Below are positions 1 through 64,000 of a DNA stretch of 64,000 bases, piece by piece. Made by a program: the position numbers and the translations under genes. Numbering within the stretch: the stretch's first letter is position 1; every line of letters begins with the position of its first letter. The notes under the pieces are model-generated. The model was not told the DNA's origin. It saw only the letters and a program-made list of their open reading frames with translations, and searched no databases. Source of the stretch: Thermoplasmatales archaeon (lineage in GTDB: Archaea > Thermoplasmatota > Thermoplasmata > Thermoplasmatales > GCA-001856825); assembly GCA_026127935.1 (NCBI GenBank), contig JAJSLL010000001.1, forward strand, positions 64,040 to 128,039, written 5' to 3'.

Positions 1-1785
1 GAGCATTTCACTTTCGTTCTGGGCCAGCAGTATCTGCGCTGCAGGATAGACTCCGTCCTGGAAGTTATCGGCCATTACAGGATGATTTCCTTGTTCCAGC
101 GTCTGGAAACCATAGTCCCACCAGGATATGAAAGCGGGACGTTGACTAGGCGACTGGTTAGCATCCTGGTTTTGGAACCACGCTAGTGCCCTGTTCCACG
201 GCTGTTGTGGAGTAGCCATGGCTGCACCGAACGCCCCCAGATAGTACGGGGCAGAATAGTTCGCAGGTTTCAGGAAGTTAGGGGTATCGTTGTAAAGCTG
301 GCGATCATAGGAAGTCTTGTTGTTGTATGGAATGGCTGAATCGACAGCGTAGAATGTTGTTGGAACGATAAGGAGGAAGACTACGATGAGTATGGCTGCA
401 TAATGGGCAAATTTGAACTCTCTCCTAAGAGCATTCTTAATAGATCTTCCCTTAGACTTGTCGACTGCCTCTTTGAACGACAGTAGCTCGAAAGCCCTAA
501 CAACGATGTAGCCTGTAAGTATTGAAGCTGCAGTAGCACCGAAGTAAAGGAACTTTGAAGCTATCATGCTTATGACAATGATGCCACCGAAGTAGAGGAC
601 TGCAAGAGTCATATTGAATGTGGCAGTTCTTATCCACTTGTAGACTAGGTATGCGAGGCCAATGAAAGAGGCGAAGAAAGTAAAGGCACCGAATTCCAGG
701 AGGTCCTCTCCCAAGGGAAGTGCCTGGGCTTCGGCAATCGTATCGTATATCTTGTTCTTGACGAAGTAGTGCTGTCCTGAAAGTATCGATTTAAGGATGT
801 TGTCATCAAATTTGTAAAGCAATGCAATGCCCGCTGCTGCTATAACGATGAAAAGTCCGATGGACAATAACCATGGTTTCTTCTGTAAGAAAAGGAAATA
901 TATGGACACCAGAAGCAGGATACCCCACATCATTAATGGGTAGTCGAACCTGATCGGGATGAAGTGTGCGACATAATACCATGGGAAAGCTATGATGAAT
1001 GCCGAACCAAAGAAGAGATTTGAGACTAATATTCCGAGTGAGCTCTTTTTCTTGATTGCAAAGATTGCCAGCTGTAATACCGAAGCTCCCACGAGTATCA
1101 GCATCAGTGATATTGAGCCTACCCATGTGAGTAGCGATGCAGCCAGGGAAACTCCCGCTAGCAACGCGTAGATAACTGAAATTGGATTGCTTCTTATGGA
1201 TGGAACTATGCTCTTGACTATAGGCATGTCAGGAGCATCGAATTTGAAAGTATTGACGGCGCGAAGGAAGAAATATATGAACATCAATCCAAACAGTGCC
1301 GTGTAAATATCGAAGAGCCCGATAGTCCCGATGCTCTTCATAAGGGTCAGTGGAGACATAGCCACAAGGACGGCCGCCAACAATCCAACCTTGTACCCGA
1401 ACAATTCCTTTCCAAGATAGTAGGTAGGGAAAACGATGAACGCTCCTCCTATTGCTGTGCTAGCAATGAACATGGTCATGGTAGACTTGAATACCCCTCC
1501 AAGGAATGGGGAGAATGCATAGCCTAACAGGACTATCAGCCAGTGGAAGAACGGCGGTCTCGGGTTCTCAAGACCGATTGGATAATTGAGACTAGGATCA
1601 AACAATAACTGATGGTGGGTAGACAGTATGTACTGAACAATTCTCATGTTGTAGTATGCATCAGAACCTCCGGAAACAGCGTACTGCGCCTTTACCGAAG
1701 GACCGATAACGAAGTACAAACTCAGAAACAGGGAGAAGAAGAATGTTATCGCAAGGATAATTCCAGTCTTCGTCTCAGTGCTCAT
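1..1785 (-). CDS. aglB: Archaeal oligosaccharyltransferase AglB/STT3, N-terminal 595 codons; the 3' end runs off the left edge of the window
   Basis: Absent from the ORF track because it has no stop in the window. My own translation from the ATG at 1785..1783 gives MSTETKTGIILAITFFFSLF... It is open in frame to position 1 and has many hydrophobic segments. The diagnostic WWDYG motif is encoded at 109..123 (..RPAFISWWDYGFQTLEQGNHP..). Confidence 0.85.
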   Translation of the reverse strand, partial: MSTETKTGIILAITFFFSLFLSLYFVIGPSVKAQYAVSGGSDAYYNMRIVQYILSTHHQLLFDPSLNYPIGLENPRPPFFHWLIVLLGYAFSPFLGGVFKSTMTMFIASTAIGGAFIVFPTYYLGKELFGYKVGLLAAVLVAMSPLTLMKSIGTIGLFDIYTALFGLMFIYFFLRAVNTFKFDAPDMPIVKSIVPSIRSNPISVIYALLAGVSLAASLLTWVGSISLMLILVGASVLQLAIFAIKKKSSLGILVSNLFFGSAFIIAFPWYYVAHFIPIRFDYPLMMWGILLLVSIYFLFLQKKPWLLSIGLFIVIAAAGIALLYKFDDNILKSILSGQHYFVKNKIYDTIAEAQALPLGEDLLEFGAFTFFASFIGLAYLVYKWIRTATFNMTLAVLYFGGIIVISMIASKFLYFGATAASILTGYIVVRAFELLSFKEAVDKSKGRSIKNALRREFKFAHYAAILIVVFLLIVPTTFYAVDSAIPYNNKTSYDRQLYNDTPNFLKPANYSAPYYLGAFGAAMATPQQPWNRALAWFQNQDANQSPSQRPAFISWWDYGFQTLEQGNHPVMADNFQDGVYPAAQILLAQNESEML

Positions 1786-1799
1786 GTTTGTTAAGGAGT

Positions 1800-2060
1800 T
1801 CTTCAGCACCTTTATTCTGCTCATTGAATCCATCAAGTCCACCGATTATTCGGGCTAATCAAGAACCTCCATTAAAAGCTTTGCAGCGAATAGATGTCTG
1901 CATACTGACATCCTCTCCATCGCGAGCGATTAGAGGTTCCTGATTCAAAGAGTGGCAACTCGTAGACCTCCTTTTGAGAGTTCCGCCGTCGTAGCACTTT
2001 CCACAGGCGTTAATTCGGGAATGCCCTTCCCTACTTTTATCAGTCCAATATTACGGATGT
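1800..2060 (-). ncRNA. Predicted omega/reRNA region of the TnpB element, assigned by position only
   Basis: In this family the guide RNA overlaps the tnpB 3' end and the right element end. The hairpin at 1912..1936 falls in this interval. There is no covariance or expression evidence. Confidence 0.25.
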
Positions 2061-3200
2061 TTATTGCAGCATTCAGATCCCTGTCCATAGTTAGACCACA
2101 CGCATCGCAGTGATATACCCTATTGGATAGTTTCAGTTCATGTTTCATATTCCCGCACCTTGAACAGATCTTTGACGAGGGGTCGAACCTGCCTATCTCC
2201 ACTATCTCTGCATCTCTCCATTGAAGTTTGTATTTGATCATCTTCCTGAACTGGTACCATCCCTGGTCTGCTATGCTCTTTGCAAGATGATGATTCCGCT
2301 GCATGCCCTGTACGTTCAAATCTTCGATCACAACTGTACCGTAATGTTTGGCTATCGCAGTTGATACCTTGTGGCCGAAATCAGTTCTCATGTCCCTTAT
2401 CTTTTGGTGTATCTTCTGTACCCTGACTATCTGCCTCTTCCTGTTCTCCGATCCCTTTACCTTTCTTGAAAGCTTCTTCTGCTGCCTCTTCAGCCTTTTC
2501 TCCCTCTTCCTCAGTGCATTCAGCGGTTCTATCTTCAGTCCGTCGGACGTTGTCAGGAAAGATTTGATACCCATGTCTATGCCTATGATTCCTCTGCCTT
2601 TATGCATTTCATCATCCGATTCATAGTGTATTGAAGCAAAATATCTATCGACGTCTCTTGTCACAACAATCTGCTTTATGTTCTCAGGGATTGGCGATCC
2701 ATCCCTGTATCCTATCCCTTCGGTGAACTTGGGAATGATAAGCTTTTTCCCGTCTCTTTTGAATCCAGATGGGACGATGAAATACTGGTTGTCCTTCTTC
2801 GATCTGAAATTTGGATAATCCGTATTCTTCTTGAAGAATGATCTGAATGCCTTATCTAGTTCAACCAGGGAATGCTGAAGGCTCTGCGAGTTGATCTCAT
2901 TTAGCCACACTTTCTCTTTCTTCAGAGATGTGAGCATCTTCATGGTGTCGAAGACGGTCAATCCTTTCTTCCTGTCGTTCCTATGTTCTGCATAGTATTT
3001 GTTCCTGATGTCGAGGAAATGGTTGTACACAAATCTGCAAGACCCAAAGTGCCTTTCAAGAAGTATCTTTTGACTTTCGTCTGGATACAATCTTACCTTG
3101 AGTGCCTTGATCACTGCTTACATAACCCATCCATTCCTTATAAATCATTCGCAATTCATCCACATCGCAAGCTCAGTGGCTTTCTTGCTTAGATATTTGT
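1860..3200 (-). mobile_element. tnpB-only (IS1341-like) IS200/IS605-family element; ends not mapped
   Basis: A solo tnpB with an imperfect palindrome downstream of its stop (plus strand 1912..1936, cctctccatcgcgagcgattagagg). This is the kind of subterminal hairpin this family uses. The boundaries given are guesses. Confidence 0.45.
1945..3114 (-). CDS. tnpB: TnpB (IS200/IS605-family OrfB, RNA-guided nuclease type), apparently intact
   Basis: 389 aa with the typical N-terminus MIKALKVRLYPDESQ..LLERHFGSCRFVYNHFL. RuvC triad candidates are GIDMGIK (D), VVIEDLNVQGM (E) and MDRDLNAAINI (D). Zinc ribbon CSRCG..HCDACG. No tnpA lies next to it. Confidence 0.9.
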   Translation of the reverse strand: MIKALKVRLYPDESQKILLERHFGSCRFVYNHFLDIRNKYYAEHRNDRKKGLTVFDTMKMLTSLKKEKVWLNEINSQSLQHSLVELDKAFRSFFKKNTDYPNFRSKKDNQYFIVPSGFKRDGKKLIIPKFTEGIGYRDGSPIPENIKQIVVTRDVDRYFASIHYESDDEMHKGRGIIGIDMGIKSFLTTSDGLKIEPLNALRKREKRLKRQQKKLSRKVKGSENRKRQIVRVQKIHQKIRDMRTDFGHKVSTAIAKHYGTVVIEDLNVQGMQRNHHLAKSIADQGWYQFRKMIKYKLQWRDAEIVEIGRFDPSSKICSRCGNMKHELKLSNRVYHCDACGLTMDRDLNAAINIRNIGLIKVGKGIPELTPVESATTAELSKGGLRVATL

Positions 3201-3453
3201 AAATTAAGACGTATCAACAGGGTCTGCAAATGACTTGAATACCTATATAAAAAGTGAACAGATGACGCTACAAAATAGTTCAAATAAGTTGACCGAAAAT
3301 TTAGCAATGATCATAAAAAAATGATCCAGGCATTCAAACGAAATTAAAGATATTAATGCAGTCAAGAAAGTTCAAATGGATGACGGAAGTATTAAAGCAT
3401 GTTCTGTTCAAGATGCGGTTACAGATCCACTGAAGCATCTGACTATGCGAGTT

Positions 3454-5376
3454 CTATTTGTGTGAGATAAACTCCAAAGCATCATTAATTTCCTTGCCGG
3501 TGAATTGGCAGGACTTATCATCGCATACTTGAATATTGTCAGTTCCAGGTATGAGTAAGACTTCCGGCAGGAAAGTCTTCCCCAGATAAGATAGGAATTG
3601 CTCCCTGAATATTTCAGGAGTCTCGATCTTCCTTTGTTTCCCTCTGAACAAAAGCGCAGATAGAAGGTAAACAGAGGAGAGCGGATTTCTAATCATTTCG
3701 TTTCTCCTCGAGTGGAGTATTGATTCGCTTAAGTCCCTGTATTCTTCTACTCCGGTTGCCATGTATAGTTTTTCAAGCACCACATACATGATCGACTCGC
3801 CTGAAGGATAAATGATATCCAGCCTGTCCTTGTTCCTTGATATGGATTTGTACATTCCTTCTCCACTGGTAAAGAATCCTCCATCCTTGGCGTCGAAGAA
3901 CTTTTCTCTAGCAGAATTAATCTTCTCGATCGCTTCAGAAAGGAACTTCTTGTCCCCCGTGTCTTCATACAGATCAAACATCAGTGCGGAGTAATAAGCG
4001 TAATCTTCGAGCAAACCGTCTACACCTTTCCTCCTGTTTCGCACAGTTCTGTAGAGAGAGTCTCCCTTGGAAAACAATTCAATAACTTTTCGCGATGTCT
4101 CGATTATCTCTTTGAAATGCCTCTTTGAACTCGATATTGAAAAAGCAAGTTCTGCAGAAAGAATCATACAGTTCCATGAAAGTATCGCCTTATCGTCCTT
4201 CTTGGGGATTCCTCTTTTGTTTCTAGCTTCAAGAATTACCAAATTTAATTCCCTCAGAGCCTTTATCTTTTCCTTTGAAACATTGAAGAGCTCTCTTCTT
4301 CTGAATACTATCCGATTTTCCGCATCTCTATCGAAATAATAGCTCTCCTCGATTTGTTTCCTTGTTTGGAGGTCAAAGTTTTCCTCGAGTTCCTTTTCAG
4401 TCCAAGTGTAATACTCTCCTTCATTCCCCTTGAAATCTGCATCCAGTCCGCTCACATAAAATCCGTCAGAATTCTTCATTTCCCTGTCTGCGAAATCGAA
4501 GATCTCTCCAGCAACTTCAAGAAAACCACTGTCGCCAGTAAATCTATAGAACTGAGTAAATGTCTGAATGGCCAGTGCCTGGTCATAGAGCATCTTCTCG
4601 AAATGGGGAAGCTTCCACTCAGAATCAGTCGAGTATCTGTGCAGACCGTGGCCGACCTGGTCGTATATGCCTCCATTACGCATGTTCTTGAGCGTCTTCT
4701 CTATGACGTACGAGAGATTCTTGGTACTCTTGGTATGCATATAGTTCATGAGAAAAAGCAGGTACGGGAAATTGGGAAATTTCTGCTGCTCCCCGAAGCC
4801 ACCACTCTTCCTGTCGTACATGCTTTGGAGGGTCTCAACTGAGTCTTCAAGCCTTATCTCCCCCTCCATCTCTTTATCCGGACTGAGGATGATGGAAGAG
4901 ACTTGATCGGTCGCTTCGATGATCCTTCCTCGTTCATTTTTCCAGATCTGGGAAATCGCATTTAGGATACCAACCATCCCACCGTTGCTGTCAGAATCCC
5001 TCGCAGGAAGGTAGGTGAACACCTGGAAGGGTCGCCCATCAGGCATTGCAATTACGTTCAATGGCCATCCTCCGCTCCCGTTCATTACTTGGGAAACATT
5101 CATGTAAAAGGAGTCGACGTCTGGCCTCTCTTCCCGATCAACAACGACTGGGATGTAATCTTCGTTCAGTATTTTTGAGACTTCATCATCCCTGAATGAT
5201 TCCCGTTGCATCACGTGGCACCAATGGCAGGTCGAATAACCTATAGTGATGAAGAGTGGTTTGTCTTCCTTTCTTGACTTCTCAAACAGGTCATCCCCCC
5301 AGACGTTCCATTTTACCGGGTCAGTCTTGTGATCCTCCAGGTACGGGCTCCTATTGAAATTCTCTTCTTTGTTCAT
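3454..5376 (-). CDS. DUF255/YyaL-type thioredoxin-domain protein with a six-hairpin glycosidase-like C-terminal region
   Basis: 640 aa with the hallmark N-terminal motif FITIGYSTCHWCHVMQRESF. The length fits the family. Confidence 0.85.
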   Translation of the reverse strand: MNKEENFNRSPYLEDHKTDPVKWNVWGDDLFEKSRKEDKPLFITIGYSTCHWCHVMQRESFRDDEVSKILNEDYIPVVVDREERPDVDSFYMNVSQVMNGSGGWPLNVIAMPDGRPFQVFTYLPARDSDSNGGMVGILNAISQIWKNERGRIIEATDQVSSIILSPDKEMEGEIRLEDSVETLQSMYDRKSGGFGEQQKFPNFPYLLFLMNYMHTKSTKNLSYVIEKTLKNMRNGGIYDQVGHGLHRYSTDSEWKLPHFEKMLYDQALAIQTFTQFYRFTGDSGFLEVAGEIFDFADREMKNSDGFYVSGLDADFKGNEGEYYTWTEKELEENFDLQTRKQIEESYYFDRDAENRIVFRRRELFNVSKEKIKALRELNLVILEARNKRGIPKKDDKAILSWNCMILSAELAFSISSSKRHFKEIIETSRKVIELFSKGDSLYRTVRNRRKGVDGLLEDYAYYSALMFDLYEDTGDKKFLSEAIEKINSAREKFFDAKDGGFFTSGEGMYKSISRNKDRLDIIYPSGESIMYVVLEKLYMATGVEEYRDLSESILHSRRNEMIRNPLSSVYLLSALLFRGKQRKIETPEIFREQFLSYLGKTFLPEVLLIPGTDNIQVCDDKSCQFTGKEINDALEFISHK

Positions 5377-5470
5377 TGTTTTCTGGATTTGTAACCGTAT
5401 ATTAATTCTTGTTCACTATGCTCCCGAAAAAGTCCAGTCAAATTTTCAGAATTTGAGATATAAGGCCAGA

Positions 5471-7090
5471 TCAGAATGTGAACCTCTTTTTCGAATAGTC
5501 AAAGAGTCTGATCCACAATAAGTAGCTCATGATTATGATCACAACGATCATGAAGATATCTATAGCATCCGTGTAGGGCAGATTTCCCTGGGCTATCGAT
5601 TCATCTATCAACTTCATAAGACCGTAGGAGACTGTATACGTCCCGCTGGGAAGCTTTGCATATTCTGCGACCATCAGTCCAGCCCAGTAACTTCCAATGG
5701 CCGACATTGAACCTGTGATTAGCGCAGGTATTACTGCCGGCAACGTGAGGTACCTCAGCCTTGCAAACCTCTTGAGTTTGATCGTGGTTGCAACCATTTC
5801 GTACTCCGCAGGAATACTCCTTGCAGCGCCGAAAACATTGAAGAAAATGTAAGAAGCAGCAGAAAGGAATGTTATAATCAATACGTCAACGTTCAGTGAA
5901 AAGTCGTAGCTGAATGTCCTCATCAGGAACGGAGTAAGGTAAACGAGGATGAGTGGGTAAAATATCGGGGCAGGGACAGAATAGAGAACCTGCATACCTC
6001 CATTTATCATGTCCCCCTCTCTACCCCTCTTGCCCGCTATGATTGCCAGTGGGACCATTGTTGCAAGTGATATGAGGTAGACGATCGCAATTCTGAGAAG
6101 GTCGTACGCCGTACCTATGCTCGCTTCTCTTAGGAACGATGGTTTCACAACGTAGAGCGTAAAGGCGGCAGCGAATCCTGATTGAGCAATCAGGTAGAGA
6201 GCCACTATGAGGATCAATATGAGAGACGAACCAATCATAACATTTAGGGCTCTAGAGGACGGATTCAATTTCTTTCCTCCCGTACTGACTGTTGACAGCT
6301 TAGATGACATTTTTCCAACCGAGGACACCAACTGAGTAAGAGATCCCGCTACCTGGGTAGTTCTCTGGGAGATGGAAGTCATTAACTCGCTCTTCCTTCT
6401 AGTTTTCTTCTGGTTCCCCGTTTCCGTCTCAAAGGTGAATCTTTCGACGCGTCGTATGAGTGGATTTATGATAAGCTGAGAGTTCAGTATGATCACTATT
6501 ATCATCACCAGAATCAGCAAAAGAGTACCAAAAAGATCCTGGCGCTGAGAAAGTGTTACCGCCACCTGCCCAATACCGAAAACGTGGTAATTCTGGGTCC
6601 CAAGCGATATGACTTCTGCAAGTGTGATGTAGAACAGTCCACTAGCAAAACTCGGCATAATATTTGCGACAATCTTCTGGTAACTCGCGGGGACGTACAA
6701 GTACTTGAGTTTTTTCCAGAGCGTCATCTTGATTGCGCGTGTAGACTCAATTAATTCCGGCGGGATGTGTGAAACAGCCTGGTATACTCCTGTTATGAGA
6801 TTCCAAACAAGGGCTGTGATGATCAGAACATCGACGGCGAGTTCTGTTCCAAGGGGTCCCCCAATATCCTTCAGGAAAAAAACCAACACGATCGGGAAAA
6901 AAGAGATTACAGGAATTGCTTCCAAAACATCGACGATCGGTATGAGAATCAACTCAGCAATCCTCACCCTTGCAGCCAAGATACCGAAAACGAGTGCGAG
7001 AAATATAGAGACAGCCATTAGAATCCATAATCTAAGAAACGTGATACCAGTGGCCTCGAGAATGAGCAGCAAGAGGGCGAAGCTTACCAT
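5471..7090 (-). CDS. ABC transporter permease with duplicated transmembrane domain (NitT/TauT-type anion importer family)
   Basis: 539 aa, polytopic, with two permease-like halves separated by a hydrophilic linker (..TETGNQKKTRRKSELM..). It is divergently paired with an ABC ATPase. Confidence 0.7.
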   Translation of the reverse strand: MVSFALLLLILEATGITFLRLWILMAVSIFLALVFGILAARVRIAELILIPIVDVLEAIPVISFFPIVLVFFLKDIGGPLGTELAVDVLIITALVWNLITGVYQAVSHIPPELIESTRAIKMTLWKKLKYLYVPASYQKIVANIMPSFASGLFYITLAEVISLGTQNYHVFGIGQVAVTLSQRQDLFGTLLLILVMIIVIILNSQLIINPLIRRVERFTFETETGNQKKTRRKSELMTSISQRTTQVAGSLTQLVSSVGKMSSKLSTVSTGGKKLNPSSRALNVMIGSSLILILIVALYLIAQSGFAAAFTLYVVKPSFLREASIGTAYDLLRIAIVYLISLATMVPLAIIAGKRGREGDMINGGMQVLYSVPAPIFYPLILVYLTPFLMRTFSYDFSLNVDVLIITFLSAASYIFFNVFGAARSIPAEYEMVATTIKLKRFARLRYLTLPAVIPALITGSMSAIGSYWAGLMVAEYAKLPSGTYTVSYGLMKLIDESIAQGNLPYTDAIDIFMIVVIIIMSYLLWIRLFDYSKKRFTF

Positions 7091-7238
7091 GGTTTCCCCC
7101 TTATAAAAGGACCGTAGAAATGCTTTTCTTCAGGGAAATAAAATCTGTATTCCATGAAATATGGTGGTTGAAGAGGGAGAAAGCAAACGACAGAAACGGT
7201 TAGCAGAACATTTTATAATATCAAGACTTTCAGATTCG

Positions 7239-7994
7239 ATGGGCTTCCTCGAGCTGAGGGACATAGGAGTTGAATTCGAGTCCAATGGGAAGAAACTCCA
7301 GGCGCTAAGCAACATCTCCTTCTCCGTAGATACAAATCAGTTCGTTTCCATTATAGGTCCATCTGGTTCCGGAAAATCCACCATAATCAAGATACTATTG
7401 GAACTGCTCACTCCATCAACGGGAACCGTTACGATTGGGGGAAAACCCTTGGGAAAAGCAAATCCAAAGATATCTGTAGTTTTTCAGAACGCAGCCCTGT
7501 TCCCTTGGCTTGACGTTCTAAAGAACGTTGAAATCGCCCTGGAACCGTTGTCAAAGGACGAGAAGTACATTAAAGAGACATCTGAGAAGTTCATAAAACT
7601 AGTTGGAATAGATGGTTTCGAGGAAGCATATCCAAGAGAGCTCTCTGGTGGAATGAAGCAGAGGGTTTCTATAGCGCGCGCACTAGCAACTGGCCCCGAT
7701 CTCCTGCTCCTCGACGAGCCGTTTGCTGCATTGGATGTTTTCACAGCCCAGGCACTCAGGGAGGAACTCCTCGATCTCTGGGAATCGCCCAGCTTCCCTC
7801 CTAATACGATTCTGATGGTGACCCACAACGTGGACGAGGCGGTCCAGATGAGTGACAAGATCGTAGTTATGAGCCACAGACCGTCAAGGGTTCTAGGAGA
7901 GGTGAAGATAGAACTCCCTAGGCCAAGGAACACAAGGAGCGAGGAATTCTACGCAGTAGTAGATGGCGTTGTAAAATTGATGTCTTCTGACTAA
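7239..7994 (+). CDS. ABC transporter ATP-binding protein (NitT/TauT family)
   Basis: Walker A GPSGSGKST, signature LSGGMKQRVSIARAL, Walker B LLLLDEPFAALD. The ORF-track start is 7161, but the in-frame ATG at 7239 (MGFLELRDIGVEF..) fits the family N-terminus better. Confidence 0.85.
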   Translation: MGFLELRDIGVEFESNGKKLQALSNISFSVDTNQFVSIIGPSGSGKSTIIKILLELLTPSTGTVTIGGKPLGKANPKISVVFQNAALFPWLDVLKNVEIALEPLSKDEKYIKETSEKFIKLVGIDGFEEAYPRELSGGMKQRVSIARALATGPDLLLLDEPFAALDVFTAQALREELLDLWESPSFPPNTILMVTHNVDEAVQMSDKIVVMSHRPSRVLGEVKIELPRPRNTRSEEFYAVVDGVVKLMSSD

Positions 7995-8473
7995 TCCTTC
8001 AACACTATGTTGCCAATGTCGCTGTCATAAGTGAAGAGCTTTGTATATCTTCCCCAGTTCAGGAGGATCTTGAGGATATCGTCGCTCTGACCTGGAGGAA
8101 ATACTTCGTTGAGATACCTTCCTACATCGTCCTTCGGGACTTCCTTCGTATTGAGCGTATTGAAGTAGGCGATCAGAGTATGGAATGGTTCAACATCCTT
8201 GACCAGAGAGTGCAGCAACTTCTTTCTCTGTTCAATGCTTGAACCAAGGAACTTTCTACCAGTCTCTGTGATGGAAACGTCTCCATTTGAAATTTCTATG
8301 AGCTTCAGGCTTTCGGCATCGTCAAGAAGATTCATCAACATTGTCCTCTCTTCATCGAGGGAATCATCGAGCTTCGCTATGTCGGTTGGTTTCCCGATGT
8401 CTTCCAGAATTTCGAGCAAACCAATCAAACTGTTAGGGCCATTGGTTTCAAGACGGTGCATGTATCGTTTCAA
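7991..8473 (-). CDS. Standalone AAA-associated C-terminal-type domain protein (the domain usually fused to NitT/TauT ABC ATPases)
   Basis: 160 aa with ..LIGLLEILEDIGKPTDIAKL.. and the C-terminal ..LLNWGRYTKLFTYDSD.. motif. It sits beside the matching ABC genes. The assignment rests on remembered family features. Confidence 0.5.
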   Translation of the reverse strand: MKRYMHRLETNGPNSLIGLLEILEDIGKPTDIAKLDDSLDEERTMLMNLLDDAESLKLIEISNGDVSITETGRKFLGSSIEQRKKLLHSLVKDVEPFHTLIAYFNTLNTKEVPKDDVGRYLNEVFPPGQSDDILKILLNWGRYTKLFTYDSDIGNIVLKD

Positions 8474-8522
8474 TAATCATTATCGGACCGAGTTTAAAAA
8501 TTTGTTGTCGAGGGACCGGGTT

Positions 8523-10511
8523 CTATTTTTTGCTGTTTCCGTCCAGCGGTTCCAGTGAAAATTGCTTTATAGTATGGTTTCGCGGAGATGTGAATGGTTT
8601 GAACTCCTTCCCGTTCCCCTTGTAGAACTTGCTGAAGAATTCCACATAGATTAGCCTTGCGCCCTGAATTCCCGGTTCAAAAATAGCTATTATCAGATTC
8701 AGTAACTGACCAACTATCAGGATCACGAAACCTAGAATCATTAACGGGATGGAATGATGGAGTGAACCTCTGAAGAGGTAATCAAACACGAAAGCCAGTC
8801 CTGCCGAAGCTAGGAGTATTCCCACCAGCCTCGTGTAAGAGAGGATGTGTGAAATTATGGTAGTCACTTCCAGCAACGCCTGGGCCTTTTCCGAGTAAAT
8901 AACGACTCCAAGTCCTATTCCCAACATCGGATAGGCCAGGAGCGCGAGATGGTTGGTAACGGGGTTCAGTCCGCCAGTGTTGTGATATATCACTTCAAGC
9001 CCCAGTATCACTATGGAATACGCAACCATCAGCCAGCCAATCTTCCCGATTGCTTCCTTCATATGGCCGTGGACGTAGTTTATTATGAAGCCGAAGATTA
9101 GTCCAAGGCTGACCATTGCAACTCCAGTATAACCGGAAATGAGGAGCAGTTTCCTCAGGCCAAAGCTGCTGAGTACATTTATGTGAGCATAGGTGGCGTA
9201 AGGATCTCCCGGTAGAGGAGTGCCTGGAATAGGGAATGTGAATCCGAAGTAGGAGTCAAATATGATCCCCAGTGCGATGGCAATTATTGCACCCGGCAAC
9301 ATTGCCTTGGCAAGTATCTTCAGGCTTCTCTTACTCATCATCATGAGGACAAATTTTGCGAGGAATTTGGGTACGTGAGATTTCTTTGGTGGGTGATCCA
9401 CTCTCCTGATCAACCACACGGAGATGATCAGGATGGTTATTCCGTAACCAACGTCTCCAATCATAAGCCCGAAGAATATCGGGAATACGAGCGCGAATAT
9501 CAGCGTTGGATCGATTTCTATGGATTGAGGTAGTGAGTAGAAGCGAATGAAGAACTGGAACAGCCTGATCCCATTAGGATTCTTCAGAGAGGTAGGGGGG
9601 GTCTCTTCCGTCTCTACTTCTTCTATTATGATCTCGTCATACGTCACGCCGTGCAGGGCGGCATTCATTATTCCGAGCTGGTCGTGGGGGACCCAGCCCT
9701 CCATGATGAACGCCCTATCCGTTCCGGAGAGTTTTGATGTGACATCAATTTTCTTGAGTTCAATCTCAAGCTGTTCTCGTATTGCTGCGACGTTCGCATA
9801 ATTCTCCCTCGAGATCTTTCCAATCTCATCCCTGATTCCGCTCAGTCTTTCCTGAGTGTCATCCCTCCTTTTTTCCTCCGAAGAGAGAGAATCCTTAACG
9901 CTCCCCGTTAGGGAGGGAACGGGAATTACATCTATCTTCTCGTTCTTGCAGAGTTCGCCAAACTTGCTCTGGTCGTATTTTGACACGACAGAAATGAGGT
10001 AATCTTTTCCAGTGAAGATGAACAACCTTCCAAAACTACGCAATTTCTCCAGAGTCTCCTCGTCATTCCTTATGGCATATGACGAGACGTTTGATCCGTT
10101 GAGATAACTGAGGTCTCCATCGTAGAATGATATCTTTTCGAGAGTCGCAATGCTCTCGTTGAGGACCTTCAGCGAGGAGAGCGTTGCCCCTTCGTTTTCC
10201 TTGAGCTTCTTCATCCTATCATAAATGTCGATATGTATGGCGGCGCCAACGAGTTCTCTAACATTCTTGAAGAGTTTCTTGTCGATCGACTCATTGGGAT
10301 AAAGGGAGATCTCAAGATCCCTTATCCTTCTCGAAAGTTCGCTCAGTTTGGCATACGATTCGCTCTGAGGCAGAGACGAAACGAGTTCGTTCGATATGGA
10401 AACCGGCTCAACCTGGAAGATGCCCAGGTCATGAAGAGCAGAGAGGATGGCCTCCTCGTTCTTCTTTACAGAATAGATCCTGACCTTCTTCATCTTCCTG
10501 GGAACTAGCAT
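8523..10511 (-). CDS. atpI: A-type ATPase subunit I (a-subunit, stator/proton channel)
   Basis: 662 aa with a hydrophilic coiled N-terminal half and a polytopic C-terminal half. The conserved Arg lies in the context HILSYTRLVGILLAS. It is the last gene of the ATPase operon. Confidence 0.85.
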   Translation of the reverse strand: MLVPRKMKKVRIYSVKKNEEAILSALHDLGIFQVEPVSISNELVSSLPQSESYAKLSELSRRIRDLEISLYPNESIDKKLFKNVRELVGAAIHIDIYDRMKKLKENEGATLSSLKVLNESIATLEKISFYDGDLSYLNGSNVSSYAIRNDEETLEKLRSFGRLFIFTGKDYLISVVSKYDQSKFGELCKNEKIDVIPVPSLTGSVKDSLSSEEKRRDDTQERLSGIRDEIGKISRENYANVAAIREQLEIELKKIDVTSKLSGTDRAFIMEGWVPHDQLGIMNAALHGVTYDEIIIEEVETEETPPTSLKNPNGIRLFQFFIRFYSLPQSIEIDPTLIFALVFPIFFGLMIGDVGYGITILIISVWLIRRVDHPPKKSHVPKFLAKFVLMMMSKRSLKILAKAMLPGAIIAIALGIIFDSYFGFTFPIPGTPLPGDPYATYAHINVLSSFGLRKLLLISGYTGVAMVSLGLIFGFIINYVHGHMKEAIGKIGWLMVAYSIVILGLEVIYHNTGGLNPVTNHLALLAYPMLGIGLGVVIYSEKAQALLEVTTIISHILSYTRLVGILLASAGLAFVFDYLFRGSLHHSIPLMILGFVILIVGQLLNLIIAIFEPGIQGARLIYVEFFSKFYKGNGKEFKPFTSPRNHTIKQFSLEPLDGNSKK

Positions 10512-10512
10512 C

Positions 10513-10830
10513 TCAATCGTTATTCTCCATCACAATGTTTGCAATTTTTTCGACGATTTCCCCTGAAATTTCCTTCCTGAGTTTGCCTGCCTGTTCTTCG
10601 AACCTCTTCTTGATCTGCAGTATCTCAAGGGAAGCCGCCTCCAACTCTTTCCGAACGTGATCGTCGTACGCCCTCTTCGAAATCGCTTCCGTCTCTGCTA
10701 TGATTCTCTTTGCCTCTTCGGCTGCGTTCTTGACTATCTCTTCCCCTCTGGATCTTGCTTTCTCGATCCTCTTTTGCGATTCAATCTCCCTCTCTCTAAT
10801 TGCCTTTAAGGTATCCATTTCATTTGTCAC
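10513..10830 (-). CDS. atpH: A-type ATPase subunit H (peripheral stalk)
   Basis: 105 aa, a highly charged all-helical sequence (..EREIESQKRIEKARSRGEEIVKNAAEEAKRII..). Its position directly upstream of atpI fits. The start is GTG at 10830, or ATG four codons later. Confidence 0.7.
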   Translation of the reverse strand: MTNEMDTLKAIREREIESQKRIEKARSRGEEIVKNAAEEAKRIIAETEAISKRAYDDHVRKELEAASLEILQIKKRFEEQAGKLRKEISGEIVEKIANIVMENND

Positions 10831-10925
10831 GATAAAACCTCCACTATGATAATCAAGGCCAGCATGAACATGAGCACGTTCGCAATCAGGATCAGTCTGG
10901 TCACGAGGAAGAATTTTCTTTGCAT
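10827..10925 (-). CDS. Unannotated 32-aa hydrophobic micro-ORF between atpD and atpH
   Basis: My own translation: MQRKFFLVTRLILIANVLMFMLALIIIVEVLS*. The ATG at 10925 lies 13 nt after the atpD stop. Its TGA overlaps the atpH GTG start as GTGA. It has one predicted TM helix and is too short for the ORF track. Confidence 0.3.
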   Translation of the reverse strand: MQRKFFLVTRLILIANVLMFMLALIIIVEVLS

Positions 10926-10938
10926 GGGATTTGCGAAC

Positions 10939-11610
10939 TTATACGCTCTCCTCACCCCTCTCCCCAATCTTGGCCTTTATGACCTTGAGCGTGATGAATG
11001 TCTCCCTGTCAATTTCATCAAGTTTCATCTTGATGTAGCTGGCCGTTTCAGTCAGCCTAGGGATCAGCACATTCTCTATCGAGTTAGTTCTTCTCTTTGT
11101 CTTATCTATCTCTATGAGTAGCCTCCTCATTGCGACCTCCTTTTCAGCAATCACCAGCAGCCTGTTCAGAAGTTCTACAAAGTTTTCCCTCGTCTCCATC
11201 AACGCGGTCGGAAGTGAAATAAGCTCGTAGAGTTGGTCCATGAAACTGTTCTGTTTGGCCATAGATACTTGTGGGATCTTCACCCCCATCACGTTTTTGG
11301 ATGTGACATCGACCTTCAGTCCAGGCTGGAAAAAGGCCGTGTTTTCTATGATGAGTTTTCCCGATACTATTTCGGCCAGTCTCTCGCTTGCAATTGATTT
11401 CTGTATCAGTTCCGTTACGTTCCCCTTGAGCCCCTTCACTTCCCTGGAAATGGAGAAGAATTCCAGTATGAGCGAAGATCTCTTCAGTTTGAGTAGGTCA
11501 AGCCCTCTCTTGGCCAATTTGATTCTTCCCTTTGTCTTCAGGAGCTCCATTCTGGTGGGGCGAATGTTGGATGTTTCCAAATCACTTCCCCCATTTTCCA
11601 TACCTGTCAA
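10939..11610 (-). CDS. atpD: A-type ATPase subunit D (central stalk)
   Basis: 223 aa with ..[29 protein letters not shown].., typical of V/A-type D subunits. Confidence 0.9.
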
Positions 11611-12964
11611 TGAATTCTCTTTTCACTCTCTTCATTTCCCTTTCTGGTAGCGTAGAAAGGGCATCCCATCCGATATCCAATGTTTTCTCTATCGTTCTAT
11701 CTTCGTTGAATCCCTGGTTAACGAACTTGTCTTCGAATAGATTTGCAAAATCTAGGTATTGCCTGTCTTCCTTACCGAGCGCCTCAGTCCCAACTATGGC
11801 GCTCAGGCTTTTGAGGTCTGTTCCCCTACCGTAAGCAGAGTACAGCTGGTCGGCAACGCCTCTGTGATCTTCTCTCGTTCGCCCTTTCCCTATGCCCTGA
11901 TTCATGAGCCTGGATAGCGAAGGAAGAACGTTGATTGGGGGATAGATGCCTTTCCTGTGCAACTCCCTGCTCACGAAAATCTGTCCTTCCGTAATGTATC
12001 CTGTCAGATCTGGGATTGGATGAGTCATATCATCGGATGGCATGGAAAGAATCGGAAGCTGTGTGATTGAACCATTTTTTCCTCTGATCTTTCCTGCCCT
12101 TTCGTAGATCGTTGAGAGATCGGTGTACATGTATCCAGGATAGCCTCTTCTCCCCGGAACTTCTTCCCTTGCGGCTGATATTTCGCGTAGCGCTTCTGCA
12201 TAATTTGTAAGGTCTGTCAGGATAACGAGGACGTGCATCTCCCTCTCGTAAGCCAGATATTCAGCCGCAGTGAGTGCGACCCTTGGAAGGATAATCCTTT
12301 CCATGGATGGGCTAGATGCTAGGTTGAGGAAAAGAACTGACCTCATCAGGGCCCCTGTTTTCCGAAACTCATCTATGAAGAAGTTAGCCTCTTCAGATGT
12401 GATCCCCATCGCTCCAAATATGATAGAGAAACCTTCCGAAGAGCTCAGCACTTTGGCCTGTCTCGCAATCTGTGCGGCGAGTTTATTGTGAGGAAGTCCA
12501 GATCCTGAGAAAATTGGCAACTTCTGTCCCCTGACCAGGGTATTCATCCCATCGATTGTTGAAATTCCCGTTTCTATGAACTCAGACGGCTCTTCCCTTG
12601 AGTAGGGATTGATTGCGTTCCCCACAATCTCTATCTTTTCGTTCGAAACTATTGGGCTCATTCCGTCAAGTGGCTCTCCCAACCCGTTGAACACTCTCCC
12701 AATCATTTCATCAGAAACCGCAATCCTTGCGATGTCTCCCCTGAAACGCACCGTGGTATTCGCCGTGTCCAGTCCTGTGGTTGCCCCGAAAATCTGTACG
12801 ATAGCAGTACCTTTCATCGTGTCCAAAACCTGTCCCTGTCGCACCTCTCCGTTTCCGAGCGTGATCTCAACCATTTCGTTGTATCCAATATTGTCCACCT
12901 TCTCCACGAAGAGCAGAGGTCCCGCAATTTTTGAAACTGTCTTGTATCTTATATCAGCATTCAT
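11582..12964 (-). CDS. atpB: A-type ATPase subunit B
   Basis: 460 aa with strong family-wide conservation (..[15 protein letters not shown].., ..[14 protein letters not shown]..). It overlaps the atpA stop by 4 nt. Confidence 0.95.
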
Positions 12965-15900
12965 TGCTTATCAGCCCTTCCCTTGATTTCAGACTCCATC
13001 TCTTTGATAAGAGCACCGTAGTAACTGTCAATCTCACTTTCCTTCACTTCCTTGAATCTCGAGAGCTTCTCTTTGAATGGGAGCGAATCCAATTCTGAGA
13101 CTGTCATCCCCTTTGTCACTGCATATTTCTCCATTTCGTCCATGGCAAGGATGGATTTGAGCATCAGGTATTGCTTCTTCAAAGAGCAGTATGTATCTAC
13201 CTCGTCATATGCACTCTGCTGGAGGAAGTCTTCCCTGAGAGACTTTGCAATATCTAGTACCTCCTTTTCGTTCTCTGGAAGGGCATCGTACCCAACCAGT
13301 TGTGCGACTTCTTGCAGTTCCGCCTCTTTTTCCAGAATGGTCATGCTCTTTTGATATGCAGAGTACCAATCGTCTGAAACGTTCTTGTTGAACCATTTGC
13401 TTAATTCTTGGGAATACAGCGAATAACTGTTTAACCAGTTTATCGAAGGAAAATGTCTTCGCTGCGCCAGTGATGCGTCGAGAGCCCAGAAGACTCTGGT
13501 GACTCTCAAAGTGTTTTGGGAAACCGGTTCCGAAGTGTCCCCTCCGGGAGGCGATACCGCCCCGATTACGGTAATAGATCCCCTTCTTTGATCGCTCGAT
13601 ACGACTCTGGCATTGCCTGCTCTTTCGTAGAATTCCGCGATCCTTCTTCCGAGATATGCGGGGTAACCTTCTTCTCCGGGCATTTCTTCAAGTCTCCCCG
13701 AAATTTCTCTAAGGGCCTCTGCCCACCTAGAAGTACTGTCAGCCATCAGTCCCACATCATAGCCCATATCCCTGAAGTACTCTGCAAGGGTAATACCGGT
13801 ATATATGCTGGCCTCTCTTGCCGCCACAGGCATATTTGAAGTGTTTGCTATCAGGGTCGTCCTCTCCATCAGGGGCTTCCCTGTCTTTGGGTCTGTCAAT
13901 CGAGGAAATTCTGTCAACACTTCCGTGGCTTCGTTTCCTCTCTCTCCACATGCGGTATATATTATAACATCTGCATCGGACCATTTCGCAAGCTGTTGTT
14001 GAACTACGGTGTTATGTAGTATGATTCCTCCATACCCACCAACAAAATTTTGTCCATCATCTGGAACCGATACATCATACACCCATACTGGCCCATTCTC
14101 CCTTTCAATACTTAAAATCTCATCGCCGTAGACGAACTCGGATGAGGCAGTTATTGAATTATCAACCTCTGGGAATTCAGGATTAGCTTCTTCCACTATC
14201 TGCATGAAATTTGTAAATTTATTCATGCTCATGTGTTCATTGTTCCCTATGTAGTCATAAATCCCTATTCCGTTCTTAAGCAGCTTTGAATAAGTAGTGT
14301 TCCTGTAGATTTCCGCTATGTATTCTTTTGAAACTGGGGCAATATCGATTGAATCAAAGCCGCGTCTCTTTGAATTGATGTATTTTGCAATCGATGAAAT
14401 CTTTGTGAGATTCTTGGAGAAAATAGATGAAAACTCCTTCAGATCGACAATGTTCCTTACAAATATCCTATAGTACGTTTTTTCCCCAATCGTTCTGGTT
14501 CCTAAGGTATGAATCACTCCAAGTCTAGTCAGGAGATAGGACAACTGGTTTCTTAGTTGAAAGCTCGCAGTCGAAAGTCCGACTTCCCCGTTGCTGAATG
14601 ATCCATTCCCAATAAAATAGGCTTCGAGGAATGCATTCAGAATTCCCTGGCTAGATTTCAACAAAATGTTTGGAATTTGTTTGGTTGACGCTGTCCTGCC
14701 TACTTCAAGTGAGTCCAAGAATTTTACCAGTACGGAATTGTGTACCAAGATGTTTGGAGTCTTATCTGCCTGTAGTTCTAGCTTGGAATGCAGTCCAAAG
14801 ACAAGGGATGTAAGTTCTGAGAACCTGTCTAGCAGGTACTTTTCGGAATTCGTAAAGACCACAGTTTCGTCTCCTCTGATGTAACCTTCAGAGACATAAT
14901 AGCCGATGAATTCGGCCAGTTCTTTAGTGACTTTGGATGGGATAGTTACAGTAGAGCTTCGTTTATCTCCGATCAGAACTCTAGGTAGGGGAGCAGTCAA
15001 CCCCATAGTCTCATAAATGATCTTTAGCCACTTCAGTTTTGGAGCAACGGATTTTGTAGCTCTTGTCAAACTGTACCGTACATTCTTCGGGAGTTCAATT
15101 CTGATATTTTCTGATGAAGCTCTTTTCAACAATTCCGATACGTTCTTTCTGATATCCTCATCCAGGACTCGAACTTCGGGTAGACTGTACAAATCGATCT
15201 CTGAGTCTTGGTTATTGATGGCAATTTTTTTGGCCGATAAGATATAGTTTCCAGGAGATAGGTTTTTGGCCATAGTCTCCTCTATTTTCCCTCTTTCGTT
15301 AACTTTGAATAACTTATGAACAGGAGTTATTCTGACTTCCCTTCCAGTTCGAGTTCTGATCTTAAAGACACTCTCACTCTTGCCTCTGAATATTAATCTA
15401 GATCTGCTTTTGACAATATTGTTTCCTTTGTACGAAAACAGGTCTATCGGTTGAACAAGTTCAAGGTATTCTCCATCCTTATCTATGATCTTGTTCGATG
15501 TTTTTTCGTACTTCTCATAGAGGTCTTCTATCTTTATTAGGGTTCCATCGCCCAAGAGCACCGGCGTATCTCCTGTCACGCACTTTCCTGACCCGAAAGG
15601 TCCAGGGACCGCTACAGTTCCTCCCTTTGCGACGGGGAAGAACGAGTCTATAACCCTTTGCCCCGTAACCAGCGGAGTCTCTGGAGGGAGTTTGCTCTTG
15701 ACGGGTCTCGGTAGACGCACTGGCCATTCCTGACCCAACGGAATTTCTTTGATTCCGGACTTTGACAAAACAGTGCCTACTGTTTGTAGTGGAGTGAACT
15801 CTCCCTCTTCAATCGTTTCAATCGTTCCTTCGATACCATGGGGTACCATTATTCTGTGGTCTATCAGCGAAGTTTCCTTCACTATACCAACTATATCTCC

Positions 15901-16287
15901 CGCAGATACCTTGTCTCCCTTCTTGACGGTTGGATTGAATTTCCATTTTTTCTTCATATCCACTGGTGGCGGGTAGAGTCCCCTTTTGATGAAATCCCCT
16001 CCCTGAGCCCTTATAACATCGAGGGGCCTCTGAACTCCATCATAGATCGATGAGAGCAATCCCGGCGCCAGGACGACCGACAGGGGCTTTCCCGTCGACT
16101 CAACATTCTCTCCGGGTTTGATACCGCTCGTATCTTCGTAGACCTGGATGGTCGCCTTATCTGCCTCCATGCCGATGATCTCTCCAAGGAGTCCCAGTTC
16201 TCCGACTCTGACGACATCGTACATCTTTGCATTCTCAATATCTTCCGCAATAACGACTGGTCCAGCAATTCTCAATATCTTTCCCAT
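12961..16287 (-). CDS. atpA: A-type ATPase catalytic subunit A, interrupted by an intein (1108-aa precursor, 584-aa mature)
   Basis: The N-extein ends ..[10 protein letters not shown] and the C-extein starts [27 protein letters not shown].. Joining them restores the Walker A motif GPFGSGKT. Confidence 0.95.
14011..15582 (-). mobile_element. AtpA (VMA-type) intein, 524 aa, with a LAGLIDADG homing-endonuclease domain
   Basis: It starts at Cys ([10 protein letters not shown]). Block B is TPVH and the C-terminal blocks are [15 protein letters not shown], followed by +1 Thr. Two LAGLIDADG-like motifs are [13 protein letters not shown] and [15 protein letters not shown]. Coordinates were checked codon by codon (tgc at 15582..15580, aac at 14013..14011). 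Confidence 0.9.
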
Positions 16288-16623
16288 TTACATTCCTCCT
16301 AGGTCCATGTTTATACCCAATACCCTTCTTGCGAGGTTTGAAATACCTTCTTCCTCAGCTCCCTCTGTCACAGGTATGAAAACGACAAGAGGTGAAACGC
16401 TGCTGTAGAGCAGGCTCGTGAATTTCTTATCCAGGGTCCCAGCAAAGCTGTTTGACGAAAGGATCAACCCGAAGTTTCCAGAATGGTAAAGCTCCCTGAG
16501 CTTGTCTGAATAGGAATCTTTATCGACTATGAATGTGTCCTCGACGCCCACCAGCTTGAAGCCGACGGCCAGTTCCCTTTCCCCTATAAAAGCAATTCTT
16601 CCAAACCGCTCATTCTTTACCAT
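16288..16623 (-). CDS. atpF: A-type ATPase subunit F
   Basis: 111 aa (..RIAFIGERELAVGFKLVGVEDTFIV..), located between atpC and atpA. Confidence 0.85.
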   Translation of the reverse strand: MVKNERFGRIAFIGERELAVGFKLVGVEDTFIVDKDSYSDKLRELYHSGNFGLILSSNSFAGTLDKKFTSLLYSSVSPLVVFIPVTEGAEEEGISNLARRVLGINMDLGGM

Positions 16624-16627
16624 TTTT

Positions 16628-17689
16628 TCACCCCAGATTGATTGTTGTCATTTTAATTGTTTCATCGTCTATGTCATAGTATCTGCTGAATGCCAAATTT
16701 CTGATATCTTTCCACTCGGCCTCCGCTCTCAACAGGAATGCGATTATGTTGTTCAATGAGAGGGCACTCATTTCCATGATGTTAACGAACTCCCAGTAGA
16801 GGTTCCTGTTTAGCTCACCCTCGATGCCAACGAGCGAACCCTTTCTCTTGTAGAAATCGAATCCCTTGGAAAAGTCAGAATACCCTTTGATCTTTTGGCT
16901 GAGCTCCTCTACGTCGGTGCTCTTGGCAAGATCATCCACCAGTTGGCTCGACAGACCGCCTCCCGTCAAAAGGTAGTTTGAGACGTTGTGGTTCGCCCTG
17001 AACTCGATGAACTTCAGGATTGTCATTATGTTCTTTACATCTATTGTCCTCTTTATGAATCTGAATATAGGTCCTTCACTCCCCGAATAAAATCGGAACC
17101 TCTCCTTCATCAAGTCGAAATAGTAGAGGTCGAGCGAAAGGAGCAGGGTTGCAATGTTGTTCGTTTTCCTGTACTCGTCCAGATAAGCGAGGAGCGCCTT
17201 TCCATATCCAAATTTGAGTGTGTAGGAGATGATGTCCTCCACGTTGTCCATTGCGATGAGGTTGTGGTAGTCGTTCCTGTCCAGGAGCCCTGCAAAGACT
17301 CCCAGCTGGGTGTTGGCCTCCGATACCAGATAAAGAGCGTTCTCCTCGATCTTTAGATTGAGGTTCTTGGAAACTAGAATCGTCTTGATGTTCTGTATGT
17401 CCCACTTGGTGAGGAACGAAACTATCAGGTCCTTACCGTTCTGTGGGGTGACAGCAAGAGCACGTCTGTTCATCTTTGCAAGATGAAGGTTGTTGGCTGA
17501 TTCTAGGAGGTCCAGTCCCTTGTAATCTGAGGACTCGGAAATGTCTTCACTGTAGCCGTGTCCGTTGACATAGGAAACAAAATCTTCTGGGTTGGAGAGT
17601 CTGTACATTTCTTCGTAGTCCTTCCTCTGGAGAAACTGCGTCTTGGTAACTTTCAGGGTACCATAAGGAAGACCGAAAGAATTCTGCAA
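16628..17689 (-). CDS. atpC: A-type ATPase subunit C
   Basis: 353 aa. Size and operon position between atpE and atpF fit the family. Confidence 0.8.
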   Translation of the reverse strand: MQNSFGLPYGTLKVTKTQFLQRKDYEEMYRLSNPEDFVSYVNGHGYSEDISESSDYKGLDLLESANNLHLAKMNRRALAVTPQNGKDLIVSFLTKWDIQNIKTILVSKNLNLKIEENALYLVSEANTQLGVFAGLLDRNDYHNLIAMDNVEDIISYTLKFGYGKALLAYLDEYRKTNNIATLLLSLDLYYFDLMKERFRFYSGSEGPIFRFIKRTIDVKNIMTILKFIEFRANHNVSNYLLTGGGLSSQLVDDLAKSTDVEELSQKIKGYSDFSKGFDFYKRKGSLVGIEGELNRNLYWEFVNIMEMSALSLNNIIAFLLRAEAEWKDIRNLAFSRYYDIDDETIKMTTINLG

Positions 17690-17693
17690 AAGA

Positions 17694-18263
17694 TCACCCG
17701 TTGATATGGTCCCTTACAACCTTTCTTATCTTATCGCTCTTGTTCCTCACGATCTCTGAAAAAGTCAGATCTATGATCATCTTCCCATCTGCAGAAGTGA
17801 CTATGACTCCTCCGAGTGGACCGATCTTGTCTGAGGTCTTGCTCGAGTCGATCCCCTTTTGCTTCATCCTCGTGGAATCATCCCTGCTAAGGTATACTAC
17901 GGCGTCCTGGCCGAGTATTTTTTTAGAGTTGCCAATCGCCTTCTTCAGGAATTCCAGGTACTCGTCTGTCTTCAATAAATCTACCAACTTAGATCGAAGG
18001 GCTTCCTGATAATTATTCTCGATCTTTTCCCTTTCCTGTTCTAGGAAAGACCTACCCTCAAGAGTTGCCGAAGAAGTCCTCTGTCTCTTTTCAGTTTCGG
18101 CGTCTTCCCTTGCCTTCTCATCATAGCTGGCCCTTATTGCAGACGCCTTGTTCTTCGCATCTTCAATTATTTTCTTTGCTTCCTCTTCACTCTTACTGAT
18201 GAGAGCTTGCTCTTCCTTTTCCGTGTCTTTCTGTATTCTGTCGAGAATTTCTTCTAACGGCAT
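17694..18263 (-). CDS. atpE: A-type ATPase subunit E (peripheral stalk)
   Basis: 189 aa with a charged helical N-terminus (..EEQALISKSEEEAKKIIEDAKNKA..) and a globular C-terminus. Its operon position fits. Confidence 0.8.
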   Translation of the reverse strand: MPLEEILDRIQKDTEKEEQALISKSEEEAKKIIEDAKNKASAIRASYDEKAREDAETEKRQRTSSATLEGRSFLEQEREKIENNYQEALRSKLVDLLKTDEYLEFLKKAIGNSKKILGQDAVVYLSRDDSTRMKQKGIDSSKTSDKIGPLGGVIVTSADGKMIIDLTFSEIVRNKSDKIRKVVRDHING

Positions 18264-18267
18264 AAGC

Positions 18268-18498
18268 TCACAGAATATGCAGGAGTAGGATCAGTCCGAG
18301 CACAAATCCGATTATCCATAATGTCTCCGGTATAACGAAGAAGAACAGAACCTGCCCGAATTTTTCCGGCTTTTCTGCTATTACTCCCATACCCGAAGCA
18401 CCAATTCCGCTTTGTGCCATTCCTGTACCTATAAGTCCACCAGCCATGGCGATCGAGGCGGCGATGGCAAATAGCGCATCAGTAGTCGTAACCACCAT
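18268..18498 (-). CDS. atpK: A-type ATPase proteolipid subunit K (c-subunit, single hairpin)
   Basis: 76 aa with two TM helices and a Gly-rich first helix (GLIGTGMAQSGIGASGMGV). The ion-binding carboxylate lies in FFFVIPETLWIIG. It is the first gene of the operon, with a TATA-like acttttatt about 30 nt upstream. Confidence 0.85.
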   Translation of the reverse strand: MVVTTTDALFAIAASIAMAGGLIGTGMAQSGIGASGMGVIAEKPEKFGQVLFFFVIPETLWIIGFVLGLILLLHIL

Positions 18499-18631
18499 TA
18501 ATATCAGGAGTGCATGTATGAGAGAATAAAAGTATTTTGCAGTCTTTTGGAGCGCTGAAAAATATCAGTGCTAGAAAAGTTCTCTTGAAACAGGATAAGT
18601 TGATATATCTCAAAAAATTTTCTTTCCTATC

Positions 18632-18702
18632 GCGAGTGTAGTGTAGCGGTAGCACAAAAGCTTCCCAAGCTTTTAACCCGGGTTCGAATCCCGGCACTCG
18701 CA
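18632..18702 (+). tRNA. tRNA-Gly (anticodon CCC), 71 nt, no encoded CCA
   Basis: Hand-folded. Acceptor GCGAGTG/CACTCGC, D stem GTGT/GCAC, anticodon stem AAAGC/GCTTT with loop TTCCCAA, and T arm CCGGG-TTCGAAT-CCCGG. Confidence 0.85.
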
Positions 18703-18824
18703 TAACAATCCCTCTGAACATACCTTTTCAAAGGTTAGGAAAATATTGGGCCACATCTTGCTATTCCCATCAACAGTTTCAATGTGAAGCCAATTTGTTG
18801 TTCATTTATTAATATAAAGACGCA

Positions 18825-20078
18825 ATGTCCATTTTCGTGTTCAGTGAATCGCAGGAAAAGGTTGATTCATCGTTCAAATTTCTACTAGTTTCCAGATCAG
18901 CAAGAAGCATATCTCTCATGTTCGTCACGCTAGCTTTCTCCCTCTACCTCTACAATCTAGGATATGGTCTTGTATTCATCGGTTTGATCTTTCTTCCGAT
19001 AATTCTGTTCAACATGATTTTCTCCCTGTTTCTAGGTATACTCGGAGACAGGTACGGTTATGTGAAGGCTCTCGTTATCGGTGAGTTACTTCCACTTCTG
19101 GGCCTCGCAGGACTGACTATATCCTCGAACATAGATGTCATCGCCATTTCTGCAGTGATCACTGGCATAACAGGAACTGCCGGTGGAATGAGAGGAGCCT
19201 TCTCACCAGGAACGACCGCTTTTGTCGCAAGCAATTGGCCTGATGAAGCTGACCGAGTGAGAAGGATTGCAAAGATGTCTGTGGTCGCTTCCCTTTCATC
19301 CATAGTGGGAAGCTCCCTACTTGTAGTGCACGGATATCTCAATCCGTACTTCGGGATAACCGGTAGCTTTCGTTTCCTGTTTGGAATCTCTTCTTTCATA
19401 CTCCTCATTTCGTTCGTTTCACTCCTTTTCTTGAAGGAGGTAAAGAGACCGAAGAAAACGAGCAGGATCATGAAGGGTGAGAGCTTCTCATACCTCCTCA
19501 GAGTGCTGTTCCCCAACGTAATAAACGGAGCAGCGATAGGTATTTTCTCCCCGCTGCTGACACTCTGGTTCGAACTAAGGTTCCATGTCTCAATCTCTTA
19601 CATTGGAGAAATCTTCACACTAGCATACGCAGCGACTGCGTTCGGTTCATTCGTCGCTGGAAGATATCTAAACTCAGAAAGGGTGAGGGCAATAACAGTC
19701 TCATCAGTGACTCGACTATTTCAGGGACTCTTGTTGATTGGGATGGCCCTTTCTCCAATTGTTCCAATAGCCTTCTCTCTATATGCGATCAGAAGCGCAG
19801 TTGCAGGCATGGGAATGCCCATGAGAACCGCAATAAACGTCCGGGGAATCGGGAATGAGGACTACGGTACTGCATCCAGTCTTCAGGGAATAGCAACTAG
19901 GGGTTCGCAAACAACATCCGGCATTTCTGGTTATCTGATGGACACATACATCGCATCTCCATTGCTGGTCGGAGGAGCCCTTCAGATCGTTGGATCCGTA
20001 ATTTACTACCGAGCGATTCGAAAATGGGAAAAGAAGTCAGAAATATCTAACGAAAATCATAGTTTGAATAAGAGTTGA
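18825..20078 (+). CDS. Major facilitator superfamily transporter
   Basis: 417 aa with about 12 hydrophobic segments and an MFS-like loop motif GILGDRYGY after TM2. Confidence 0.7.
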   Translation: MSIFVFSESQEKVDSSFKFLLVSRSARSISLMFVTLAFSLYLYNLGYGLVFIGLIFLPIILFNMIFSLFLGILGDRYGYVKALVIGELLPLLGLAGLTISSNIDVIAISAVITGITGTAGGMRGAFSPGTTAFVASNWPDEADRVRRIAKMSVVASLSSIVGSSLLVVHGYLNPYFGITGSFRFLFGISSFILLISFVSLLFLKEVKRPKKTSRIMKGESFSYLLRVLFPNVINGAAIGIFSPLLTLWFELRFHVSISYIGEIFTLAYAATAFGSFVAGRYLNSERVRAITVSSVTRLFQGLLLIGMALSPIVPIAFSLYAIRSAVAGMGMPMRTAINVRGIGNEDYGTASSLQGIATRGSQTTSGISGYLMDTYIASPLLVGGALQIVGSVIYYRAIRKWEKKSEISNENHSLNKS

Positions 20079-20165
20079 AAACCAGAAAATTCAGTTTTGG
20101 ACGGTGTCACGATTTTGCAATAAAGCATACAAAAGATTTTTAATTTTAGGCACGCTAAAATCCCA

Positions 20166-20828
20166 ATGACAGCAGAAACGAATGTGACTACACAGATACC
20201 AAAGATTGGAGACAGAGCTCCCGACTTCCAGGCGAATTCTTCTAAAGGTCCGATATCTCTGAAGGACTATAAGGGAAAGTGGGTGGTATTGTTTTCTCAC
20301 CCCGCAGACTTCACTCCCGTATGCACTACAGAGTTCATAGAGTTTGCAAGGAGGTACGATGAATTTGAACAGAGGAATGCACAACTCGTGGGTCTGAGCA
20401 TTGATTCTGTATATTCCCACATAGCATGGTTGCTGCAGATGGAAAAGATTTACGGAGTTGAGGTAAAGTTTCCAGTCATCGCAGACCTGAACATGAACGT
20501 CGCGCATCTCTACGGTCTCTTACACGAGAGGGCGAGCGCCACGAGTACTGTGAGGGCCGTATTCTTCATAGATCCAGAGGGAGTAGTTAGAGCTTTGATC
20601 TACTACCCAGCGAGCACCGGAAGAAACATAAGTGAGATTCTGAGAGTCCTCGACTCCCTAACGTACGCAGACTCTTTCATGATCGCCACACCGGCAGACT
20701 GGAAAGCAGGCGATGATGTGATAGTTCCCCAACCGGCTACGCTCCAGGCGGCAAAGGATCGATTGAAGGACAAGAACCTTCAAGTCAAAGACTGGTTCCT
20801 TGCAATCAAAAAGTCTCCAAAACAATGA
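20166..20828 (+). CDS. Peroxiredoxin (archaeal Prx6/1-Cys-like subfamily)
   Basis: 220 aa. The peroxidatic Cys motif is FSHPADFTPVCTTE, and ..DSVYSHIAWL.. is also conserved. Confidence 0.9.
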   Translation: MTAETNVTTQIPKIGDRAPDFQANSSKGPISLKDYKGKWVVLFSHPADFTPVCTTEFIEFARRYDEFEQRNAQLVGLSIDSVYSHIAWLLQMEKIYGVEVKFPVIADLNMNVAHLYGLLHERASATSTVRAVFFIDPEGVVRALIYYPASTGRNISEILRVLDSLTYADSFMIATPADWKAGDDVIVPQPATLQAAKDRLKDKNLQVKDWFLAIKKSPKQ

Positions 20829-20936
20829 ATTTTCTTTCTACTATATTGATTTCTTTTTTTTCTCTTGTCTTCAATCTCTCTTTGGATTATTGGTAAATGG
20901 TTTTATTGGCCCATTGTGTTTAGAGATTGATGAGAA

Positions 20937-21464
20937 ATGGATGATCATAAACAACACATTCATAGGTTTCATGGGATGAGGCCGTTCACTTTAGATGACG
21001 AGGCGATTATGGATTTTCTTGGAATAGAGAATGAGATTAGTGTACTGGACGTAGGGGGTGCGGACGGATTCTATGCCAAGAAATTTGCAGCACGAGGGGC
21101 AAGAGTCACAGTGATAGACAATTATGATTACGAATTCAGTACATTGAATTCAATGGGAATCAAAACGATCATTCAGAATTTCTGTGACTATAGCGAAGGG
21201 ACTTTTGATATGGTTTTCATGGCCCACGTTTATCACGACCTGGTCCTTAACTGCAAGGAAAAGACTCTGAAAAATCTAAGAGAGATATCGCCGATTCAAA
21301 TCGGTCATCTAGATTTTGTGAAAAGAGACCTTGAATTTGGCCCACCTGCCTCCATAAAACTAGAAAAACACCAAGTAATTTCAGATATGGAATCCATAGG
21401 ATACAAACTGAAAAAAGACACCGAACTTCCGCATCACTACCTCCAGTTGTTTGAGAAAAAGTGA
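20937..21464 (+). CDS. Class I SAM-dependent methyltransferase
   Basis: 175 aa with motif I VLDVGGADGFYAKKFA, an acidic residue after beta-2 (VTVIDN), and DMVFMAHVYHDL. Confidence 0.6.
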   Translation: MDDHKQHIHRFHGMRPFTLDDEAIMDFLGIENEISVLDVGGADGFYAKKFAARGARVTVIDNYDYEFSTLNSMGIKTIIQNFCDYSEGTFDMVFMAHVYHDLVLNCKEKTLKNLREISPIQIGHLDFVKRDLEFGPPASIKLEKHQVISDMESIGYKLKKDTELPHHYLQLFEKK

Positions 21465-21563
21465 CAATTGGAATTTGTCTACTGACTGCAAAATTTGCAC
21501 CAAAGTTATACCGCCAAGGCTAGAAAGATTATATACTCGCGATAAATATTTAACGGATACAAT

Positions 21564-21818
21564 ATGGAGACTGACGTCACCAACCTAGTTGGGCTTGATA
21601 TTTTCAGCGACAGGGGATACAGATTAGGTACAGTCAACGACGTTATCGTCGATTTTGACGCTCAAACAATCTATGGACTTTATGTCGAAAGAACAAATGA
21701 TGGGCTAGTGGAAGATGGTGTTTCAGTTCTAGTCCCATACAGATGGGTAAGAGCTGTTGGGGATGTCATAATCCTCAAGAGGTTCCCGACATTCGTCTCG
21801 GTGTCGGCCTCAGAATAA
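21564..21818 (+). CDS. PRC-barrel domain protein
   Basis: 84 aa with the ..LVGLDIFSDRGYRLGTVNDVIVDFDAQTIYGLYV.. pattern typical of small archaeal PRC-barrel proteins. Confidence 0.55.
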   Translation: METDVTNLVGLDIFSDRGYRLGTVNDVIVDFDAQTIYGLYVERTNDGLVEDGVSVLVPYRWVRAVGDVIILKRFPTFVSVSASE

Positions 21819-21873
21819 TCTATCCTTTTCTGTTTTGTTTCTCCAAAAGGCACTCTACTTTTAGTGCTTTCTC

Positions 21874-23565
21874 TCAGGGATGAGTGAAGTACCCTTCCTT
21901 TTCATCAAGCACGTTAACGTAACCATATCTCTCAAACTGGTTCACTTTCCCAGTGAATCTGAGTGCATCTTTCTCCAGTAGTCCTTCTTCGGAAGTTCCG
22001 TCCGGCTTGATTACCTTGAAAGGCACATCGTTGCCTGACAACCAGTGGATTATCGGAACCTTTCCTAGAGGGCGACCTGGATTCCACTTTTGCACATCCT
22101 CCAGTATTTCCTGTCCAATGTACTCGATATTCTCATCTCCAATCTTGAAGTACCCAAGATCCTTTAGTCTCACCAACTCACCCTTGAATTTCTGGTAGTC
22201 CTGGGATGTGATTGAAATCGATCCTTTCCCAACTAAATACTCTCTCTTTTCCTGAGTCGCAGAATTGCCGGTCTGAGGATACAGTGGGATGGAAGCTTTG
22301 AGCTTTCCCTCGAATTCAAACTTGAGTGACACCGGTTGGTTGACGAAGAAGTGCCTAGGAGAGACGTTGTCAATTATCTTCCTGTTGAACGAGTAAAATA
22401 TCTCCCATGAGAACGTGGTATCAACGCTCCCTATACCTGACTCAACGTAATATTTCCTGATAGCAAGGGGACTGAATCCTCTCTTCTTTAGAGCAACGAG
22501 AGTTCCCAGCTTTGGATCGTCCCATCCGGTGAACTCACCGCTCCTTATGCCCTTCTTTATCAGAGAGGTCTTGAGAATCGTGTGCTCTATTGAAACCTTG
22601 CCGTAGTGAAGATAGAAAGGGAGTTTCCAGTTTCTGTAACCGAAGATGTATTTCTGTTTCTCCGTGTTCGCAGTGTGATCCTTTCCCCTTATGACGTGGG
22701 TCAGTCCGTTGTAGTGATCGTCCACTGCCACGGAGAAATTCATCATAGGATAAGCCTTGTACCTGTCTCCTTCCAGTGGGTGCGGGGTGTCTACAATCCT
22801 GAACGCGATAAAATCTCTTATCGCTGGATTTGGATGGGTCAAGTCTGTCTTGACGACAGCATATGCTTCTCCCTTCGCATAATCGCCGGAGACCATCTTA
22901 TCCCACCGTTCCAAATTTTCTTCGGGCGTTTCATCTCTTTCCTTTATGGGCATTCCCTGTTGTTTTCTCGATTTGAATTCTTCTGTTGGGGAAGTTGCAA
23001 CATAGGCCTTTCTCATTTCAATGAGATTCTTCATCTCGCTGTAGTAGAGTTCGAATCTCTTAGACTGAATAACAAGGTCTGTAAAATTCACATCCAGCCA
23101 GTGCAGGTCATCTTGTATCATCTGGTACGCTTCTGGCTCGTTGTTGGTTGGGTTTGTGTCCTCAATCCTCAATACCAGCTTTCCACCATATCTCCTGAAG
23201 TATTCGTCGTTCAGAATGGCCATCCTTGCATGCCCGATGTGAAGAGGTCCCGAGGCAGAAGGAGCCATCCTCATCACCACTCCTTCCTTACCAACGCCTG
23301 GCAGGTCCGGTAATCTCTTTTCCTCCTCCTTTGAAGTAGTAGCGAGAAGTTCCGGGAAATACCTCTCAATAATTGCCTTCATTTCTTCTGCAGAAATGGA
23401 ATTCACTTCGTCCACTATCTCTTTGATTAGTGGCATCAGAGTCTTCAGATTCTTTCGCTCTTCTGGGAAAAGTGATATGGTCTTCGAAATTACTGAATTG
23501 AGTTCTGCCTTGCCCTCATGCCCCAGTGCGTTGAAAGACGCTACCGCCCTTATTTTGTCCTTCAC
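21874..23565 (-). CDS. gltX: Glutamyl-tRNA synthetase (archaeal type)
   Basis: 563 aa with class I HIGH motif PLHIGHAR and an archaeal-type N-terminal region (..ALGHEGKAELNSVISK..). Confidence 0.9.
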   Translation of the reverse strand: MKDKIRAVASFNALGHEGKAELNSVISKTISLFPEERKNLKTLMPLIKEIVDEVNSISAEEMKAIIERYFPELLATTSKEEEKRLPDLPGVGKEGVVMRMAPSASGPLHIGHARMAILNDEYFRRYGGKLVLRIEDTNPTNNEPEAYQMIQDDLHWLDVNFTDLVIQSKRFELYYSEMKNLIEMRKAYVATSPTEEFKSRKQQGMPIKERDETPEENLERWDKMVSGDYAKGEAYAVVKTDLTHPNPAIRDFIAFRIVDTPHPLEGDRYKAYPMMNFSVAVDDHYNGLTHVIRGKDHTANTEKQKYIFGYRNWKLPFYLHYGKVSIEHTILKTSLIKKGIRSGEFTGWDDPKLGTLVALKKRGFSPLAIRKYYVESGIGSVDTTFSWEIFYSFNRKIIDNVSPRHFFVNQPVSLKFEFEGKLKASIPLYPQTGNSATQEKREYLVGKGSISITSQDYQKFKGELVRLKDLGYFKIGDENIEYIGQEILEDVQKWNPGRPLGKVPIIHWLSGNDVPFKVIKPDGTSEEGLLEKDALRFTGKVNQFERYGYVNVLDEKEGYFTHP

Positions 23566-24505
23566 GAATGCTCGCCTCCATTCTCTTTTTCAATTCTTCA
23601 ATGCCCTCTCCCGTTGCGCACGATATCTTAAGATTGTCACTTTCAACTCTTTCCAGATCCATCTTGTTCTCAACAACGAGAACATTTTTCCCAAGTTCTT
23701 TTATTGAATCGCAAAGTTTCTTCTGGTCTTCCAATCTGTAGCCGCATTCTTCCGATGGATCAAGCATGCAGACTACAACGTCACCGATATTGTTTATGGC
23801 TGCGAGAGCCACTTTCTCTATAGCGTTGTGGTTCCTCCTGTTAAGAAGTCCAGGCACATCCAGCACTTCGTAGATGCCGTTTCCCATCTTCATCATTCCA
23901 ACATTGATGTCCTTGGTGGTGAACGGGTAATCTGCTATTTCTGGGGAGAGATTTGTGAGCTTCGATATGAGGGATGATTTTCCAACGTTCGGGAAACCCG
24001 CTATTATGACTATCCTCATCTGCCTGCTCACCTGTGGTACTTTCTTCAGCACTTCCCTCGCCCCCCTGAGGAAGACTAGGGACTCGTCCAGATCCTCAAT
24101 CACGGATGAAAATCTACCGTAGAAAGCGGACCTGTATCTGGCAATTACGGTCAGGTTTGGCGCCTTCTTTATTCCCCTTATCGAGTTGGTCGCGAACTCC
24201 GTTATCTTGCTGTTTGCCCACTTGAGATTGTTCAGCGACCTCTCGTACTCTCTGCCGTTGACCATTATGAACAGCACGTCTCTCTCGAACCTGTCGAGAT
24301 CATCGAATTTCGGGAATCCATTGTAGACCCTTCCGACGGCCTTCTTTGCGGTCGCTTCCATCAGCTTGATTTTCTGTATGGAAACTGATTTCAATTTGCC
24401 AACGAAGCTTGGCAGGTATATGTTCTGAACTTTCTTGATGTCCTTGAAACTCCTCTCAATGATCTCCTTCGCATCCGGAACGCTAGGGATCTTGTCGGGT
24501 ATCAA
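23516..24505 (-). CDS. NOG1-like GTP-binding protein
   Basis: 329 aa with a NOG1-type N-terminal region, then G1 GFPNVGKSS, G3 DVPGL and G4 NKMD. Confidence 0.8.
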   Translation of the reverse strand: MIPDKIPSVPDAKEIIERSFKDIKKVQNIYLPSFVGKLKSVSIQKIKLMEATAKKAVGRVYNGFPKFDDLDRFERDVLFIMVNGREYERSLNNLKWANSKITEFATNSIRGIKKAPNLTVIARYRSAFYGRFSSVIEDLDESLVFLRGAREVLKKVPQVSRQMRIVIIAGFPNVGKSSLISKLTNLSPEIADYPFTTKDINVGMMKMGNGIYEVLDVPGLLNRRNHNAIEKVALAAINNIGDVVVCMLDPSEECGYRLEDQKKLCDSIKELGKNVLVVENKMDLERVESDNLKISCATGEGIEELKKRMEASIREGQNKGGSVFQRTGA

Positions 24506-26076
24506 GAGACTACCTCTTGGATATCCAGTTCTCCCAGGACGACAGGCATCTTGATGCCCATGCTCTTCAAAATTCTCGGATGAACCTCTCCGAAGAATCC
24601 GATCTTCTTGCCAAGCACTGAAATTCCAGCTATTCTGCCAGGCACGTACATGGTCTGCTCATCCCTCGAGATCTCGTATCTCTCGATTCCAAGATCCTCC
24701 AGAATGCTGACAAAAATTCCCTTAATTAACGAAAAGGAGGATGCCCTGTCTGCTATTCCGATCCCCAGTACGTCCCTTTCCCTTCCGTCAATGTACACAC
24801 TCCCTATTTCGAATATTCTCTGGGGATAGGGGTGTCTGAAATTGTTCTTGAAAGTCTGCATCAGGGAGGGGGACATCCTGGTCCTGACGGAATCCTGCTC
24901 CTGACTGACTGGATTTAGGATGTCTGTTCTTGCGTCTCCGAAGCCATAAACGGAATTGTACTTGCTGTTGACGAGAACGCTGCTCACTGTTTCGATGAGG
25001 TCATAACCCACCATGAGCTCTCGCAGCTTGCTCTCCATCAATCTCAGTGGATTTGCTTTCCCGTAGCTCACGAAACCCTCCTTCATCCTCCTGATATTCT
25101 CGTATCCCAGTCCCTTAAACACGTCTTCCAGAACGTCCACATCCGCTATTATGTCAGTCCTGTACAGTGGAACGGTCGCTTTCCCTTCACTGAAACCATA
25201 TCCCATCTTGACAAGAGAAGAAGCCATCTCCTCTTCAGTCAGGTCGTAGCCGAGGAGATTCTTCACGGCTTTTTTTGAAATTTCCCTCGTCTGGTATTCC
25301 AGCTTGGGTGCCACTGCACCATTCAGCATCAGGGTTGATATTGCACCGGAAGGATATGAAAGAGCGGTCAGCATGAGAACCATTGTCCTCTCCACGGCAT
25401 TCAGGTTCGTGCCCTCCACGTCCACGAGCAGGTCTTCCGTGTCTTCAGTGACCGTGGTGACTGCCGAGTTGAGAATTGGGGGGAGCGATATTATTTTCCC
25501 ATCTGCGTCAATAATTCCCGGTATCTTTTCCGGCACCAGATCCCCATAATCAATGGCCTTTGGATGCTGTTTCATGAATTCGGAAATCTTCACCTCTTCG
25601 GTCTCTCCGAGGGGAACGAACTTTTCTTCCCTTGTAACCTCCTCGTACGATATGGGGAATTTAACCTTCTTGAGATCGTGGAGTCCTATCGAAGACAGCT
25701 TCCTGTTTCTTCCGATGGTCAGGTGTATCTTTTCCTGGTAATCTATGATTTCAGGAATCAAGTTCCTGACCTTGCATCCCCTCACTATACCCACGGTGAA
25801 ATAAGGCCTGTACTTTGGTGGAAAAGAACTCACAATCAGATTTTCATTATTGATCGTCTGAACTGAGAATTTTTCAATACCTTCAAATGTCCGAATTGCC
25901 CTGATTATTCCCTGGATGGAGTATAAGTCGGGCCTGTCTGGATTAAACTCCATGACTACTTCTTCGCCATCCTCCCTTGCTTCCCCTCCCAGGAGCCAAG
26001 GTACTTTCAATAGCTGATCCTCAGACAAACCTGAGAAATCCATTAGTTTCTTTTCATCAAACCTGACCAATACCAT
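24502..26076 (-). CDS. pheT: Phenylalanyl-tRNA synthetase beta subunit (archaeal)
   Basis: 524 aa with the archaeal PheT N-terminus (..EFNPDRPDLYSIQGIIRAIR..) and B3/B4 and B5-like regions. Confidence 0.9.
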   Translation of the reverse strand: MVLVRFDEKKLMDFSGLSEDQLLKVPWLLGGEAREDGEEVVMEFNPDRPDLYSIQGIIRAIRTFEGIEKFSVQTINNENLIVSSFPPKYRPYFTVGIVRGCKVRNLIPEIIDYQEKIHLTIGRNRKLSSIGLHDLKKVKFPISYEEVTREEKFVPLGETEEVKISEFMKQHPKAIDYGDLVPEKIPGIIDADGKIISLPPILNSAVTTVTEDTEDLLVDVEGTNLNAVERTMVLMLTALSYPSGAISTLMLNGAVAPKLEYQTREISKKAVKNLLGYDLTEEEMASSLVKMGYGFSEGKATVPLYRTDIIADVDVLEDVFKGLGYENIRRMKEGFVSYGKANPLRLMESKLRELMVGYDLIETVSSVLVNSKYNSVYGFGDARTDILNPVSQEQDSVRTRMSPSLMQTFKNNFRHPYPQRIFEIGSVYIDGRERDVLGIGIADRASSFSLIKGIFVSILEDLGIERYEISRDEQTMYVPGRIAGISVLGKKIGFFGEVHPRILKSMGIKMPVVLGELDIQEVVS

Positions 26077-26436
26077 TTATTGAGGGATAGGGACTTCATA
26101 TTTATAAATGCGGAAATTTGTAATCCTCTAACATAATCCACTCGTGATAGTCGATAAACTATTAGAAACAATACACGAACTGAAAGATTGAGGGGCACTC
26201 ACCAGTGAAGATCAATTTTCTTCAAATGTTTCAGTGTCTCTTTTCTTACAGTAGAGTCCTTCAGTATCACTTTAATGAAGAGACCTTCAATTAACAAAGA
26301 TTCCATGAAGGGAGTCTCATTTCTACCCGAGCTCTCTAGCTAAATTAGGAGACCTTGGAATAATAATGTTCCTCGCTTACGCTCTCAAAAAAGTATTTAT
26401 TAACTCAAACCTTTCCGAAAGAAGAGATGGTAGTGT

Positions 26437-27114
26437 TTGGCTAAGGAGAAAGCAAGCAGAGTTGCCTCGAAGAAAGTGAAGGATAAGTGGAAGGCAAAGA
26501 AATGGTATACGATACTCGCAAACGAATCATTTGGGAAGAAGGAAATAGGTAGCTCACCCGCATCCTCCCCGGAGGAGATGGTGGGAAGAGTTTCCGAAGC
26601 GTCACTCTCGGATATAACGGGGGACTACAAGCAGAGTCACGTAAAACTGTATTTCAGAATTACCAAGACGGAAGGTGACAAAGCCTATACGGAGTTTGAG
26701 GGTCACGAAATTAACCAGGATTACATCAGAAGGATGATAAGGAGAAGGAAAACAAGAATAGACCTGGTGGTGGATGCTGTAACCTCAGACAACAGCAGAA
26801 TCAGGATCAAGCCACTGATAGTGGTGGACAGAAAGGTCATAAACAATATCGAAACGGGGATCAGAAACAGAGTAGCTGAGTTCCTGAAGGCCAAAGTCAA
26901 GGAGCAACCAATTAGCCAGTTCATCGTCTACATGTTTTCCACCCAGATTTACAACGACCTTTATGAGCAAATCAAGGTAATTTATCCGGCCAAGAAAATA
27001 GAGATCAGGAGTTCGGAGGTTTTCGAACTGCCAGGGAAAGTTAGAGAAGAAGCGAAGATAGACACTGAGCCGGTGGAAGAACAGGAAGAGGAATCTGAAG
27101 CCGGGATGGCTTAG
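26437..27114 (+). CDS. rps3ae: Ribosomal protein eS1 (S3Ae)
   Basis: 225 aa with a TTG start and ..KVKDKWKAKKWYTILANESFG.. Its last 15 nt overlap the tRNA-Met 5' end. Confidence 0.9.
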   Translation: MAKEKASRVASKKVKDKWKAKKWYTILANESFGKKEIGSSPASSPEEMVGRVSEASLSDITGDYKQSHVKLYFRITKTEGDKAYTEFEGHEINQDYIRRMIRRRKTRIDLVVDAVTSDNSRIRIKPLIVVDRKVINNIETGIRNRVAEFLKAKVKEQPISQFIVYMFSTQIYNDLYEQIKVIYPAKKIEIRSSEVFELPGKVREEAKIDTEPVEEQEEESEAGMA

Positions 27115-27191
27115 CTGGTGGAGCACCGGACTCATAGGGATTGAAACACTGAGACATCCGGAGGTCGCGGGTTCGAACCCCGTTCCCGGCA
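27100..27191 (+). tRNA. tRNA with anticodon CAT (elongator Met, or Ile2 if modified) carrying a 19-nt intron at 37/38
   Basis: Hand-folded. Acceptor GCCGGGA/TCCCGGC, D stem GCTT/GAGC, anticodon stem CCGGA/TCCGG with loop CTCATA|intron|A, and T arm GCGGG-TTCGAAC-CCCGT. The intron at 27137..27155 forms a CTCA/TGAG helix flanked by 3-nt bulges. G1:C72 argues against an initiator tRNA. Confidence 0.85.
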
Positions 27192-27489
27192 TCTACGTCA
27201 TTCAGCCTTTAGCGGCAGTTTTACGAAATTTTTTTGAAACGTGAGAGACCGCATCTATCTTCTCGGATTATTGCCGAATTCTTTCGGATCAACTTCAGAA
27301 CACAAACCGGCTGTGTTACTACCAATTAAATTTACATCAATAGAGATCGTCTATTGCATGTGAGACTAGAGGAAATTTTCGAAATGACAGAAAGGAAGCG
27401 TTGTAAGGCATCAAGAATTCGTAAAATTGCACTCGGTCTCAGCACAATAAAGAAAAGTAACTATCAAGATTCTTCCAGACACGATTGCG

Positions 27490-28065
27490 TCAAAGGAGTG
27501 CTTTGACTTTGTCCAAGAAAGACTTTCCAAACATGGAGGCATAATTCCTCAATAACACAGTATCAGATTGGGCGAGCAGCGAACGCAGAGTTTCTGGATC
27601 CAGACCTATCCCATAATACAGGAAATCCAGTATTATCTTCTCTGGTCTTGATACTGGGACAAAGAGATTGGAGTAATTGACGTACTCGAAGCCAAAGAAG
27701 TACTTCTTGTTTATTCTTCTCACCTTGACCCTTTGTCCCATGATGAGTCTGATACCGGGATTTGCCTTGGAGGTTGTTACAACAATCGGTATGGATTGTT
27801 GCGTCCAAATCTTCCTTATGGTCAGCGCGTATTCCATCCCGTAATAGAAAGGTCTAAAGGCATAACCGGAAACCGCCTCGTTCTTGGAAAAGGTGTAGAA
27901 ACCTCTCTTAAGCCTTACCAATTCATTTCTCTCAGCCATGTTGTGCAGGAGAAGCTTGCTGTACCCCCCAACCGCACCATATCTGGACAGATATCTTTCC
28001 GCCTCGCTAGAAGTAAATATAGGCTTTCTCGAAAAGTATTCTGAAAAGCGTTTCTTATAGATCAT
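27490..28065 (-). CDS. AbiEi-like (type IV toxin-antitoxin antitoxin/transcriptional regulator) protein
   Basis: 191 aa. The N-terminal wHTH signature is ..IFTSSEAERYL..NELVRLKRGFYTF.. It overlaps the AbiEii-like gene by 11 nt. Confidence 0.6.
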   Translation of the reverse strand: MIYKKRFSEYFSRKPIFTSSEAERYLSRYGAVGGYSKLLLHNMAERNELVRLKRGFYTFSKNEAVSGYAFRPFYYGMEYALTIRKIWTQQSIPIVVTTSKANPGIRLIMGQRVKVRRINKKYFFGFEYVNYSNLFVPVSRPEKIILDFLYYGIGLDPETLRSLLAQSDTVLLRNYASMFGKSFLDKVKALL

Positions 28066-28696
28066 CCAGCCAACTCCTCAGGAAGCCGGACATCTCGGAA
28101 TAAGTAATGTTGGCATTGCCTGCATAAATAAGGGATCCAAGAATTTTTTCGTCAGAAGGTGATTGCATAGCATCGAGGAAATTGGAGAGGGAAGATCTTA
28201 TCAGATAGTCTTCCTTGTCTAGAAACTTCGTCAGTACAAAGAGATCATAAATGTCCCTGACCAACCTTCGCCCGAGGTAGGCTTCTATTTTTCTGACAAA
28301 GAGTTCTGTCGGAGTAAGGACGTTTATTGTGAGGGAAGAACCATCGGTCCTATAGTATTCCCTAATCATGTTCTCTCCTGTACCTCCTTTGGCCTTAATG
28401 AGTACGGAAACGTCATCGTTCGTTATTCGAACGTTTGTTGGAAACTCTGGGTCTCTCCACGACAGTTTCAAACCATATTTGGGCAGAAGGACCAATAGAT
28501 CCTCAACAGACGAGTTTTTCATGTAAATGTCAAGGTCTTCAGAAAACCTCATTCCGCCATAACATCTCCATACTGCAGTACCTCCATAGAGCAAAGCGGA
28601 AGGCTCGACCCTAGAATATATCAGGTCCATCAAGTAGTCCTGCAGTGAAGCTATTTTGAGTCTTTCTCCCGAAATCAGGTTTCCGATTGGTTCCAT
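28055..28696 (-). CDS. AbiEii/AbiGii-family nucleotidyltransferase toxin (DUF1814)
   Basis: 213 aa with the hallmark LLYGGTAVWRCYGGMRFSEDLDIY and the later ..RLVRDIYDLFVL.. Confidence 0.75.
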   Translation of the reverse strand: MEPIGNLISGERLKIASLQDYLMDLIYSRVEPSALLYGGTAVWRCYGGMRFSEDLDIYMKNSSVEDLLVLLPKYGLKLSWRDPEFPTNVRITNDDVSVLIKAKGGTGENMIREYYRTDGSSLTINVLTPTELFVRKIEAYLGRRLVRDIYDLFVLTKFLDKEDYLIRSSLSNFLDAMQSPSDEKILGSLIYAGNANITYSEMSGFLRSWLDDL

Positions 28697-29325
28697 ATTG
28701 ATAAGTAATAATTATAATATAATATAACTTTCGCTTATTAAATCCATTTCAACGGGATTCAGGAATGAAATCAACGGTTGCAAGATTTGTTGGTGCGATT
28801 TCGATAGCACAGAGGTGGAACGTGCGAGTGAAATGGAGTATTGTTCTGAACCAGAAAACACAATCTCCTGGACAAATCTAGCTATCCAAAACAATTTCCT
28901 CAATACACAAGAAGAGGTCCTGTTTATCTTTTGATATGTGAAGAATGTGGTTAGGTAGATTCCCACATGTTAGTTCTAGATTTTACTGCGCAACCCAAAA
29001 AATGCGGTATATGGATCAATCGTAGCTATTGAAGCATCGCCACAGGAAGGATTCTCGAAACCAATCACGATCTAAGCACTAGCTACTGACAGAAATCGAT
29101 TTGCCCGTACTGTGTAAGATTTCACTGGCTGGTTGACTCCTTACTCAGCTGTGAATTTGTCGCGATGCATATCAGAATGGTTACGACAATCTGGAGGAAC
29201 GGAATAAATGCAGAGTCCGCGAACGAGAAAAAGCATTACGGGCAATTCGCAGTCAAAGTTATTTTTTTGTACTCGTCCGAAGGACTCCCTCGTGCCTTGT
29301 GTCTAACTGTTTGGATTAACAACAT

Positions 29326-30078
29326 TCACTTAACTGTGAAATGCATCAGCGCCAGTGCTCCCCATTGGTCTGCTACCACAACTGTGTAGACACCCTGTGG
29401 AAAATAGCTGAAGTGATAGTTCTGGAATGTTGAGTTTCCGGATTCAGAACTGTTGTTCGTCCAGTAGCCACCGAAATTGAGGTTGGAATACAGAGTTATG
29501 CTGAATGGGGGATTGGGTCCCGAGACCACTGCAGTGTTGCTGTCAGGTTGGAAGAGGTAGTAGTTGAATTCCAGAAACACAGGGCACGCGTAAAAACCAG
29601 GCTCATACATTTGCAACGGAGTTGCATTTCTGATCGAATCCACCGTGAGGTTTCCACCGAATACTGCATACCCGTAAGGATAATAGGATCCACACGGGCC
29701 AGTAGAAAGAAGATGCGGTGAACCGTCTATGACTGGCCATGAGTCTCCACGTGACTCATTGATGATCGTATCACCCATATTCGCAAGCTGTATCCTGAGA
29801 GTTATGTTTGTACCGGAAGAAATGATTGTGTTATGCTCTGAGCCGAATACTTCGGACATCATGCCATCATTTACGGATGTCGAATAGCTCCCGGAAAGGT
29901 TGTGGTTTTCACCCGTCTCCAGAACCAATCCATGCAGGTTGTCTTTGCCTCCTGGCATAATGTGCGGCAGTATGAGGACAAGACTAATGGCTGCCAGAAC
30001 CACGACCAACGAAACAACGATTGCAATCGATGAAATTGCCTTAGGTCCAACCACCTTGTCGCCCTCTCCTTGCGCCAT
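29326..30078 (-). CDS. Membrane-anchored extracellular protein, function unknown
   Basis: 250 aa with one N-terminal TM helix (ISSIAIVVSLVVVLAAISLVLIL), then a Ser/Asn/Tyr-rich domain with several N-x-S/T sequons. Confidence 0.5.
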   Translation of the reverse strand: MAQGEGDKVVGPKAISSIAIVVSLVVVLAAISLVLILPHIMPGGKDNLHGLVLETGENHNLSGSYSTSVNDGMMSEVFGSEHNTIISSGTNITLRIQLANMGDTIINESRGDSWPVIDGSPHLLSTGPCGSYYPYGYAVFGGNLTVDSIRNATPLQMYEPGFYACPVFLEFNYYLFQPDSNTAVVSGPNPPFSITLYSNLNFGGYWTNNSSESGNSTFQNYHFSYFPQGVYTVVVADQWGALALMHFTVK

Positions 30079-30249
30079 CCTTAGTGTATCACTGAAATGT
30101 AATATTTACGGTTTTCCCAGATGAAGAATCGTGAGTGGGACTCATCTTTATCAAATTTTAAGATGGGTGCACTTCCAGTCAATCTGGAATCAATAGATTT
30201 ACCTAGCAGACGAACAATTCCATCCAATATTGAAAAGTGATCGTTAATT

Positions 30250-31140
30250 TCATGCAGAAGGTTTCTGTGAGTTCTCTCTCTTGACCATGATCCATTTCCT
30301 GTGATCCTTGCCGAAGTATGAGTCCATCCTGGCAGATAGATTTGCGAGGAACTCTATTGAAAACGCTCCGAACAGAGTGCCTACACTCCACTTTTTCTTT
30401 TTCAGGAAGGTTGAGAATATTTCCAGAAAGAGTGGGGTCTCTCTGAACACAAGGGTGTCCATTATCCTGGGGTCCCATCCGATCTTCTCTATCTCTATGT
30501 GACCAAAATTGACCCTTCTCCGCTGCTGGAACAGGTCGACTGGGTTTGAGGGAACGAAATTGTGGACTTCCTGATCTTCAAGATACTTTACCGAGAGCCC
30601 GTTATTGGCAGCCTTGATGCAGAGGAACTCATCCTCGTTGATTACCTCGGGTAGGTCTCGCAACAACCCCTTCCTCACGCAGAGGAATTCTCCCGCATGA
30701 ACGTTGCTGCCCCTGTTGGACATAATGGAAAGCTGAAGATCGTGCATTTCCCACATCAGGGTGCTTACCCTCTCCGTGTAGTTCCTGGTGTTGGATGGAA
30801 GTACCTTGGCTGAAACGACTCCGGTGGTGCCCGTGAAAGCGTCTTCGCATCTCTTTATCAGTGACGGTTCAAACGACACATCACCCGAGATGAGGAAAAC
30901 TATGTCACCCCAGATGTTGGATGATATGAAATTGAGTGCTCTCACCTTTCCTCTCCGTTCCCTCTCAAGCACCTTGATCAGCCTGTTATCCTCTATCCTG
31001 CCGATCTCTTCCGATATGGATTTCCCCCCATACAGGAGGAAAATCTGGTCAACATCGCTCTTCAGGACGGACCTCAGGGGGGACAGCACGAGGTCCCCAT
31101 CATTGTAGCTGAAAATGATGGCAGTCTTCTTCAACTTCAT
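30250..31140 (-). CDS. Glycosyltransferase family 2-like protein
   Basis: 296 aa with a GT-A-like N-terminus (TAIIFSYNDG..). Acidic motifs are ISGD and NEDEF. It is adjacent to a second GT2 gene. Confidence 0.55.
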   Translation of the reverse strand: MKLKKTAIIFSYNDGDLVLSPLRSVLKSDVDQIFLLYGGKSISEEIGRIEDNRLIKVLERERRGKVRALNFISSNIWGDIVFLISGDVSFEPSLIKRCEDAFTGTTGVVSAKVLPSNTRNYTERVSTLMWEMHDLQLSIMSNRGSNVHAGEFLCVRKGLLRDLPEVINEDEFLCIKAANNGLSVKYLEDQEVHNFVPSNPVDLFQQRRRVNFGHIEIEKIGWDPRIMDTLVFRETPLFLEIFSTFLKKKKWSVGTLFGAFSIEFLANLSARMDSYFGKDHRKWIMVKRENSQKPSA

Positions 31141-31141
31141 C

Positions 31142-31879
31142 TCAATATGCCTTCTCCCTTAGTATCGTCCTATAGGAGTTCAGCTCTGAAATGTACCTGG
31201 AGAGAAAGTTTTCAGTTATGATCTTTGACTCCCCCCAATTTCTTCTCCCGAAATAGAAGGGTACTTCCGTGAATCTCTTGTCGGCATTGCCCGTCAGTAT
31301 GGGAATGAGGGTCTTGTAGGCAATCCTTCCCTCAAACAACTCGAATATCTTGTCGTAAGAGACCTTGACACCTATGTCAAATGCGAAATACCCGGAAATC
31401 GGGTCTCTGTACTTTCTCCTGGGAGGCAGGAGAGTGTGACAGAGAGTGATGGCAGCTGATGTCGCATATGATCTCAGTGGATTCCTCTTAAACACCAGTC
31501 GTTCTTCAACGAACCTGCTCGTGATCACACCCGAACTTCCGTTCTCAATCTCCCTGACTATATGGGGTATCTTTTCTGGAGGGTGTTGAAGGTTCGAATC
31601 CACGACGGGCATCAAGTCTCCGCTTGCGTACCTAAGCCCCCTCAGGTTGGATTTCGGGAGGCCCTCTCTCTTTTCGTTCACGATAACTGTCAGGCCGCAG
31701 CCTGTTGGCTCCATCCTCTCCAGTTCCGCGATGGTACCGTCCGAACTGTTATCATCCACTATAATCAGTTCGTGCGGAATGTCCTTCGTTGTCGTATTTA
31801 TCCTGTCTATCAGATCCAGAACATTCCCCTTCCCGTTCAGTGTTGCGCTGACTACACTGACAAACTTCCCTGATCTCAT
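31142..31879 (-). CDS. GT2 glycosyltransferase, dolichyl-phosphate hexose synthase (DPM1/AglD-like) type
   Basis: 245 aa with ..VSVVSATLNGKGNV..HELIIVDDNSSDGTI..GDLMPVVDSNLQHPPEKIP.. The usual DAD position reads DSN. Confidence 0.7.
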   Translation of the reverse strand: MRSGKFVSVVSATLNGKGNVLDLIDRINTTTKDIPHELIIVDDNSSDGTIAELERMEPTGCGLTVIVNEKREGLPKSNLRGLRYASGDLMPVVDSNLQHPPEKIPHIVREIENGSSGVITSRFVEERLVFKRNPLRSYATSAAITLCHTLLPPRRKYRDPISGYFAFDIGVKVSYDKIFELFEGRIAYKTLIPILTGNADKRFTEVPFYFGRRNWGESKIITENFLSRYISELNSYRTILREKAY

Positions 31880-32262
31880 TACTCTTTCAAGTCAAATATA
31901 TTTAACTATATTTTGGTACTATTATCGAAGAGGAAGACAAGAAAAACGGATATTCAGGAACGAAGTTTCTTCATCTCTATTTACCGAAGTCCTTACCAGG
32001 ACGGAATAGTTGAGTCTTCTTTGAAGCACACAGTCGACGATTCCGTTTGATATGGCTTCAACTTCGAATCTCCATCCAGGGGCGGTGTGTCGATTCCTTC
32101 AGATTCCAGGATGGTAACCCAAATTTGGAAAGAAGATTCAGATGGGTGAGAAGCAGCGGCAGTAACTGAGTCTATTTGCCGAGAGGGAAACAGGTGATAG
32201 CTGAGACATTAGTTCAATTCGGGAACGAAAATAGTAAATATTCGTTCCCCATATGTACAAAT

Positions 32263-33537
32263 ATGGAAACAGGGGAAATCCTGAGACTTCTAAATGGTTG
32301 GTGGACAACAGGAATAGTCAGCGAAAATCTGGCCAGAAAATTCAAGCGGAAGAGTTTCAAGGATGCGCTTTCCATTCTTACCAACTATAGACAGATACTG
32401 GTCCTTACTGGATTAAGGAGAGTGGGAAAGTCTACAATTATGTACCAGCTTATCAATGATCTCATATCATCTGTCAGTCCACTGAAAATAATTTACTTTT
32501 CTTTCGATTTTGGGTCTGAAGAACTGCAACTGATTCTGAGGGAATATCAAAAGATCACAAAGATAGACTGGAAAACTGAAGAGACATTTCTGTTCTTGGA
32601 CGAGATTCAGAAGCAAAAGAATTGGGCCCCACAGTTGAAGATGATTTACGATGCGTTTCCTAACGTCAAGTTTGTCGTTTCCGGGTCAGCTTCATTACAG
32701 CTGGAGAGAGAGGTAATGGAGAACCTGGCGGGAAGGTACTATCTAATAGACGTCCCCGTCTTGTCTCTGGTCGAATATTTTTCACTCGAACACGATGAAG
32801 GGATAGAAAACGCAAGGCTTAATGAGGACAGAATCAAGCTCGAGATAGAACCGTATATACGAAAGCCCTTTCCCGAACTCGTGAAAGTCGCCGACGAGAG
32901 AATGATCTATGAGTACATCCGTGAGAGTGTAATTTCAAAGATTTTGGGACAAGACCTCATAAGCGAATTTGAGAAGGTTGAAATTCCCTTACTGAACTCA
33001 CTTATCAACCTGTTCTTCTCTGAACCAGGAATGACTCTGAACTATGATGGCCTTGCGAGAACTCTCTCCAAGAGGAAAGAAACGATTGAAAGGCATGTTT
33101 ACATGCTCGAGTTTTCTAAGCTGATAAGAGTTATTAAGAACTACCGGCCCTCAACGATGTCTGAATCAAGGAAGTTGAAGAAGGTATACCCGTATGACAT
33201 TTCGCTTGCACTATCATATTTTCCTTCTCTGGAAAGAGGGAGGGTGATAGAAGCTCTCTTGATGTCCAGGTTGAATACTAAGAGATACTGGAGGGAAGGC
33301 TCTAAGGAAGTGGATGCGTTGTATGAAATGAAAGGAGGTCAGATCCCCATTGAAATTAAAGCATCTAATACGCTGAAACCGGAACATACGAAAAATCTAA
33401 AATTCTATGCCTCAAAATTCGGTGGAAACCTTGGAATACTCCTTTACAACGGAAGAGAGGTGAAGATAGGCAAAATTAGGGCCATTGACATTGAAGATGT
33501 GTTGATCTACGGCTTTGAAAAAACTATAAACGAATAG
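32263..33537 (+). CDS. AAA-type ATPase with a DUF4143-like C-terminal domain
   Basis: Walker A GLRRVGKST, Walker B FLFLDEIQK, and an archaeal AAA_14/DUF4143 architecture. The ORF track starts at 32176, but the in-frame ATG at 32263 (METGEILRLLN..) fits the family length better. Confidence 0.75.
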   Translation: METGEILRLLNGWWTTGIVSENLARKFKRKSFKDALSILTNYRQILVLTGLRRVGKSTIMYQLINDLISSVSPLKIIYFSFDFGSEELQLILREYQKITKIDWKTEETFLFLDEIQKQKNWAPQLKMIYDAFPNVKFVVSGSASLQLEREVMENLAGRYYLIDVPVLSLVEYFSLEHDEGIENARLNEDRIKLEIEPYIRKPFPELVKVADERMIYEYIRESVISKILGQDLISEFEKVEIPLLNSLINLFFSEPGMTLNYDGLARTLSKRKETIERHVYMLEFSKLIRVIKNYRPSTMSESRKLKKVYPYDISLALSYFPSLERGRVIEALLMSRLNTKRYWREGSKEVDALYEMKGGQIPIEIKASNTLKPEHTKNLKFYASKFGGNLGILLYNGREVKIGKIRAIDIEDVLIYGFEKTINE

Positions 33538-33662
33538 CTTTCCCTAAGCGCACGCATTCCTTTTCTTTCACAGATAACATACAATGTTAGGCAACAAGCG
33601 CTGATTGAATGAGGAAACAATGAAATCAAAACAAAGAATGAAAAATCAAGAAAAAGCCCGCA

Positions 33663-34298
33663 CTAGAATATTGGCTGTCCCAGTCCCATCCCAGGTCCGA
33701 CGGCCACGTTGACCGTTTCTAGCAGAGTGCCACTGAGGCTGTATATGTTAACTACATCCTGGAAGACAACATACATAGGAACACAGTCTGAATAAACGCC
33801 CCATCCTGCACTATATGCTCCATTGGCCTGATAGGTAGCCCACTCTGTAGGATTATCGCTTACAGCCTGTATCTTCATGAACTCGGTTACAAAGTACGTG
33901 GCCCCAGCTGGAATCTGGTTCTGGTCAGTCCAGGCTACTGACGGATAACCATACTGTCCGTTGAAGCCATACCAGTCTGATGGGTTCATATCGTTAGAAT
34001 ACCAACTCCAGTGATTGGTTACCCAGGCACCTACTGGTTCAGTTCCCATCGGAGCCCAATCCTTTGACCATTTCATTACGATCCATGCGTTCCAAGTTCC
34101 ATATTCAAGCGGCGTGGATGGTTTCAGATAGTTACCATACCATCCATTGTAAAGGCGTGCCTGATAGTTATATCCATATTGATCAAATCCTCCTCCGTTC
34201 CCGTTTCCAGTTCCGTTAGCAGCGACCACCGTTCCTATTGACATTACCATCATGAAGGACAAAAGAATTGCAAATGCAACAATGGTCTTATTCATCAA
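33663..34298 (-). CDS. Secreted Trp/Tyr-rich protein, function unknown
   Basis: 211 aa with an N-terminal signal-like segment (MMNKTIVAFAILLSFMMVMSIGTVVA), then GNGNGGG and an aromatic-rich domain. Confidence 0.45.
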   Translation of the reverse strand: MMNKTIVAFAILLSFMMVMSIGTVVAANGTGNGNGGGFDQYGYNYQARLYNGWYGNYLKPSTPLEYGTWNAWIVMKWSKDWAPMGTEPVGAWVTNHWSWYSNDMNPSDWYGFNGQYGYPSVAWTDQNQIPAGATYFVTEFMKIQAVSDNPTEWATYQANGAYSAGWGVYSDCVPMYVVFQDVVNIYSLSGTLLETVNVAVGPGMGLGQPIF

Positions 34299-34601
34299 AA
34301 CACCCGTTGATTATTTTTTATGTCATACTTATGTATTTCTAAATATTAGGGCGACCTAAATTCCATGTACAACTTCCGAGAAAAGAATCAAGAATTTCGC
34401 TCTCAGAAGGGAACAGTTTATTGTCTCTCTGATTTTATTGAAACTATTCTCTTCCATGGACACCATACGGCAAACTTGGAACGTTCGTTCTCGATGTAGA
34501 CAGTCTACAGTGGTTTCGCAATTGGCAAAGGGGGTGAAGAGATACTGTTGTTCGAAATAATTGTGGCTAGCGTCTAGAGCATTAAATGCGCTCAATTCAG
34601 A

Positions 34602-35054
34602 TTAGGCCAGCACAGACATGCCTACGAACATTATTCCACCCAGTGCAATAAAGAATGAGACCAGCCCAGCTATGATGAAATAGAATTTGATCTTTAGAAC
34701 CTCATTCCACTTTTCTACTATCTTATCAGGCTGATCCAATCGCATTTTTTCTAGAATTGGCAGTGCAACGAAGATGAAGAAAACTATGCCAATTACAAAG
34801 AAAACTGGCGGTAAGATCAGAACGGACGGTAAGAAACTCGTACCAATAGCAGCACCGATACCTATGAACTTCAAGATTGCAAAGTAAACAGCGATGAAAC
34901 CCGACTGAACTGAAATCATTATACTCGCAAATGTTCTCAATACGTCAAAAGATTTTCCAGCCTGGTTCTCGGCTGCGGTGATGTACTCCTCTTCGGAACT
35001 AGACAACGGAGAAACCGAAACTACTTTGGGTTTATCGTTCACCATTATACTCAC
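34602..35054 (-). CDS. Small integral membrane protein, function unknown
   Basis: 150 aa with 3-4 hydrophobic helices and a GTG start coupled (GTGA) to an upstream small ORF. Confidence 0.45.
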   Translation of the reverse strand: MSIMVNDKPKVVSVSPLSSSEEEYITAAENQAGKSFDVLRTFASIMISVQSGFIAVYFAILKFIGIGAAIGTSFLPSVLILPPVFFVIGIVFFIFVALPILEKMRLDQPDKIVEKWNEVLKIKFYFIIAGLVSFFIALGGIMFVGMSVLA

Positions 35055-35402
35055 TTCACCGAAATATTGTCTTCTTTCATATTGGGTGGGATTGACAGCT
35101 CTATTTCAGCCTTGAAATGTTTCCCGGTAGTGGGACATTTGAATGCTCTTAGGATCTTGACATCTTTTCCTTAGGGTTCTTTCCCCGACTCATTCACCTC
35201 GTAATCCAGAGTCGTAACGATCGTGCCTTGGCCCTTGGGGAGATACGCCAGAGTATAATTATGGGTTGCTTTCTCAAACGGGCATTCGATCGATATCGCT
35301 TCGCTCCACTGAACATTCGTCATATCATTCTTCTCTCGCAATCATTCTGAGCGGATATCTTGCGTTTGTATACCGACTTGTTCGTATTTAATCTTGTTCT
35401 AA

Positions 35403-35724
35403 AATAGAGCTGATTTACACCAGCAGGAACATACTCAACATATTCCTCGCGGAAGCTTCAATTATGGGGTTCATTGGTGGTATTTTTGGAGTCGGAGTGG
35501 GGATATTGATTTCGTACGTGGTCGTGAGGGGTTCTCTGGATCTTCAAGGGGAACACTTAGTTTCATCGGTCGCAGGAGTTGAACTTCAATTTCTCCCGTG
35601 ATCAGTCCAGAACTGATAGTGCTGGCAATTCTCCTTGCGACTGCCTTTTAGAGGCACCGGGGGGTTGATACCAGGATGGAGGGCTTCAAAAATGTCCCCG
35701 ACAGAGGCGGTAAGAACTTTCTAG
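35403..35724 (+). pseudogene. C-terminal fragment of an FtsX/MacB-type ABC permease, frameshifted
   Basis: My own three-frame translation gives ..NILNIFLAEASIMGFIGGIFGVGVGILISYVV.., then ..ISPVISPELIVLAILLATAF* in a second frame, then ..GGLIPGWRASKMSPTEAVRTF* in a third. This is the canonical FtsX C-terminus. No N-terminal part is present. Confidence 0.55.
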
Positions 35725-35853
35725 AGGGATTCAATTAGAAGCGATTATCTTTCTTTAAATCACTAAATTGACCTTCAGACAAATTTGAGAACTTATCTCG
35801 TTGATCGGTAAGACTCTAATATAAGGCATTCATTACTTCATGGTAATGACAAA

Positions 35854-36084
35854 ATGATAAAACTGAGCAAAGTAACCGGAAAGGGACAGGTTACTATTCC
35901 AGTTGAGGTTAGGACCGATCTTGGGATAGTGATTGGAGACACAATTTTGTTTGAAAAGAGGAATGGACAAATTGTCATTAAAAAGGCTGAAAAGAAAAGT
36001 ATGGTTGAAGTTCTAGAAGATTCGACCCCCTTCAGTAAATCAACGATGAAAATGATGAAAAAAATCAGGGATGAGTGGGATTAA
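35854..36084 (+). CDS. vapB: AbrB/SpoVT-fold antitoxin (VapB-like)
   Basis: 76 aa with ..KGQVTIPVEVRTDLGIVIGDTILFEK.. It overlaps the PIN gene by 14 nt. Confidence 0.8.
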   Translation: MIKLSKVTGKGQVTIPVEVRTDLGIVIGDTILFEKRNGQIVIKKAEKKSMVEVLEDSTPFSKSTMKMMKKIRDEWD

Positions 36085-36511
36085 GATCTGCATAGACACC
36101 AATGTGTTCCTAAATGTCATCAACAGGGAGGATCCTTTTCATTCCTATTCAAGAAAGATATTGTCTGCAGTAGATGATGGGAAGATAGAGGGAGCAGTTC
36201 CAACTCTTGTGATCGCAGAGATACTCACTGGCTACTTTGCGAACAAGAGGGACACAGAGGCAGAGGAATTTCTATCTACCTCGTCAACAAATAAGAATCT
36301 AAAGATAGTTCCGCTGAGTACCGAAATCGCTCTGATATCGTCGAAGATCAGGGCATCAACCGGATTGAGACTTCCGGACGCTGTTGTGCTTGGAACGGCA
36401 GTCCAGTGGCATGCAGATTTCCTGGTCACCAATGATGAGCACTTCCCGAAGGTATTGGGGAACTTGAAGATCTTAGATTCTAGGAGAATGGTAGCTAATC
36501 TCAACGATTAG
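36071..36511 (+). CDS. vapC: PIN-domain ribonuclease toxin (VapC)
   Basis: 146 aa. Acidic residues are ICIDTNVF, VIAEIL, LPDAVVL and VTNDEHF. Confidence 0.85.
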   Translation: MSGIKICIDTNVFLNVINREDPFHSYSRKILSAVDDGKIEGAVPTLVIAEILTGYFANKRDTEAEEFLSTSSTNKNLKIVPLSTEIALISSKIRASTGLRLPDAVVLGTAVQWHADFLVTNDEHFPKVLGNLKILDSRRMVANLND

Positions 36512-36841
36512 CCTAATCAGACCGAGTTTCCAGAGAGAAAGATTTCAGACCTGTCAAGATTAGGTTCTGAATTGCCAAAGTGTTTGAGTGTTCGCTTTCC
36601 CAGGAACTCCTCCCCGGGACAGTCAATCTAAGCTACAGGGCCAAATTCTGGCACGCTCCTTTAGGTATAGGCGGGGTATTCCTTAGCCTCCATTGGTTTC
36701 CATCTTTAGCGTGAATCTTATTGGAAAGAGACCTGGATTATGCAAAGGGCTCTTCCACCATCTTAAGCTCCTGTATTCCTGAGGGGGTTAGGTCCCGCTA
36801 TCTATAGGGAAAGTTAGGTTTATCACCCAGGTCACGTTAGC

Positions 36842-37631
36842 TTGGTTATGGAGGGGGAGACAGTCTACGGCATAGAAAATGGTCTCAAGCTCTGCAAAGA
36901 TCGCCTAAATCGAGATAAGAGGATATCAAGGGATATTAAATACGCCATTCTTGACTTCGTGGATGATCTTGCCATAATGAATGTATCGGACCACGTACAA
37001 TACTCCTATATCGAAAGGCTGGAGATAGTAGCCAGAATGATGGGCCCTAGGTTCCTTGAGCCAAACAGGAGAATTGTGAAGGAAACAATGTTGAGCCTGA
37101 AGAGGTCCAAGTCCAGAAGGAATGACTACTATTCCGACAGCACCCTTAACAGTATTTACAATGCCAATGTAAATGCATCGTTCTCAATATCGCAAGAAGA
37201 AATGGATTGGTCAATTCAACACATCCATGTCTGTGTTGAAGGGCAGCACTGATACGCCCAGAGGTGCAACTCTATGAACGAAAGAGTCACCGAACCAAGA
37301 GGAACCCCACAGAATTTATTCGTGGGAGAATGTCAGGTCGCCATGAAAAGATTCTATTCGAGCTATAAAGACGGTGCCTTCTTAGGCGCTGTATCATGGA
37401 TCGAAATCAAAACAAGTCCAGCCAAAGCGAAGAAACCAGAGGACATTATTTCCATTGAGGAAAAGAAAAAACTGCTAAATGCTTGCCTTAACGAGAGAGA
37501 CAAGTCGCTTATTTCAATGCTCTATGATTCAGGTTGCCGAATAGGCGAGCTATTGGCTCTAAGAGTAAAGGACACTGAGTAAGACGACTATGGCATAAAA
37601 TTGACGGTCAATGGCAAAACGAGGGTCAGAA
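36842..37631 (+). pseudogene. Tyrosine recombinase (integrase), N-terminal two-thirds only, with two in-frame stops
   Basis: ORF-track pieces 36842..37252, 37274..37582 and 37601.. share one frame. They are interrupted by TGA (37253) and TAA (37583). ..NACLNERDKSLISMLYDSGCRIGELLALRVKDTE*DDYGIKLTVNGKT.. is the Arg-I box plus GKTG strand. The catalytic His/Arg/Tyr region is absent. Confidence 0.7.
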
Positions 37632-37849
37632 GAGCCAGGGAATTCCCGAAGGCAAAGGTCAGCGAGCAGCTCCTCAAAAAGTTCGTGCTCTACACGCTCT
37701 CATCCCAGATATACAACGAGCTGTACGATCAGATAAAGGCCATCTACCCGGCTAAGAAGATTGAGATAAGGAGCTCAGAAATATTTGAGCTGACAAAGGA
37801 AGTGCGAAGAGCAAAGAAGGAAGAGGAAACTGAGGCCGACGTAGCTTAG
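37617..37849 (+). pseudogene. Diverged duplicate of the last ~70 codons of rps3ae, fused in frame to the integrase remnant
   Basis: ..EFPKAKVSEQLLKKFVLYTLSSQIYNELYDQIKAIYPAKKIEIRSSEIFEL.. matches rps3ae ..EFLKAKVKEQPISQFIVYMFSTQIYNDLYEQIKVIYPAKKIEIRSSEVFEL.. Confidence 0.8.
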
Positions 37850-37935
37850 CCTGGTGGAGTCTCGGACTCATAGGGATCATTTAAAAGTTGTCTTGGACCA
37901 TTCGGAGGTCCTGGGTTCAATTCCAAGCCTCGACA
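37835..37935 (+). pseudogene. tRNA-Met-like copy (CAT, 27-nt intron), probably non-functional
   Basis: It has the same architecture as 27100..27191. However, the acceptor stem GCCGACG/CCTCGAC has two mismatches (C2-A71, C6-C67). The T stem CTGGG/CCAAG has one mismatch, and the intron helix is weaker. Confidence 0.6.
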
Positions 37936-38279
37936 TCTACATCTTTCGCGAATCGAAATCTGAATAGTACCTAGACTGAGGATTTATGTAGCGTAGTAAC
38001 TAAATCAAAAATGGTATGAATTTTTCCTTTAAATTGGTCTGCAACTCAATTTCCCTTAAGTGGTGAAGGTCCGTAGAATATAACTGGTCAAGAAACCCAA
38101 GCATACGAGCTAGACTCTAGAAATCTAAATTATCGCTCCTGCACAAAAAAAATTGACTAAGATTGTGGTCGGAAGCTTGTTGAAACCGACTTATTAGAAC
38201 AGATCGCATCAATATAACAAAATTAAAATAATACTACTGTCGATGATAAAATTCAAAAGCTTCCAAATATTACGTTTCT

Positions 38280-40643
38280 GTGACAAAGGGGGATGTTGAC
38301 TTCAATTTTGAAAATTACAAAACCATATTCGGGGTAGAAATTGCCAATGAGTCACTCTCCTATGCCAAGAAAAGAGATGAACTGGATAAGAAGAATTTTG
38401 CCTCGAACAAAGAAACTGTTAAAAGGCCGGAAGTAAGCCTTAGACGCTTTGAAGTTAGCTCAGATATAGTGAAGATAGATTTCGGTGACTGCACACTAGA
38501 CATCTCCCCTGTCTCTGAGAATTTACTCCATTTTGTCTGGTCACAAAAGGGGGAAAGTACTCCCAAGTACAGAAGAGATTTGAACGACAGGTTCACTCCT
38601 GAATCGGTTCACTTTAGAGTGGAATATGCGAAAGATGAAATTTATCTTGACGCAGGAATAGTGGGTATCAGAATTTGTAATAACGGATCGATAAAATATG
38701 AATTCACGGGAGAGATCATCCGGACTGATCTGCCACCGTTGATTTCGAACAGAAGCTTGGTGCATGAATCTCTGATAAGACGAAAGAGCAAGCTGTATGG
38801 TACGGGCGAAAGAGCACTCCCATTCGACTTGAGAGGAAACAGGGTAATTTTGTGGAATCACGACCCCAACGGAAGCTACGGTCCTGGAGTTGACCCCATC
38901 TACATATCCATTCCTCAGATCATAGATTTGGATGGTGCGAGAGGCTATGGGATAGAATACATGAACCCAAGCAAGGGTCTAATAGACCTCTGCAAGAAGG
39001 AAGAAGATTTGCTGAGAGTAGAATTCAGATCTGGTCAGCTTGATTATTATATTACGTTCGGAAACATGCAGGAAATACTGGAAAGGCTCGCGAACGTGAC
39101 GGGGCTCCCAATGCTGCCGCCCCGTTGGTCGTTTGGTTTTCACCAGTCCAAGTACAGTTATATGGACGCAAAACAGATCGAAGACGTAGTAACCAAGTTC
39201 CACCGACTGAACCTCCCGATTTCTGCTGTTCACATGGATATCGATTATATGAAAGGGTACCGGGTGTTCACGACAAACAAGAATAGCTTTCCCGATATCA
39301 AAGGACTATCCGACAGGTTGATGAGGAAGGGGATAAGACTGGTTTCGATACTCGATCCCGCAGTCAAATGGGACGAAGACTACGCAGTTTTTAAAGAGCT
39401 GGTGATGAACAGTGGCTATGTGAGAGACCCAGAGGGCAACCCGATAGCGGCACCAGTCTGGGCAGGTAAGTCAGTCTTTCCTGATTATTCGAGTGAAGAG
39501 ACGCAGAGGTGGTGGAGTTCACTCTATTCCTTCTTCGAAGACAACGGGATAAGCGGAGTCTGGCACGATATGAACGAGCCAGTCGCATTTGCCCTTTGGG
39601 GGGACAACAGTCTTCCACTCTCAGCGGTTCATGAAAAGGGCTCTCACTCCGAGATTCATAATCTCTACGCTCTATACATGGCAAAGGCAGGATATGAGGG
39701 TCTGACGAAAAATGCTAATGGATTGAGACCATTTTTACTCTCCAGATCCGGCTGGAGTGGCATACAACGATATTCGTTTGTCTGGACGGGAGACACGGAG
39801 AGCACATGGCAAGAGCTGAAGCAGACGGTTCCAACGATTCTCAACCTGAGTCTATCCGGAATCCCATATACGGGAGTCGATATAGGAGGATTCAGTGGAA
39901 CTCCTACCAGGAACCTATTCATAAGATGGTTCCAACTAGGTGCATTTCTGCCCCTCTTCAGGGTTCATTCTGCCAAGGGGACAGGAGATAGGGAACTGTG
40001 GAGCTACGGAGAAGAAGTGTTGGATATACTAAGAAGATTCATTGAACTGAGATACTCGCTAATTCCGTACTGGTACTCGGTAGCCTTTGACAGCCACCAG
40101 ACTGGACACCCTTTGATAAGACCGATTTCGTACCACTACCCGCAGATGTTCGATGGGTACTCGTTTATGGTCGGCGAATCGATCTTAGTGTATCCCGTTC
40201 TCGATGAGAATGTAAGGAAGATGAGGATCAAGCTTCCTCCTGGAAAATGGTACTCGCTTTGGGATTCCAGTGTGAAAAAGGGAACGGTAGAGGAAGACTT
40301 AGATGAGAGCCGTATTCCCGTATACGTAAGAGAAGGGAGCGTAATTCCAAGAGAGGACGGGAAGCTACACTTTGATGTCTACCCCGGAGGGAACTTTTCT
40401 TTCACCCACTATATGGACGACGATGGATTGGTACCAGTCTTCAGAACAATAAGATTCAACGGTCGATCCGATGGAGACACATTCTCACTTGAGTACGAAC
40501 AGAGCGGAGACATGAAAGACAACGAAACGGTTATTCTGATTCTGAAGAACAGGGACTGTGTGTTCAAGGAAAACAACAGTCAAGAGATCTCTGTATCACA
40601 GCGGAAAGGCAAAGTTGAAGTAGCACACAAATCTCAAAAATAA
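38280..40643 (+). CDS. GH31 alpha-glucosidase
   Basis: 787 aa with a GTG start. The catalytic nucleophile region is GVWHDMNEP, with GVDIGGF and WFQLGAFLPLFRVHS also present. Confidence 0.9.
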   Translation: MTKGDVDFNFENYKTIFGVEIANESLSYAKKRDELDKKNFASNKETVKRPEVSLRRFEVSSDIVKIDFGDCTLDISPVSENLLHFVWSQKGESTPKYRRDLNDRFTPESVHFRVEYAKDEIYLDAGIVGIRICNNGSIKYEFTGEIIRTDLPPLISNRSLVHESLIRRKSKLYGTGERALPFDLRGNRVILWNHDPNGSYGPGVDPIYISIPQIIDLDGARGYGIEYMNPSKGLIDLCKKEEDLLRVEFRSGQLDYYITFGNMQEILERLANVTGLPMLPPRWSFGFHQSKYSYMDAKQIEDVVTKFHRLNLPISAVHMDIDYMKGYRVFTTNKNSFPDIKGLSDRLMRKGIRLVSILDPAVKWDEDYAVFKELVMNSGYVRDPEGNPIAAPVWAGKSVFPDYSSEETQRWWSSLYSFFEDNGISGVWHDMNEPVAFALWGDNSLPLSAVHEKGSHSEIHNLYALYMAKAGYEGLTKNANGLRPFLLSRSGWSGIQRYSFVWTGDTESTWQELKQTVPTILNLSLSGIPYTGVDIGGFSGTPTRNLFIRWFQLGAFLPLFRVHSAKGTGDRELWSYGEEVLDILRRFIELRYSLIPYWYSVAFDSHQTGHPLIRPISYHYPQMFDGYSFMVGESILVYPVLDENVRKMRIKLPPGKWYSLWDSSVKKGTVEEDLDESRIPVYVREGSVIPREDGKLHFDVYPGGNFSFTHYMDDDGLVPVFRTIRFNGRSDGDTFSLEYEQSGDMKDNETVILILKNRDCVFKENNSQEISVSQRKGKVEVAHKSQK

Positions 40644-40653
40644 CCGCTTAAAT

Positions 40654-41724
40654 CTATTGGTGAAGTTTCATTATTTTTCTGATCTTTTTTGACTTTCCTT
40701 CCTTCTTCCCATCTATTTCAAGAGTCATTTCTCGCATCTTGATGTCTTCGAGTCTGGCAGTTTTTCCACCAACAGAGTAGGTTCTTCCCTTAGACGAAAT
40801 GAAGAAAGTGTGCCTCAGACCCATCACAATCTCTGCACCGGGAATCTCTCCCTCCAGTGAGACTTCCCTCTCCTTCCAGAGACCCTTGACTACTCCTCTA
40901 AAACCGTGTTCTATTCTGTTAATAGAATTAATGGCTTCACACGCAAACCAGGCTGAAGCGAAGACCCATCTCTTCTTAGACAGGAAATTGCTAACGTACT
41001 CAGCAGGGAGCCAGATCGTGTGGTAGTAATAGTAGCTGAGAATGTGGATCATCTCGTCCTCAGCAAAATATAGGGCATAATAGCTCTCAATACCGGTCCC
41101 GTTGACATTCAGAATACCGGTGGATCTATCCACAATCAGCACCTCAGATGCAGTTCCAGGTCTCCTACGAATTACCATGTCGTTTTTTATAGACTCAAGG
41201 GATTGATCATCCGTGTCTGGGTAAACAGTGAGACCAACTGTCACTCCCCTCCTTGCGGCTTCTATCAGGAACTTTTTCACATATCTAAATGTGGGATTTG
41301 TAACAGAAATCAGGACTTCCGTCTTTGCATTGTTGATCATTGATTTAATATTCTCATTAATGTACTGCCTCTTATCTATCAGCAAGAGTGCTGGTATGGC
41401 GACCGGTCCACTAGTCCGGCGGGCCTTTACAAAACTCGATATCTCTTTCTTGAATTCTTGGAGCCTTTCGATATCCCTTTCTATGACAGTCTCAACGGGA
41501 AGAGCCCTGTAAATTCTTTTCTTGTCCATGCTCCCCTGTATGAAACCCTTGTCAGTTAACGTCCTGAATACATCATAGACCCTTGGCTGTGGGACTCCAG
41601 AAATTCTGGCAGCTTCCGTCGAGGACAGCGGACCGTTGATCAAAAGGCTACTATAGATCTTGATCTCGTATGAAGAAAGTCCCAACCTTTCCAATCCAGC
41701 AAAAATGTCTTGGCCCTTTGGCAT
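40654..41724 (-). CDS. TrmB-family sugar-responsive transcriptional regulator
   Basis: 356 aa. The N-terminal wHTH is LGLSSYEIKIYSSLLINGPLSSTEAARISGVPQPRVYDVFRTLTDKGFI, followed by a long effector domain. It sits between the GH31 gene and the ABC transporter genes. Confidence 0.85.
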   Translation of the reverse strand: MPKGQDIFAGLERLGLSSYEIKIYSSLLINGPLSSTEAARISGVPQPRVYDVFRTLTDKGFIQGSMDKKRIYRALPVETVIERDIERLQEFKKEISSFVKARRTSGPVAIPALLLIDKRQYINENIKSMINNAKTEVLISVTNPTFRYVKKFLIEAARRGVTVGLTVYPDTDDQSLESIKNDMVIRRRPGTASEVLIVDRSTGILNVNGTGIESYYALYFAEDEMIHILSYYYYHTIWLPAEYVSNFLSKKRWVFASAWFACEAINSINRIEHGFRGVVKGLWKEREVSLEGEIPGAEIVMGLRHTFFISSKGRTYSVGGKTARLEDIKMREMTLEIDGKKEGKSKKIRKIMKLHQ

Positions 41725-41877
41725 CGTTTGTCCTCTTTAGAGTTAAGAATTTACTACCTCATCAATGTTCGCTTTTCTTCAGCTACCTGCGAGAAGCATA
41801 TTATCTTCTACTACTGGGAGGTGTATTTCTTCACAGTCGCTGCAAAGTATATTATGTGATTAGTCTTTCCTTATATT

Positions 41878-43059
41878 ATGCCAGAGCTCTCGGTGCAGAA
41901 CCTCCAAAAGAAGTTTGGCAACAAGGTGAGGGCCCTAGACGATGTTTCACTGGACGTTGAAGCTGGCGAATTCTTTGTGCTGCTCGGGCCCTCTGGAAGC
42001 GGAAAGACCACGCTCATAAGGTGCGTAGCCGGACTGGAAACGGTAGATTCCGGAACCATAGTCATAGGAAACAGGGTGGTAACGGACTTCCCTCCTGGAG
42101 AGCGCAATGTCGCAATGGTATTTCAGAACTATGCTCTCTATCCGTTCCTTACCGTGTATGAAAATCTCTCATTCCCGCTTAAAGCGAAGGGGAGGCTCGC
42201 CAAGTCACTAAGAGAGAAATCTGTCCAAGGAACTGCAAGCAAGCTCGGTTATGTCCTTGGATTTGGTCCTGTCAACCGTCAAACGCTGAAGAAGGACATC
42301 GACGACAGGGTCCACAGGGTAGCGAAGATGCTTCAGATAGACGAACTTCTTGACAGGAAACCTGGAGAACTATCCGGTGGACAGAGACAGAGAGTTGCAC
42401 TTGGGAGAGCGTTGATTAGAGATGCGAATGTGTATCTCATGGACGAGCCGCTTAGCAACCTTGACGCAAAACTGAGGGCGTCGACGCGTATCGAACTAAA
42501 GCATTTACAGAAAGAGCTTGGTATCACAGTAGTTTACGTGACGCACGATCAGGTTGAGGCAATGACGATGAGTGACCGTATCGGCGTCATCAACAGAGGC
42601 AAACTGATTCAGATTGGAAAACCGCACGACGTGTACAACCTTCCGGAAGACCTGTTCGTGGCGAGTTTTCTTGGTGATCCTCCAATAAATCTGATTGAGG
42701 CACAGGTACCTGCCGACGATGACTCGTCGATAGAATACGGAGGCTACAGACTTGCAATTCCCGGTAACCCGAAGCTTTCTGCATTCAGAGGGAAGACTCT
42801 CAGGCTGGGTGTAAGACCTGAGGACGTCACAATTTCCAAAGAGGGGGCGAAGGCCACGATTCAGCTCATAAGATCCATTGGTCGAACAAACTACATCTCT
42901 ATGGTTCTTGCGGAGACCCAGGAGGCGGTGACAAAGGTGACCACCGAGGAAGTAAATCTGAGGGATGGCCAGACAGTCAATGTGCTGCCGAACACCTCAA
43001 CGCTTGACATATTCGAGAGCGATACTCAGAAGCTGGTCTGGTCGAGCAAGAAGAAGTAA
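41878..43059 (+). CDS. Sugar ABC transporter ATP-binding protein (MalK/UgpC type)
   Basis: 393 aa with Walker A GPSGSGKTT, signature LSGGQRQRVALGRAL, Walker B VYLMDEPLSNLD, and a C-terminal regulatory/TOBE-like domain. Confidence 0.9.
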   Translation: MPELSVQNLQKKFGNKVRALDDVSLDVEAGEFFVLLGPSGSGKTTLIRCVAGLETVDSGTIVIGNRVVTDFPPGERNVAMVFQNYALYPFLTVYENLSFPLKAKGRLAKSLREKSVQGTASKLGYVLGFGPVNRQTLKKDIDDRVHRVAKMLQIDELLDRKPGELSGGQRQRVALGRALIRDANVYLMDEPLSNLDAKLRASTRIELKHLQKELGITVVYVTHDQVEAMTMSDRIGVINRGKLIQIGKPHDVYNLPEDLFVASFLGDPPINLIEAQVPADDDSSIEYGGYRLAIPGNPKLSAFRGKTLRLGVRPEDVTISKEGAKATIQLIRSIGRTNYISMVLAETQEAVTKVTTEEVNLRDGQTVNVLPNTSTLDIFESDTQKLVWSSKKK

Positions 43060-43102
43060 TTCCTCTCTGAGAAGTCTCTCCCGTCTCGCCAGTCTAAGGA
43101 TG

Positions 43103-44029
43103 TCACTTGTACATAGTTATTGAGAATCCTGACACGAGATACTTCTGGAAGATTATGAATATTATGAATATCGGCAGGCCCATTATTACCGCAAAAGCGG
43201 AGAACATGCCGTAGTTTATTGCGTGCGAAGAGATCTGAGTGGTCGCATACATTCCCAGTGCCATGTTCCAGAGGCTGTTCTTCGAAACAAGGACGTTTAT
43301 GAGTGCGTAGTCCGTATAGGGCCCGAAGAAGGCTAGGAGAAGCGTCAGAATTATCACAGGCTTCGTCATGGGTACAAGTATCCTGAACAGGGCTTGGGTC
43401 CGGGAGTAACCATCGATCTGCGCCGCCTCCTCGAAATCCCTCGGGATAGAATCCACATAGTTCTTGTTCATCCAGGCTGCGAATATCACCGCGCTCGCTG
43501 AATAAGGAATGATCAGGCCAATATAGGAATTGGTGAGGTGAAGTGTCGAAAACATGTCGTAGAATGGAATGACCATTATAACGAACGGGAAGGTGGACAG
43601 GATAAGAAGCATGTAAAGTATCGCCTTCCTCCCAGGAATTCTGAACCTCGAAAGACCTATTCCTGACGTGATCGATAGCGCTATCCCCAGCAGGCTCGAG
43701 GTACCGGCGTAGATGAGCGTATTCGTGAGCCAGGTTCTTAGAAGAACACCGTGCTGGAATACGAAGAGTGCCTGATAGTTGCCGAACGAAATCCTAGAGA
43801 GAATGGGCAACATCGAAGTGACGGAAACGGATGCAAGAGTGGCCAGGGGGCTGAGCGAATTGACTATGATGTAGTATATCGGGAAGACCGCGAACATGGC
43901 TACAAGGATGAGGACCAAGTGAGTGATTATCCTCTTGATCTTTCTGACTCTCCTGAAGTATGCATTCTTCCTGGCGCTGATTAAGTCAGCCCTTCTTTGC
44001 AATCCTGATTCTGTTACATTATTTATCAT
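43103..44029 (-). CDS. Sugar ABC transporter permease (MalG-like)
   Basis: 308 aa, polytopic, with EAA loop FEEAAQIDGYSRTQALFRILVPMTKP. Confidence 0.85.
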   Translation of the reverse strand: MINNVTESGLQRRADLISARKNAYFRRVRKIKRIITHLVLILVAMFAVFPIYYIIVNSLSPLATLASVSVTSMLPILSRISFGNYQALFVFQHGVLLRTWLTNTLIYAGTSSLLGIALSITSGIGLSRFRIPGRKAILYMLLILSTFPFVIMVIPFYDMFSTLHLTNSYIGLIIPYSASAVIFAAWMNKNYVDSIPRDFEEAAQIDGYSRTQALFRILVPMTKPVIILTLLLAFFGPYTDYALINVLVSKNSLWNMALGMYATTQISSHAINYGMFSAFAVIMGLPIFIIFIIFQKYLVSGFSITMYK

Positions 44030-44037
44030 CGTTCACC

Positions 44038-44946
44038 TCAGTAGAGCACGCTCATCATCTTCGTGTACCTGTTGATCAGGATAACAAACACGAGAAGGAA
44101 GAGAACACTGATGATCGCATACGCCGAAGCGATGCCGTACTGAAGCAAGGCGGTCTGCTCGTAGTAGGTATAACTCACGAGTATGTATGTGGACGTCCCA
44201 GGTCCCCCGTTTGTGAGAAGGAAGGGGATGTAGAAATTGTTCCACGTAAAGACGAAACCGAAGACAGTTATGAATGCGATCTGTCTCTTGAGCAGCGGTA
44301 GCGTGACGTTGCCTAATACGCCAAATGTACCGTACCCATCCATCTTGGCAGCATCGTAAAGTTCCTTGGGCACGCTCTGAAGTGAAGCGGTGTAAACGTA
44401 AGTGTAGTAGGGGAAGGAGAGCCAGAGATTGACGATCATCATGGAAAGCATCGCCATCGAGGGCAGACCAAGCCAGAAGATCTTGGATATGCCAAACAGA
44501 GCCAGAAACTTGTTCACGAATCCAAGCTGATAGTCCAACAGACCCTTCCAGACGAGGATGGTTATGAACGCAGGGTAGGCCCACGGAACTAGGTAGGAGG
44601 TCCTGTAAATCCTGCTCCCACTGATTCCCGGTTGGGTCATCAGGAGAGCGAGGAGGAAACCGAATCCCGCCATGAGAACGATGCTACCTGTACTCCAGAC
44701 TGCCGTTTGTTCCAGTATCTTGAAGAGTGTGCCGGATCCAATGATGGCGGCATAATTTCGCAGTCCCACTATCTGGTAGACAAAGAGGTGTGCAATACTC
44801 CTATTCGTCAGCGAAAGAAAGATGCTTATTCCGAGTGGGTAGAAATCTAGAAAAGCGAGTACCACGAGAACTGGCAGGATGAATATCATTCCCTTCCACT
44901 CGTATCTCGCTCTAACTCCATTCACATTCGGTTTTGATCGAAACAT
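44038..44946 (-). CDS. Sugar ABC transporter permease (MalF-like)
   Basis: 302 aa, polytopic, with EAA loop LYDAAKMDGYGTFGVLGNVTLPLLKR. Confidence 0.85.
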   Translation of the reverse strand: MFRSKPNVNGVRARYEWKGMIFILPVLVVLAFLDFYPLGISIFLSLTNRSIAHLFVYQIVGLRNYAAIIGSGTLFKILEQTAVWSTGSIVLMAGFGFLLALLMTQPGISGSRIYRTSYLVPWAYPAFITILVWKGLLDYQLGFVNKFLALFGISKIFWLGLPSMAMLSMMIVNLWLSFPYYTYVYTASLQSVPKELYDAAKMDGYGTFGVLGNVTLPLLKRQIAFITVFGFVFTWNNFYIPFLLTNGGPGTSTYILVSYTYYEQTALLQYGIASAYAIISVLFLLVFVILINRYTKMMSVLY

Positions 44947-45019
44947 ACCCTACCACATCAAAGTGGAAATGAAATAAAAAAGAGATAAAGTTTGTTCTTG
45001 CTGTAGTTGAGTGGCTCCT

Positions 45020-46441
45020 CTATGGCCTACCAACCACAGCGACCGCAAATGTGCTGTTTATGGCCAACAGTGCTGTGTTCTCGTCTATCGCCGTAAGCGG
45101 AACGCCGTTCGTTTTGAGGTCGGATATTATCTGTGATTCGATAGAATTCATGACCGATGCTGGGGTTATTCCGGACGTGGTTGAAGCATTCTGCTCGAGG
45201 TTGGACGCTCCAATGCCAAAGGGAGTCCAATAGTATGCCATCTGAGGAATGTTCGGGAATTTTTGTGTGTGCTCTTCTTGCGTAATCCATCCGGATATCA
45301 GCGGGTCGTTTCCAGGATGTGCACTTACGTAAGTTCCTACTGACGTTAGGGCCGGTAGGTCTCCCGCTTGTGTATACAGGTTCAGTTGTGCAGTGTAGTT
45401 CGTCATCTCCTCTACGAAATGTACTGACGCCCAGATCTGCGCGCTTGATGCACCGCTCGCCTTGCTGTTTGCAACCAGGTATCCTATCGATCCCCATAGA
45501 GGCTGTGGCCATAATCCAGTCGCGTTGTCAATCGGTATTGCTGTAACTCCGAGGTTGCTACCAAGTGTCTTCTGGTAGGTGGATTGGTCCCACGGTCCAT
45601 CAAACATGAATGCAGAATGGTTCGATTCAAAGTACGCCTGCTCGTCGCTCTCGCCGCTAAGACCTGGTTGACTCACGTGGTACTTAACGGTCCAATTCCA
45701 CACCCAGCTCATTGCTGCTATGTCAGGAGTGCTGTTTAACATAGGGTAACCTGTAGAATTGAAAATTTCGCCTCCAAAGGCTGGGAACCATGCTGCAAAT
45801 CTGTAACCTGAGGTTGCACCGATATCATATGGCATTCCAAGGTAGGATGATCCCATGTTCGTCACATTGATAGCATCCTGAATCATTTGTCCAGTGGTGG
45901 TCGGAGGCTGTCCGTTCGGCAACAGTGCCTTGTTGTAATACATCGCAATTCCGTTCGTATTTACTGGGAGTCCATACACCGCTCCATTCAGCGTGAAGTC
46001 ACTTATGGTACCGGAAGTGTAGTTTGCAAACACTGTCGAAGGCAGATACCGGCTCAGGTTAACCAGAAGGCCTCCAGCGTAGAGGCTTCCACCATTGTCG
46101 CTAGAATCTCTGTAGACGTTGGGCGCTGTTCCAGAGGTAGCATCTGTTACGAAATTGGTCGATCCGACTGATACTCCGTAAGTCACATCTACAGTCACAT
46201 TTTTGTGAGCCGCTTCAAACAGTGCTAGAGACGTGTTGAATGCTGTGGACTCTCCACCGGATGCACTCGTGTCCCAGACCGTGATTGTTACTTTAGATGC
46301 CGAAGGTATTGTCTTGTGAGGCAGATAAGCGAGCGTCACAGCCACTGCCGCTATTACTACAATAACTACAACAATTCCTACAATCAGTGCGGTTCTTCTT
46401 TTCTTAGAAGGAGTACCGCTACCACCTACAGTAGTATCCAT
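45020..46441 (-). CDS. Extracellular sugar-binding protein (family 1 SBP), membrane-anchored
   Basis: 473 aa with an N-terminal TM anchor (ALIVGIVVVIVVIAAVAVTLAYL), then an SBP-like domain rich in N-x-S/T sequons. It is the first gene of the permease operon. Confidence 0.75.
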   Translation of the reverse strand: MDTTVGGSGTPSKKRRTALIVGIVVVIVVIAAVAVTLAYLPHKTIPSASKVTITVWDTSASGGESTAFNTSLALFEAAHKNVTVDVTYGVSVGSTNFVTDATSGTAPNVYRDSSDNGGSLYAGGLLVNLSRYLPSTVFANYTSGTISDFTLNGAVYGLPVNTNGIAMYYNKALLPNGQPPTTTGQMIQDAINVTNMGSSYLGMPYDIGATSGYRFAAWFPAFGGEIFNSTGYPMLNSTPDIAAMSWVWNWTVKYHVSQPGLSGESDEQAYFESNHSAFMFDGPWDQSTYQKTLGSNLGVTAIPIDNATGLWPQPLWGSIGYLVANSKASGASSAQIWASVHFVEEMTNYTAQLNLYTQAGDLPALTSVGTYVSAHPGNDPLISGWITQEEHTQKFPNIPQMAYYWTPFGIGASNLEQNASTTSGITPASVMNSIESQIISDLKTNGVPLTAIDENTALLAINSTFAVAVVGRP

Positions 46442-46520
46442 ACACGATTATGAAGTTCCCTACCTTAAATGTTTGCCTAATCAGACCTGCTAAGTAAATA
46501 TAGCCTAACAGTGTTCTTAA

Positions 46521-46880
46521 TTGCAGATGCCCGAGATCATAAGTTCAGACGGATTTTACAGCGGAGTGAGATTTCAGATGAAGAGATTTGATTCACTTGG
46601 AACAGCATATCTCACTGGTAATTTCAACTGCTGGGGAGAGGGAAGCATAGTTCTGTCAAGCAGGAGCTGCTATCTTCCGAGATCGAGCTTCCTCCAGGTA
46701 TGTACGGATATTCAATACTCGTAAATCAATACCACAAGTATCTAGAAAATGGTAGACCCACCAGGAAGAGATCTCATCTGGACCTGAAACTGGAGAAGGC
46801 CTATCATAATCCCCACTTGTCTCAATTTTCATGCATATCCGATGGACTGATGGTGTTGAGAATTGCGGTCCCGAGATCGA
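46521..46880 (+). pseudogene. N-terminal remnant of a GH13-like glycoside hydrolase (CBM48/E-set-like start), frameshifted and truncated
   Basis: ..GVRFQMKRFDSLGTAYLTGNFNCWGEGS.. is followed in another frame by ..SSEIELPPGMYGYSILVNQ..YHNPHLSQFSCISDGLMVLRIAVPRS.. These patterns are typical of amylase/pullulanase N-termini. No catalytic domain follows. Confidence 0.4.
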
Positions 46881-47549
46881 TAAGACATTTCAGTGCGGCG
46901 GAATAGGAATAGACTTCGGAATCAAGAATCAGTTAAATCTCTCCAATGGCATCGCACTCAAAGAGGGAGCATTCATCACAGACAGGATCGAAAAGCTTCA
47001 TGGAGAACTCTCGCGAAGGTGTACAGAAGCAAGAACTGGTACAGGACACAGCAGAAGCTGGAAAAGGAATACCAGAAGATCTCAGACAAGAGAAAGGATC
47101 AGCGCAACAAGATCGAATCCGCACTGAAATCACAATGTGAAAAGATCAGCTTCCAGAATGATAGTATCAAGGGCTGGATGTGCATGCGGGGAAAGAAGGT
47201 ACATGCATCTGCAATAGGCGGGATAATGAGCGATCTGGAAAGAAATACGCACACTCGTATCGTGATACCAAGATACATCCCTACATCGCAGACATGCTAG
47301 CGATGCGGTCACAGGGAAAGAATAGTTCTAAGCGAACGCATCTTTAACTGTGAGAACTGCAGTCTGATCATGGATCGCGATCTTAACGCAGCAATAAACG
47401 CACTGAACGAAAGCGTACCTGTGGAATACAGGGAAGTCAAGCCTGTGGACACAAAGACCAATACCGAACTCATGGACTACCTCAACAGGATTCCGGGAGT
47501 ATCGGCAAGTCTTGTGGTTGAAACAGGAAGCCTCAGAGCTTTAGCTTGA
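46831..47549 (+). pseudogene. Decayed tnpB lacking the N-terminal third, with one frameshift and one in-frame stop
   Basis: ..GIGIDFGIKNQLNLSNG.. is RuvC-I, and ..ISFQNDSIKGW.. is a degenerate RuvC-II. Then ..PTSQTC*RCGH..FNCENCSLIMDRDLNAAINAL.. gives the zinc ribbon plus RuvC-III, ending ..ETGSLRALA* at 47547..47549. Confidence 0.75.
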
Positions 47550-47573
47550 GGAAGTTCACAATCACTAACAAAA

Positions 47574-48929
47574 GTGAAGGCAGAATGTATATATAGCATA
47601 ATTCTAAGTCTTACTATCGCATCAAATAGAGAGAGCAGCAGTGTCACAGGCGTTCTATCACTTCTTTCATTGCTACTGGTGTTGTTCGCCACGCCTGCCA
47701 TAATAACATTAGGATGGTTGTCTCGTTCCAATCTGACATACGTTTTCAATGCTTGGATGCTGGTCGCAGTTCTCACACTGATACTCTTGGCCATTCTCTG
47801 CATGCATGCGATGCTCAAGGAGGAGGCTAGAAAATCCAAAGAGAATGACCTGTCTGAGATTAGAAGGGACCTATTGTCATTATTGAAATACAGGCACATC
47901 CTAATTCCCATGCTCATCCTCTCAATTTTTGGGGGCGTCGGATACTTTCTTCGTCTTTTCTCAGCATACTTTTCACTGCAACTGGTTTACGCGGCGGTAA
48001 TAATCCTGGCACTCGAAACGGTATTTCACTCTCTCTACAGATACTGGCCGGTAATGCTCAAGGGTAGTACTCGCTATCAGAACCTTCTCACAACTGTCAT
48101 AATAATCATTGGCCTACTCCTTTCTCTTCTCGTGATAGGAACTGCAGGAGTCCTTTTGGTCTCCATTTTATTCGCTGGATTCATCCTTGTGGGAGGGATC
48201 GGACTTGCCTTCGTCGTTGATATTGCTGCATCGGATGTTTCGCGTTATCTTTCAGCAAGAACGAAGATCGTCCTGCCTATTGTTCTGATAGTTTATGCCA
48301 TAATAGCTATATGGTCGTGGCTAGCCGGAGATATTATAGATCACTTGGGGGTCATCATTGCTAATGGAAATGGACTTTTATTGGCATTAACCCTGAAAAG
48401 CGAAACTCAATCTCTCCTATCTGGTGCCAACGTATCTCTGTTAAGTATATCAGTTGCCCTTGCAGTTACTGCGTTATATGCAACATTCTTGAAATTCAAG
48501 AAAGGGCTCGATGGTAGAAAACTCTACTTCGCTCTCGTTTCAGTTCCAATAGCTGGTTTCGTGTTCCTCTATCTTGCAATTTTGACGGACGGTGATTGGA
48601 TTGCGTCAGCTGGCTCTATTGGGAATACGAGTCCGTACGTGCTTCAGCTGTTTCCATCTATCGTGTTGTTTGTTGTAGGGTATTCACAGATTCTCGTGGA
48701 AATTCCTAGAAAAACTTCAAGGACGCTCCTGATGCAAGAGAACAAGTTCTTGATAGCTCTCACTTGGCTCATAATATTCTCTGCTCTAGCTGAATTTCTG
48801 AGTTGGTTGGTATTCGGGCAACCGACTGCATTCATTTTTGAAGTAGACGTCGTTCAATGGTTTGGGATCTCAATAGGCATAGCCTTAATTGCACTGAAAC
48901 ATATTAGTACCAAAAATGACTGGAGATGA
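47574..48929 (+). CDS. Polytopic membrane protein, function unknown; start uncertain
   Basis: 451 aa by ORF track with at least 10 hydrophobic segments. A TATA-like tgtatatatag lies inside the first codons, so the real start is probably further downstream. Confidence 0.5.
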   Translation: MKAECIYSIILSLTIASNRESSSVTGVLSLLSLLLVLFATPAIITLGWLSRSNLTYVFNAWMLVAVLTLILLAILCMHAMLKEEARKSKENDLSEIRRDLLSLLKYRHILIPMLILSIFGGVGYFLRLFSAYFSLQLVYAAVIILALETVFHSLYRYWPVMLKGSTRYQNLLTTVIIIIGLLLSLLVIGTAGVLLVSILFAGFILVGGIGLAFVVDIAASDVSRYLSARTKIVLPIVLIVYAIIAIWSWLAGDIIDHLGVIIANGNGLLLALTLKSETQSLLSGANVSLLSISVALAVTALYATFLKFKKGLDGRKLYFALVSVPIAGFVFLYLAILTDGDWIASAGSIGNTSPYVLQLFPSIVLFVVGYSQILVEIPRKTSRTLLMQENKFLIALTWLIIFSALAEFLSWLVFGQPTAFIFEVDVVQWFGISIGIALIALKHISTKNDWR

Positions 48930-49027
48930 CAAAAGTCATACAATTTGGTCATCGATATGAAAACAGTGAAAAGAAACCGCAAATAATATGTATTCAGATA
49001 ATGTATGACGATAGAGCATTTTTTCAC

Positions 49028-49067
49028 AAAGTATATATATTGTCAATGATGTCAGAGTTTTGGAGGT
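49028..49067 (+). promoter_or_regulatory. Candidate strong promoter (TATA-like aaagtatatatatt) plus Shine-Dalgarno GGAGGT for the surface-protein gene
   Basis: The AT-rich TATA-like box lies about 40 nt upstream of the ATG at 49076. GGAGGT at 49062..49067 lies 8 nt upstream of the ATG. Confidence 0.35.
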
Positions 49068-49075
49068 TTTAATTA

Positions 49076-52000
49076 ATGTATAAACCTAACAACAAGAAAA
49101 TGCTTACGGTAATCGTATCTCTGTTCATGGTATTCAGCGCTTTCGCAATTCTATCTCTAGCAGCAGAACCAGCGTACGCAGCAACGGGAGGTTTCACAAC
49201 GGACCCAACAGTATTTGCGGTAACCAGCTCTACAGTAGTAACATTCGCTGGTAGTGCATCATTCACATCTGGATCGACAATCACCTTCTATGTTAACACA
49301 GTAAACACCTTCCCTTCCGGGGCTACGTCTGTTGGGACCATAACCCTTGGTGCTGGCGCTACGTCTCTAGCAGGTCTCTCTACGACCTTTAATACAAACG
49401 GCTTAAAGGCAGGATCTTATTATCTAGCTGCAACTGATGGAAGTGGATTTGCTTCAGGCGGATCGATAACTGTATCCTCGCTGACCCCGGAAATAGCGGT
49501 CAGCGGTTCCACCCAGTCCGGCGGAACAGCAGTGATATCAAGTGTAACTGGATTTCCATTTGATGCTTCTGCAGATGTGGGAGTCTATCTTAATTATGCT
49601 GGAGGAACAACCCTAATTTCTTCAGTAGCGGTTGGTTCCGATGGATACATACCTGCAGATACAACATTCACAATCCCCACAAACATTCCTCAGTCAACAT
49701 ACAACATAGTAGCACAAGAGCTTTCAACTGGTTCGCCCCCTAATGCTGGAATAACAGCTTACACTACACTCTCTTTAACTCCGGCTATATCTGTCAGCGT
49801 AGCTGACATTTCCGGATCAACGTCTTCTGCGTTTACGATAACGGGTACAGGATTTGCAGCAAGCGCAACCATAGCTTCATACACATCATCCAATGGGGCT
49901 GTAACAGTCGGTGGCGTTGATGCGCTTCAAGGCGGAGTCACAACGAGTTCTGGCGGAGGATTCACCTTATCAGTAACTGGACTTGCATCCGCAATTGCAA
50001 CGACCGGGCCACAATCGATTGTAATAACAACTTCACCAGCTACAACATCCAATTCTTTCCCTGCAGCCATTTATGTTTCTTCTCCTACGGGAACTCCATC
50101 ATTAATGGTCAGCGATGAAATTACGGCGACAAACAACGGAAATGTTGGCGATACTGTTGATCTGGTTGTTCTTAACATGCTCGCAAGCAGTTCTGTTACG
50201 ATATCTATGGCAGGAAACACGCTTGCCTCTGCCTCTACAGACGCAAATGGATTCTTGTCAACGACTGGAACAGTTCCAGCAGTAGCGGGTGGGTCCTACA
50301 CGGTACTAGCGCAGACAGCCTCATCTTCTACAGTAACTGAGTCCGTAACTTCTACGTTCACGGTTCTTCCAGCAATAACTTACGGTTCAAGCCCAATAAC
50401 CGGAGAGTACGCGCCAACTTCAGCTGCAATATATGTGGTTGGATCTGGTCTAACTCCCAACACTGAATACGCAATCACAGACAGCGGATTTGTGTCGCTT
50501 GGCGGAACAGGAAACATATTTGCTGATGCTCACTCTGGTGTATACACTGGAACGATTACAGTCACAACCGGAACCGCCGCCGCAGATAACATGGGAATAG
50601 ATTCTACAGTCACTGGACAGTTCGCTCTACACTATACTGCAAGCTACTACAAACTTGCGACAGGTTCCAACGAGACAGTCTCCGTAACAGGCGGATCACT
50701 CAGTGCTCAGTCAACATACTACTACGCAACTGGGAAGGCTACTGTGACAGTAGCAGCATTCTCATATAACTATCAGTCTGCAACTCAAACTGTTTCTCTG
50801 ACAGTCAGCGGTCTGATTCCATACGGCTCTTCGATTGCCACTGTGTCCGGTACTCAGCCTTCCTACACATACAAGCTGTTCTCCGGATCAGCTGGAACGA
50901 CTGCTGAATCAGTATATGTCAACGGTGCAACTAGCTCTTCTTCAACATTCCATACCAGCACGGGGTCAGTTTCCCTGACCTTTGCGGCAAATGCTCTGGC
51001 AAATGGATACAACCTGATAAACATAGTATATTCTGCATATACGCCCTCAACTTCTTCTGCGATTGTAGGGTATTCTGATGTAATTGGAAGTACTGCAGGA
51101 TCTTCTGCAGGTGCAATCTATACCGTTACATCCTCTGATAATCCGGCAGCACCGCTGGAATACTACCTTTATGATTTCCCGGCTTCAACAACAGTGACGT
51201 ATTCCTACTATACTGTAGCTGGAAAACAGACTGCGACTGTAACTACAGACGCTAATGGCGCGGCAGATGTTGTGTTCAACGCTCCAATGACACCCGCGGG
51301 AGCATACAATCTTGTCTTCTCTGTCACCGTCTCAGGAACTACAACTTCAACACCAACCTCGTTCTCTGTGCTGCCAACACTTTCTGACGTACCGTCATCT
51401 AATTCAGCATATCCAGAATCTGCGTCCGCTGCGACGACTGGACTGATTCCGGGGCAAAACGTAACGCTATATGCGTATGGGCTCTCTCCTCAGACATACT
51501 ATGCCGTGTACTTGTACACGAGTGCTACTCCGGCCTCTGGCACATCTGCTCTGGGCTATTTCACAACGGACAACTCAGGGAGTTACAATGCTGGAATCAC
51601 GGTAGCTCTGCCTATGGATTTGGTATCTGGAACTGGCTACTATCTAGATGTACTTCCTGCAGTTACAACTCTTCCAGCCACTGCAACAGCTGATTACACC
51701 TTTACCGCTGCGACATTCAATAACATATTTGGCCCAACATTCAACTATACAACGAATACTGAATATGCGTTCCCACTTGAACTGGTCAACTTTGCGTGGG
51801 TTCCAGGAACTCTACCGCATACGGTAGGCGGTGCCTATGGACCAATTGAAGTCACGGTTCTATTAAACGGTACTGCATACACGACATTCCCTGCTGCCTA
51901 TGACTCTACAACAGGTGTTCTCTCTGGTTCCTTCACGATGCCTAACAATGATACAGGAGCTTACTGGAGCTTCCAACTTGAGTGGACCCAGGAAGACCTC

Positions 52001-52708
52001 GGAACATCATTCAGTTCTTACACTCTGCCTTCTGCAAGTGCACCAACACTCCAGCTGGTATCTGGTGCAGGTGCATTGATAGTTGGCATATCAACTTCGG
52101 GCCTATCAACCATCGTGACAAACGCGGTCAACGCTGCGTTTACAGTACCCCTTAGCGAACTAAGTGCAAACATAACGGCACTGCACGGAGATATTGCCAC
52201 CATAACTACAGCTTTTGGAACCATGAACGCTTCACTCAAGGCAATCAACGCAACTGTTGCAAGCATCGAGAGCGGACAGGTTCTGGTACAGACAGACCTA
52301 GGCTCCATAAAGACATCTCTTGCTTCACTCAATGCTAGCTTAGTCGCATTCAACGGAAATGTTGCGACGATCAGCACAACGCTTGGCCAGGTGCAGACAT
52401 CCCTCAGCAGCATCGGAACACAGGTAACGACAAATGGAAACGGAATTGCAACGATAACTACTGACCTTGGAACGTTGTCTGGAACGGTCACTTCCACAAG
52501 CGGCAATGTTGCAAGCATATCAACGAGCCTCGGAGATCTGAATGCAACGGTATCTAAGATAAGCAGCAACACTTCGGGATTCTCGACACTCGAGGTATTC
52601 CTGATAGTCATCGTGGTGCTGGTGCTAATAACACTGGTTCTATCATTCCTGGCTATCAGCAGTGTCAACAGGGTGTCAAAGAAGATAGAAGAGCAGAAGA
52701 AGCAGTAA
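49076..52708 (+). CDS. Large S-layer-like surface (glyco)protein with a C-terminal repeat stalk and TM anchor
   Basis: 1210 aa. A signal/anchor segment (MLTVIVSLFMVFSAFAILSLAAEPAYA) precedes about 1000 aa of Ser/Thr/Ala/Gly-rich sequence with many N-x-S/T sequons. The C-terminal ~170 aa hold periodic repeats (..GDIATITTAFGTMNASL..GNVATISTTLGQVQTSL..GIATITTDLGTLSGTV..GNVASISTSLGDLNATV..). A TM helix and a basic tail follow. Confidence 0.7.
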   Translation: MYKPNNKKMLTVIVSLFMVFSAFAILSLAAEPAYAATGGFTTDPTVFAVTSSTVVTFAGSASFTSGSTITFYVNTVNTFPSGATSVGTITLGAGATSLAGLSTTFNTNGLKAGSYYLAATDGSGFASGGSITVSSLTPEIAVSGSTQSGGTAVISSVTGFPFDASADVGVYLNYAGGTTLISSVAVGSDGYIPADTTFTIPTNIPQSTYNIVAQELSTGSPPNAGITAYTTLSLTPAISVSVADISGSTSSAFTITGTGFAASATIASYTSSNGAVTVGGVDALQGGVTTSSGGGFTLSVTGLASAIATTGPQSIVITTSPATTSNSFPAAIYVSSPTGTPSLMVSDEITATNNGNVGDTVDLVVLNMLASSSVTISMAGNTLASASTDANGFLSTTGTVPAVAGGSYTVLAQTASSSTVTESVTSTFTVLPAITYGSSPITGEYAPTSAAIYVVGSGLTPNTEYAITDSGFVSLGGTGNIFADAHSGVYTGTITVTTGTAAADNMGIDSTVTGQFALHYTASYYKLATGSNETVSVTGGSLSAQSTYYYATGKATVTVAAFSYNYQSATQTVSLTVSGLIPYGSSIATVSGTQPSYTYKLFSGSAGTTAESVYVNGATSSSSTFHTSTGSVSLTFAANALANGYNLINIVYSAYTPSTSSAIVGYSDVIGSTAGSSAGAIYTVTSSDNPAAPLEYYLYDFPASTTVTYSYYTVAGKQTATVTTDANGAADVVFNAPMTPAGAYNLVFSVTVSGTTTSTPTSFSVLPTLSDVPSSNSAYPESASAATTGLIPGQNVTLYAYGLSPQTYYAVYLYTSATPASGTSALGYFTTDNSGSYNAGITVALPMDLVSGTGYYLDVLPAVTTLPATATADYTFTAATFNNIFGPTFNYTTNTEYAFPLELVNFAWVPGTLPHTVGGAYGPIEVTVLLNGTAYTTFPAAYDSTTGVLSGSFTMPNNDTGAYWSFQLEWTQEDLGTSFSSYTLPSASAPTLQLVSGAGALIVGISTSGLSTIVTNAVNAAFTVPLSELSANITALHGDIATITTAFGTMNASLKAINATVASIESGQVLVQTDLGSIKTSLASLNASLVAFNGNVATISTTLGQVQTSLSSIGTQVTTNGNGIATITTDLGTLSGTVTSTSGNVASISTSLGDLNATVSKISSNTSGFSTLEVFLIVIVVLVLITLVLSFLAISSVNRVSKKIEEQKKQ

Positions 52709-52718
52709 ACTCAACAAA

Positions 52719-52739
52719 TTTTATTCCTTTTTTATTTTC
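52719..52739 (+). terminator. T-rich tract after the surface-protein gene (archaeal oligo-T terminator candidate)
   Basis: ttttattccttttttattttc begins about 10 nt after the stop at 52708. Confidence 0.35.
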
Positions 52740-52866
52740 AATTTTATGAGTTCTGGAACTTGATCAGATAGGAATGAAGATAACGCTTTAATTTTTCCCA
52801 TCAAAGTTTCCCAATCAGAATTTGAAGAGATGGAAAGAATTATCAAAATGAAATTGATAGCTTTGA

Positions 52867-53970
52867 GTGCAAAGGCCTTCAGTATTGTTCGTAGCATTCA
52901 TCATTGCCCTATCAATCTTCGTACCTTTTTCTGAGGCAGCCCCGAGCCCAAATCATTCAGTGATGTTCATTGAGACGGGATTGCCACAGAACCTTAGCTG
53001 GTATGTTTCATTCAACGGAACGGCCGTCACAACGGAGAACTCCAGCGTGACCTTCCAAGTACCAAACGGGAATTATTACTATTTTGCTGGAACGATATCG
53101 GGGTTCAATGCATCTCCAGGGCACGGTGTTTTAACGGTTGATGGCAACAACATAACGGTGGATATCCACTTTCAGGTCACATATTACAACATCACATTCA
53201 TTGAGACGGGATTGCCAGCGGGTAGCGCCTGGCAGATAGATTTCAGCGGGAAATCAGTACTTCTGAACAACACGAGCTTCGTGTTCCGCGAATACAGAGG
53301 ATCGTACCCATTTTCCATCAAATCTTTCAATGTCACATATCGTCCTTATCCCGCGTCAGGCACCGTAGATGTAACAAATTCAAACGTTACTGAAATGATA
53401 AACTTCCGTCAGCAGAACTACACCGTAACGTTCGTAGAGCAAGGACTGGTCAGTGGAACTGCCTGGTCCGTGAACGTTTCTGGACAAGAACAAAATTCAA
53501 GCTCGAATAGGATGAATTTCCAATTGACCAACGGCACATACGATTATTCCGTTTCACCCATAAACGGGTACAACGTCACGGGGGGGAACGGGACTTTCAC
53601 AGTGAATGGACAGAACTTATTCTTTCAGATTGATTTCATATCCACGCAACCTTATACCTTCATAGTTGAAGGATTGTCGCAGGGAAGCCACTGGTACGTT
53701 CAGATAGGCGGGACTAACTACAGTTCTAACTCCTCGTTCATGACACTCTATCTTCCAAACGCCACCTACAACTATAGGGTCGTTCTGCCTTATGGGTATT
53801 CAGGCACGGGCGTTAAGGGCACAATCAGTTATTATAACAATGTAGTCATAGTGAGCGCATCAGATTTACTGCTCACCTACATTATCATCATCGTTCTCGT
53901 TGTCCTCTTGGACCTTCTCTTGGTCTTCTATATCTTAAGAAGACGAGCAAGGAAGGCGGCAAAACAATGA
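52867..53970 (+). CDS. Surface protein with four tandem ~80-aa repeats and a C-terminal TM anchor
   Basis: 367 aa with a signal peptide. Repeat starts are VMFIETGLPQNLSWYVSFNG, ITFIETGLPAGSAWQIDFSG, VTFVEQGLVSGTAWSVNVSG and TFIVEGLSQGSHWYVQIGG. Each repeat has an NGxY motif and many sequons. It ends in a C-terminal TM helix plus RRRARKAAKQ. Confidence 0.6.
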   Translation: MQRPSVLFVAFIIALSIFVPFSEAAPSPNHSVMFIETGLPQNLSWYVSFNGTAVTTENSSVTFQVPNGNYYYFAGTISGFNASPGHGVLTVDGNNITVDIHFQVTYYNITFIETGLPAGSAWQIDFSGKSVLLNNTSFVFREYRGSYPFSIKSFNVTYRPYPASGTVDVTNSNVTEMINFRQQNYTVTFVEQGLVSGTAWSVNVSGQEQNSSSNRMNFQLTNGTYDYSVSPINGYNVTGGNGTFTVNGQNLFFQIDFISTQPYTFIVEGLSQGSHWYVQIGGTNYSSNSSFMTLYLPNATYNYRVVLPYGYSGTGVKGTISYYNNVVIVSASDLLLTYIIIIVLVVLLDLLLVFYILRRRARKAAKQ

Positions 53971-55993
53971 GTCCAGCAAAAGCAATCCCGCCGATTGCGA
54001 GCTGACTGTCATCGGGCTTTCCCAGGGGCTTGACCATCTGGACTGTGAGGACCGGTAATTCATCAGGTATACCGTAGAATGGCCCACTGTACCTTATGAT
54101 CACGGTCCCTCCCAGCTGGTCGGGTTCCACGGTGCCGTTTGATATGACCTTGTCGTCTATTGTCGCTGATCCGAATGTGGGAATGCCAGTTATTGAAAGT
54201 GCCAGCGATGTAGAGTTGTGTAACTGAAGAGGGGCTGAAGAGTTCACAATCATCAAGTATTTGCCGCTGATATATGGGCCAGCGTTGAATGAAAACACCG
54301 TTGAATCACCCGACTGTGACTGTGATTCCTGGAGGGAAATTGAAGATGTTGAATTCTCAATGATAAGGGAGACTTCTCCTGGCGAAGTTCCCATAAGCTG
54401 CATCTTCGCATTAAGCAAAGGGTATGGTAGGGAAAAGGCTTGCATGAAGTTCCCGCTCTTCACCGCACTATCTCCAGAAAGCGTGTAGATGCCGTAATAA
54501 TTACTTGGGAATTCAATTTTACCAAGGAAATGGTTTATCCCTGCCTGGTCCATTGATCCCAGATCAGGAAAGTAGTAGGTCGCAACCAGAGATGTTCCAA
54601 CTATGTACTCATTTGACCCATGGGCTGTGAAGGAATCAATGCTAGGCGAAAGGTACATGTTCTGGGGAATGGACGATGCAACAGGTGCTAGCAGAACTAC
54701 ACCTACCAGCACTATTGCACCTATTGTAGCCGATTGCGCAATCAGGGACTTTCTCAGCCTTGCCATATTGCCCTCTTTCCTCAGGAGGGAAAGTGGGATG
54801 AACAGGAGCAGTGAGGCCACGTATAGGGTCCCAGCAATGCTGTTGGTCCATGAGGGAAAGGTTGAATAAGGATAGATATTTGTCGTCAGAATCTTCATGT
54901 TGAGGCCCGAAAAATATACGATGAACCCCACGTGAGTTATCGTCTGCATCACAATGAAACTGAAGAGGGACGAGACCCACATCAACCCGATATATATCCA
55001 TCTTTTCAGCATGAGGCTGGCGATTATTGCCAACGGGATCATCGCTGCCATATAGCTCGGAAGATTGTAGGGGGCAAGTGCCGCGAACAGAACGCCCTGT
55101 ATTAGGAGGAAAATGATGAGCGTCTCAGCGTTTACATTTCTCTTTCTGACAAATAGATAAGAAAGTGAAAAGACTATTGAAGAACCATAATACAGGATGT
55201 TGTATAGCTGCCCAGGTACAATTCCGCCTTTCCCAAACACGCTCAGGAAATCAAATATGTCATAATATGGGGGGGACGAGTACGGGGAAAGATACCCAGA
55301 AGGGCTGTTAGGTGAAATGCCAATCTGTCCTCTTTGTATAAAGAAGAATAGGATGACAAGCTGGCCTAGAGCAGCAAAGAGCGATGAAACTGCTAGGAAC
55401 ATCACTGCATCCCTCTTCTTGCCATTTACCATTATGTATCTTGCGACGATCGGGATCCCAAATACTGGATAAAGATACATACCGGCGGAAATTCCGTACA
55501 TTATGGCGGTGAGCAGATACTTCCTGGTCAGCGCAAGGTAGATGCTGACTAAAAGGAAGAATACTGATACCACTATAGCAGAGCCGTATATAACGGAAGT
55601 GAAGAAATATATTGGAGACGTCAGGAACAGCAGCGCTGCGTAAATCTCATTGAATTTCAATTGTTTTGCAATCTTATACAGGACCCACGAAGAGAGGAAA
55701 GTGAATAGTATGAAGGGTATTTTCACCCCAGACTGGATGAACAGGACGTTACTTCTTAGGAACAGAGACAAGAGAGCTATAGGAAAATACCCCGCGACGT
55801 TGATCGCGTCCAAAAAGATGCCCTGGGACAGATACAAAAATGGGCTCCCGTGGAGATAATAGAACATCTGCGAATTGAATGCATAGATCGCATCATCAAA
55901 TGGATGAGCAGCTATTATTCCTATGAACGCATAAGCTAGACCGACAAGAAGAAACCCAAGGAACAACAGAATATTTCGCCTGTTTTTCTCCAT
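53888..55993 (-). CDS. Large polytopic membrane protein with a C-terminal extracytoplasmic domain; possible GT-C-fold glycosyltransferase
   Basis: 701 aa with about 13 TM segments. An acidic DD pair lies in the first loop (AAHPFDDAIYAF), as in PMT/ArnT-like enzymes. A ~270-aa non-membrane domain and a terminal TM helix follow. The neighbourhood is glycosylation genes. No diagnostic motif was recognised. Confidence 0.4.
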   Translation of the reverse strand: MEKNRRNILLFLGFLLVGLAYAFIGIIAAHPFDDAIYAFNSQMFYYLHGSPFLYLSQGIFLDAINVAGYFPIALLSLFLRSNVLFIQSGVKIPFILFTFLSSWVLYKIAKQLKFNEIYAALLFLTSPIYFFTSVIYGSAIVVSVFFLLVSIYLALTRKYLLTAIMYGISAGMYLYPVFGIPIVARYIMVNGKKRDAVMFLAVSSLFAALGQLVILFFFIQRGQIGISPNSPSGYLSPYSSPPYYDIFDFLSVFGKGGIVPGQLYNILYYGSSIVFSLSYLFVRKRNVNAETLIIFLLIQGVLFAALAPYNLPSYMAAMIPLAIIASLMLKRWIYIGLMWVSSLFSFIVMQTITHVGFIVYFSGLNMKILTTNIYPYSTFPSWTNSIAGTLYVASLLLFIPLSLLRKEGNMARLRKSLIAQSATIGAIVLVGVVLLAPVASSIPQNMYLSPSIDSFTAHGSNEYIVGTSLVATYYFPDLGSMDQAGINHFLGKIEFPSNYYGIYTLSGDSAVKSGNFMQAFSLPYPLLNAKMQLMGTSPGEVSLIIENSTSSISLQESQSQSGDSTVFSFNAGPYISGKYLMIVNSSAPLQLHNSTSLALSITGIPTFGSATIDDKVISNGTVEPDQLGGTVIIRYSGPFYGIPDELPVLTVQMVKPLGKPDDSQLAIGGIAFAGLIVLPPSLLVFLRYRRPREGPRGQRER

Positions 55994-56127
55994 CTATGGT
56001 TTGGAATACTGAGTGGCTATTTTACGTTTTCATTTCAATTATACGAAGATGGAAAGCAATGACATTTGTCATATCTTGTTACAGAACAGTTTCGAAACGC
56101 ATTTCTAATGTTTTTGGGTAGACTAGA

Positions 56128-56778
56128 TTACAGGAATAATGCCGATATCATTACCCTCAACCTCTGCAACCACCATGGTATCAAAAGCATCATGAAGTCA
56201 AGATCCTGCCTGCTGAACGTTTTCAGGACCTTTATTATACGGGAATAAATGGCAAATGCCAGCAGGATATAGGCAAAGAGCTTCAGCGGAGAATAGAGGA
56301 ATAATTTCTGAAGTCCAAAGATAACAAAAAACATGACGAAGTCTGCAATGTAGGTCTTAGCTATCTCAATCCCCCTCAAATTTCAGTATGTCAAACTTCT
56401 TTGCGTAATAATACATCACAAAGGAAGATACAACCGATATAGATGCGTATCCTATTGAGGCACCTATCATCTGGTTTTGGTATGAGGAGAATCGAGAGAA
56501 TGAAATTCGAGAGAAGAGCGACGGAAGATGAAATAAGAAAAATCTTTGTCTTCCTTATCCCCTGCAAAGAGACTGAGAGTATATTGCCTGAGACGAAAAT
56601 GGAACTGGCTCCGAGAACTATGATGACCTGCACCGACGCAGGAAGGTAAACGCTGCTTGCGAGGAACAGCAGGATAGATGAGGAGAGTGCGGCTACAAGC
56701 ATCGCCATGGGCACATATATAGTGCTTATGAGTTCTATACCCTTCGCCACGTAATTCTTCATTTCCTTCTTTCCTCAT
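56128..56778 (-). pseudogene. C-terminal ~40% of a Wzx-type flippase paralogue, frameshifted
   Basis: ORF-track pieces 56391..56762 and 56128..56379 align to residues ~295-507 of the intact flippase. Examples are KGIELISTIYVPMAMLVAALSSSILLFLASSVYLP versus KAIELLLAFYVPVSLVVAAISPSILLFLANPSYLP, and YSPLKLFAYILLAFAIY versus YSPLKMVAYILLGFVIY. Confidence 0.7.
56757..56769 (+). repeat. Left copy of the direct repeat flanking the flippase cassette (CTTCATTTCCTTC)
   Basis: It matches 58788..58802 (CTTCATTTGCCCTTC) apart from a 2-nt indel. Both copies lie exactly at the break points of the decayed paralogue. Confidence 0.6.
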
Positions 56779-57263
56779 GGTCTATATATCTTTTATATCT
56801 TGAGGAGGAGAATTGTGGCTAATGGTCAGATGATGAAGATGATATCAGAGTTTATTAGTAAGGCGAAGTCGTAAAGTCAAGTAGGGAGAAGTTAGGAGAT
56901 ATGAACTTTGAATCTGTCGTCATAGCTTGCCCGATGGCCGATGAAAGACTAAAGCAAAATGGGGAATGCGCATTTCCATAATGAGCTTATCTTGATCCTT
57001 TCTCTCACGTTTCCACAGATGCATCTGGCTCTTTAGATGTTCTTGGCCTAATCGGGTATCTTCCTTGCACTCCTGTGAGCACGGGGGCAACGAAAATGGG
57101 CATTACCCGGTATATGGAAGCCATATTGTCTATCATCACCTTCCTATTCATAGAATTCCAATAAAATGATTCTTGGATAAAATGCAGCAATAGATCGCCT
57201 TATGAATTGAAGCACTTTGTAAGGAAAGGAACAGTAAAATAGGTGTTGAAGTTATGGCAGTGA

Positions 57264-58787
57264 ATGGAAGTTCTGGAATCAGGGGACGAAATAGGGAAGA
57301 GCATCATATATCAGTATGTCTCCGCAATTGTTGGCGTCCTCTCAGGTTTCCTCTTCTATATATATATTGTCAGAGTGTTCACCACAGAGGTTGTTGGTGT
57401 CGTTGCTCTTCTTTCAGCAATGATTATCCTTTTTTCAACTGTTTTCGGCGTCGGCCTGAACTTCGGCGTACAGCATTTCATCTCATACTACATAGGGAAG
57501 AATGACCCTGAATCATTGAAGTCCGTGGTTAAGGAGATCTCTCTCGTCCTGATACTTGTGTCCATACTGGCAATAGTCTTCATGTGGTTTTCTTCTCCTG
57601 CATTCGCATACCTGTTCTTTCACACATACCGCTACCTCTATATCATAAGAATCATGGGATTTGCAGTAGTTGCAAACCTGGGTTCAAGCGTCATGGGAGG
57701 AATGGTCCTCGGACTCCAGAAATTCAGGGTGAATGGACTCATCAGCATTGCGTATACAGTGGTTATGTATTCAGCCATAGTGATTATGCTGCAGTTCAGT
57801 GTCAGCCCGCTGGTGGTGGTCGTAGGATGGACTGCAGGCTATTCCCTGGCTGCCTTGTTATTTTCCATTCAAGTGATAAGACGGATAGGGGGGATGAAAT
57901 CAAGCGCAAAAGCTGTGTCTGTGAGAACAATCATAGATTACTCTCTCCCCCTCTTCATATCATCCCTTCTGGGATACGGTGCGACGTACGTGGATAGGTT
58001 CGTGGTATCGTTCTTCCTGAACCTTTCAGAGATGGGCATATACAACTTCTCTCTGCTGATTGTCTCGGCACTTGGGATACTCATAGGCCCCTTCAGCACA
58101 ATCCTCTTTCCCAAGCTCTCCGAGCTGTACGGCAGAGGGGATATTGAAAATCTCCGTCTGTACAGCTCAAAGGCCATAGAACTCCTTCTTGCGTTCTACG
58201 TCCCGGTCTCTCTCGTAGTTGCAGCCATCTCCCCATCGATACTCCTTTTCCTCGCAAATCCATCATACCTTCCGGGATTTATACCAATAACGGTGATAAC
58301 AATAATCAACGCACTTTTCATATCGTCCAACATTCTGACAGTTTCGCTGCAGGCCGTCAGGAAGACGAGGATATTTCTCCTATCATCATCCCTTGCGCTC
58401 ATCTCCAATTTCATCATTTCCATACTTCTCATCCCGAGGTTCGGGATAAACGGAGCAGCTGTAGGTTTCTCGTCCATTTACATCATGAGCTTTGCGGTTA
58501 CATACTACTATTCAAGGAAATATGGAACGGCATACTTTGAGAAGCGGAAGATCGCCAAGATAATGCTCTCAGGGGCAGTAATGTTCTCAGTTGTTTTTGC
58601 ACTGCAGATGTACTACTGGTATTCTCCTTTGAAGATGGTAGCATACATACTTCTTGGCTTTGTGATCTACGTACTGCTCATCAGGCTGCTGGGCACATTC
58701 AGCGGCGAGGACGTGGAAATGTTCATGAAACTTCTTCCCAGGACTATGAACATCAAGTCAATACTGAGGAAGCTTGTTGTGAAGTGA
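57264..58787 (+). CDS. Wzx-like oligosaccharide flippase (MOP superfamily polysaccharide biosynthesis protein)
   Basis: 507 aa with at least 12 TM segments and the typical family layout. It lies next to glycosyltransferase and nucleotide-sugar genes. Confidence 0.75.
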   Translation: MEVLESGDEIGKSIIYQYVSAIVGVLSGFLFYIYIVRVFTTEVVGVVALLSAMIILFSTVFGVGLNFGVQHFISYYIGKNDPESLKSVVKEISLVLILVSILAIVFMWFSSPAFAYLFFHTYRYLYIIRIMGFAVVANLGSSVMGGMVLGLQKFRVNGLISIAYTVVMYSAIVIMLQFSVSPLVVVVGWTAGYSLAALLFSIQVIRRIGGMKSSAKAVSVRTIIDYSLPLFISSLLGYGATYVDRFVVSFFLNLSEMGIYNFSLLIVSALGILIGPFSTILFPKLSELYGRGDIENLRLYSSKAIELLLAFYVPVSLVVAAISPSILLFLANPSYLPGFIPITVITIINALFISSNILTVSLQAVRKTRIFLLSSSLALISNFIISILLIPRFGINGAAVGFSSIYIMSFAVTYYYSRKYGTAYFEKRKIAKIMLSGAVMFSVVFALQMYYWYSPLKMVAYILLGFVIYVLLIRLLGTFSGEDVEMFMKLLPRTMNIKSILRKLVVK

Positions 58788-58802
58788 CTTCATTTGCCCT
58801 TC
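58788..58802 (+). repeat. Right copy of the direct repeat flanking the flippase cassette (CTTCATTTGCCCTTC)
   Basis: It starts at the nucleotide after the flippase stop codon (58785..58787). See 56757..56769. Confidence 0.6.
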
Positions 58803-59205
58803 GGGTGAAAACAGAACGTATCTTCAAGGGATGAAGGCCATCATATTTTACTATAATGTTCAAGCTGCAGGGGGTGCATATTAGATGCGATCGATCTGTC
58901 AATGCAGCCTGCACAGTCACCTATGGGTGATGCAATGAATACAGGGAGTGCATAACTCAATATTTTGCTCGTTCTGTTTCCATCCAAGCATCTCTTTGGA
59001 CACCTGGCCCTCCGGAGTATGAGCGCAAGTATGCTACAGGGGAAAAGACTTAACCCGTTATCCATCCTATGAAGATGAAAAGGCTGTTATTGAAGAGTGC
59101 TAGCAGCACTATGGGGAGGGAATAGGTGATCAATATGCACACAACATTCTACACAGCCTGCGATTTGAAACTCTGGAGACCGATCAGTATCCCGCTAAGT
59201 AAGTT
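58797..59205 (-). pseudogene. Middle part (residues ~140-290 equivalent) of the same decayed Wzx paralogue
   Basis: My own translation gives NLLSGILIGLQSFKSQAV*NVVCILITYSLPIVLL..GWITG versus intact SVMGGMVLGLQKFRVNGLISIAYTVVMYSAIVIML..GWTAG. ORF 58841..59065 gives SKILSYALPVFIASPIGDCAGCIDRSI versus RTIIDYSLPLFISSLLGYGATYVDRFV. Confidence 0.6.
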
Positions 59206-59247
59206 TCACGTAAAGGTACGATACGAGTTCTTCCTGTGGAGTCCCGT

Positions 59248-59350
59248 CCAGGACCGCTCGATAGAGTCAGCTTAGATCAGCTATTACAATCTTGTTCAGG
59301 TTTTCAATCCGCTTCCGAACAATGTCTACCACCAGTTAACCCGAATGCGC
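59248..59350 (-). pseudogene. Relic copy of the rmlC 3' end plus its downstream ~40 nt
   Basis: Minus-strand taatagctgatctaagctga...agcggtcctgg (59286..59248) matches taatagctgatttgagctga...agcaggtacctgg (62961..62925). The first 20 nt match at 18/20. Similarity to the last rmlC codons further upstream is weaker. Confidence 0.5.
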
Positions 59351-59355
59351 CACCT

Positions 59356-59556
59356 TTAATCTGACGGCTTTCTCTCAGAGCGTATTATTGTGACCCTGAT
59401 TACTTCGGGATTAATAGACTCCATCTGCCATTCCAGCTGGTCTCCTGAATTGAGCTTCATCTGCCTCACTATTGACCCGGGAACCGTTGTCCTTAGAGAG
59501 TCTGTTTTAATTCCAGCAGAAACAAGTTTAGTTCTATCTCCCCTATTTCTTGCCAT
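59356..59556 (-). CDS. AbrB/SpoVT-like small DNA-binding protein
   Basis: 66 aa with the swapped-hairpin signature ..LRTTVPGSIVRQMKLNSGDQLEWQ.. Its stop abuts the rmlC relic. Confidence 0.5.
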   Translation of the reverse strand: MARNRGDRTKLVSAGIKTDSLRTTVPGSIVRQMKLNSGDQLEWQMESINPEVIRVTIIRSERKPSD

Positions 59557-59675
59557 TCTACTTGGACAATGGCCTTAACTCTATAAGTCTTTCTGTAGGG
59601 ATAACTAAAGGATAATAAATAGGTCTAAGAATAGATATATTTATAATCTAGATAGCAATACCTTACTGATGAAAT

Positions 59676-59933
59676 ATGGAAGAAAATACAGACAAACAGA
59701 AGGAATGGTTGGATGAACAGTATGTAGAAATGGCCTTAGAAAGATATGAGAAGATCAAATCAATTGTTTCAAAAGGGAATAGACCAACCCGTTATGAAAG
59801 GGAACTTATCTCACTGATATTCAATAAATTGGTTGACCCGTACTACTATTGGGTAGAGGCTAGGGTAAAGGGCGAAAATGAAAATGCCAGCAATAAAAGT
59901 GCAAAGGAATCAAACGTTGAAGACATTTACTAA
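59676..59933 (+). CDS. Hypothetical small acidic protein
   Basis: 85-aa ORF divergent from the AbrB-like gene, across an AT-rich promoter-like spacer (..atatatttataatc..). No recognisable motif. Confidence 0.35.
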   Translation: MEENTDKQKEWLDEQYVEMALERYEKIKSIVSKGNRPTRYERELISLIFNKLVDPYYYWVEARVKGENENASNKSAKESNVEDIY

Positions 59934-60093
59934 ACTAGCGGCTAAATACGACCTTGATATATCTGAGATTAGTGGCACCCCAAGCAGGATAAAGATGAAG
60001 ATATACATCGATAAAGGGTTTGAAGAACTGAATGCTAGGATGAAGAGCATAGGCTATTCGTATGAGAGAGGGAGCAGATCATTCGTTAAATAG
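59878..60093 (+). CDS. Hypothetical small basic protein
   Basis: 71-aa ORF overlapping the previous ORF by 56 nt in another frame. No recognisable motif. Confidence 0.3.
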   Translation: MKMPAIKVQRNQTLKTFTKLAAKYDLDISEISGTPSRIKMKIYIDKGFEELNARMKSIGYSYERGSRSFVK

Positions 60094-60230
60094 CAATACT
60101 TTATTCAGAGAGAAGGGCTATCCTGCTTCTCCCCTAAAGCAAATCATATTATGAAAGAGCCTCGAGGGGGCAGTAAATAAGAACACCAATTGAAGGATTT
60201 TTACAGACTTCCATCGGATACCCTTTCTCC

Positions 60231-60302
60231 ATTCAATCCACGTTCAAACAATGTTCAAACTTGGTTCAAAATGTGTTCAAATGGCCATTCAAACTTTCAA
60301 AC
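60231..60302 (+). repeat. Iteron-like array of seven copies of (G/A/T)TTCAA(A/T)(C/A/T)
   Basis: Copy starts are 60231, 60242, 60253, 60264, 60275 (exact 11-bp spacing), then 60287 and 60295. The units read ATTCAATC, GTTCAAAC, GTTCAAAC, GTTCAAAA, GTTCAAAT, ATTCAAAC, TTTCAAAC. Inverted TGAAC half-sites follow at about 60328, 60358, 60367 and 60464. Confidence 0.7.
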
Positions 60303-60740
60303 TGCATGGGATTTCATACCCCTTATGTGAACTCATAACAATTAGATATGAGAAAGATGAACGTACATGAACCATGAAGAAAGTGAAAGAATCTATATGG
60401 AGTAATAAGGGAGCATTAAGACCAATCCTGTCCCTGAAATTTTGAAACATTTATAACTGCCATATGAACTGACACCCCCTAAAATCGGTGCTTGGTGGAG
60501 GTGACAAGTTATCCGATGTCAGCCTTCAGAAGGAACGTGAATAATTTGCTGGTGATCTCAACAGACAGATGCGCAGCCATCGGCTAGAATTTCTGGAAAA
60601 GAGTGGTATGTAAATGTTTGGAAATTAATATTCCAATAGTAATATATTTATTTCTGACTCGCATGTTTTCCTGATTGAATGGGTAAGAAGATGGTAGGAA
60701 AAATCACAGGAACGGATAGGAAGTGTGGAGCAATAGAGGA

Positions 60741-60771
60741 TATCAGCGCATGCTTGATCTTCCCGCTGATA
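60741..60771. promoter_or_regulatory. Perfect 8-bp inverted repeat TATCAGCG-N15-CGCTGATA upstream of the HTH/coiled-coil gene (operator candidate)
   Basis: The arms are at 60741..60748 and 60764..60771, 39 nt upstream of the ATG at 60810. The right arm overlaps an AT-rich gataaacaa box. Confidence 0.35.
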
Positions 60772-60809
60772 AACAATACCGAGAAAAGCTGTGTGAAGGA
60801 GGGTGAAAT

Positions 60810-62837
60810 ATGGCAAGGCAGCTGAGCATTGAGGAGAAAAGGAGCATAATTCTGCTCTACCTGGACGGCTTCTCTCAGCATGCAATAGCAAAGAAAACTC
60901 GTAGGTCCATAGGGATTGTCAATGCTGTCATAAGTGACTGGGAAACCGGGAAAGGAATAGAACCGGAGAGCGGTCTCCTTTCTGGAGAGATAAGGGAGAT
61001 TGCAAGGTTCATGAAGGAAAAGAATCTTTCCATATCCGAACTGGATGAGATGTTCCTTACTGACACAGTTTTAAAGGAATCAGGTCTCAACAAACCTTCC
61101 ATATTGAAGATAATGAGAGGGTTCAAGGGAATCGGTGATGAAGAGCTGGAGAAATATGCTGAGACTGTTATGAGAATCAGGAGGGTGGAGGATGAGACTC
61201 ATATATCCATAGATAAGCTCCACGATGTTGTTACAGAGGAGGAAGAAAGCCTTTCCAAAATCAGGAAGGAGAAGGCAGAGCTTGAAAGGGAAATTCAGGA
61301 AATGAAATCTGACTTAACATCCCTCAGCAAGCAGTACAATGATGAAAAAGAGGACATCGAGTTTTCAAAGAACGTCAGAAACATAACTGGGGCACACAGT
61401 AACAACGACGTTCTCTCAATTCTGGCAGGATTGAAGAATGCGGCATTTGATGCTCCTACTTATCTGAGACTCAAGGAGCTGCTGGAGAGGGTGGAAAATA
61501 TTGGTATCAGCATTGACAATTTCGTTTCAGCTGCAAATGACGTCCTTGCTTTGAGAGATATGGGTTTTTCCCTGGACTACCTGGAGAAGCTCAGGGCAGA
61601 GCTGGCCGGATCGAAATTGGATTTCAGGAGGATTGTCGACCAGTTCATGGATTATCAGAGAAATATGCAGAAATTCGATCTGGAGACAAGGGAGAAAGAG
61701 AAAAATATAGGAAAGTTAAAAGAGGAGTTGGAAGAGAAAGGCTCAGCGCTTGCCAAGCTCAGGGGGGAAGAGAATGTTCTCAGGAATAGCATTTCTTCCC
61801 TTCAATCGAAGAAGAAAGTGCTGGAGGCGAAAATCTCTGAGCTGACAACGCAGATTGAAACACAGCGAAGAGAATATGACAGACTGGTTGAAATGAACAA
61901 TGGCCTGAAGATTGAGGCGGAGGCGACGGAAACCGTTCTAAGGACATACAAGGAAGGGTTCAAAAACTATAACGACCTGAATATGGGAATAGGTCTATTG
62001 AATAAAAGATACTCCGATCTCAAGAAGGAATACGAGAAAAGGAAAGAAGAAGTGGACCTTGGGCTCGCCCTGTTCGGCCTTCTAACTGAGTCTCCAGGAT
62101 ACGATCTGGAGGGATTAAAGCTGATGTGCAGTAACTTGTTAGAATCTCCTGCCGTCGGAGACCGTGATTTGCATAAGATAAAACTGAAGGCCATTGAATT
62201 GCTGATTAAAATGACGCAAAACAATCTCGTGGCCTTAAGTTCCACAGACGGCGACATGTTGAAAATCAAGTTTGTCAGCAAGGAGGAGTACTATGAAAAT
62301 ATGCAGAAATTCCTGGAAATCGAAAGGATGAAGCAGGAGATCGAGAGTATCCAAGAGATGGTGAAGAAAGAAGCTTACAAGTTCGTGAAGGCCGAGCTAG
62401 AATCAAGGGGAGAAGACCCTGCAATAAGACCATATATCAGGGAGGTAGTCAAGGAGGTAATTAGAGAAAGATGTGAAGCAGAAGCGCAGAGAATTTCAGA
62501 TGAGGAACTAATGAAATCTGGTACTAAGGTTCTTTTAAGCTTACCTGGATTCGGAGAGGGGACTGGAACAAAAGAGGGACGAGTAGGGGAATTTATTAGA
62601 TTAGTTTACTTAGACGATTCTGGAAAAACCGGAGAGGACGCAATATCCCTAGAGAAAGTTCTCAAGTCTCTGTTGGAGGGAAAGGAGGTAGAAGGTTCAT
62701 ACTATTACTATGACAGCTGTGAGGCTCTTAAGGCGATAATTTTTTATTATGCAAAGGGAAAGACCCCGCCTATCAAGCTACTAAGGAAAAAAGGAGAAAT
62801 TCGAATATTCAAGGGGAGCATAGTCCATCCTCCTTGA
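60810..62837 (+). CDS. 675-aa protein with an N-terminal HTH, a long central coiled coil and an uncharacterised C-terminal domain
   Basis: The N-terminus LSIEEKRSIILLYLDGFSQHAIAKKTRRSIGIVNAVISDW resembles transposase/resolvase-type HTH domains. Residues ~130-560 are Glu/Lys/Leu-rich heptad-like sequence. No NTPase or recombinase motif was recognised. Confidence 0.55.
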   Translation: MARQLSIEEKRSIILLYLDGFSQHAIAKKTRRSIGIVNAVISDWETGKGIEPESGLLSGEIREIARFMKEKNLSISELDEMFLTDTVLKESGLNKPSILKIMRGFKGIGDEELEKYAETVMRIRRVEDETHISIDKLHDVVTEEEESLSKIRKEKAELEREIQEMKSDLTSLSKQYNDEKEDIEFSKNVRNITGAHSNNDVLSILAGLKNAAFDAPTYLRLKELLERVENIGISIDNFVSAANDVLALRDMGFSLDYLEKLRAELAGSKLDFRRIVDQFMDYQRNMQKFDLETREKEKNIGKLKEELEEKGSALAKLRGEENVLRNSISSLQSKKKVLEAKISELTTQIETQRREYDRLVEMNNGLKIEAEATETVLRTYKEGFKNYNDLNMGIGLLNKRYSDLKKEYEKRKEEVDLGLALFGLLTESPGYDLEGLKLMCSNLLESPAVGDRDLHKIKLKAIELLIKMTQNNLVALSSTDGDMLKIKFVSKEEYYENMQKFLEIERMKQEIESIQEMVKKEAYKFVKAELESRGEDPAIRPYIREVVKEVIRERCEAEAQRISDEELMKSGTKVLLSLPGFGEGTGTKEGRVGEFIRLVYLDDSGKTGEDAISLEKVLKSLLEGKEVEGSYYYYDSCEALKAIIFYYAKGKTPPIKLLRKKGEIRIFKGSIVHPP

Positions 62838-62951
62838 TAACAAACCCAACTCACAAAGGGCATATCAGTAGCCTAGAATCAGCATTTCTCCAATTCCACG
62901 TACCAATCATTTTGATACATATTGCCAGGTACCTGCTCTATTCAGCTCAAA

Positions 62952-63503
62952 TCAGCTATTAGATTGCAAGGCACTACCACTTAATAAAGGCCAATTATTG
63001 TCCTTATCCGAAAGTATTGGTTCCGAAATAGGCCAGTGGATATTTACCAAGGGATCATCCCATCTTATCCCACCTTCCAACGTTGGATCGAACTCATTGG
63101 TACATCGATTAAGAACGATTGACTCTTCAGAAAGGCTCAGAAAACCATGAGCAAAACCAGGAGGAATCCATATGCTCTCATTTGATTCTGCAGAAAGAGT
63201 CTTTGAAACGTATCTCAAGTAAGTAGGAGACAATGGTCTTATGTCTACCGCAACATCAAATATTTGACCTTTGATTATGGATATGAGCTTACCTTGGGCT
63301 TTTGGTTCCCTCTGAAAATGAAGTCCCCTTAGAACATTTTTCTTGGAGTTAGAGATGTACTCTTCTTTGAAGGGATCACTTACTACGTTTGCAAATGGAG
63401 TTATTTCGTACTCCTTCATCAAGGCCCCTCTTGTGTCCGAGAAATACTTCTTCTTAATAAACACTACGCCGCTAATTCTGGCTGGTGTGAACTCAAAGCT
63501 CAT
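62952..63503 (-). CDS. rmlC: dTDP-4-dehydrorhamnose 3,5-epimerase
   Basis: 183 aa with ..LRGLHFQREP..GQIFDVAVDIR..IPPGFAHGF.. Confidence 0.9.
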   Translation of the reverse strand: MSFEFTPARISGVVFIKKKYFSDTRGALMKEYEITPFANVVSDPFKEEYISNSKKNVLRGLHFQREPKAQGKLISIIKGQIFDVAVDIRPLSPTYLRYVSKTLSAESNESIWIPPGFAHGFLSLSEESIVLNRCTNEFDPTLEGGIRWDDPLVNIHWPISEPILSDKDNNWPLLSGSALQSNS

Positions 63504-63549
63504 GCGGTATAATCCATTAAATAAATATCTATGTATTCATTGGTAGACT

Positions 63550-64000
63550 GTGAAGGTTGTAATCTTAGCAGGGGGATTGGGTACCAGACTGAGTGAAGAA
63601 ACAGTAATAAAACCTAAGCCGATGGTAGAGATAGGGTCGGAACCCATACTATGGCATATAATGAAAATATACTCTCACTTTGGATTCAATGATTTCGTAA
63701 TATGCGGTGGGTACAAACAGGAAATGATCAAACAGTACTTTAGCTCCTATGTGATAAGCCACAGTACGGTGCGTGTTACATTTTCCACATCTAGGATTTC
63801 AGTGCTTGATCCTCCCAAGGAAAATTGGGATGTTACCATTGTGGACACCGGGTACTCTACAATGACAGGCGGCAGAATCAAAAGGATAAAGAAGTTCGTT
63901 GAAGGAGAAAATGGATTCATGGTGACTTACGGAGACGGATTAGCTAATATAGACATCAATAAGCTTCTAGAATATCACAGAAACAAGAAAAAGATCGTTA
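63550..64000 (+). CDS. rfbF: Glucose-1-phosphate cytidylyltransferase (RfbF/DdhA-like), 5' part; runs off the right edge
   Basis: Absent from the ORF track. My own translation from the GTG at 63550 gives VKVVILAGGLGTRLSEETVIKPKPMVEIGSEPILWHIMKIYSHFGFNDFVICGGYKQEMIKQYF.. An in-frame TAG lies two codons upstream. Confidence 0.85.
   Translation, partial: MKVVILAGGLGTRLSEETVIKPKPMVEIGSEPILWHIMKIYSHFGFNDFVICGGYKQEMIKQYFSSYVISHSTVRVTFSTSRISVLDPPKENWDVTIVDTGYSTMTGGRIKRIKKFVEGENGFMVTYGDGLANIDINKLLEYHRNKKKIV

Follow-up and report, generated by a model that had tools for sequence, protein, structure and literature searches.

In the icd gene of Escherichia coli, phage 21 and e14 replace the 3′ end of the gene, leaving a long homeologous repeat in which the differences are mainly synonymous. 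Proviruses of the SSV type exhibit an Int(N)-attR arrangement (review PMC8371274). For the tRNA-linked islands of Prochlorococcus, capture of flanking DNA through imprecise excision has been proposed (bioRxiv 10.1101/2020.12.28.424599).

We have analysed a 64,000-nt stretch of DNA from a Thermoplasmatales archaeon (the window), together with related sequences that are denoted by L numbers. The source of the window is a metagenome-assembled genome. A preliminary description of the window pointed out that the 3′ part of rps3ae and the overlapping tRNA-Met recur 10.7 kb downstream of the intact genes. This recurrence is real, and below we discuss the nature of the two copies, the site that they bracket and the probable origin of the DNA between them.

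Two divergent copies of the rps3ae-tRNA-Met module

Copy 1 contains an intact rps3ae gene of 225 codons (26437..27114, + strand; Pfam PF01015 Ribosomal_S3Ae, 207.8 bits), the final 15 nt of which are shared with an intron-bearing tRNA-Met(CAT) at 27100..27191 (+ strand). The tRNA scores 58.4 bits with the covariance model Rfam RF00005; ARAGORN in bacterial mode wrongly calls it Tyr(ata). The rps3ae-tRNA DNA of copy 1 is 98% identical to that of L001 and 87.7% identical to that of L077, and the tRNA itself is identical in L001, L066 and L077, whereas copy 2 is only about 70% identical to any relative, the nearest being L004 and L003. Copy 1 is therefore the native orthologue; its tRNA-Met is the attachment target.

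Copy 2 is a pseudogene. An 82-codon ORF (37601-37849) matches positions 138-188 of the Ribosomal_S3Ae profile in its C-terminal part (Pfam, 29.0 bits, E=9.1e-07, slightly below the 29.3-bit gathering cut-off), and the foreign S3Ae fragment, about codons 144-225, occupies 37635..37849 (+ strand). The foreign tRNA-Met pseudogene at 37835..37935 (+ strand) scores 27.8 bits with the covariance model, the gathering score being 29. It has three non-canonical stem pairs (2-71, 6-67 and one in the T stem) and one compensatory acceptor pair (A5-U68), and its minimum-energy fold has no cloverleaf. On comparison with 17 relatives, its long intron and its T arm belong to the type found in L002-L005 and L007-L009, from which the tRNA of copy 1 and L001 differs.

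Homology between the copies extends from approximately 26861/26876 to 27204 and from approximately 37617/37635 to 37948. Identity had been estimated by eye at 70-75%; the homology is confirmed, with a measured value that is slightly lower, 66.9% over 299 nt by BLASTN in the window (E=1e-21) and 69% across 290 ungapped columns by MAFFT. Recounting the 30-codon block 26941-27030 against 37703-37792 gives exactly the 16 synonymous and 5 replacement codon differences originally reported. Over 53 codons the Nei-Gojobori method gives Sd 28.2, Nd 20.8, pS 0.88 and pN 0.16, with a synonymous excess that is significant in a binomial test (p=1.5e-8), and dN/dS of copy 2 against those relatives with an estimable dS is roughly 0.1 or less, far below 1. 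Since pS is saturated at 0.88 with pN at 0.16, the divergence of copy 2 took place in another lineage and under purifying selection, and it is of foreign origin. The S3Ae phylogeny agrees; of 300 bootstraps none (0%) made copy 2 the sister of copy 1 or of L001, and all (100%) placed it with the L001-L009 family-level clade or at its base, so that it is not a duplicate decaying in place. The suggestion that copy 2 evolved under selection elsewhere and was then imported is thus borne out by pS and pN and by the bootstraps, as it is by the empty site described below.

Duplication in place followed by decay would account for a pseudogene, and a chimera might be suspected in an assembly of metagenomic origin. 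Yet both are extremely improbable. The synonymous excess and the saturated pS exclude neutral decay from copy 1, to which copy 2 is never sister, and both junctions of the insert are seen again in assemblies made independently, from different samples and by different pipelines, the left in L057 and L058 and the right in L049-L055.

A repeat that is long and homeologous, with mostly synonymous differences, would also fit a replacement of the 3′ end of the gene, in which an element crossed over at rps3ae codon ~144, where the homology begins, and supplied a new 3′ end with its tRNA (copy 1), leaving copy 2 as the displaced native fragment. That it is copy 2, and not copy 1, that has the intron and T arm type of L002-L005 and L007-L009 would be consistent with this. 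However, L001, L066 and L077 share copy 1 at 95-100%, its 3′ part and tRNA included, and in these relatives copy 2 is absent from the site or the downstream DNA differs; neither a breakpoint at codon 144 nor a pattern of gene conversion was found. Moreover, copy 2 lies on the wrong side of the truncated integrase (see below), joining the ends restores no integrase gene, and L077, with its copy-1-type module and native trailer, contradicts the scheme. We regard it as very improbable.

Occupied and empty sites

At the left junction zone (27190..27204, + strand) the sequence CATCTAC lies inside a 14-nt imperfectly repeated trailer CATCTACGTCATTC. These 7 nt are identical at the left and right ends of the insert, as had been noticed, and the alignments agree in extending the homology 13 nt past the tRNA. 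Synteny with 17 of 17 relatives ends at 27191-27196, and the 3′ flank of the tRNA-Met is variable in all 17. This flank is a family-wide hotspot.

The right boundary of the insert is the native trailer of the tRNA-Met site (37936..38028, + strand, from alignment with L077 and L078). The empty site that was proposed to be sought in relatives exists in L077 and L078. In both a copy-1-type rps3ae/tRNA-Met is followed directly by the trailer that is found after copy 2 in the window, with 59/64 nt identical (92%). Their upstream core is about 90% identical to that of the window, and after the trailer there is an unrelated AbiE pair, itself followed by a GH31 cluster that is 96% identical to that of the window. 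The GH31 cassette is clearly mobile, as it occurs in at least six contexts with an identity of 96-97%, higher than the 90% of the core. In five other contexts it starts at 38029 or 38214, without the trailer, and therefore the trailer belongs to the tRNA site. By contrast with the trailer, copy 2 is only 70% identical to the rps3ae-tRNA of L077; given this difference and the absence of the trailer elsewhere, the boundary between the copy 2 tRNA and the trailer is a recombination junction. In L053 the integrase fragment (int′), copy 2 and the trailer are found in an L077-like AbiE2 background.

Contents of the interval and the integrase fusion

Within the interval the preliminary description had listed an AbiE pair, VapBC, a DUF4143 ATPase, two GT2 genes, a recombinase, secreted or membrane proteins and an FtsX fragment. 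All are present save the last, for which there is no Pfam match at E<=0.01. Comparison with L066 and L067 defines a 2.0-kb sub-module (27194..29202) that comprises the AbiE pair, an 84-aa ORF and most of a geneX remnant. The AbiEi-like gene is at 27490-28065 (− strand; Pfam AbiEi_4, 25.4 bits) and AbiEii at 28055-28696 (− strand; Pfam, 50 bits). This sub-module is missing from L066 and L067, and at the L066 junction window position 27193 meets 29203; the AbiE pair belongs to a distinct 2-kb indel. In relatives geneX encodes a membrane protein of roughly 200 aa and comes after the tRNA-Met. Its last 38 codons remain in the window (29110..29223, − strand; tblastn and C-terminal comparison), with an internal stop and a C-terminal extension of the L003 type; in tblastn the remnant is 55% identical to the geneX of L003 and has no match with that of L001.

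A 250-aa ORF without family assignment follows (29326..30078, − strand; Pfam, hydrophobic-segment analysis), which is also beside the tRNA-Met in L066. Next are the two GT2 glycosyltransferase genes (30250-31140 and 31142-31879, within 30250..31879, − strand; Pfam), which are 82-89% identical to those of the species-group relatives L066, L069 and L075. They are found together in L066, L069 and L073-76, the first being 89% identical to that of L066, and homologues of the first lie beside the tRNA-Met in L001, L006 (as a remnant) and L007-L009. An AAA_14 + DUF4143 ATPase (32176..33537, + strand; Pfam) has a 72% homologue in L075 that comes after the GT2 pair. Three ORFs without a family (33663..35054, − strand) encode 211, 79 and 150 aa. 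Two ORFs of the interval have an N-terminal signal or anchor segment (an anchor or signal in the 250-aa ORF and a signal peptide in the 211-aa ORF), and one, the 150-aa ORF, has four hydrophobic TM-like segments. A toxin-antitoxin pair of VapB (MazE/AbrB-type) and VapC (PIN) is located at 35854..36511 (+ strand; Pfam, 41.8 and 72.8 bits).

In order and orientation, the geneX remnant, GT2 pair and ATPase agree with what is seen after the tRNA-Met in L001, L002, L007-L009, L066 and L075, and the composition of the island is not foreign-looking. Thus while the earlier view of an accessory island is correct in that there is an insertion, the interval is no clean, self-contained element; its gene order is that of relatives' chromosomes, its content is of chromosomal type and the AbiE pair is an indel of its own.

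It might then be asked if copy 2 goes with the DNA on its right. A linear piece of chromosome from a divergent lineage, rps3ae′ (from codon 144)-tRNA′-trailer-GH31 sugar cluster, would have inserted into a resident integrase gene by homology-facilitated illegitimate recombination, using microhomology on the left and a homologous anchor on the right, with the tRNA-Met-AbiE-geneX′-GT2-...-VapBC-int array being native. The identity of the GT2 block with species-group relatives would suit this, as would L066, where the 250aa-GT2 block stands straight after a copy-1-type tRNA (the contig stops before the position of int′ and copy 2), the mobility of the GH31 cassette, and the presence in the same region of L006 of an element with VapBC and a related integrase. 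It is nevertheless distinctly unlikely. The trailer matches that of L077 far better than copy 2 matches its rps3ae-tRNA, and the cassette lacks the trailer elsewhere, making the tRNA′/trailer boundary a junction and not contiguous donor DNA; furthermore, on the left side of the GT2 block, the geneX remnant resembles the geneX of L003 and not that of L001, the closest relative.

Adjacent to copy 2 is a tyrosine-recombinase pseudogene (36848..37634, + strand; tblastn, translation and Pfam), corresponding to codons 1-205 of a Xer-like integrase of roughly 427 codons. It contains two in-frame stops and 177 extra nt (37160-37336), and scores 23.3 bits with Pfam Phage_integrase, under the gathering cut-off of 27.1 bits. 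Using the L006 integrase as tblastn query, only residues 1-104 and 105-205 were matched; the catalytic half (residues 206-427) has no match anywhere in the 64 kb, and has been lost. The pseudogene had been described as abutting copy 2, but the connection is closer than that. Comparing the window with copy 1 and the L006 integrase at the nucleotide level reveals an in-frame integrase::S3Ae fusion joint at AAAACGAGGGTCAGAAGAG (37614..37634, + strand), which corresponds to GKTGVRK in the integrase reading and ETGIRNR in the S3Ae reading. The KTRVRR of the window aligns with both GKTGVRK of the full-length L006 integrase and ETGIRNR of S3Ae, and it is here that the integrase frame enters the S3Ae fragment with no frame shift. 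The joint is an approximately 18-nt microhomology, where integrase codon ~205 meets S3Ae codon ~144.

An N-terminal integrase fragment that reads straight into the right-hand repeat is reminiscent of Int(N)-attR, and would be expected of an SSV-type ('suicidal') integrase whose gene, containing attP, is split on integration into Int(N) and Int(C), each beside one of the att copies. We find this hardly credible, as there is no Int(C) beside copy 1 nor elsewhere in the 64 kb, and codons 206-427 are absent to the right of the copy-1-type tRNA in L057, L058 and L066. The repeat consists of 320 nt at 69% identity where an identical core would be expected; if its right and left ends are joined, the product is int′::S3Ae′ rather than an integrase, and the related integrase of L006 is intact while in the chromosome.

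Origin of the island and its relation to known systems

We consider it somewhat better than an even chance (a probability of about 0.55) that ~27192/27205-37935/37948 was inserted at the 3′ end of the native tRNA-Met gene, is now defective and in decay, and arose from a donor segment by aberrant excision and one crossover. The insert, of roughly 10.7 kb, would come from the surroundings of the tRNA-Met on another chromosome, in a lineage of probably about genus-level divergence in the same family-level clade as the host. We infer a donor order of rps3ae, tRNA-Met, (AbiE pair), geneX, GT2, GT2, DUF4143 ATPase, small membrane or secreted genes, VapBC and integrase; it was not seen directly because a search for a genome with a functional copy-2-type rps3ae found none. 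Illegitimate recombination at the microhomology may have joined the integrase to rps3ae at the codons given above, and this aberrant excision would yield a circle with the donor rps3ae 3′ end, the whole tRNA-Met and, of the integrase, no more than the non-catalytic half. A single reciprocal crossover, probably at the 3′ boundary of the tRNA, within or next to the shared CATCTAC, would then place the circle between the native tRNA and the native trailer. The enzyme would most likely be a tyrosine integrase acting in trans, or the element's own prior to its truncation. After such a crossover the native rps3ae/tRNA-Met would stand intact on the left, with the truncated donor copy on the right. 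Decay would later have affected this right copy, some of the cargo and the fragment of the integrase, with the AbiE sub-module gained or lost separately.

The two ends agree on the kind of donor, since copy 2 is nearest to L004 and L003 and the geneX remnant is L003-like. The GT2 genes speak against a single genus-level donor, for which an identity of roughly 70% would be expected in place of the 82-89% found with species-group relatives. The discrepancy can be accommodated only because alleles of GT2 have demonstrably been shuffled between lineages; the L001 core is 96-98% identical to that of the window, yet the C-terminal end of its GT2 (54 aa, at the contig end) is 59% identical to that of the window and 91% identical in DNA to that of L008. 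Also against the proposal are the identical core of merely 7 nt and the absence of a functional integrase from the window, and no circular or excised form of the island was observed.

The fusion joint could alternatively be a later internal deletion instead of an event at the time of excision. An element with an intact integrase and captured donor flank would have integrated itself at the 3′ end of the tRNA, and a microhomology-mediated deletion in situ would have taken the catalytic half of the integrase and, from the captured rps3ae fragment, its 5′ part. Site-specific integration would then require no helper, and decay and rearrangement are indeed evident in the interval, from the stops and 177 nt in int′, a MITE-like insertion of roughly 276 nt inside int′ in P0008, the inversion of 33762-34368 with absence of 34369-35063 in L050, and the deletion of copy 2 in L082. 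But this demands one event more. In none of the seven copy-2 contigs is the rps3ae fragment longer, or a full-length integrase present beside copy 2; the same 82-aa ORF is present in all seven, and the int′ ORF in 4/4 of those reaching upstream. We think such a sequence of events unlikely, and return to fusion at excision as the preferred reading.

On its right-hand side the island resembles the Int(N)-attR of SSV-type proviruses, but it differs from these in having no Int(C) and a repeat that is not identical. The icd prophages of E. coli (phage 21 and e14) share with it the pattern of a homeologous, mostly synonymous repeat. The length of this repeat, which had been thought unusual for an element targeting a tRNA gene, would be explained by capture of donor flanking DNA and needs no new kind of att site. 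The aberrant excision proposed for the island is analogous to the formation of specialised transducing genomes, and the tRNA-linked islands of Prochlorococcus provide a precedent for the capture of flanks by imprecise excision.

The duplicated rps3ae–tRNA-Met module

The rps3ae gene (26437-27114) and its intron-bearing tRNA-Met (27100-27191; 58.4 bits with the Rfam model) are both intact, and together form copy 1 of the module. A partial copy 2 lies 10.7 kb downstream, comprising a C-terminal fragment of S3Ae (37635-37849) and a tRNA-like sequence (37835-37935), i.e. a complete foreign tRNA with 215-230 nt of the upstream protein gene. The repeat is 320 nt in length with ~69% identity (69% in a MAFFT alignment; BLASTN E = 1e-21), and the homology reaches 13 nt beyond the tRNA. 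No further tRNA remnants were found in the window at up to 3 mismatches, and the other direct and inverted repeats there, apart from D2 and D4, are short and at chance level only.

We note that rps3ae and the tRNA overlap by 15 nt on the same strand (27100-27114), the acceptor and D arm of the tRNA encoding the end of S3Ae, namely its final five codons (..AG[VM]A) with the TAG stop. The overlap is conserved in equivalent positions in the relatives L001-L014; it is absent from L015-L017, where the stop precedes the tRNA. In a co-transcript, processing by RNase P would leave the mRNA without its stop codon.

With 27.8 bits the tRNA of copy 2 falls short of the Rfam gathering score (29), and its stems are not intact. 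Acceptor pairs 2-71 and 6-67 are non-canonical, there is one mismatch in the T stem, and the minimum-energy fold is not a cloverleaf. It therefore lacks both the score and the stems of a functional tRNA. The A5-U68 acceptor pair is a compensatory change with respect to all the relatives, which suggests that this tRNA was once functional elsewhere. In the protein-coding part, the preliminary figures for one codon block, 16 synonymous against 5 replacement differences between the copies, proved exact on recounting. A comparison of 53 codons gives a saturated pS of 0.88 and a pN of 0.16, with a binomial probability for the synonymous excess of p = 1.5e-8. Copy 2 carries ~0.1 more non-synonymous change than functional orthologues, in part at residues that are invariant in 17 of 17 relatives; this fits some decay after function was lost.

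Retrieval based on S3Ae, taking one genome per species, gave these 17 informative relatives, all of them metagenome-assembled genomes of Thermoplasmata and including I-plasma (L009). The closest is L001, with 96-98% identity in the upstream DNA. In 300 neighbour-joining bootstraps copy 2 always grouped with the clade formed by copy 1 and L001-L009 (as sister in 56%, nested in 44%), and in 0 of 300 was it sister to copy 1 and L001. Its best identities are to L004 (75%), followed by L007, L008 and L003 (72-73%). The intron length and T arm of copy 2 are of the type found in L002-L005 and L007-L009, while copy 1, L001 and the related contigs L066 and L077 have in common a short-intron tRNA that differs from it. 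The two copies show no indication of gene conversion: in rps3ae the window differs from L001 at 15 positions, and these do not follow the copy 2 pattern. Nor is there a breakpoint at codon 144 of copy 1, the 5′ and 3′ parts being alike in their identity to relatives. Because of the phylogeny, the tRNA type and the lack of conversion or of a breakpoint in copy 1, copy 2 is foreign, from a donor about as distant as the other genera of the clade. The preliminary description had proposed that copy 2 evolved under selection in another lineage and was imported with the insert; the substitution ratios and bootstraps, and the empty site discussed below, support and extend this. Replacement of the 3′ end of the gene, as in icd, was considered and rejected, since copy 1 is orthologous to the gene of relatives without the island and it is copy 2 that is foreign.

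The donor lineage is absent from the collections searched. In a word-indexed protein search the S3Ae fragment found only itself, and the best identity in the one metagenome scan was 59%. Exact look-up found no record of the S3Ae (225 aa) or VapC proteins of the window, probably due to differing start calls. The region 27-38 kb gives no tetranucleotide or GC signal of foreign origin, as expected with a related donor.

The empty site and the integrase joint

Two related contigs found via a GH31 protein cluster, L077 and L078, share 90% identity with the window across 5.2 kb upstream and 87.7% across rps3ae-tRNA, with a tRNA identical to that of copy 1. In both, this tRNA is followed directly by the sequence that follows copy 2 in the window (the trailer, 37936-38028; 59 of 64 nt). 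An unrelated AbiEi/AbiEii pair comes next, and then a GH31-TrmB-MalK-permease-SBP cluster at 96%. The trailer is not part of this sugar cassette, since in five other contexts homology to the window begins only at 38029 or 38214. Because the tRNA adjoins the trailer in L077 and L078, and the trailer is absent from the cassette elsewhere, the native site is tRNA followed by trailer, with 27192/27205-37935/37948 an insertion that ends on the right in the foreign rps3ae-tRNA fragment. The empty site sought in relatives is thus found.

The insertion lies at the 3′ boundary of the tRNA. Synteny with the 17 relatives stops at 27191-27196, leaving the tRNA of copy 1 intact and identical to those of L001, L066 and L077. 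Copy 1 agrees with L001 and L077 through the final base of the tRNA, whereas copy 2 differs from both up to the 3′ strand of the acceptor, which places the crossover in or just after the common CATCTAC; these 7 nt are the sole stretch identical in both copies at the boundary. Contig L053 has the integrase pseudogene, copy 2 and the trailer on an L077-like background with a second AbiE pair, and this confirms that the island is present at the junction in more than one background. As to an excised or circular form, neither the junction 37935-27192 nor the junction 27191-37936 occurs in any contig with strain-level identity.

The second, unrelated AbiEi/AbiEii pair (L077:7345-9705, also in L078 and L053; 237 and 253 aa, with a 94-aa ORF) has been inserted 66 nt beyond the tRNA, between the units of an imperfect direct repeat of 17-19 nt, TTTATGTAGCGCAGTA / TTTAATGTAGCGTGGTA, equivalent to 37983-38001 of the window.

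A tyrosine-recombinase pseudogene (36848-37634) had been described as abutting copy 2. The pseudogene is real, but it does not merely abut; it is fused in frame to S3Ae. The ORFs at 36842-37582 are a single reading frame with two in-frame stops. Relative L006 has a full-length Xer-like integrase (427 aa) with a C-terminal zinc ribbon, and the frame aligns to its residues 1-104 and 105-205. The frame runs on as DDYGIKLTVNGKTRVRR, matching DDYGMKLTVKGKTGVRK of the L006 integrase, and then passes without frame shift into the S3Ae sequence (A)REFPKAKV. The 18 nt at the joint, AAAACGAGGGTCAGAAGAG, fit integrase (GKTGVRK) and S3Ae (ETGIRNR; AAACGGGGATCAGAAACAGAG in copy 1) alike. Integrase residues 206-427, containing the catalytic K, HxxR, H/W and Y, have no match anywhere in the window, so that of a complete tyrosine recombinase (R..K..HxxR..H/W..Y) only the N-terminal domain and the region of the first catalytic Arg remain. 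Such a joint marks an illegitimate join mediated by microhomology. Partition of the integrase gene of the SSV type was rejected, as there is no Int(C) in the window, and joining the ends gives the integrase-S3Ae fusion and not a restored gene.

Few homologues of this integrase family were found, on short contigs. Four IMG/VR loci (27-38% identity) have no tRNA adjoining the integrase in the stretches examined. NCBIfam gives only sub-threshold XerA/XerC/XerD-like matches to the pseudogene, and PHROGs only the generic 'integrase'. A 177-nt segment within it (37160-37336), holding the first in-frame stop, has no equivalent in the integrase of L006, and is left out of a second integrase copy (95-100% identical) on contig L052; that contig is partly palindromic in appearance and may be misassembled. 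A non-coding, MITE-like element of ~276 nt (GTGACCTCCTCTCCCAGC...GCTTGCATATG), without significant Rfam match, is found at L082:741-1016, just upstream of the sugar cassette in L079-L081, and in P0008 (all related sequences). It is not in the window, and is inserted before TTAAAT at the equivalents of 36933 (inside the pseudogene) and 38029. In L082 the order is VapC, the 5′ end of the pseudogene, element and cassette, copy 2 having been deleted, apparently via recombination between two such elements.

Gene content and probable history of the insert

Pfam confirms the AbiE-like pair, VapBC, DUF4143 (AAA_14) ATPase and two GT2 genes that had been recognized in the island; the 'FtsX fragment' also listed has no Pfam support in the window. 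AbiEi/AbiEii is a predicted type IV toxin-antitoxin pair (AbiEi_4, 25.4 bits with a cut-off of 25; AbiEii, 50 bits with a cut-off of 22.5) with an 11-nt overlap, and VapBC a predicted toxin-antitoxin pair (MazE_antitoxin, 41.8 bits; PIN, 72.8 bits) with a 14-nt overlap. The remaining ORFs belong to no family, two having signal or anchor segments and one having four hydrophobic, TM-like segments. In a strain variant, L050, 33762-34368 (a gene for a 211-aa secreted protein) is inverted, and 34369-35063 (79-aa and 150-aa ORFs) is missing.

In L001, L002, L007 and L009 tRNA-Met is followed by a gene for a ~200-aa membrane protein on the minus strand (geneX), with a GT2 gene next. In L008 this region downstream of the tRNA is longer by 760 bp, and only a GT2 remnant follows the tRNA in L006. 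The last 38 codons of geneX are kept in the window at 29110-29223, with a stop, and are followed by a 250-aa ORF, both GT2 genes and then the ATPase, in the order and orientation of relatives; in the related contig L075 the order is GT2-GT2-(IS, Fic)-ATPase. A self-contained element would have other content, much of the 'cargo' being an ordinary chromosomal neighbourhood. The geneX remnant has the C-terminal extension of the L003 type (..ATNSQL.KE...Q.NL.Q) and no match to geneX of L001. Given the affinities of copy 2 at one end and this remnant at the other, both ends of the insert point to an L003/L004-like donor. If the insert were circularized, copy 2 followed by the AbiE pair and geneX would be the normal chromosomal order.

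Other variation occurs at this locus. In L003 a 9-kb block of metabolic and transport genes (L003:2689-11688) lies between tRNA-Met and geneX, and in L005 another tRNA-Met, this one without an intron, lies 1.2 kb downstream (L005:11993-12067). IS605 OrfB genes adjoin the GT2 pair in contigs L073-L075.

In the related contigs L066 and L067 a copy-1-type tRNA (94%) is joined to the equivalent of 29203 (88%), and of the geneX remnant only ~20 nt are left. This makes the AbiE sub-module (27194-29202) an indel of its own, and its absence is most simply a deletion in their lineage. The GT2 genes of the insert are 82-89% identical to those of species-group relatives. The GT2 end of L001 has 59% protein identity to the window and 91% DNA identity to L008; GT2 alleles have clearly been exchanged without regard to the core.

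The history with the best support runs in three steps. In the donor, rps3ae codon ~144 would have been joined to integrase codon ~205, ~10 kb apart, excising a circle, as when a specialized transducing genome forms. The circle would then have undergone a single recombination with the recipient at the 3′ boundary of the tRNA, and the island would have been trapped, decaying since. Its main weakness is that the 82-89% GT2 identity to species-group relatives is higher than a genus-level donor predicts. The integrase-S3Ae joint may instead have formed later, by internal deletion. A different origin, in which homology-facilitated illegitimate recombination brought in copy 2 along with the sugar cassette, is less likely given the discontinuity at the right end (copy 2 is 70% identical to L077 and the trailer 92%) and the L003-type remnant of geneX.

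Several neighbouring regions are also variable. The sugar cassette (38029-46876; GH31, TrmB, MalK-like ATPase, two permeases, SBP and a truncated alpha-amylase) keeps 96-97% identity across at least six left-hand contexts (L077, L079, L080, L081, L087 and L089), while core identity to L077 is only 90%; L069, L070 and L088 keep an intact amylase, followed by the GT2 pair. The cassette appears to have been recently mobile. The segment 1898-2351 is 81% identical to the end of the L077 contig (18208-18661), right after the cassette, and may be repeated or IS-related sequence. Upstream of rps3ae, L066 has a 4.4-kb insertion (L066:3169-7572, between 26119 and 26181 of the window) with RloB, AAA_21 (OLD-like) and two unknown ORFs; defence genes are therefore inserted on this second flank of rps3ae as well. 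In tetranucleotide composition the window deviates most strongly at 47000-55000, at genes for 1210-aa and 367-aa proteins. Repeats of the latter gene (52950-53880) resemble parts of large ORFs in L006, L007 and L009, including that of a 964-aa Ser/Thr-rich secreted protein of L006. This protein is encoded, with the full-length integrase and two PIN toxin-antitoxin pairs, in a 6.7-kb insertion (L006:12372-19068) between homologues of 48926 and 49025.

Relation to known systems

Islands linked to tRNA genes are known to gather DNA that does not look mobile, and flank capture by imprecise excision has been proposed to explain this, mostly without direct proof from sequence. The locus preserves the proposed scar, an integrase that breaks off at codon ~205 and continues into a ribosomal-protein gene and tRNA of foreign origin, with a matching empty site in relatives. 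It consequently provides a concrete archaeal case in which an ordinary chromosomal neighbourhood, with glycosyltransferases and toxin-antitoxin pairs, has moved across an approximately genus-level distance, in Thermoplasmata of the acid-mine type. The 3′ flank of rps3ae/tRNA-Met is a family-wide hotspot, of use in pangenome and strain-tracking work. A much broader view, to which we give little credence, is that the module is not a one-off fossil but a portable homology 'handle'. On that view it would repeatedly carry cassettes for the cell surface, glycosylation and defence from one genus-level lineage of wall-less Thermoplasmata to another, by homeologous or microhomology recombination after chromosomal DNA exchange and largely without a dedicated integrase, the 15-nt overlap keeping the ribosomal gene and tRNA together.

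The locus works like a tRNA-linked genomic island, having a tRNA target and an empty site but no complete integrase, and a repeat that is ~69% identical with 7 nt in common at the boundary. The tDNA islands of the Islander type, with tyrosine integrases and in tRNA genes (PMC4383910), similarly insert exactly at the tRNA 3′ boundary with one intact tRNA end and a repeat at the other. They likewise have a tyrosine recombinase gene by the distal repeat, accessory or defence cargo and an empty site in relatives. By contrast, the distal repeat here is foreign and not a displaced host fragment with an identical core, the integrase lacks its catalytic half, and the cargo is largely chromosomal neighbourhood. 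The 'suicidal' integrases of SSV type are also archaeal and tRNA-linked, with an N-terminal integrase fragment by an att-like repeat and trapping with an incomplete integrase (PMC8371274); here Int(C) is lacking, the integrase gene contains no identical att core, and truncation is by illegitimate fusion to a ribosomal-protein gene. Phages 21 and e14 in icd of Escherichia coli generate a long direct repeat of the 3′ end of the gene with mostly synonymous differences, but the polarity here is opposite, the functional copy being native and the distal one foreign, with the crossover at the 3′ and not the 5′ edge of the homology. As in replacement-type flexible genomic islands, the locus downstream of rps3ae/tRNA-Met has different glycosyltransferase, membrane and secreted-protein genes in each lineage, and GT2 alleles depart from the core phylogeny; the event here is however additive, an insertion with a duplicated flank, with no replacement of alleles.

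In lambda dgal the element loses DNA at one end and gains host DNA at the other, and the same exchange, seen in gal/bio specialized transduction, is found here. In the tycheposon model for Prochlorococcus, islands grow via donor flanks captured by imprecise excision, so that donor DNA flanking the element is left beside the tRNA in the new host, and degenerate integrases and tRNA remnants pile up (10.1101/2020.12.28.424599). The locus agrees with this model. Unlike those systems, no replication or packaging genes, active element, or sign of a virus or transfer vehicle are seen here, and the illegitimate joint itself is preserved (integrase codon 205 to S3Ae codon 144), in an archaeal host. The locus is not a new kind of system; it is the preservation of the joint and the archaeal host that distinguish it from the flank-capture model.

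Follow-up and report, generated by a model that had tools for sequence, protein, structure and literature searches.

Scar of a probable flippase replacement in a variable island for surface glycosylation in an I-plasma-like acid-mine archaeon

Genes and remnants at the flippase locus

The locus lies in the window, that is, the whole 64-kb stretch of DNA analyzed here, and consists of an intact flippase gene on the plus strand with flippase-like pseudogene fragments on the minus strand to its left (fragment A) and to its right (fragment B). This arrangement had been described in an earlier note on the same DNA, and both the intact gene and the pseudogene fragments on its two sides were confirmed. 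The positions of all features are listed in Table 1. The flippase type to which fragments A and B belong is referred to below as the resident type.

Table 1. Features of the flippase locus, with positions in the window
Feature	Position	Strand	Description	Basis
Fragment A, outer part	56128..56762	-	Residues ~296–507 of a resident-type Wzx-like flippase	tblastn
Left repeat copy, CTTCATTTCCTTC	56757..56769	+	Minus-strand reading GAAGGAAATGAAG; inside fragment A, ~residues 294–298	
Fragment A, inner part	56763..57035	-	Residues ~207–295; in frame and contiguous with the outer part	HMM
Spacer	57036..57139	.	No detectable flippase homology	HMM searches negative
5' flank accompanying the intact gene	57140..57263	+	Putative promoter region	Common to L070/L071, whose DNA further left is unrelated
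MOP-superfamily flippase gene (Wzx/Polysacc_synt type)	57264..58787	+	507 aa	Pfam and dN/dS
3' flank accompanying the intact gene	58788..58853	+	66 bp; T-rich end (ATTTTA); holds the right-hand repeat copy	
Fragment B	58854..59211	-	Residues ~140–262 of a resident-type flippase	HMM

The 507-aa product of the intact gene matches Pfam PF01943 (Polysacc_synt) over residues 11–288 with a score of 75.5 bits (cut-off 28.2) and also scores above the cut-offs of PF03023 (MurJ; 42.3 versus 27.4) and PF01554 (MatE; 29.2 versus 24.9). NCBIfam scores are far under the cut-offs for the named equivalogs WzxE (21.5 versus 325), MurJ (37.9 versus 235), SpoVB, and HfsF, and the protein is thus a member of the superfamily that falls outside every named subfamily. 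A sequence search of the PDB returned no relative. A crude hydropathy scan found 14 hydrophobic 19-mers (KD ≥1.6), some of them overlapping, which suggests approximately 12 to 14 membrane segments, as expected for MOP flippases. Across nine full-length copies, dN/dS is 0.14 and the identities at the three codon positions are 0.937, 0.967, and 0.812, showing that the gene is under purifying selection. Copies at 90–94% identity occur on contigs of G012, G014, and G019 and on ENA contigs, and the intact type is 45–47% identical to the resident-type flippase. Composition gave no sign of a foreign origin, the GC content of the flippase unit (0.448) being close to that of the window (0.449). The intact gene probably encodes a working MOP/Wzx-type transporter which, judging by its family, should flip lipid-linked oligosaccharides for the glycosylation of surface proteins or the S-layer.

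Both fragments carry lesions. The outer part of fragment A has two frameshifts, near 56474 and 56371, and ORF callers return ORFs of 123 and 83 aa in this stretch. These lesions are strain-specific, the consensus across strains being an open frame of 212 codons, and the mean pairwise JC distance of the outer part (0.48) is deeper than that of the core. The inner part of fragment A contains six in-frame stops, one of which is common to seven of 10 strains and another to five, and its K of 0.22 is near the dS of the intact gene. L017 lacks the inner part because of a deletion of 374 bp (56764..57137), at which there is TCATC microhomology. In fragment B there are several stops as well as a frameshift near 59024. 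Its first ~139 codons are gone in the window and present in G012, L023, L025, L026, and L069, and in G012 the fragment extends contiguously, without a change of register, over residues 1 to ~262; in L018, L073, and L074, fragment B has been deleted (58869..59312).

With these lesions and a near-neutral rate of change (K of 0.22–0.28 in the inner pseudogene flanks versus a dS of 0.31 for the flippase), A and B are decayed pseudogene remnants, and they would represent the dead remains of a flippase type that was earlier present at the site. Decay is strongest adjoining the flippase unit, and the core is younger than the outer arms. An alternative genetic code as the source of the stops in fragment A was ruled out by the mixture of TAA, TAG, and TGA and by the frameshifts, and the possibility that A or B yields a truncated yet functional product was ruled out by the stops and frameshifts that each strain has of its own.

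Overlap between fragments A and B

The earlier note had treated the two fragments as consecutive parts of one degraded gene, with fragment A ending at 56778. The homology of fragment A goes on, gapless and in frame, across this alleged junction to 56996–57035 (residues 207–218). The inner part of fragment A matches HMM positions 215–266 (i-E 1.5e-07), fragment B matches positions 139–201 (i-E 4e-19) and 193–251 (i-E 1.5e-07), and a separate copy of an SYxxPxFxxSxIGxxAxxxDR block is present in each. Because A covers positions 215–266 and B positions 193–251, each with its own copy of the block, the fragments are not consecutive; what stands of the original claim is that the same resident type is closest to both. 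The overlap amounts to at least 45–55 codons, which entails that the arrangement did not arise by a simple cut-and-paste insertion.

Compared with the flippases of G008, G018, and G003, fragment A is 55–62% identical (tblastn), the outer part of fragment B 53–64%, and the inner part of fragment B 33–35%. The two fragments rank homologues alike, with G008/G018 closest. All A fragments fall into a single clade, and its sister group consists of the functional resident genes that were sampled (support 94). Repeated independent disruption of different resident alleles, which would be the best account of the greater age of the outer arms, is unsupported, given the monophyly of the A fragments in the tree. 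In the segment that A and B share, their nucleotide identity is 47% (consensus), at which a recent duplication of the overlap is likewise unsupported; relative to functional genes, the A copy is 68–71% identical and the B copy 44–54%. The origin of the overlap is left unexplained by the explanation that we favor below.

The resident gene and its island in relatives

An uninterrupted paralogue, which the earlier note had proposed to look for in relatives, does exist. G018 has an intact resident-type flippase gene at the matching place, in minus orientation, between homologues of g52867 and g59676/g59878, and two further genomes of the same genus, G008 and G003, carry an intact resident-type flippase in the same island. 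N-terminal patterns were used to look in metagenomes for a close resident allele that is intact, and nothing was found; no tandem pair of resident-type genes was found in the 41 related genomes searched.

Sequon-rich surface-protein genes lie near the flippase locus. The gene for a 701-aa neighbor is only 40–45% identical in variants in which the flippase is 90% identical; a 637-aa neighbor in G018, considered as a possible homologue, has no similarity to it. The part of the window at 27–49 kb has no counterpart in the syntenic region of G012. The glycosylation island occupies a fixed place, its gene content differing between relatives.

Most of the contigs used for comparison were short and came from metagenome bins. 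That of G019 combines variants of several strains: its contigs have a coverage of 3–5x, their flanks are syntenic yet divergent, and its backbone does not match that of the window; on these grounds, G019 was rejected as a single genome with 11 copies of the gene.

Extent of the shared unit

The DNA of L070 and L071 has in common with the window only the stretch ~57140..58853 (left end ~57144). Beyond this unit, both contigs contain unrelated DNA with no flippase remnants and with an IS3-family element, which adjoins the unit in L070/L071 only. The 3' flank (58788..58853) matches these contigs, both of which are without fragment B, at 89.5%. The smallest shared unit is thus ~57140..58853, comprising a putative promoter, the gene, and a T-rich end. 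On the 5' side, a conserved TATA-like box, GTAAAATAG, lies at ~57235..57243, 21 to 29 nt upstream of the flippase ATG. The mean pairwise identity of 57190..57263 is 0.86–0.94, and 57223..57263 is conserved even in flippase orthologues of 73–76% identity. Judging by such features, 57140..57263 may function as the promoter and the T-rich 3' flank (58788..58853) as a terminator. The 73–76% orthologues lie beside a homologue of g53888 in divergent orientation, their homology is confined to 57223 through the stop codon, and no remnants are present next to them. Of the ~500 nt that had been attributed to the gene as its own upstream sequence, ~270 nt are fragment A.

HMM searches for flippase homology in 57036..57263 were negative for both the window and the consensus, and an extension of fragment A into this interval was accordingly not adopted. 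The spacer at 57036..57139 may be a very decayed part of fragment A (residues ~175–206); by eye, it has a weak 'KILD.AR..GNV' likeness to 'KILEKLRSINGNV' of L012. Two independent junctions end in the spacer region, that of L017 at 57137/8 and that of L070/L071 at ~57144, and junctions recur within 7–15 bp at both ends of the unit (L017 and L070/L071 on one side; L018/L073/L074 on the other). The recurrence of junctions near 57140 and 58853–58868 could reflect mere selection for keeping the promoter and the terminator.

No recombinase gene was found in 56128..59211, nor were terminal repeats found at the ends of the flippase unit. The hallmarks of a transposon, an integron, or an integrative element (recombinase, terminal inverted repeats, attC/att sites) are thus lacking at 56128..59211. 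An Rfam search of the region gave no match and hence no structured RNA.

Exchange of the block between species

Relative to G012 (I-plasma), the scarred block, consisting of A, the new gene, and B, is the best-matching stretch of the entire window, with 84% identity overall and 89.5% in the gene, versus 69–73% elsewhere. The non-coding and pseudogene flanks are 77–81% identical to G012. For ten backbone genes compared between G000 and G012, silent sites are saturated (pS 0.71–0.85; third-position identity 0.36–0.51). In the same comparison, dS is 0.91 for g52867 and 0.80 for g53888, the two left neighbors, and 0.38 for the flippase, so silent-site divergence at the locus is far under that of the backbone. 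Since the low dS of the flippase contrasts with a saturated backbone and the inner pseudogene flanks diverge about as much as the silent sites of the gene, the block must have been exchanged after the species had split, and it is far younger than the genome backbone. This between-species argument rests mainly on G012, in which a syntenic contig of 550 kb contains the block. What was exchanged last is one unit the size of a gene and not the island in its entirety. The earlier note had implied a recent event in this genome; the scarred block, with strain-specific decay, occurs on 20 or more contigs belonging to several genomes and to metagenomes.

Explanations for the arrangement

Taken together, we consider it probable (about 0.78) that the locus is the scar left when one flippase replaced another in a variable island of surface-glycosylation genes in an I-plasma-like acid-mine archaeon, and that the block has since moved between species. 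A resident minus-strand Wzx-like flippase would have been displaced by an oppositely oriented, intact flippase of another type, with a first integration that presumably depended on homology with the resident gene. The block would predate this genome and would have moved among species of the genus by recombination at the locus, the flippase core having moved last. From the earlier proposal of a cassette replacing the resident flippase, this reading retains the displacement and a gene-sized unit (~57140..58853), while the proposed boundaries and mechanism are abandoned.

The abandoned mechanism, in which a ~2.0-kb cassette (56770..58787) was inserted through microhomology or a site-specific process that duplicated a 13–15-bp target (CTTCATTT..CCTTC), such that excision would restore an in-frame gene, is extremely unlikely. 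The two motifs, CTTCATTTCCTTC and CTTCATTTGCCCTTC (58788..58802), do exist, their gapped pattern is unique within the window, and the L017 deletion starts on the left motif (56764), so that fragment A of L017 begins at residue ~296. The L017 junction is, however, accounted for by TCATC microhomology in a secondary deletion, and the motifs are not located at junctions. The supposed left break point (56769) lies inside contiguous fragment A, which remains in register for ~90 codons past the motif, and ~370 bp separate the left copy from where the shared unit begins on that side; the supposed right break point (58788) falls within the gene's 3' flank, a stretch common to L070/L071 although these have no fragment B. 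Moreover, just CTTCAT(T/C) survives at either repeat position in ~20 other variants, and the 3.8-kb region contains 24 direct-repeat families of similar quality. A search of the 1.58-Mb genome for further copies, which the earlier note had proposed to seek next to glycosylation genes, yielded five more occurrences of the gapped pattern, at unrelated places. The clean in-frame rejoining of the fragments does not hold either: the 'FHPK' codons at the presumed joint are confined to the window, L022, and L026 and belong to the 3' flank that is also present in L070/L071, and the rejoined gene would be short of ~11–18 residues that A supplies. The 13/15-bp repeat reflects the coincidental recurrence of a common purine-rich word, not a target-site duplication or a microhomology used for insertion.

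Insertion-duplication, in which a circle that bears an internal fragment of a gene integrates by a single crossover (Campbell-type integration), leaves two truncated copies of the target gene in the same orientation, with an internal segment shared across the inserted DNA. At this locus, a circle with the flippase unit and an internal resident-type piece (~150–260 bp, residues ~175/207–262) would have entered the resident gene, and the architecture is exactly as predicted, with B (1..~262), the insert, and A (~207..507), both fragments being on the minus strand and the internal target segment being present on both sides in direct orientation (HMM 215–266 in A, 193–251 in B). An old or foreign allele on the circle would explain the unlike copies and the more decayed B, and the discrete promoter–gene–terminator unit occurs elsewhere without scars. 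We nevertheless regard this route as unlikely: no circular form, recombinase, vector, or plasmid backbone was seen at the locus, a crossover needs good homology that is no longer visible, and the copies, at 47% identity, are unequally diverged and do not look like products of one duplication. Derivation of A and B from two different resident-type genes, be it tandem paralogues or successive occupants, with the new gene replacing the intervening DNA and the residue overlap being coincidental, would accommodate that low identity and a B copy of the shared segment without affinity to any type. It appears quite unlikely, as the order of similarity to the sampled homologues is the same for A as for the outer part of B, none of the 41 related genomes has a tandem pair, and fragment B of G012 runs in register through residue ~262. 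Vertical inheritance of the block without any transfer, its conserved look being due to slow flippase evolution, would fit its syntenic place in G012 and the monophyly of the A fragments, but selection on the protein cannot hold silent sites and dead flanks (dS 0.38 and flanks at 77–81%, with the backbone saturated), and the 701-aa neighbor is 40–45% identical where the flippase is 90% identical; this scenario is highly improbable.

The replacement reading could be extended by regarding the ~1.7-kb unit (~57140..58853) as a recombinase-less cassette that spreads between archaeal species inside the halves of the displaced flippase, an idea that we consider possible but doubtful. The halves would serve as homology arms or, alternatively, a carried internal fragment would permit entry as a circle by a single crossover. 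If true, the arrival of the new flippase and the loss of the resident one would both result from a single recombination. The recurrent end junctions, the heaviest decay next to the unit, and outer arms that are older than the core are compatible with such a cassette.

Relation to known systems

In archaea, AglR of Haloferax volcanii is a Wzx-like protein implicated in flipping the dolichol-phosphate-linked sugar for N-glycosylation of the S-layer. The intact flippase is likened to AglR by kind, not by sequence: both are archaeal, of the same broad Wzx/MOP kind, and encoded in a glycosylation cluster. Flippases of the Wzx kind usually prefer their own glycan, and a flippase swap would therefore be a step in changing the sugar coat of the cell surface. 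Viruses encounter this coat first, and so do partner organisms, among them the small episymbiotic archaea living in acid-mine biofilms. Flexible glycosylation islands of the replacement type, known from archaea and marine bacteria, also have a fixed place and variable content; the present locus has an apparently duplicated target stretch of at least 150 bp, the copies of which have decayed unequally.

Mosaic Wzx/Wzy-dependent O-antigen and capsule loci with module exchange and gene remnants have been outlined by Kenyon et al. for Yersinia pseudotuberculosis, E. coli, and Salmonella. As in the bacterial loci of that outline, a flippase type appears to have been swapped in a variable glycan locus, leaving the scars of broken genes, there is no transposase or integrase, and the locus has recombined between lineages. 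Unlike those loci, the present one is archaeal, belonging to an I-plasma-like acidophile, and has sequon-rich surface-protein genes nearby. Rather than lying between housekeeping anchors, the new gene is inverted inside the overlapping halves of the gene that it displaced, and its exchange is documented by a gradient of dS (saturated, 0.9, 0.8, 0.38). The locus is a clear case of a familiar kind of gene swap, one known from O-antigen and capsule loci in bacteria, and does not point to a novel mode of insertion. The locus provides a quantified example, from an uncultured acidophilic archaeal genus, of a surface-glycan gene that has moved, together with its dead flanks, between species whose silent sites are saturated, and its ~20 natural variants can be used for breakpoint mapping.

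Intact flippase gene and remains of a resident type

The intact gene (see table) encodes a protein with ~12–14 hydrophobic segments that scores well over the curated cut-off of Pfam Polysacc_synt and also matches MurJ and MatE; no named NCBIfam equivalog was reached, and no solved-structure relative was detectable by sequence. The Polysacc_synt match and a dN/dS of 0.14 among copies bear out the earlier note, which had proposed an intact plus-strand flippase gene at this position. When this flippase was used as a tblastn query against the window, two pseudogene stretches were obtained, one on each side, referred to here as fragments A (left) and B (right).

Positions and profile matches of the flippase gene, its flanking fragments and the ends of the unit
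Feature	Position	Strand	Detail
Intact flippase	57264..58787	+	507 aa
A, tblastn	56996..56475	-	residues 218-392, 43%
A, tblastn	56367..56176	-	residues 429-492, 50%
B, tblastn	59205..58883	-	residues 142-249, 24-31%
A, profile HMM			HMM positions 215-266, i-E 1.5e-07
B, profile HMM			HMM positions 139-201, i-E 4e-19
B, profile HMM			HMM positions 193-251, i-E 1.5e-07
Shared stop in A	~residue 277		7/10 strains
Shared stop in A	~residue 293		5 strains
Shared stop in B	~residue 265		11/13 strains
Left-end junctions	57137/8; ~57144		L017 ends; L070 starts
Right-end junctions	58853; 58868		L070 ends; L018, L073, L074 end

Full-length flippases of the same-genus genomes G008, G018, and G003 are just 45–47% identical to the intact gene, compared with 55–62% for A and 53–64% for outer B, and a panel of homologues gave an identical rank order against A and against B. 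Both fragments derive from one flippase type, the resident type. G018 has a full-length resident-type gene on the minus strand, bordered by the homologue of g52867 and those of g59676/g59878, that is, with the neighborhood and orientation of A and B in the window; G008 and G003 carry a resident-type gene within the same island. Because the resident gene is uninterrupted at the matching place in relatives, the outline suggested previously, a resident flippase displaced by another, holds. The resident flippase of G018 adjoins a 439-aa ORF (L028:11080-12399, minus strand) with N-terminal HTH-like and coiled-coil-type matches, which is reminiscent of a 675-aa HTH/coiled-coil gene at 60810-62837 of the window.

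The fragments overlap

The earlier note had A start at 56778 and took A and B to be consecutive parts of one gene. Instead, A crosses this supposed junction in the same frame for ~80–90 further codons, a stretch containing six in-frame stops, and with the G003 flippase as query it begins at residue 207 (position 57032). A profile HMM built from full-length flippase proteins was used to search the fragments (see table) and 57036..57263, the latter without a match. Since A and B each hold their own copy of the conserved block SYxxPxFxxSxIGxxAxxxDR, the fragments overlap by at least 45–55 codons and hence are not consecutive. An alternative genetic code was ruled out, as TAA, TAG, and TGA are all used among the stops in A. 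The window copy of B is without its first ~139 codons; in G012 (I-plasma) and four locus variants (L023, L025, L026, and L069), B runs from residue 1. Fragment A of I-plasma is itself interrupted by ~1.3 kb between pieces covering residues 369-442 and 310-335 (L015:6312-7600; G012:C1 ~238311-239600).

A 13/15-bp direct repeat had been thought to mark the break points. Both motifs exist in the window, but the left copy lies within contiguous fragment A and the right copy within the 66 bp 3′ of the flippase stop codon, which are found with the intact gene also in L070/L071, two ENA loci without fragment B. The clean in-frame rejoining proposed via “FHPK” is likewise not borne out, these codons being specific to three variants and part of the same travelling 3′ flank. 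CTTCAT(T/C) alone is conserved at either repeat site in ~20 other variants, and direct-repeat families of similar quality number 24 in the 3.8-kb region. The suggested genome search did yield five further occurrences of the gapped pattern in 1.58 Mb, but all at unrelated places. In favor of the original reading, the variant L017 lacks 56764..57137, which leaves residue ~296 as the start of its fragment A, with TCATC microhomology at the junction; we read this loss as a secondary deletion within already dead DNA, comparable to that of B (444 bp) in L018, L073, and L074. The earlier observation is thus partly confirmed and its interpretation partly supported.

Spread and age of the block

The block (A, spacer, intact gene, and B) occurs in G012 (“Thermoplasmatales archaeon I-plasma”), where it sits in a 550-kb contig, in G014, on ~11 low-coverage contigs of G019 (YP3.bin60; C3, C30, C32, C43, C47, C59, C61, C64, C77, C83, and C85), and on several ENA contigs, and is old and widespread. 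The flanks of the G019 contigs are syntenic but very divergent, and the backbone of G019 has no match to the window; hence, the bin is a composite of strain variants at this island, and its copy counts are not copy numbers. A single genome with many copies was rejected on the same grounds. YP3.bin60 holds at least 11 locus versions with differing flanks, on contigs at 3–5x coverage.

Divergence among copies of the block
Segment	Mean pairwise nt identity	Divergence
Intact gene	0.906 (third codon positions 0.812)	dS 0.31, dN/dS 0.14
Inner A	0.80	K 0.22
Spacer	0.81	K 0.28
Inner B	0.81	K 0.23
Outer A	0.65	K 0.48
Outer B	0.68	K 0.44
Beyond block	<0.55	

The inner flanks diverge like the silent sites of the gene, so their linkage to it goes back to the common ancestor of the copies; the outer arms are older. 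Lesions common to most strains lie exclusively next to the intact gene, the remaining stops and frameshifts in A and B are each strain-specific, and outer A has an open frame of 212 codons in the cross-strain consensus.

Three candidate models address how the gene first integrated and how the overlap of A and B arose. A Campbell-type single crossover, by which a circle with an internal resident fragment would have entered the resident gene, predicts exactly the observed architecture, but the copies of the shared segment in A and B are just 47% identical, and the A copy is 68–71% identical to functional genes against 44–54% for the B copy. Spread as linear pieces, with dead arms recombining with intact resident genes, would account for the heaviest decay being next to the gene and for outer arms older than the core. 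In the tree, however, all A fragments group as a single clade whose sister is the set of sampled functional genes (support 94), which lends no support to repeated entry into different alleles. A and B may also come from two separate resident-type genes, although a search of 41 related genomes turned up no tandem resident-type pair.

Exchange between species

Positions 1..20000 share just 68–74% nucleotide identity with G012, G014, and G009 and 71–78% with G018, and the block is the best-matching stretch between the whole window and the syntenic G012 region. In Nei–Gojobori estimates for the window genome against G012, silent sites are saturated in ten backbone genes (pS 0.71–0.85; third-position identity 0.36–0.51), and dS is 2.46 for g49076, 0.91 for g52867, 0.80 for g53888, and 0.38 for the flippase; the dead DNA adjoining the flippase is 77–81% identical. 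Because protein-level selection is unable to hold silent sites or pseudogenes, these values show that the locus was exchanged between the two species after they had diverged, stepwise in a nested order, the flippase core being the latest. In L019, L020, L022, and L024, a 90% identical flippase lies beside a 701-aa gene of just 40–45% identity, showing a mosaic history. A flexible stretch of about 22 kb (27200-49000), which includes a sugar-binding-protein gene, is nearly absent from the syntenic part of G012, both sides being collinear.

Smallest unit and other contexts

L070/L071 carry a 90% identical flippase and share only 57144..58853 with the window, which limits the unit to the gene plus flanks of ~120 bp (5′) and 66 bp (3′, with a T-rich end). 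The 5′ flank has a conserved TATA-like GTAAAATAG 21–29 nt upstream of the ATG. In L070/L071, unrelated DNA lies on the left and 180 unrelated bases on the right, after which comes an IS3-family element whose terminal inverted repeats are imperfect and 51 nt long. Neither flank yielded a flippase remnant. At each end of the unit, independent junctions fall close together, and the family homology of B stops at ~residue 260–264, near 58853-58862. The clustering may mark a discrete cassette, or may equally reflect selection keeping a putative promoter and terminator. Orthologues of 73–76% identity from JGI metagenomes lie in divergent orientation to a g53888 homologue 457–503 bp away; their homology to the window is limited to 57223..58790, with no remnants on either side, and their site is an unscarred context of this flippase type.

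The IS3-family element (L070:2086-3472, also in L071) has HTH_Tnp_1 and rve/rve_3 ORFs, and lies ~250 bp downstream of the unscarred unit. Beyond it come an MFS fragment and another HTH_Tnp_1 ORF. This IS-rich context could be a mover of the unit.

Comparison with known loci and neighboring genes

In bacterial O-antigen loci, flippase-type replacement, gene remnants, and mobile-element-free recombination junctions are well described (PMC5399914); the present locus is a clear, quantified case of an already known type of event, now from organisms of a new group. Iplasma has an S-layer-related gene cluster including enzymes attaching sugars to dolichol, and genes for dTDP-rhamnose synthesis are placed in that same part of the genome (Yelton et al. 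2013, PMC3750248).

The flippase neighbors sequon-rich surface proteins, rmlC, and the 701-aa polytopic membrane protein (53888-55993), which matches no Pfam or NCBIfam family and carries an HPFDD motif close to the N-terminus. Among its homologues (L019, L020, L022, L024, L049-L054, and L060), the gene is inverted in L019 relative to the window. Its forms are deeply diverged: 83–91% identical in G012, G014, and L017, and just 40–50% in other variants with a 90% flippase. The right-hand neighbors (59248..63040) show 70–86% amino-acid identity in G009. A 66-aa ORF (59356-59556, minus strand) with a weak PrlF-type antitoxin match (NCBIfam E 0.0048, far below cut-off) is conserved beside the block in many variants (62–86% amino-acid identity) and in G009 adjoins a different flippase type.
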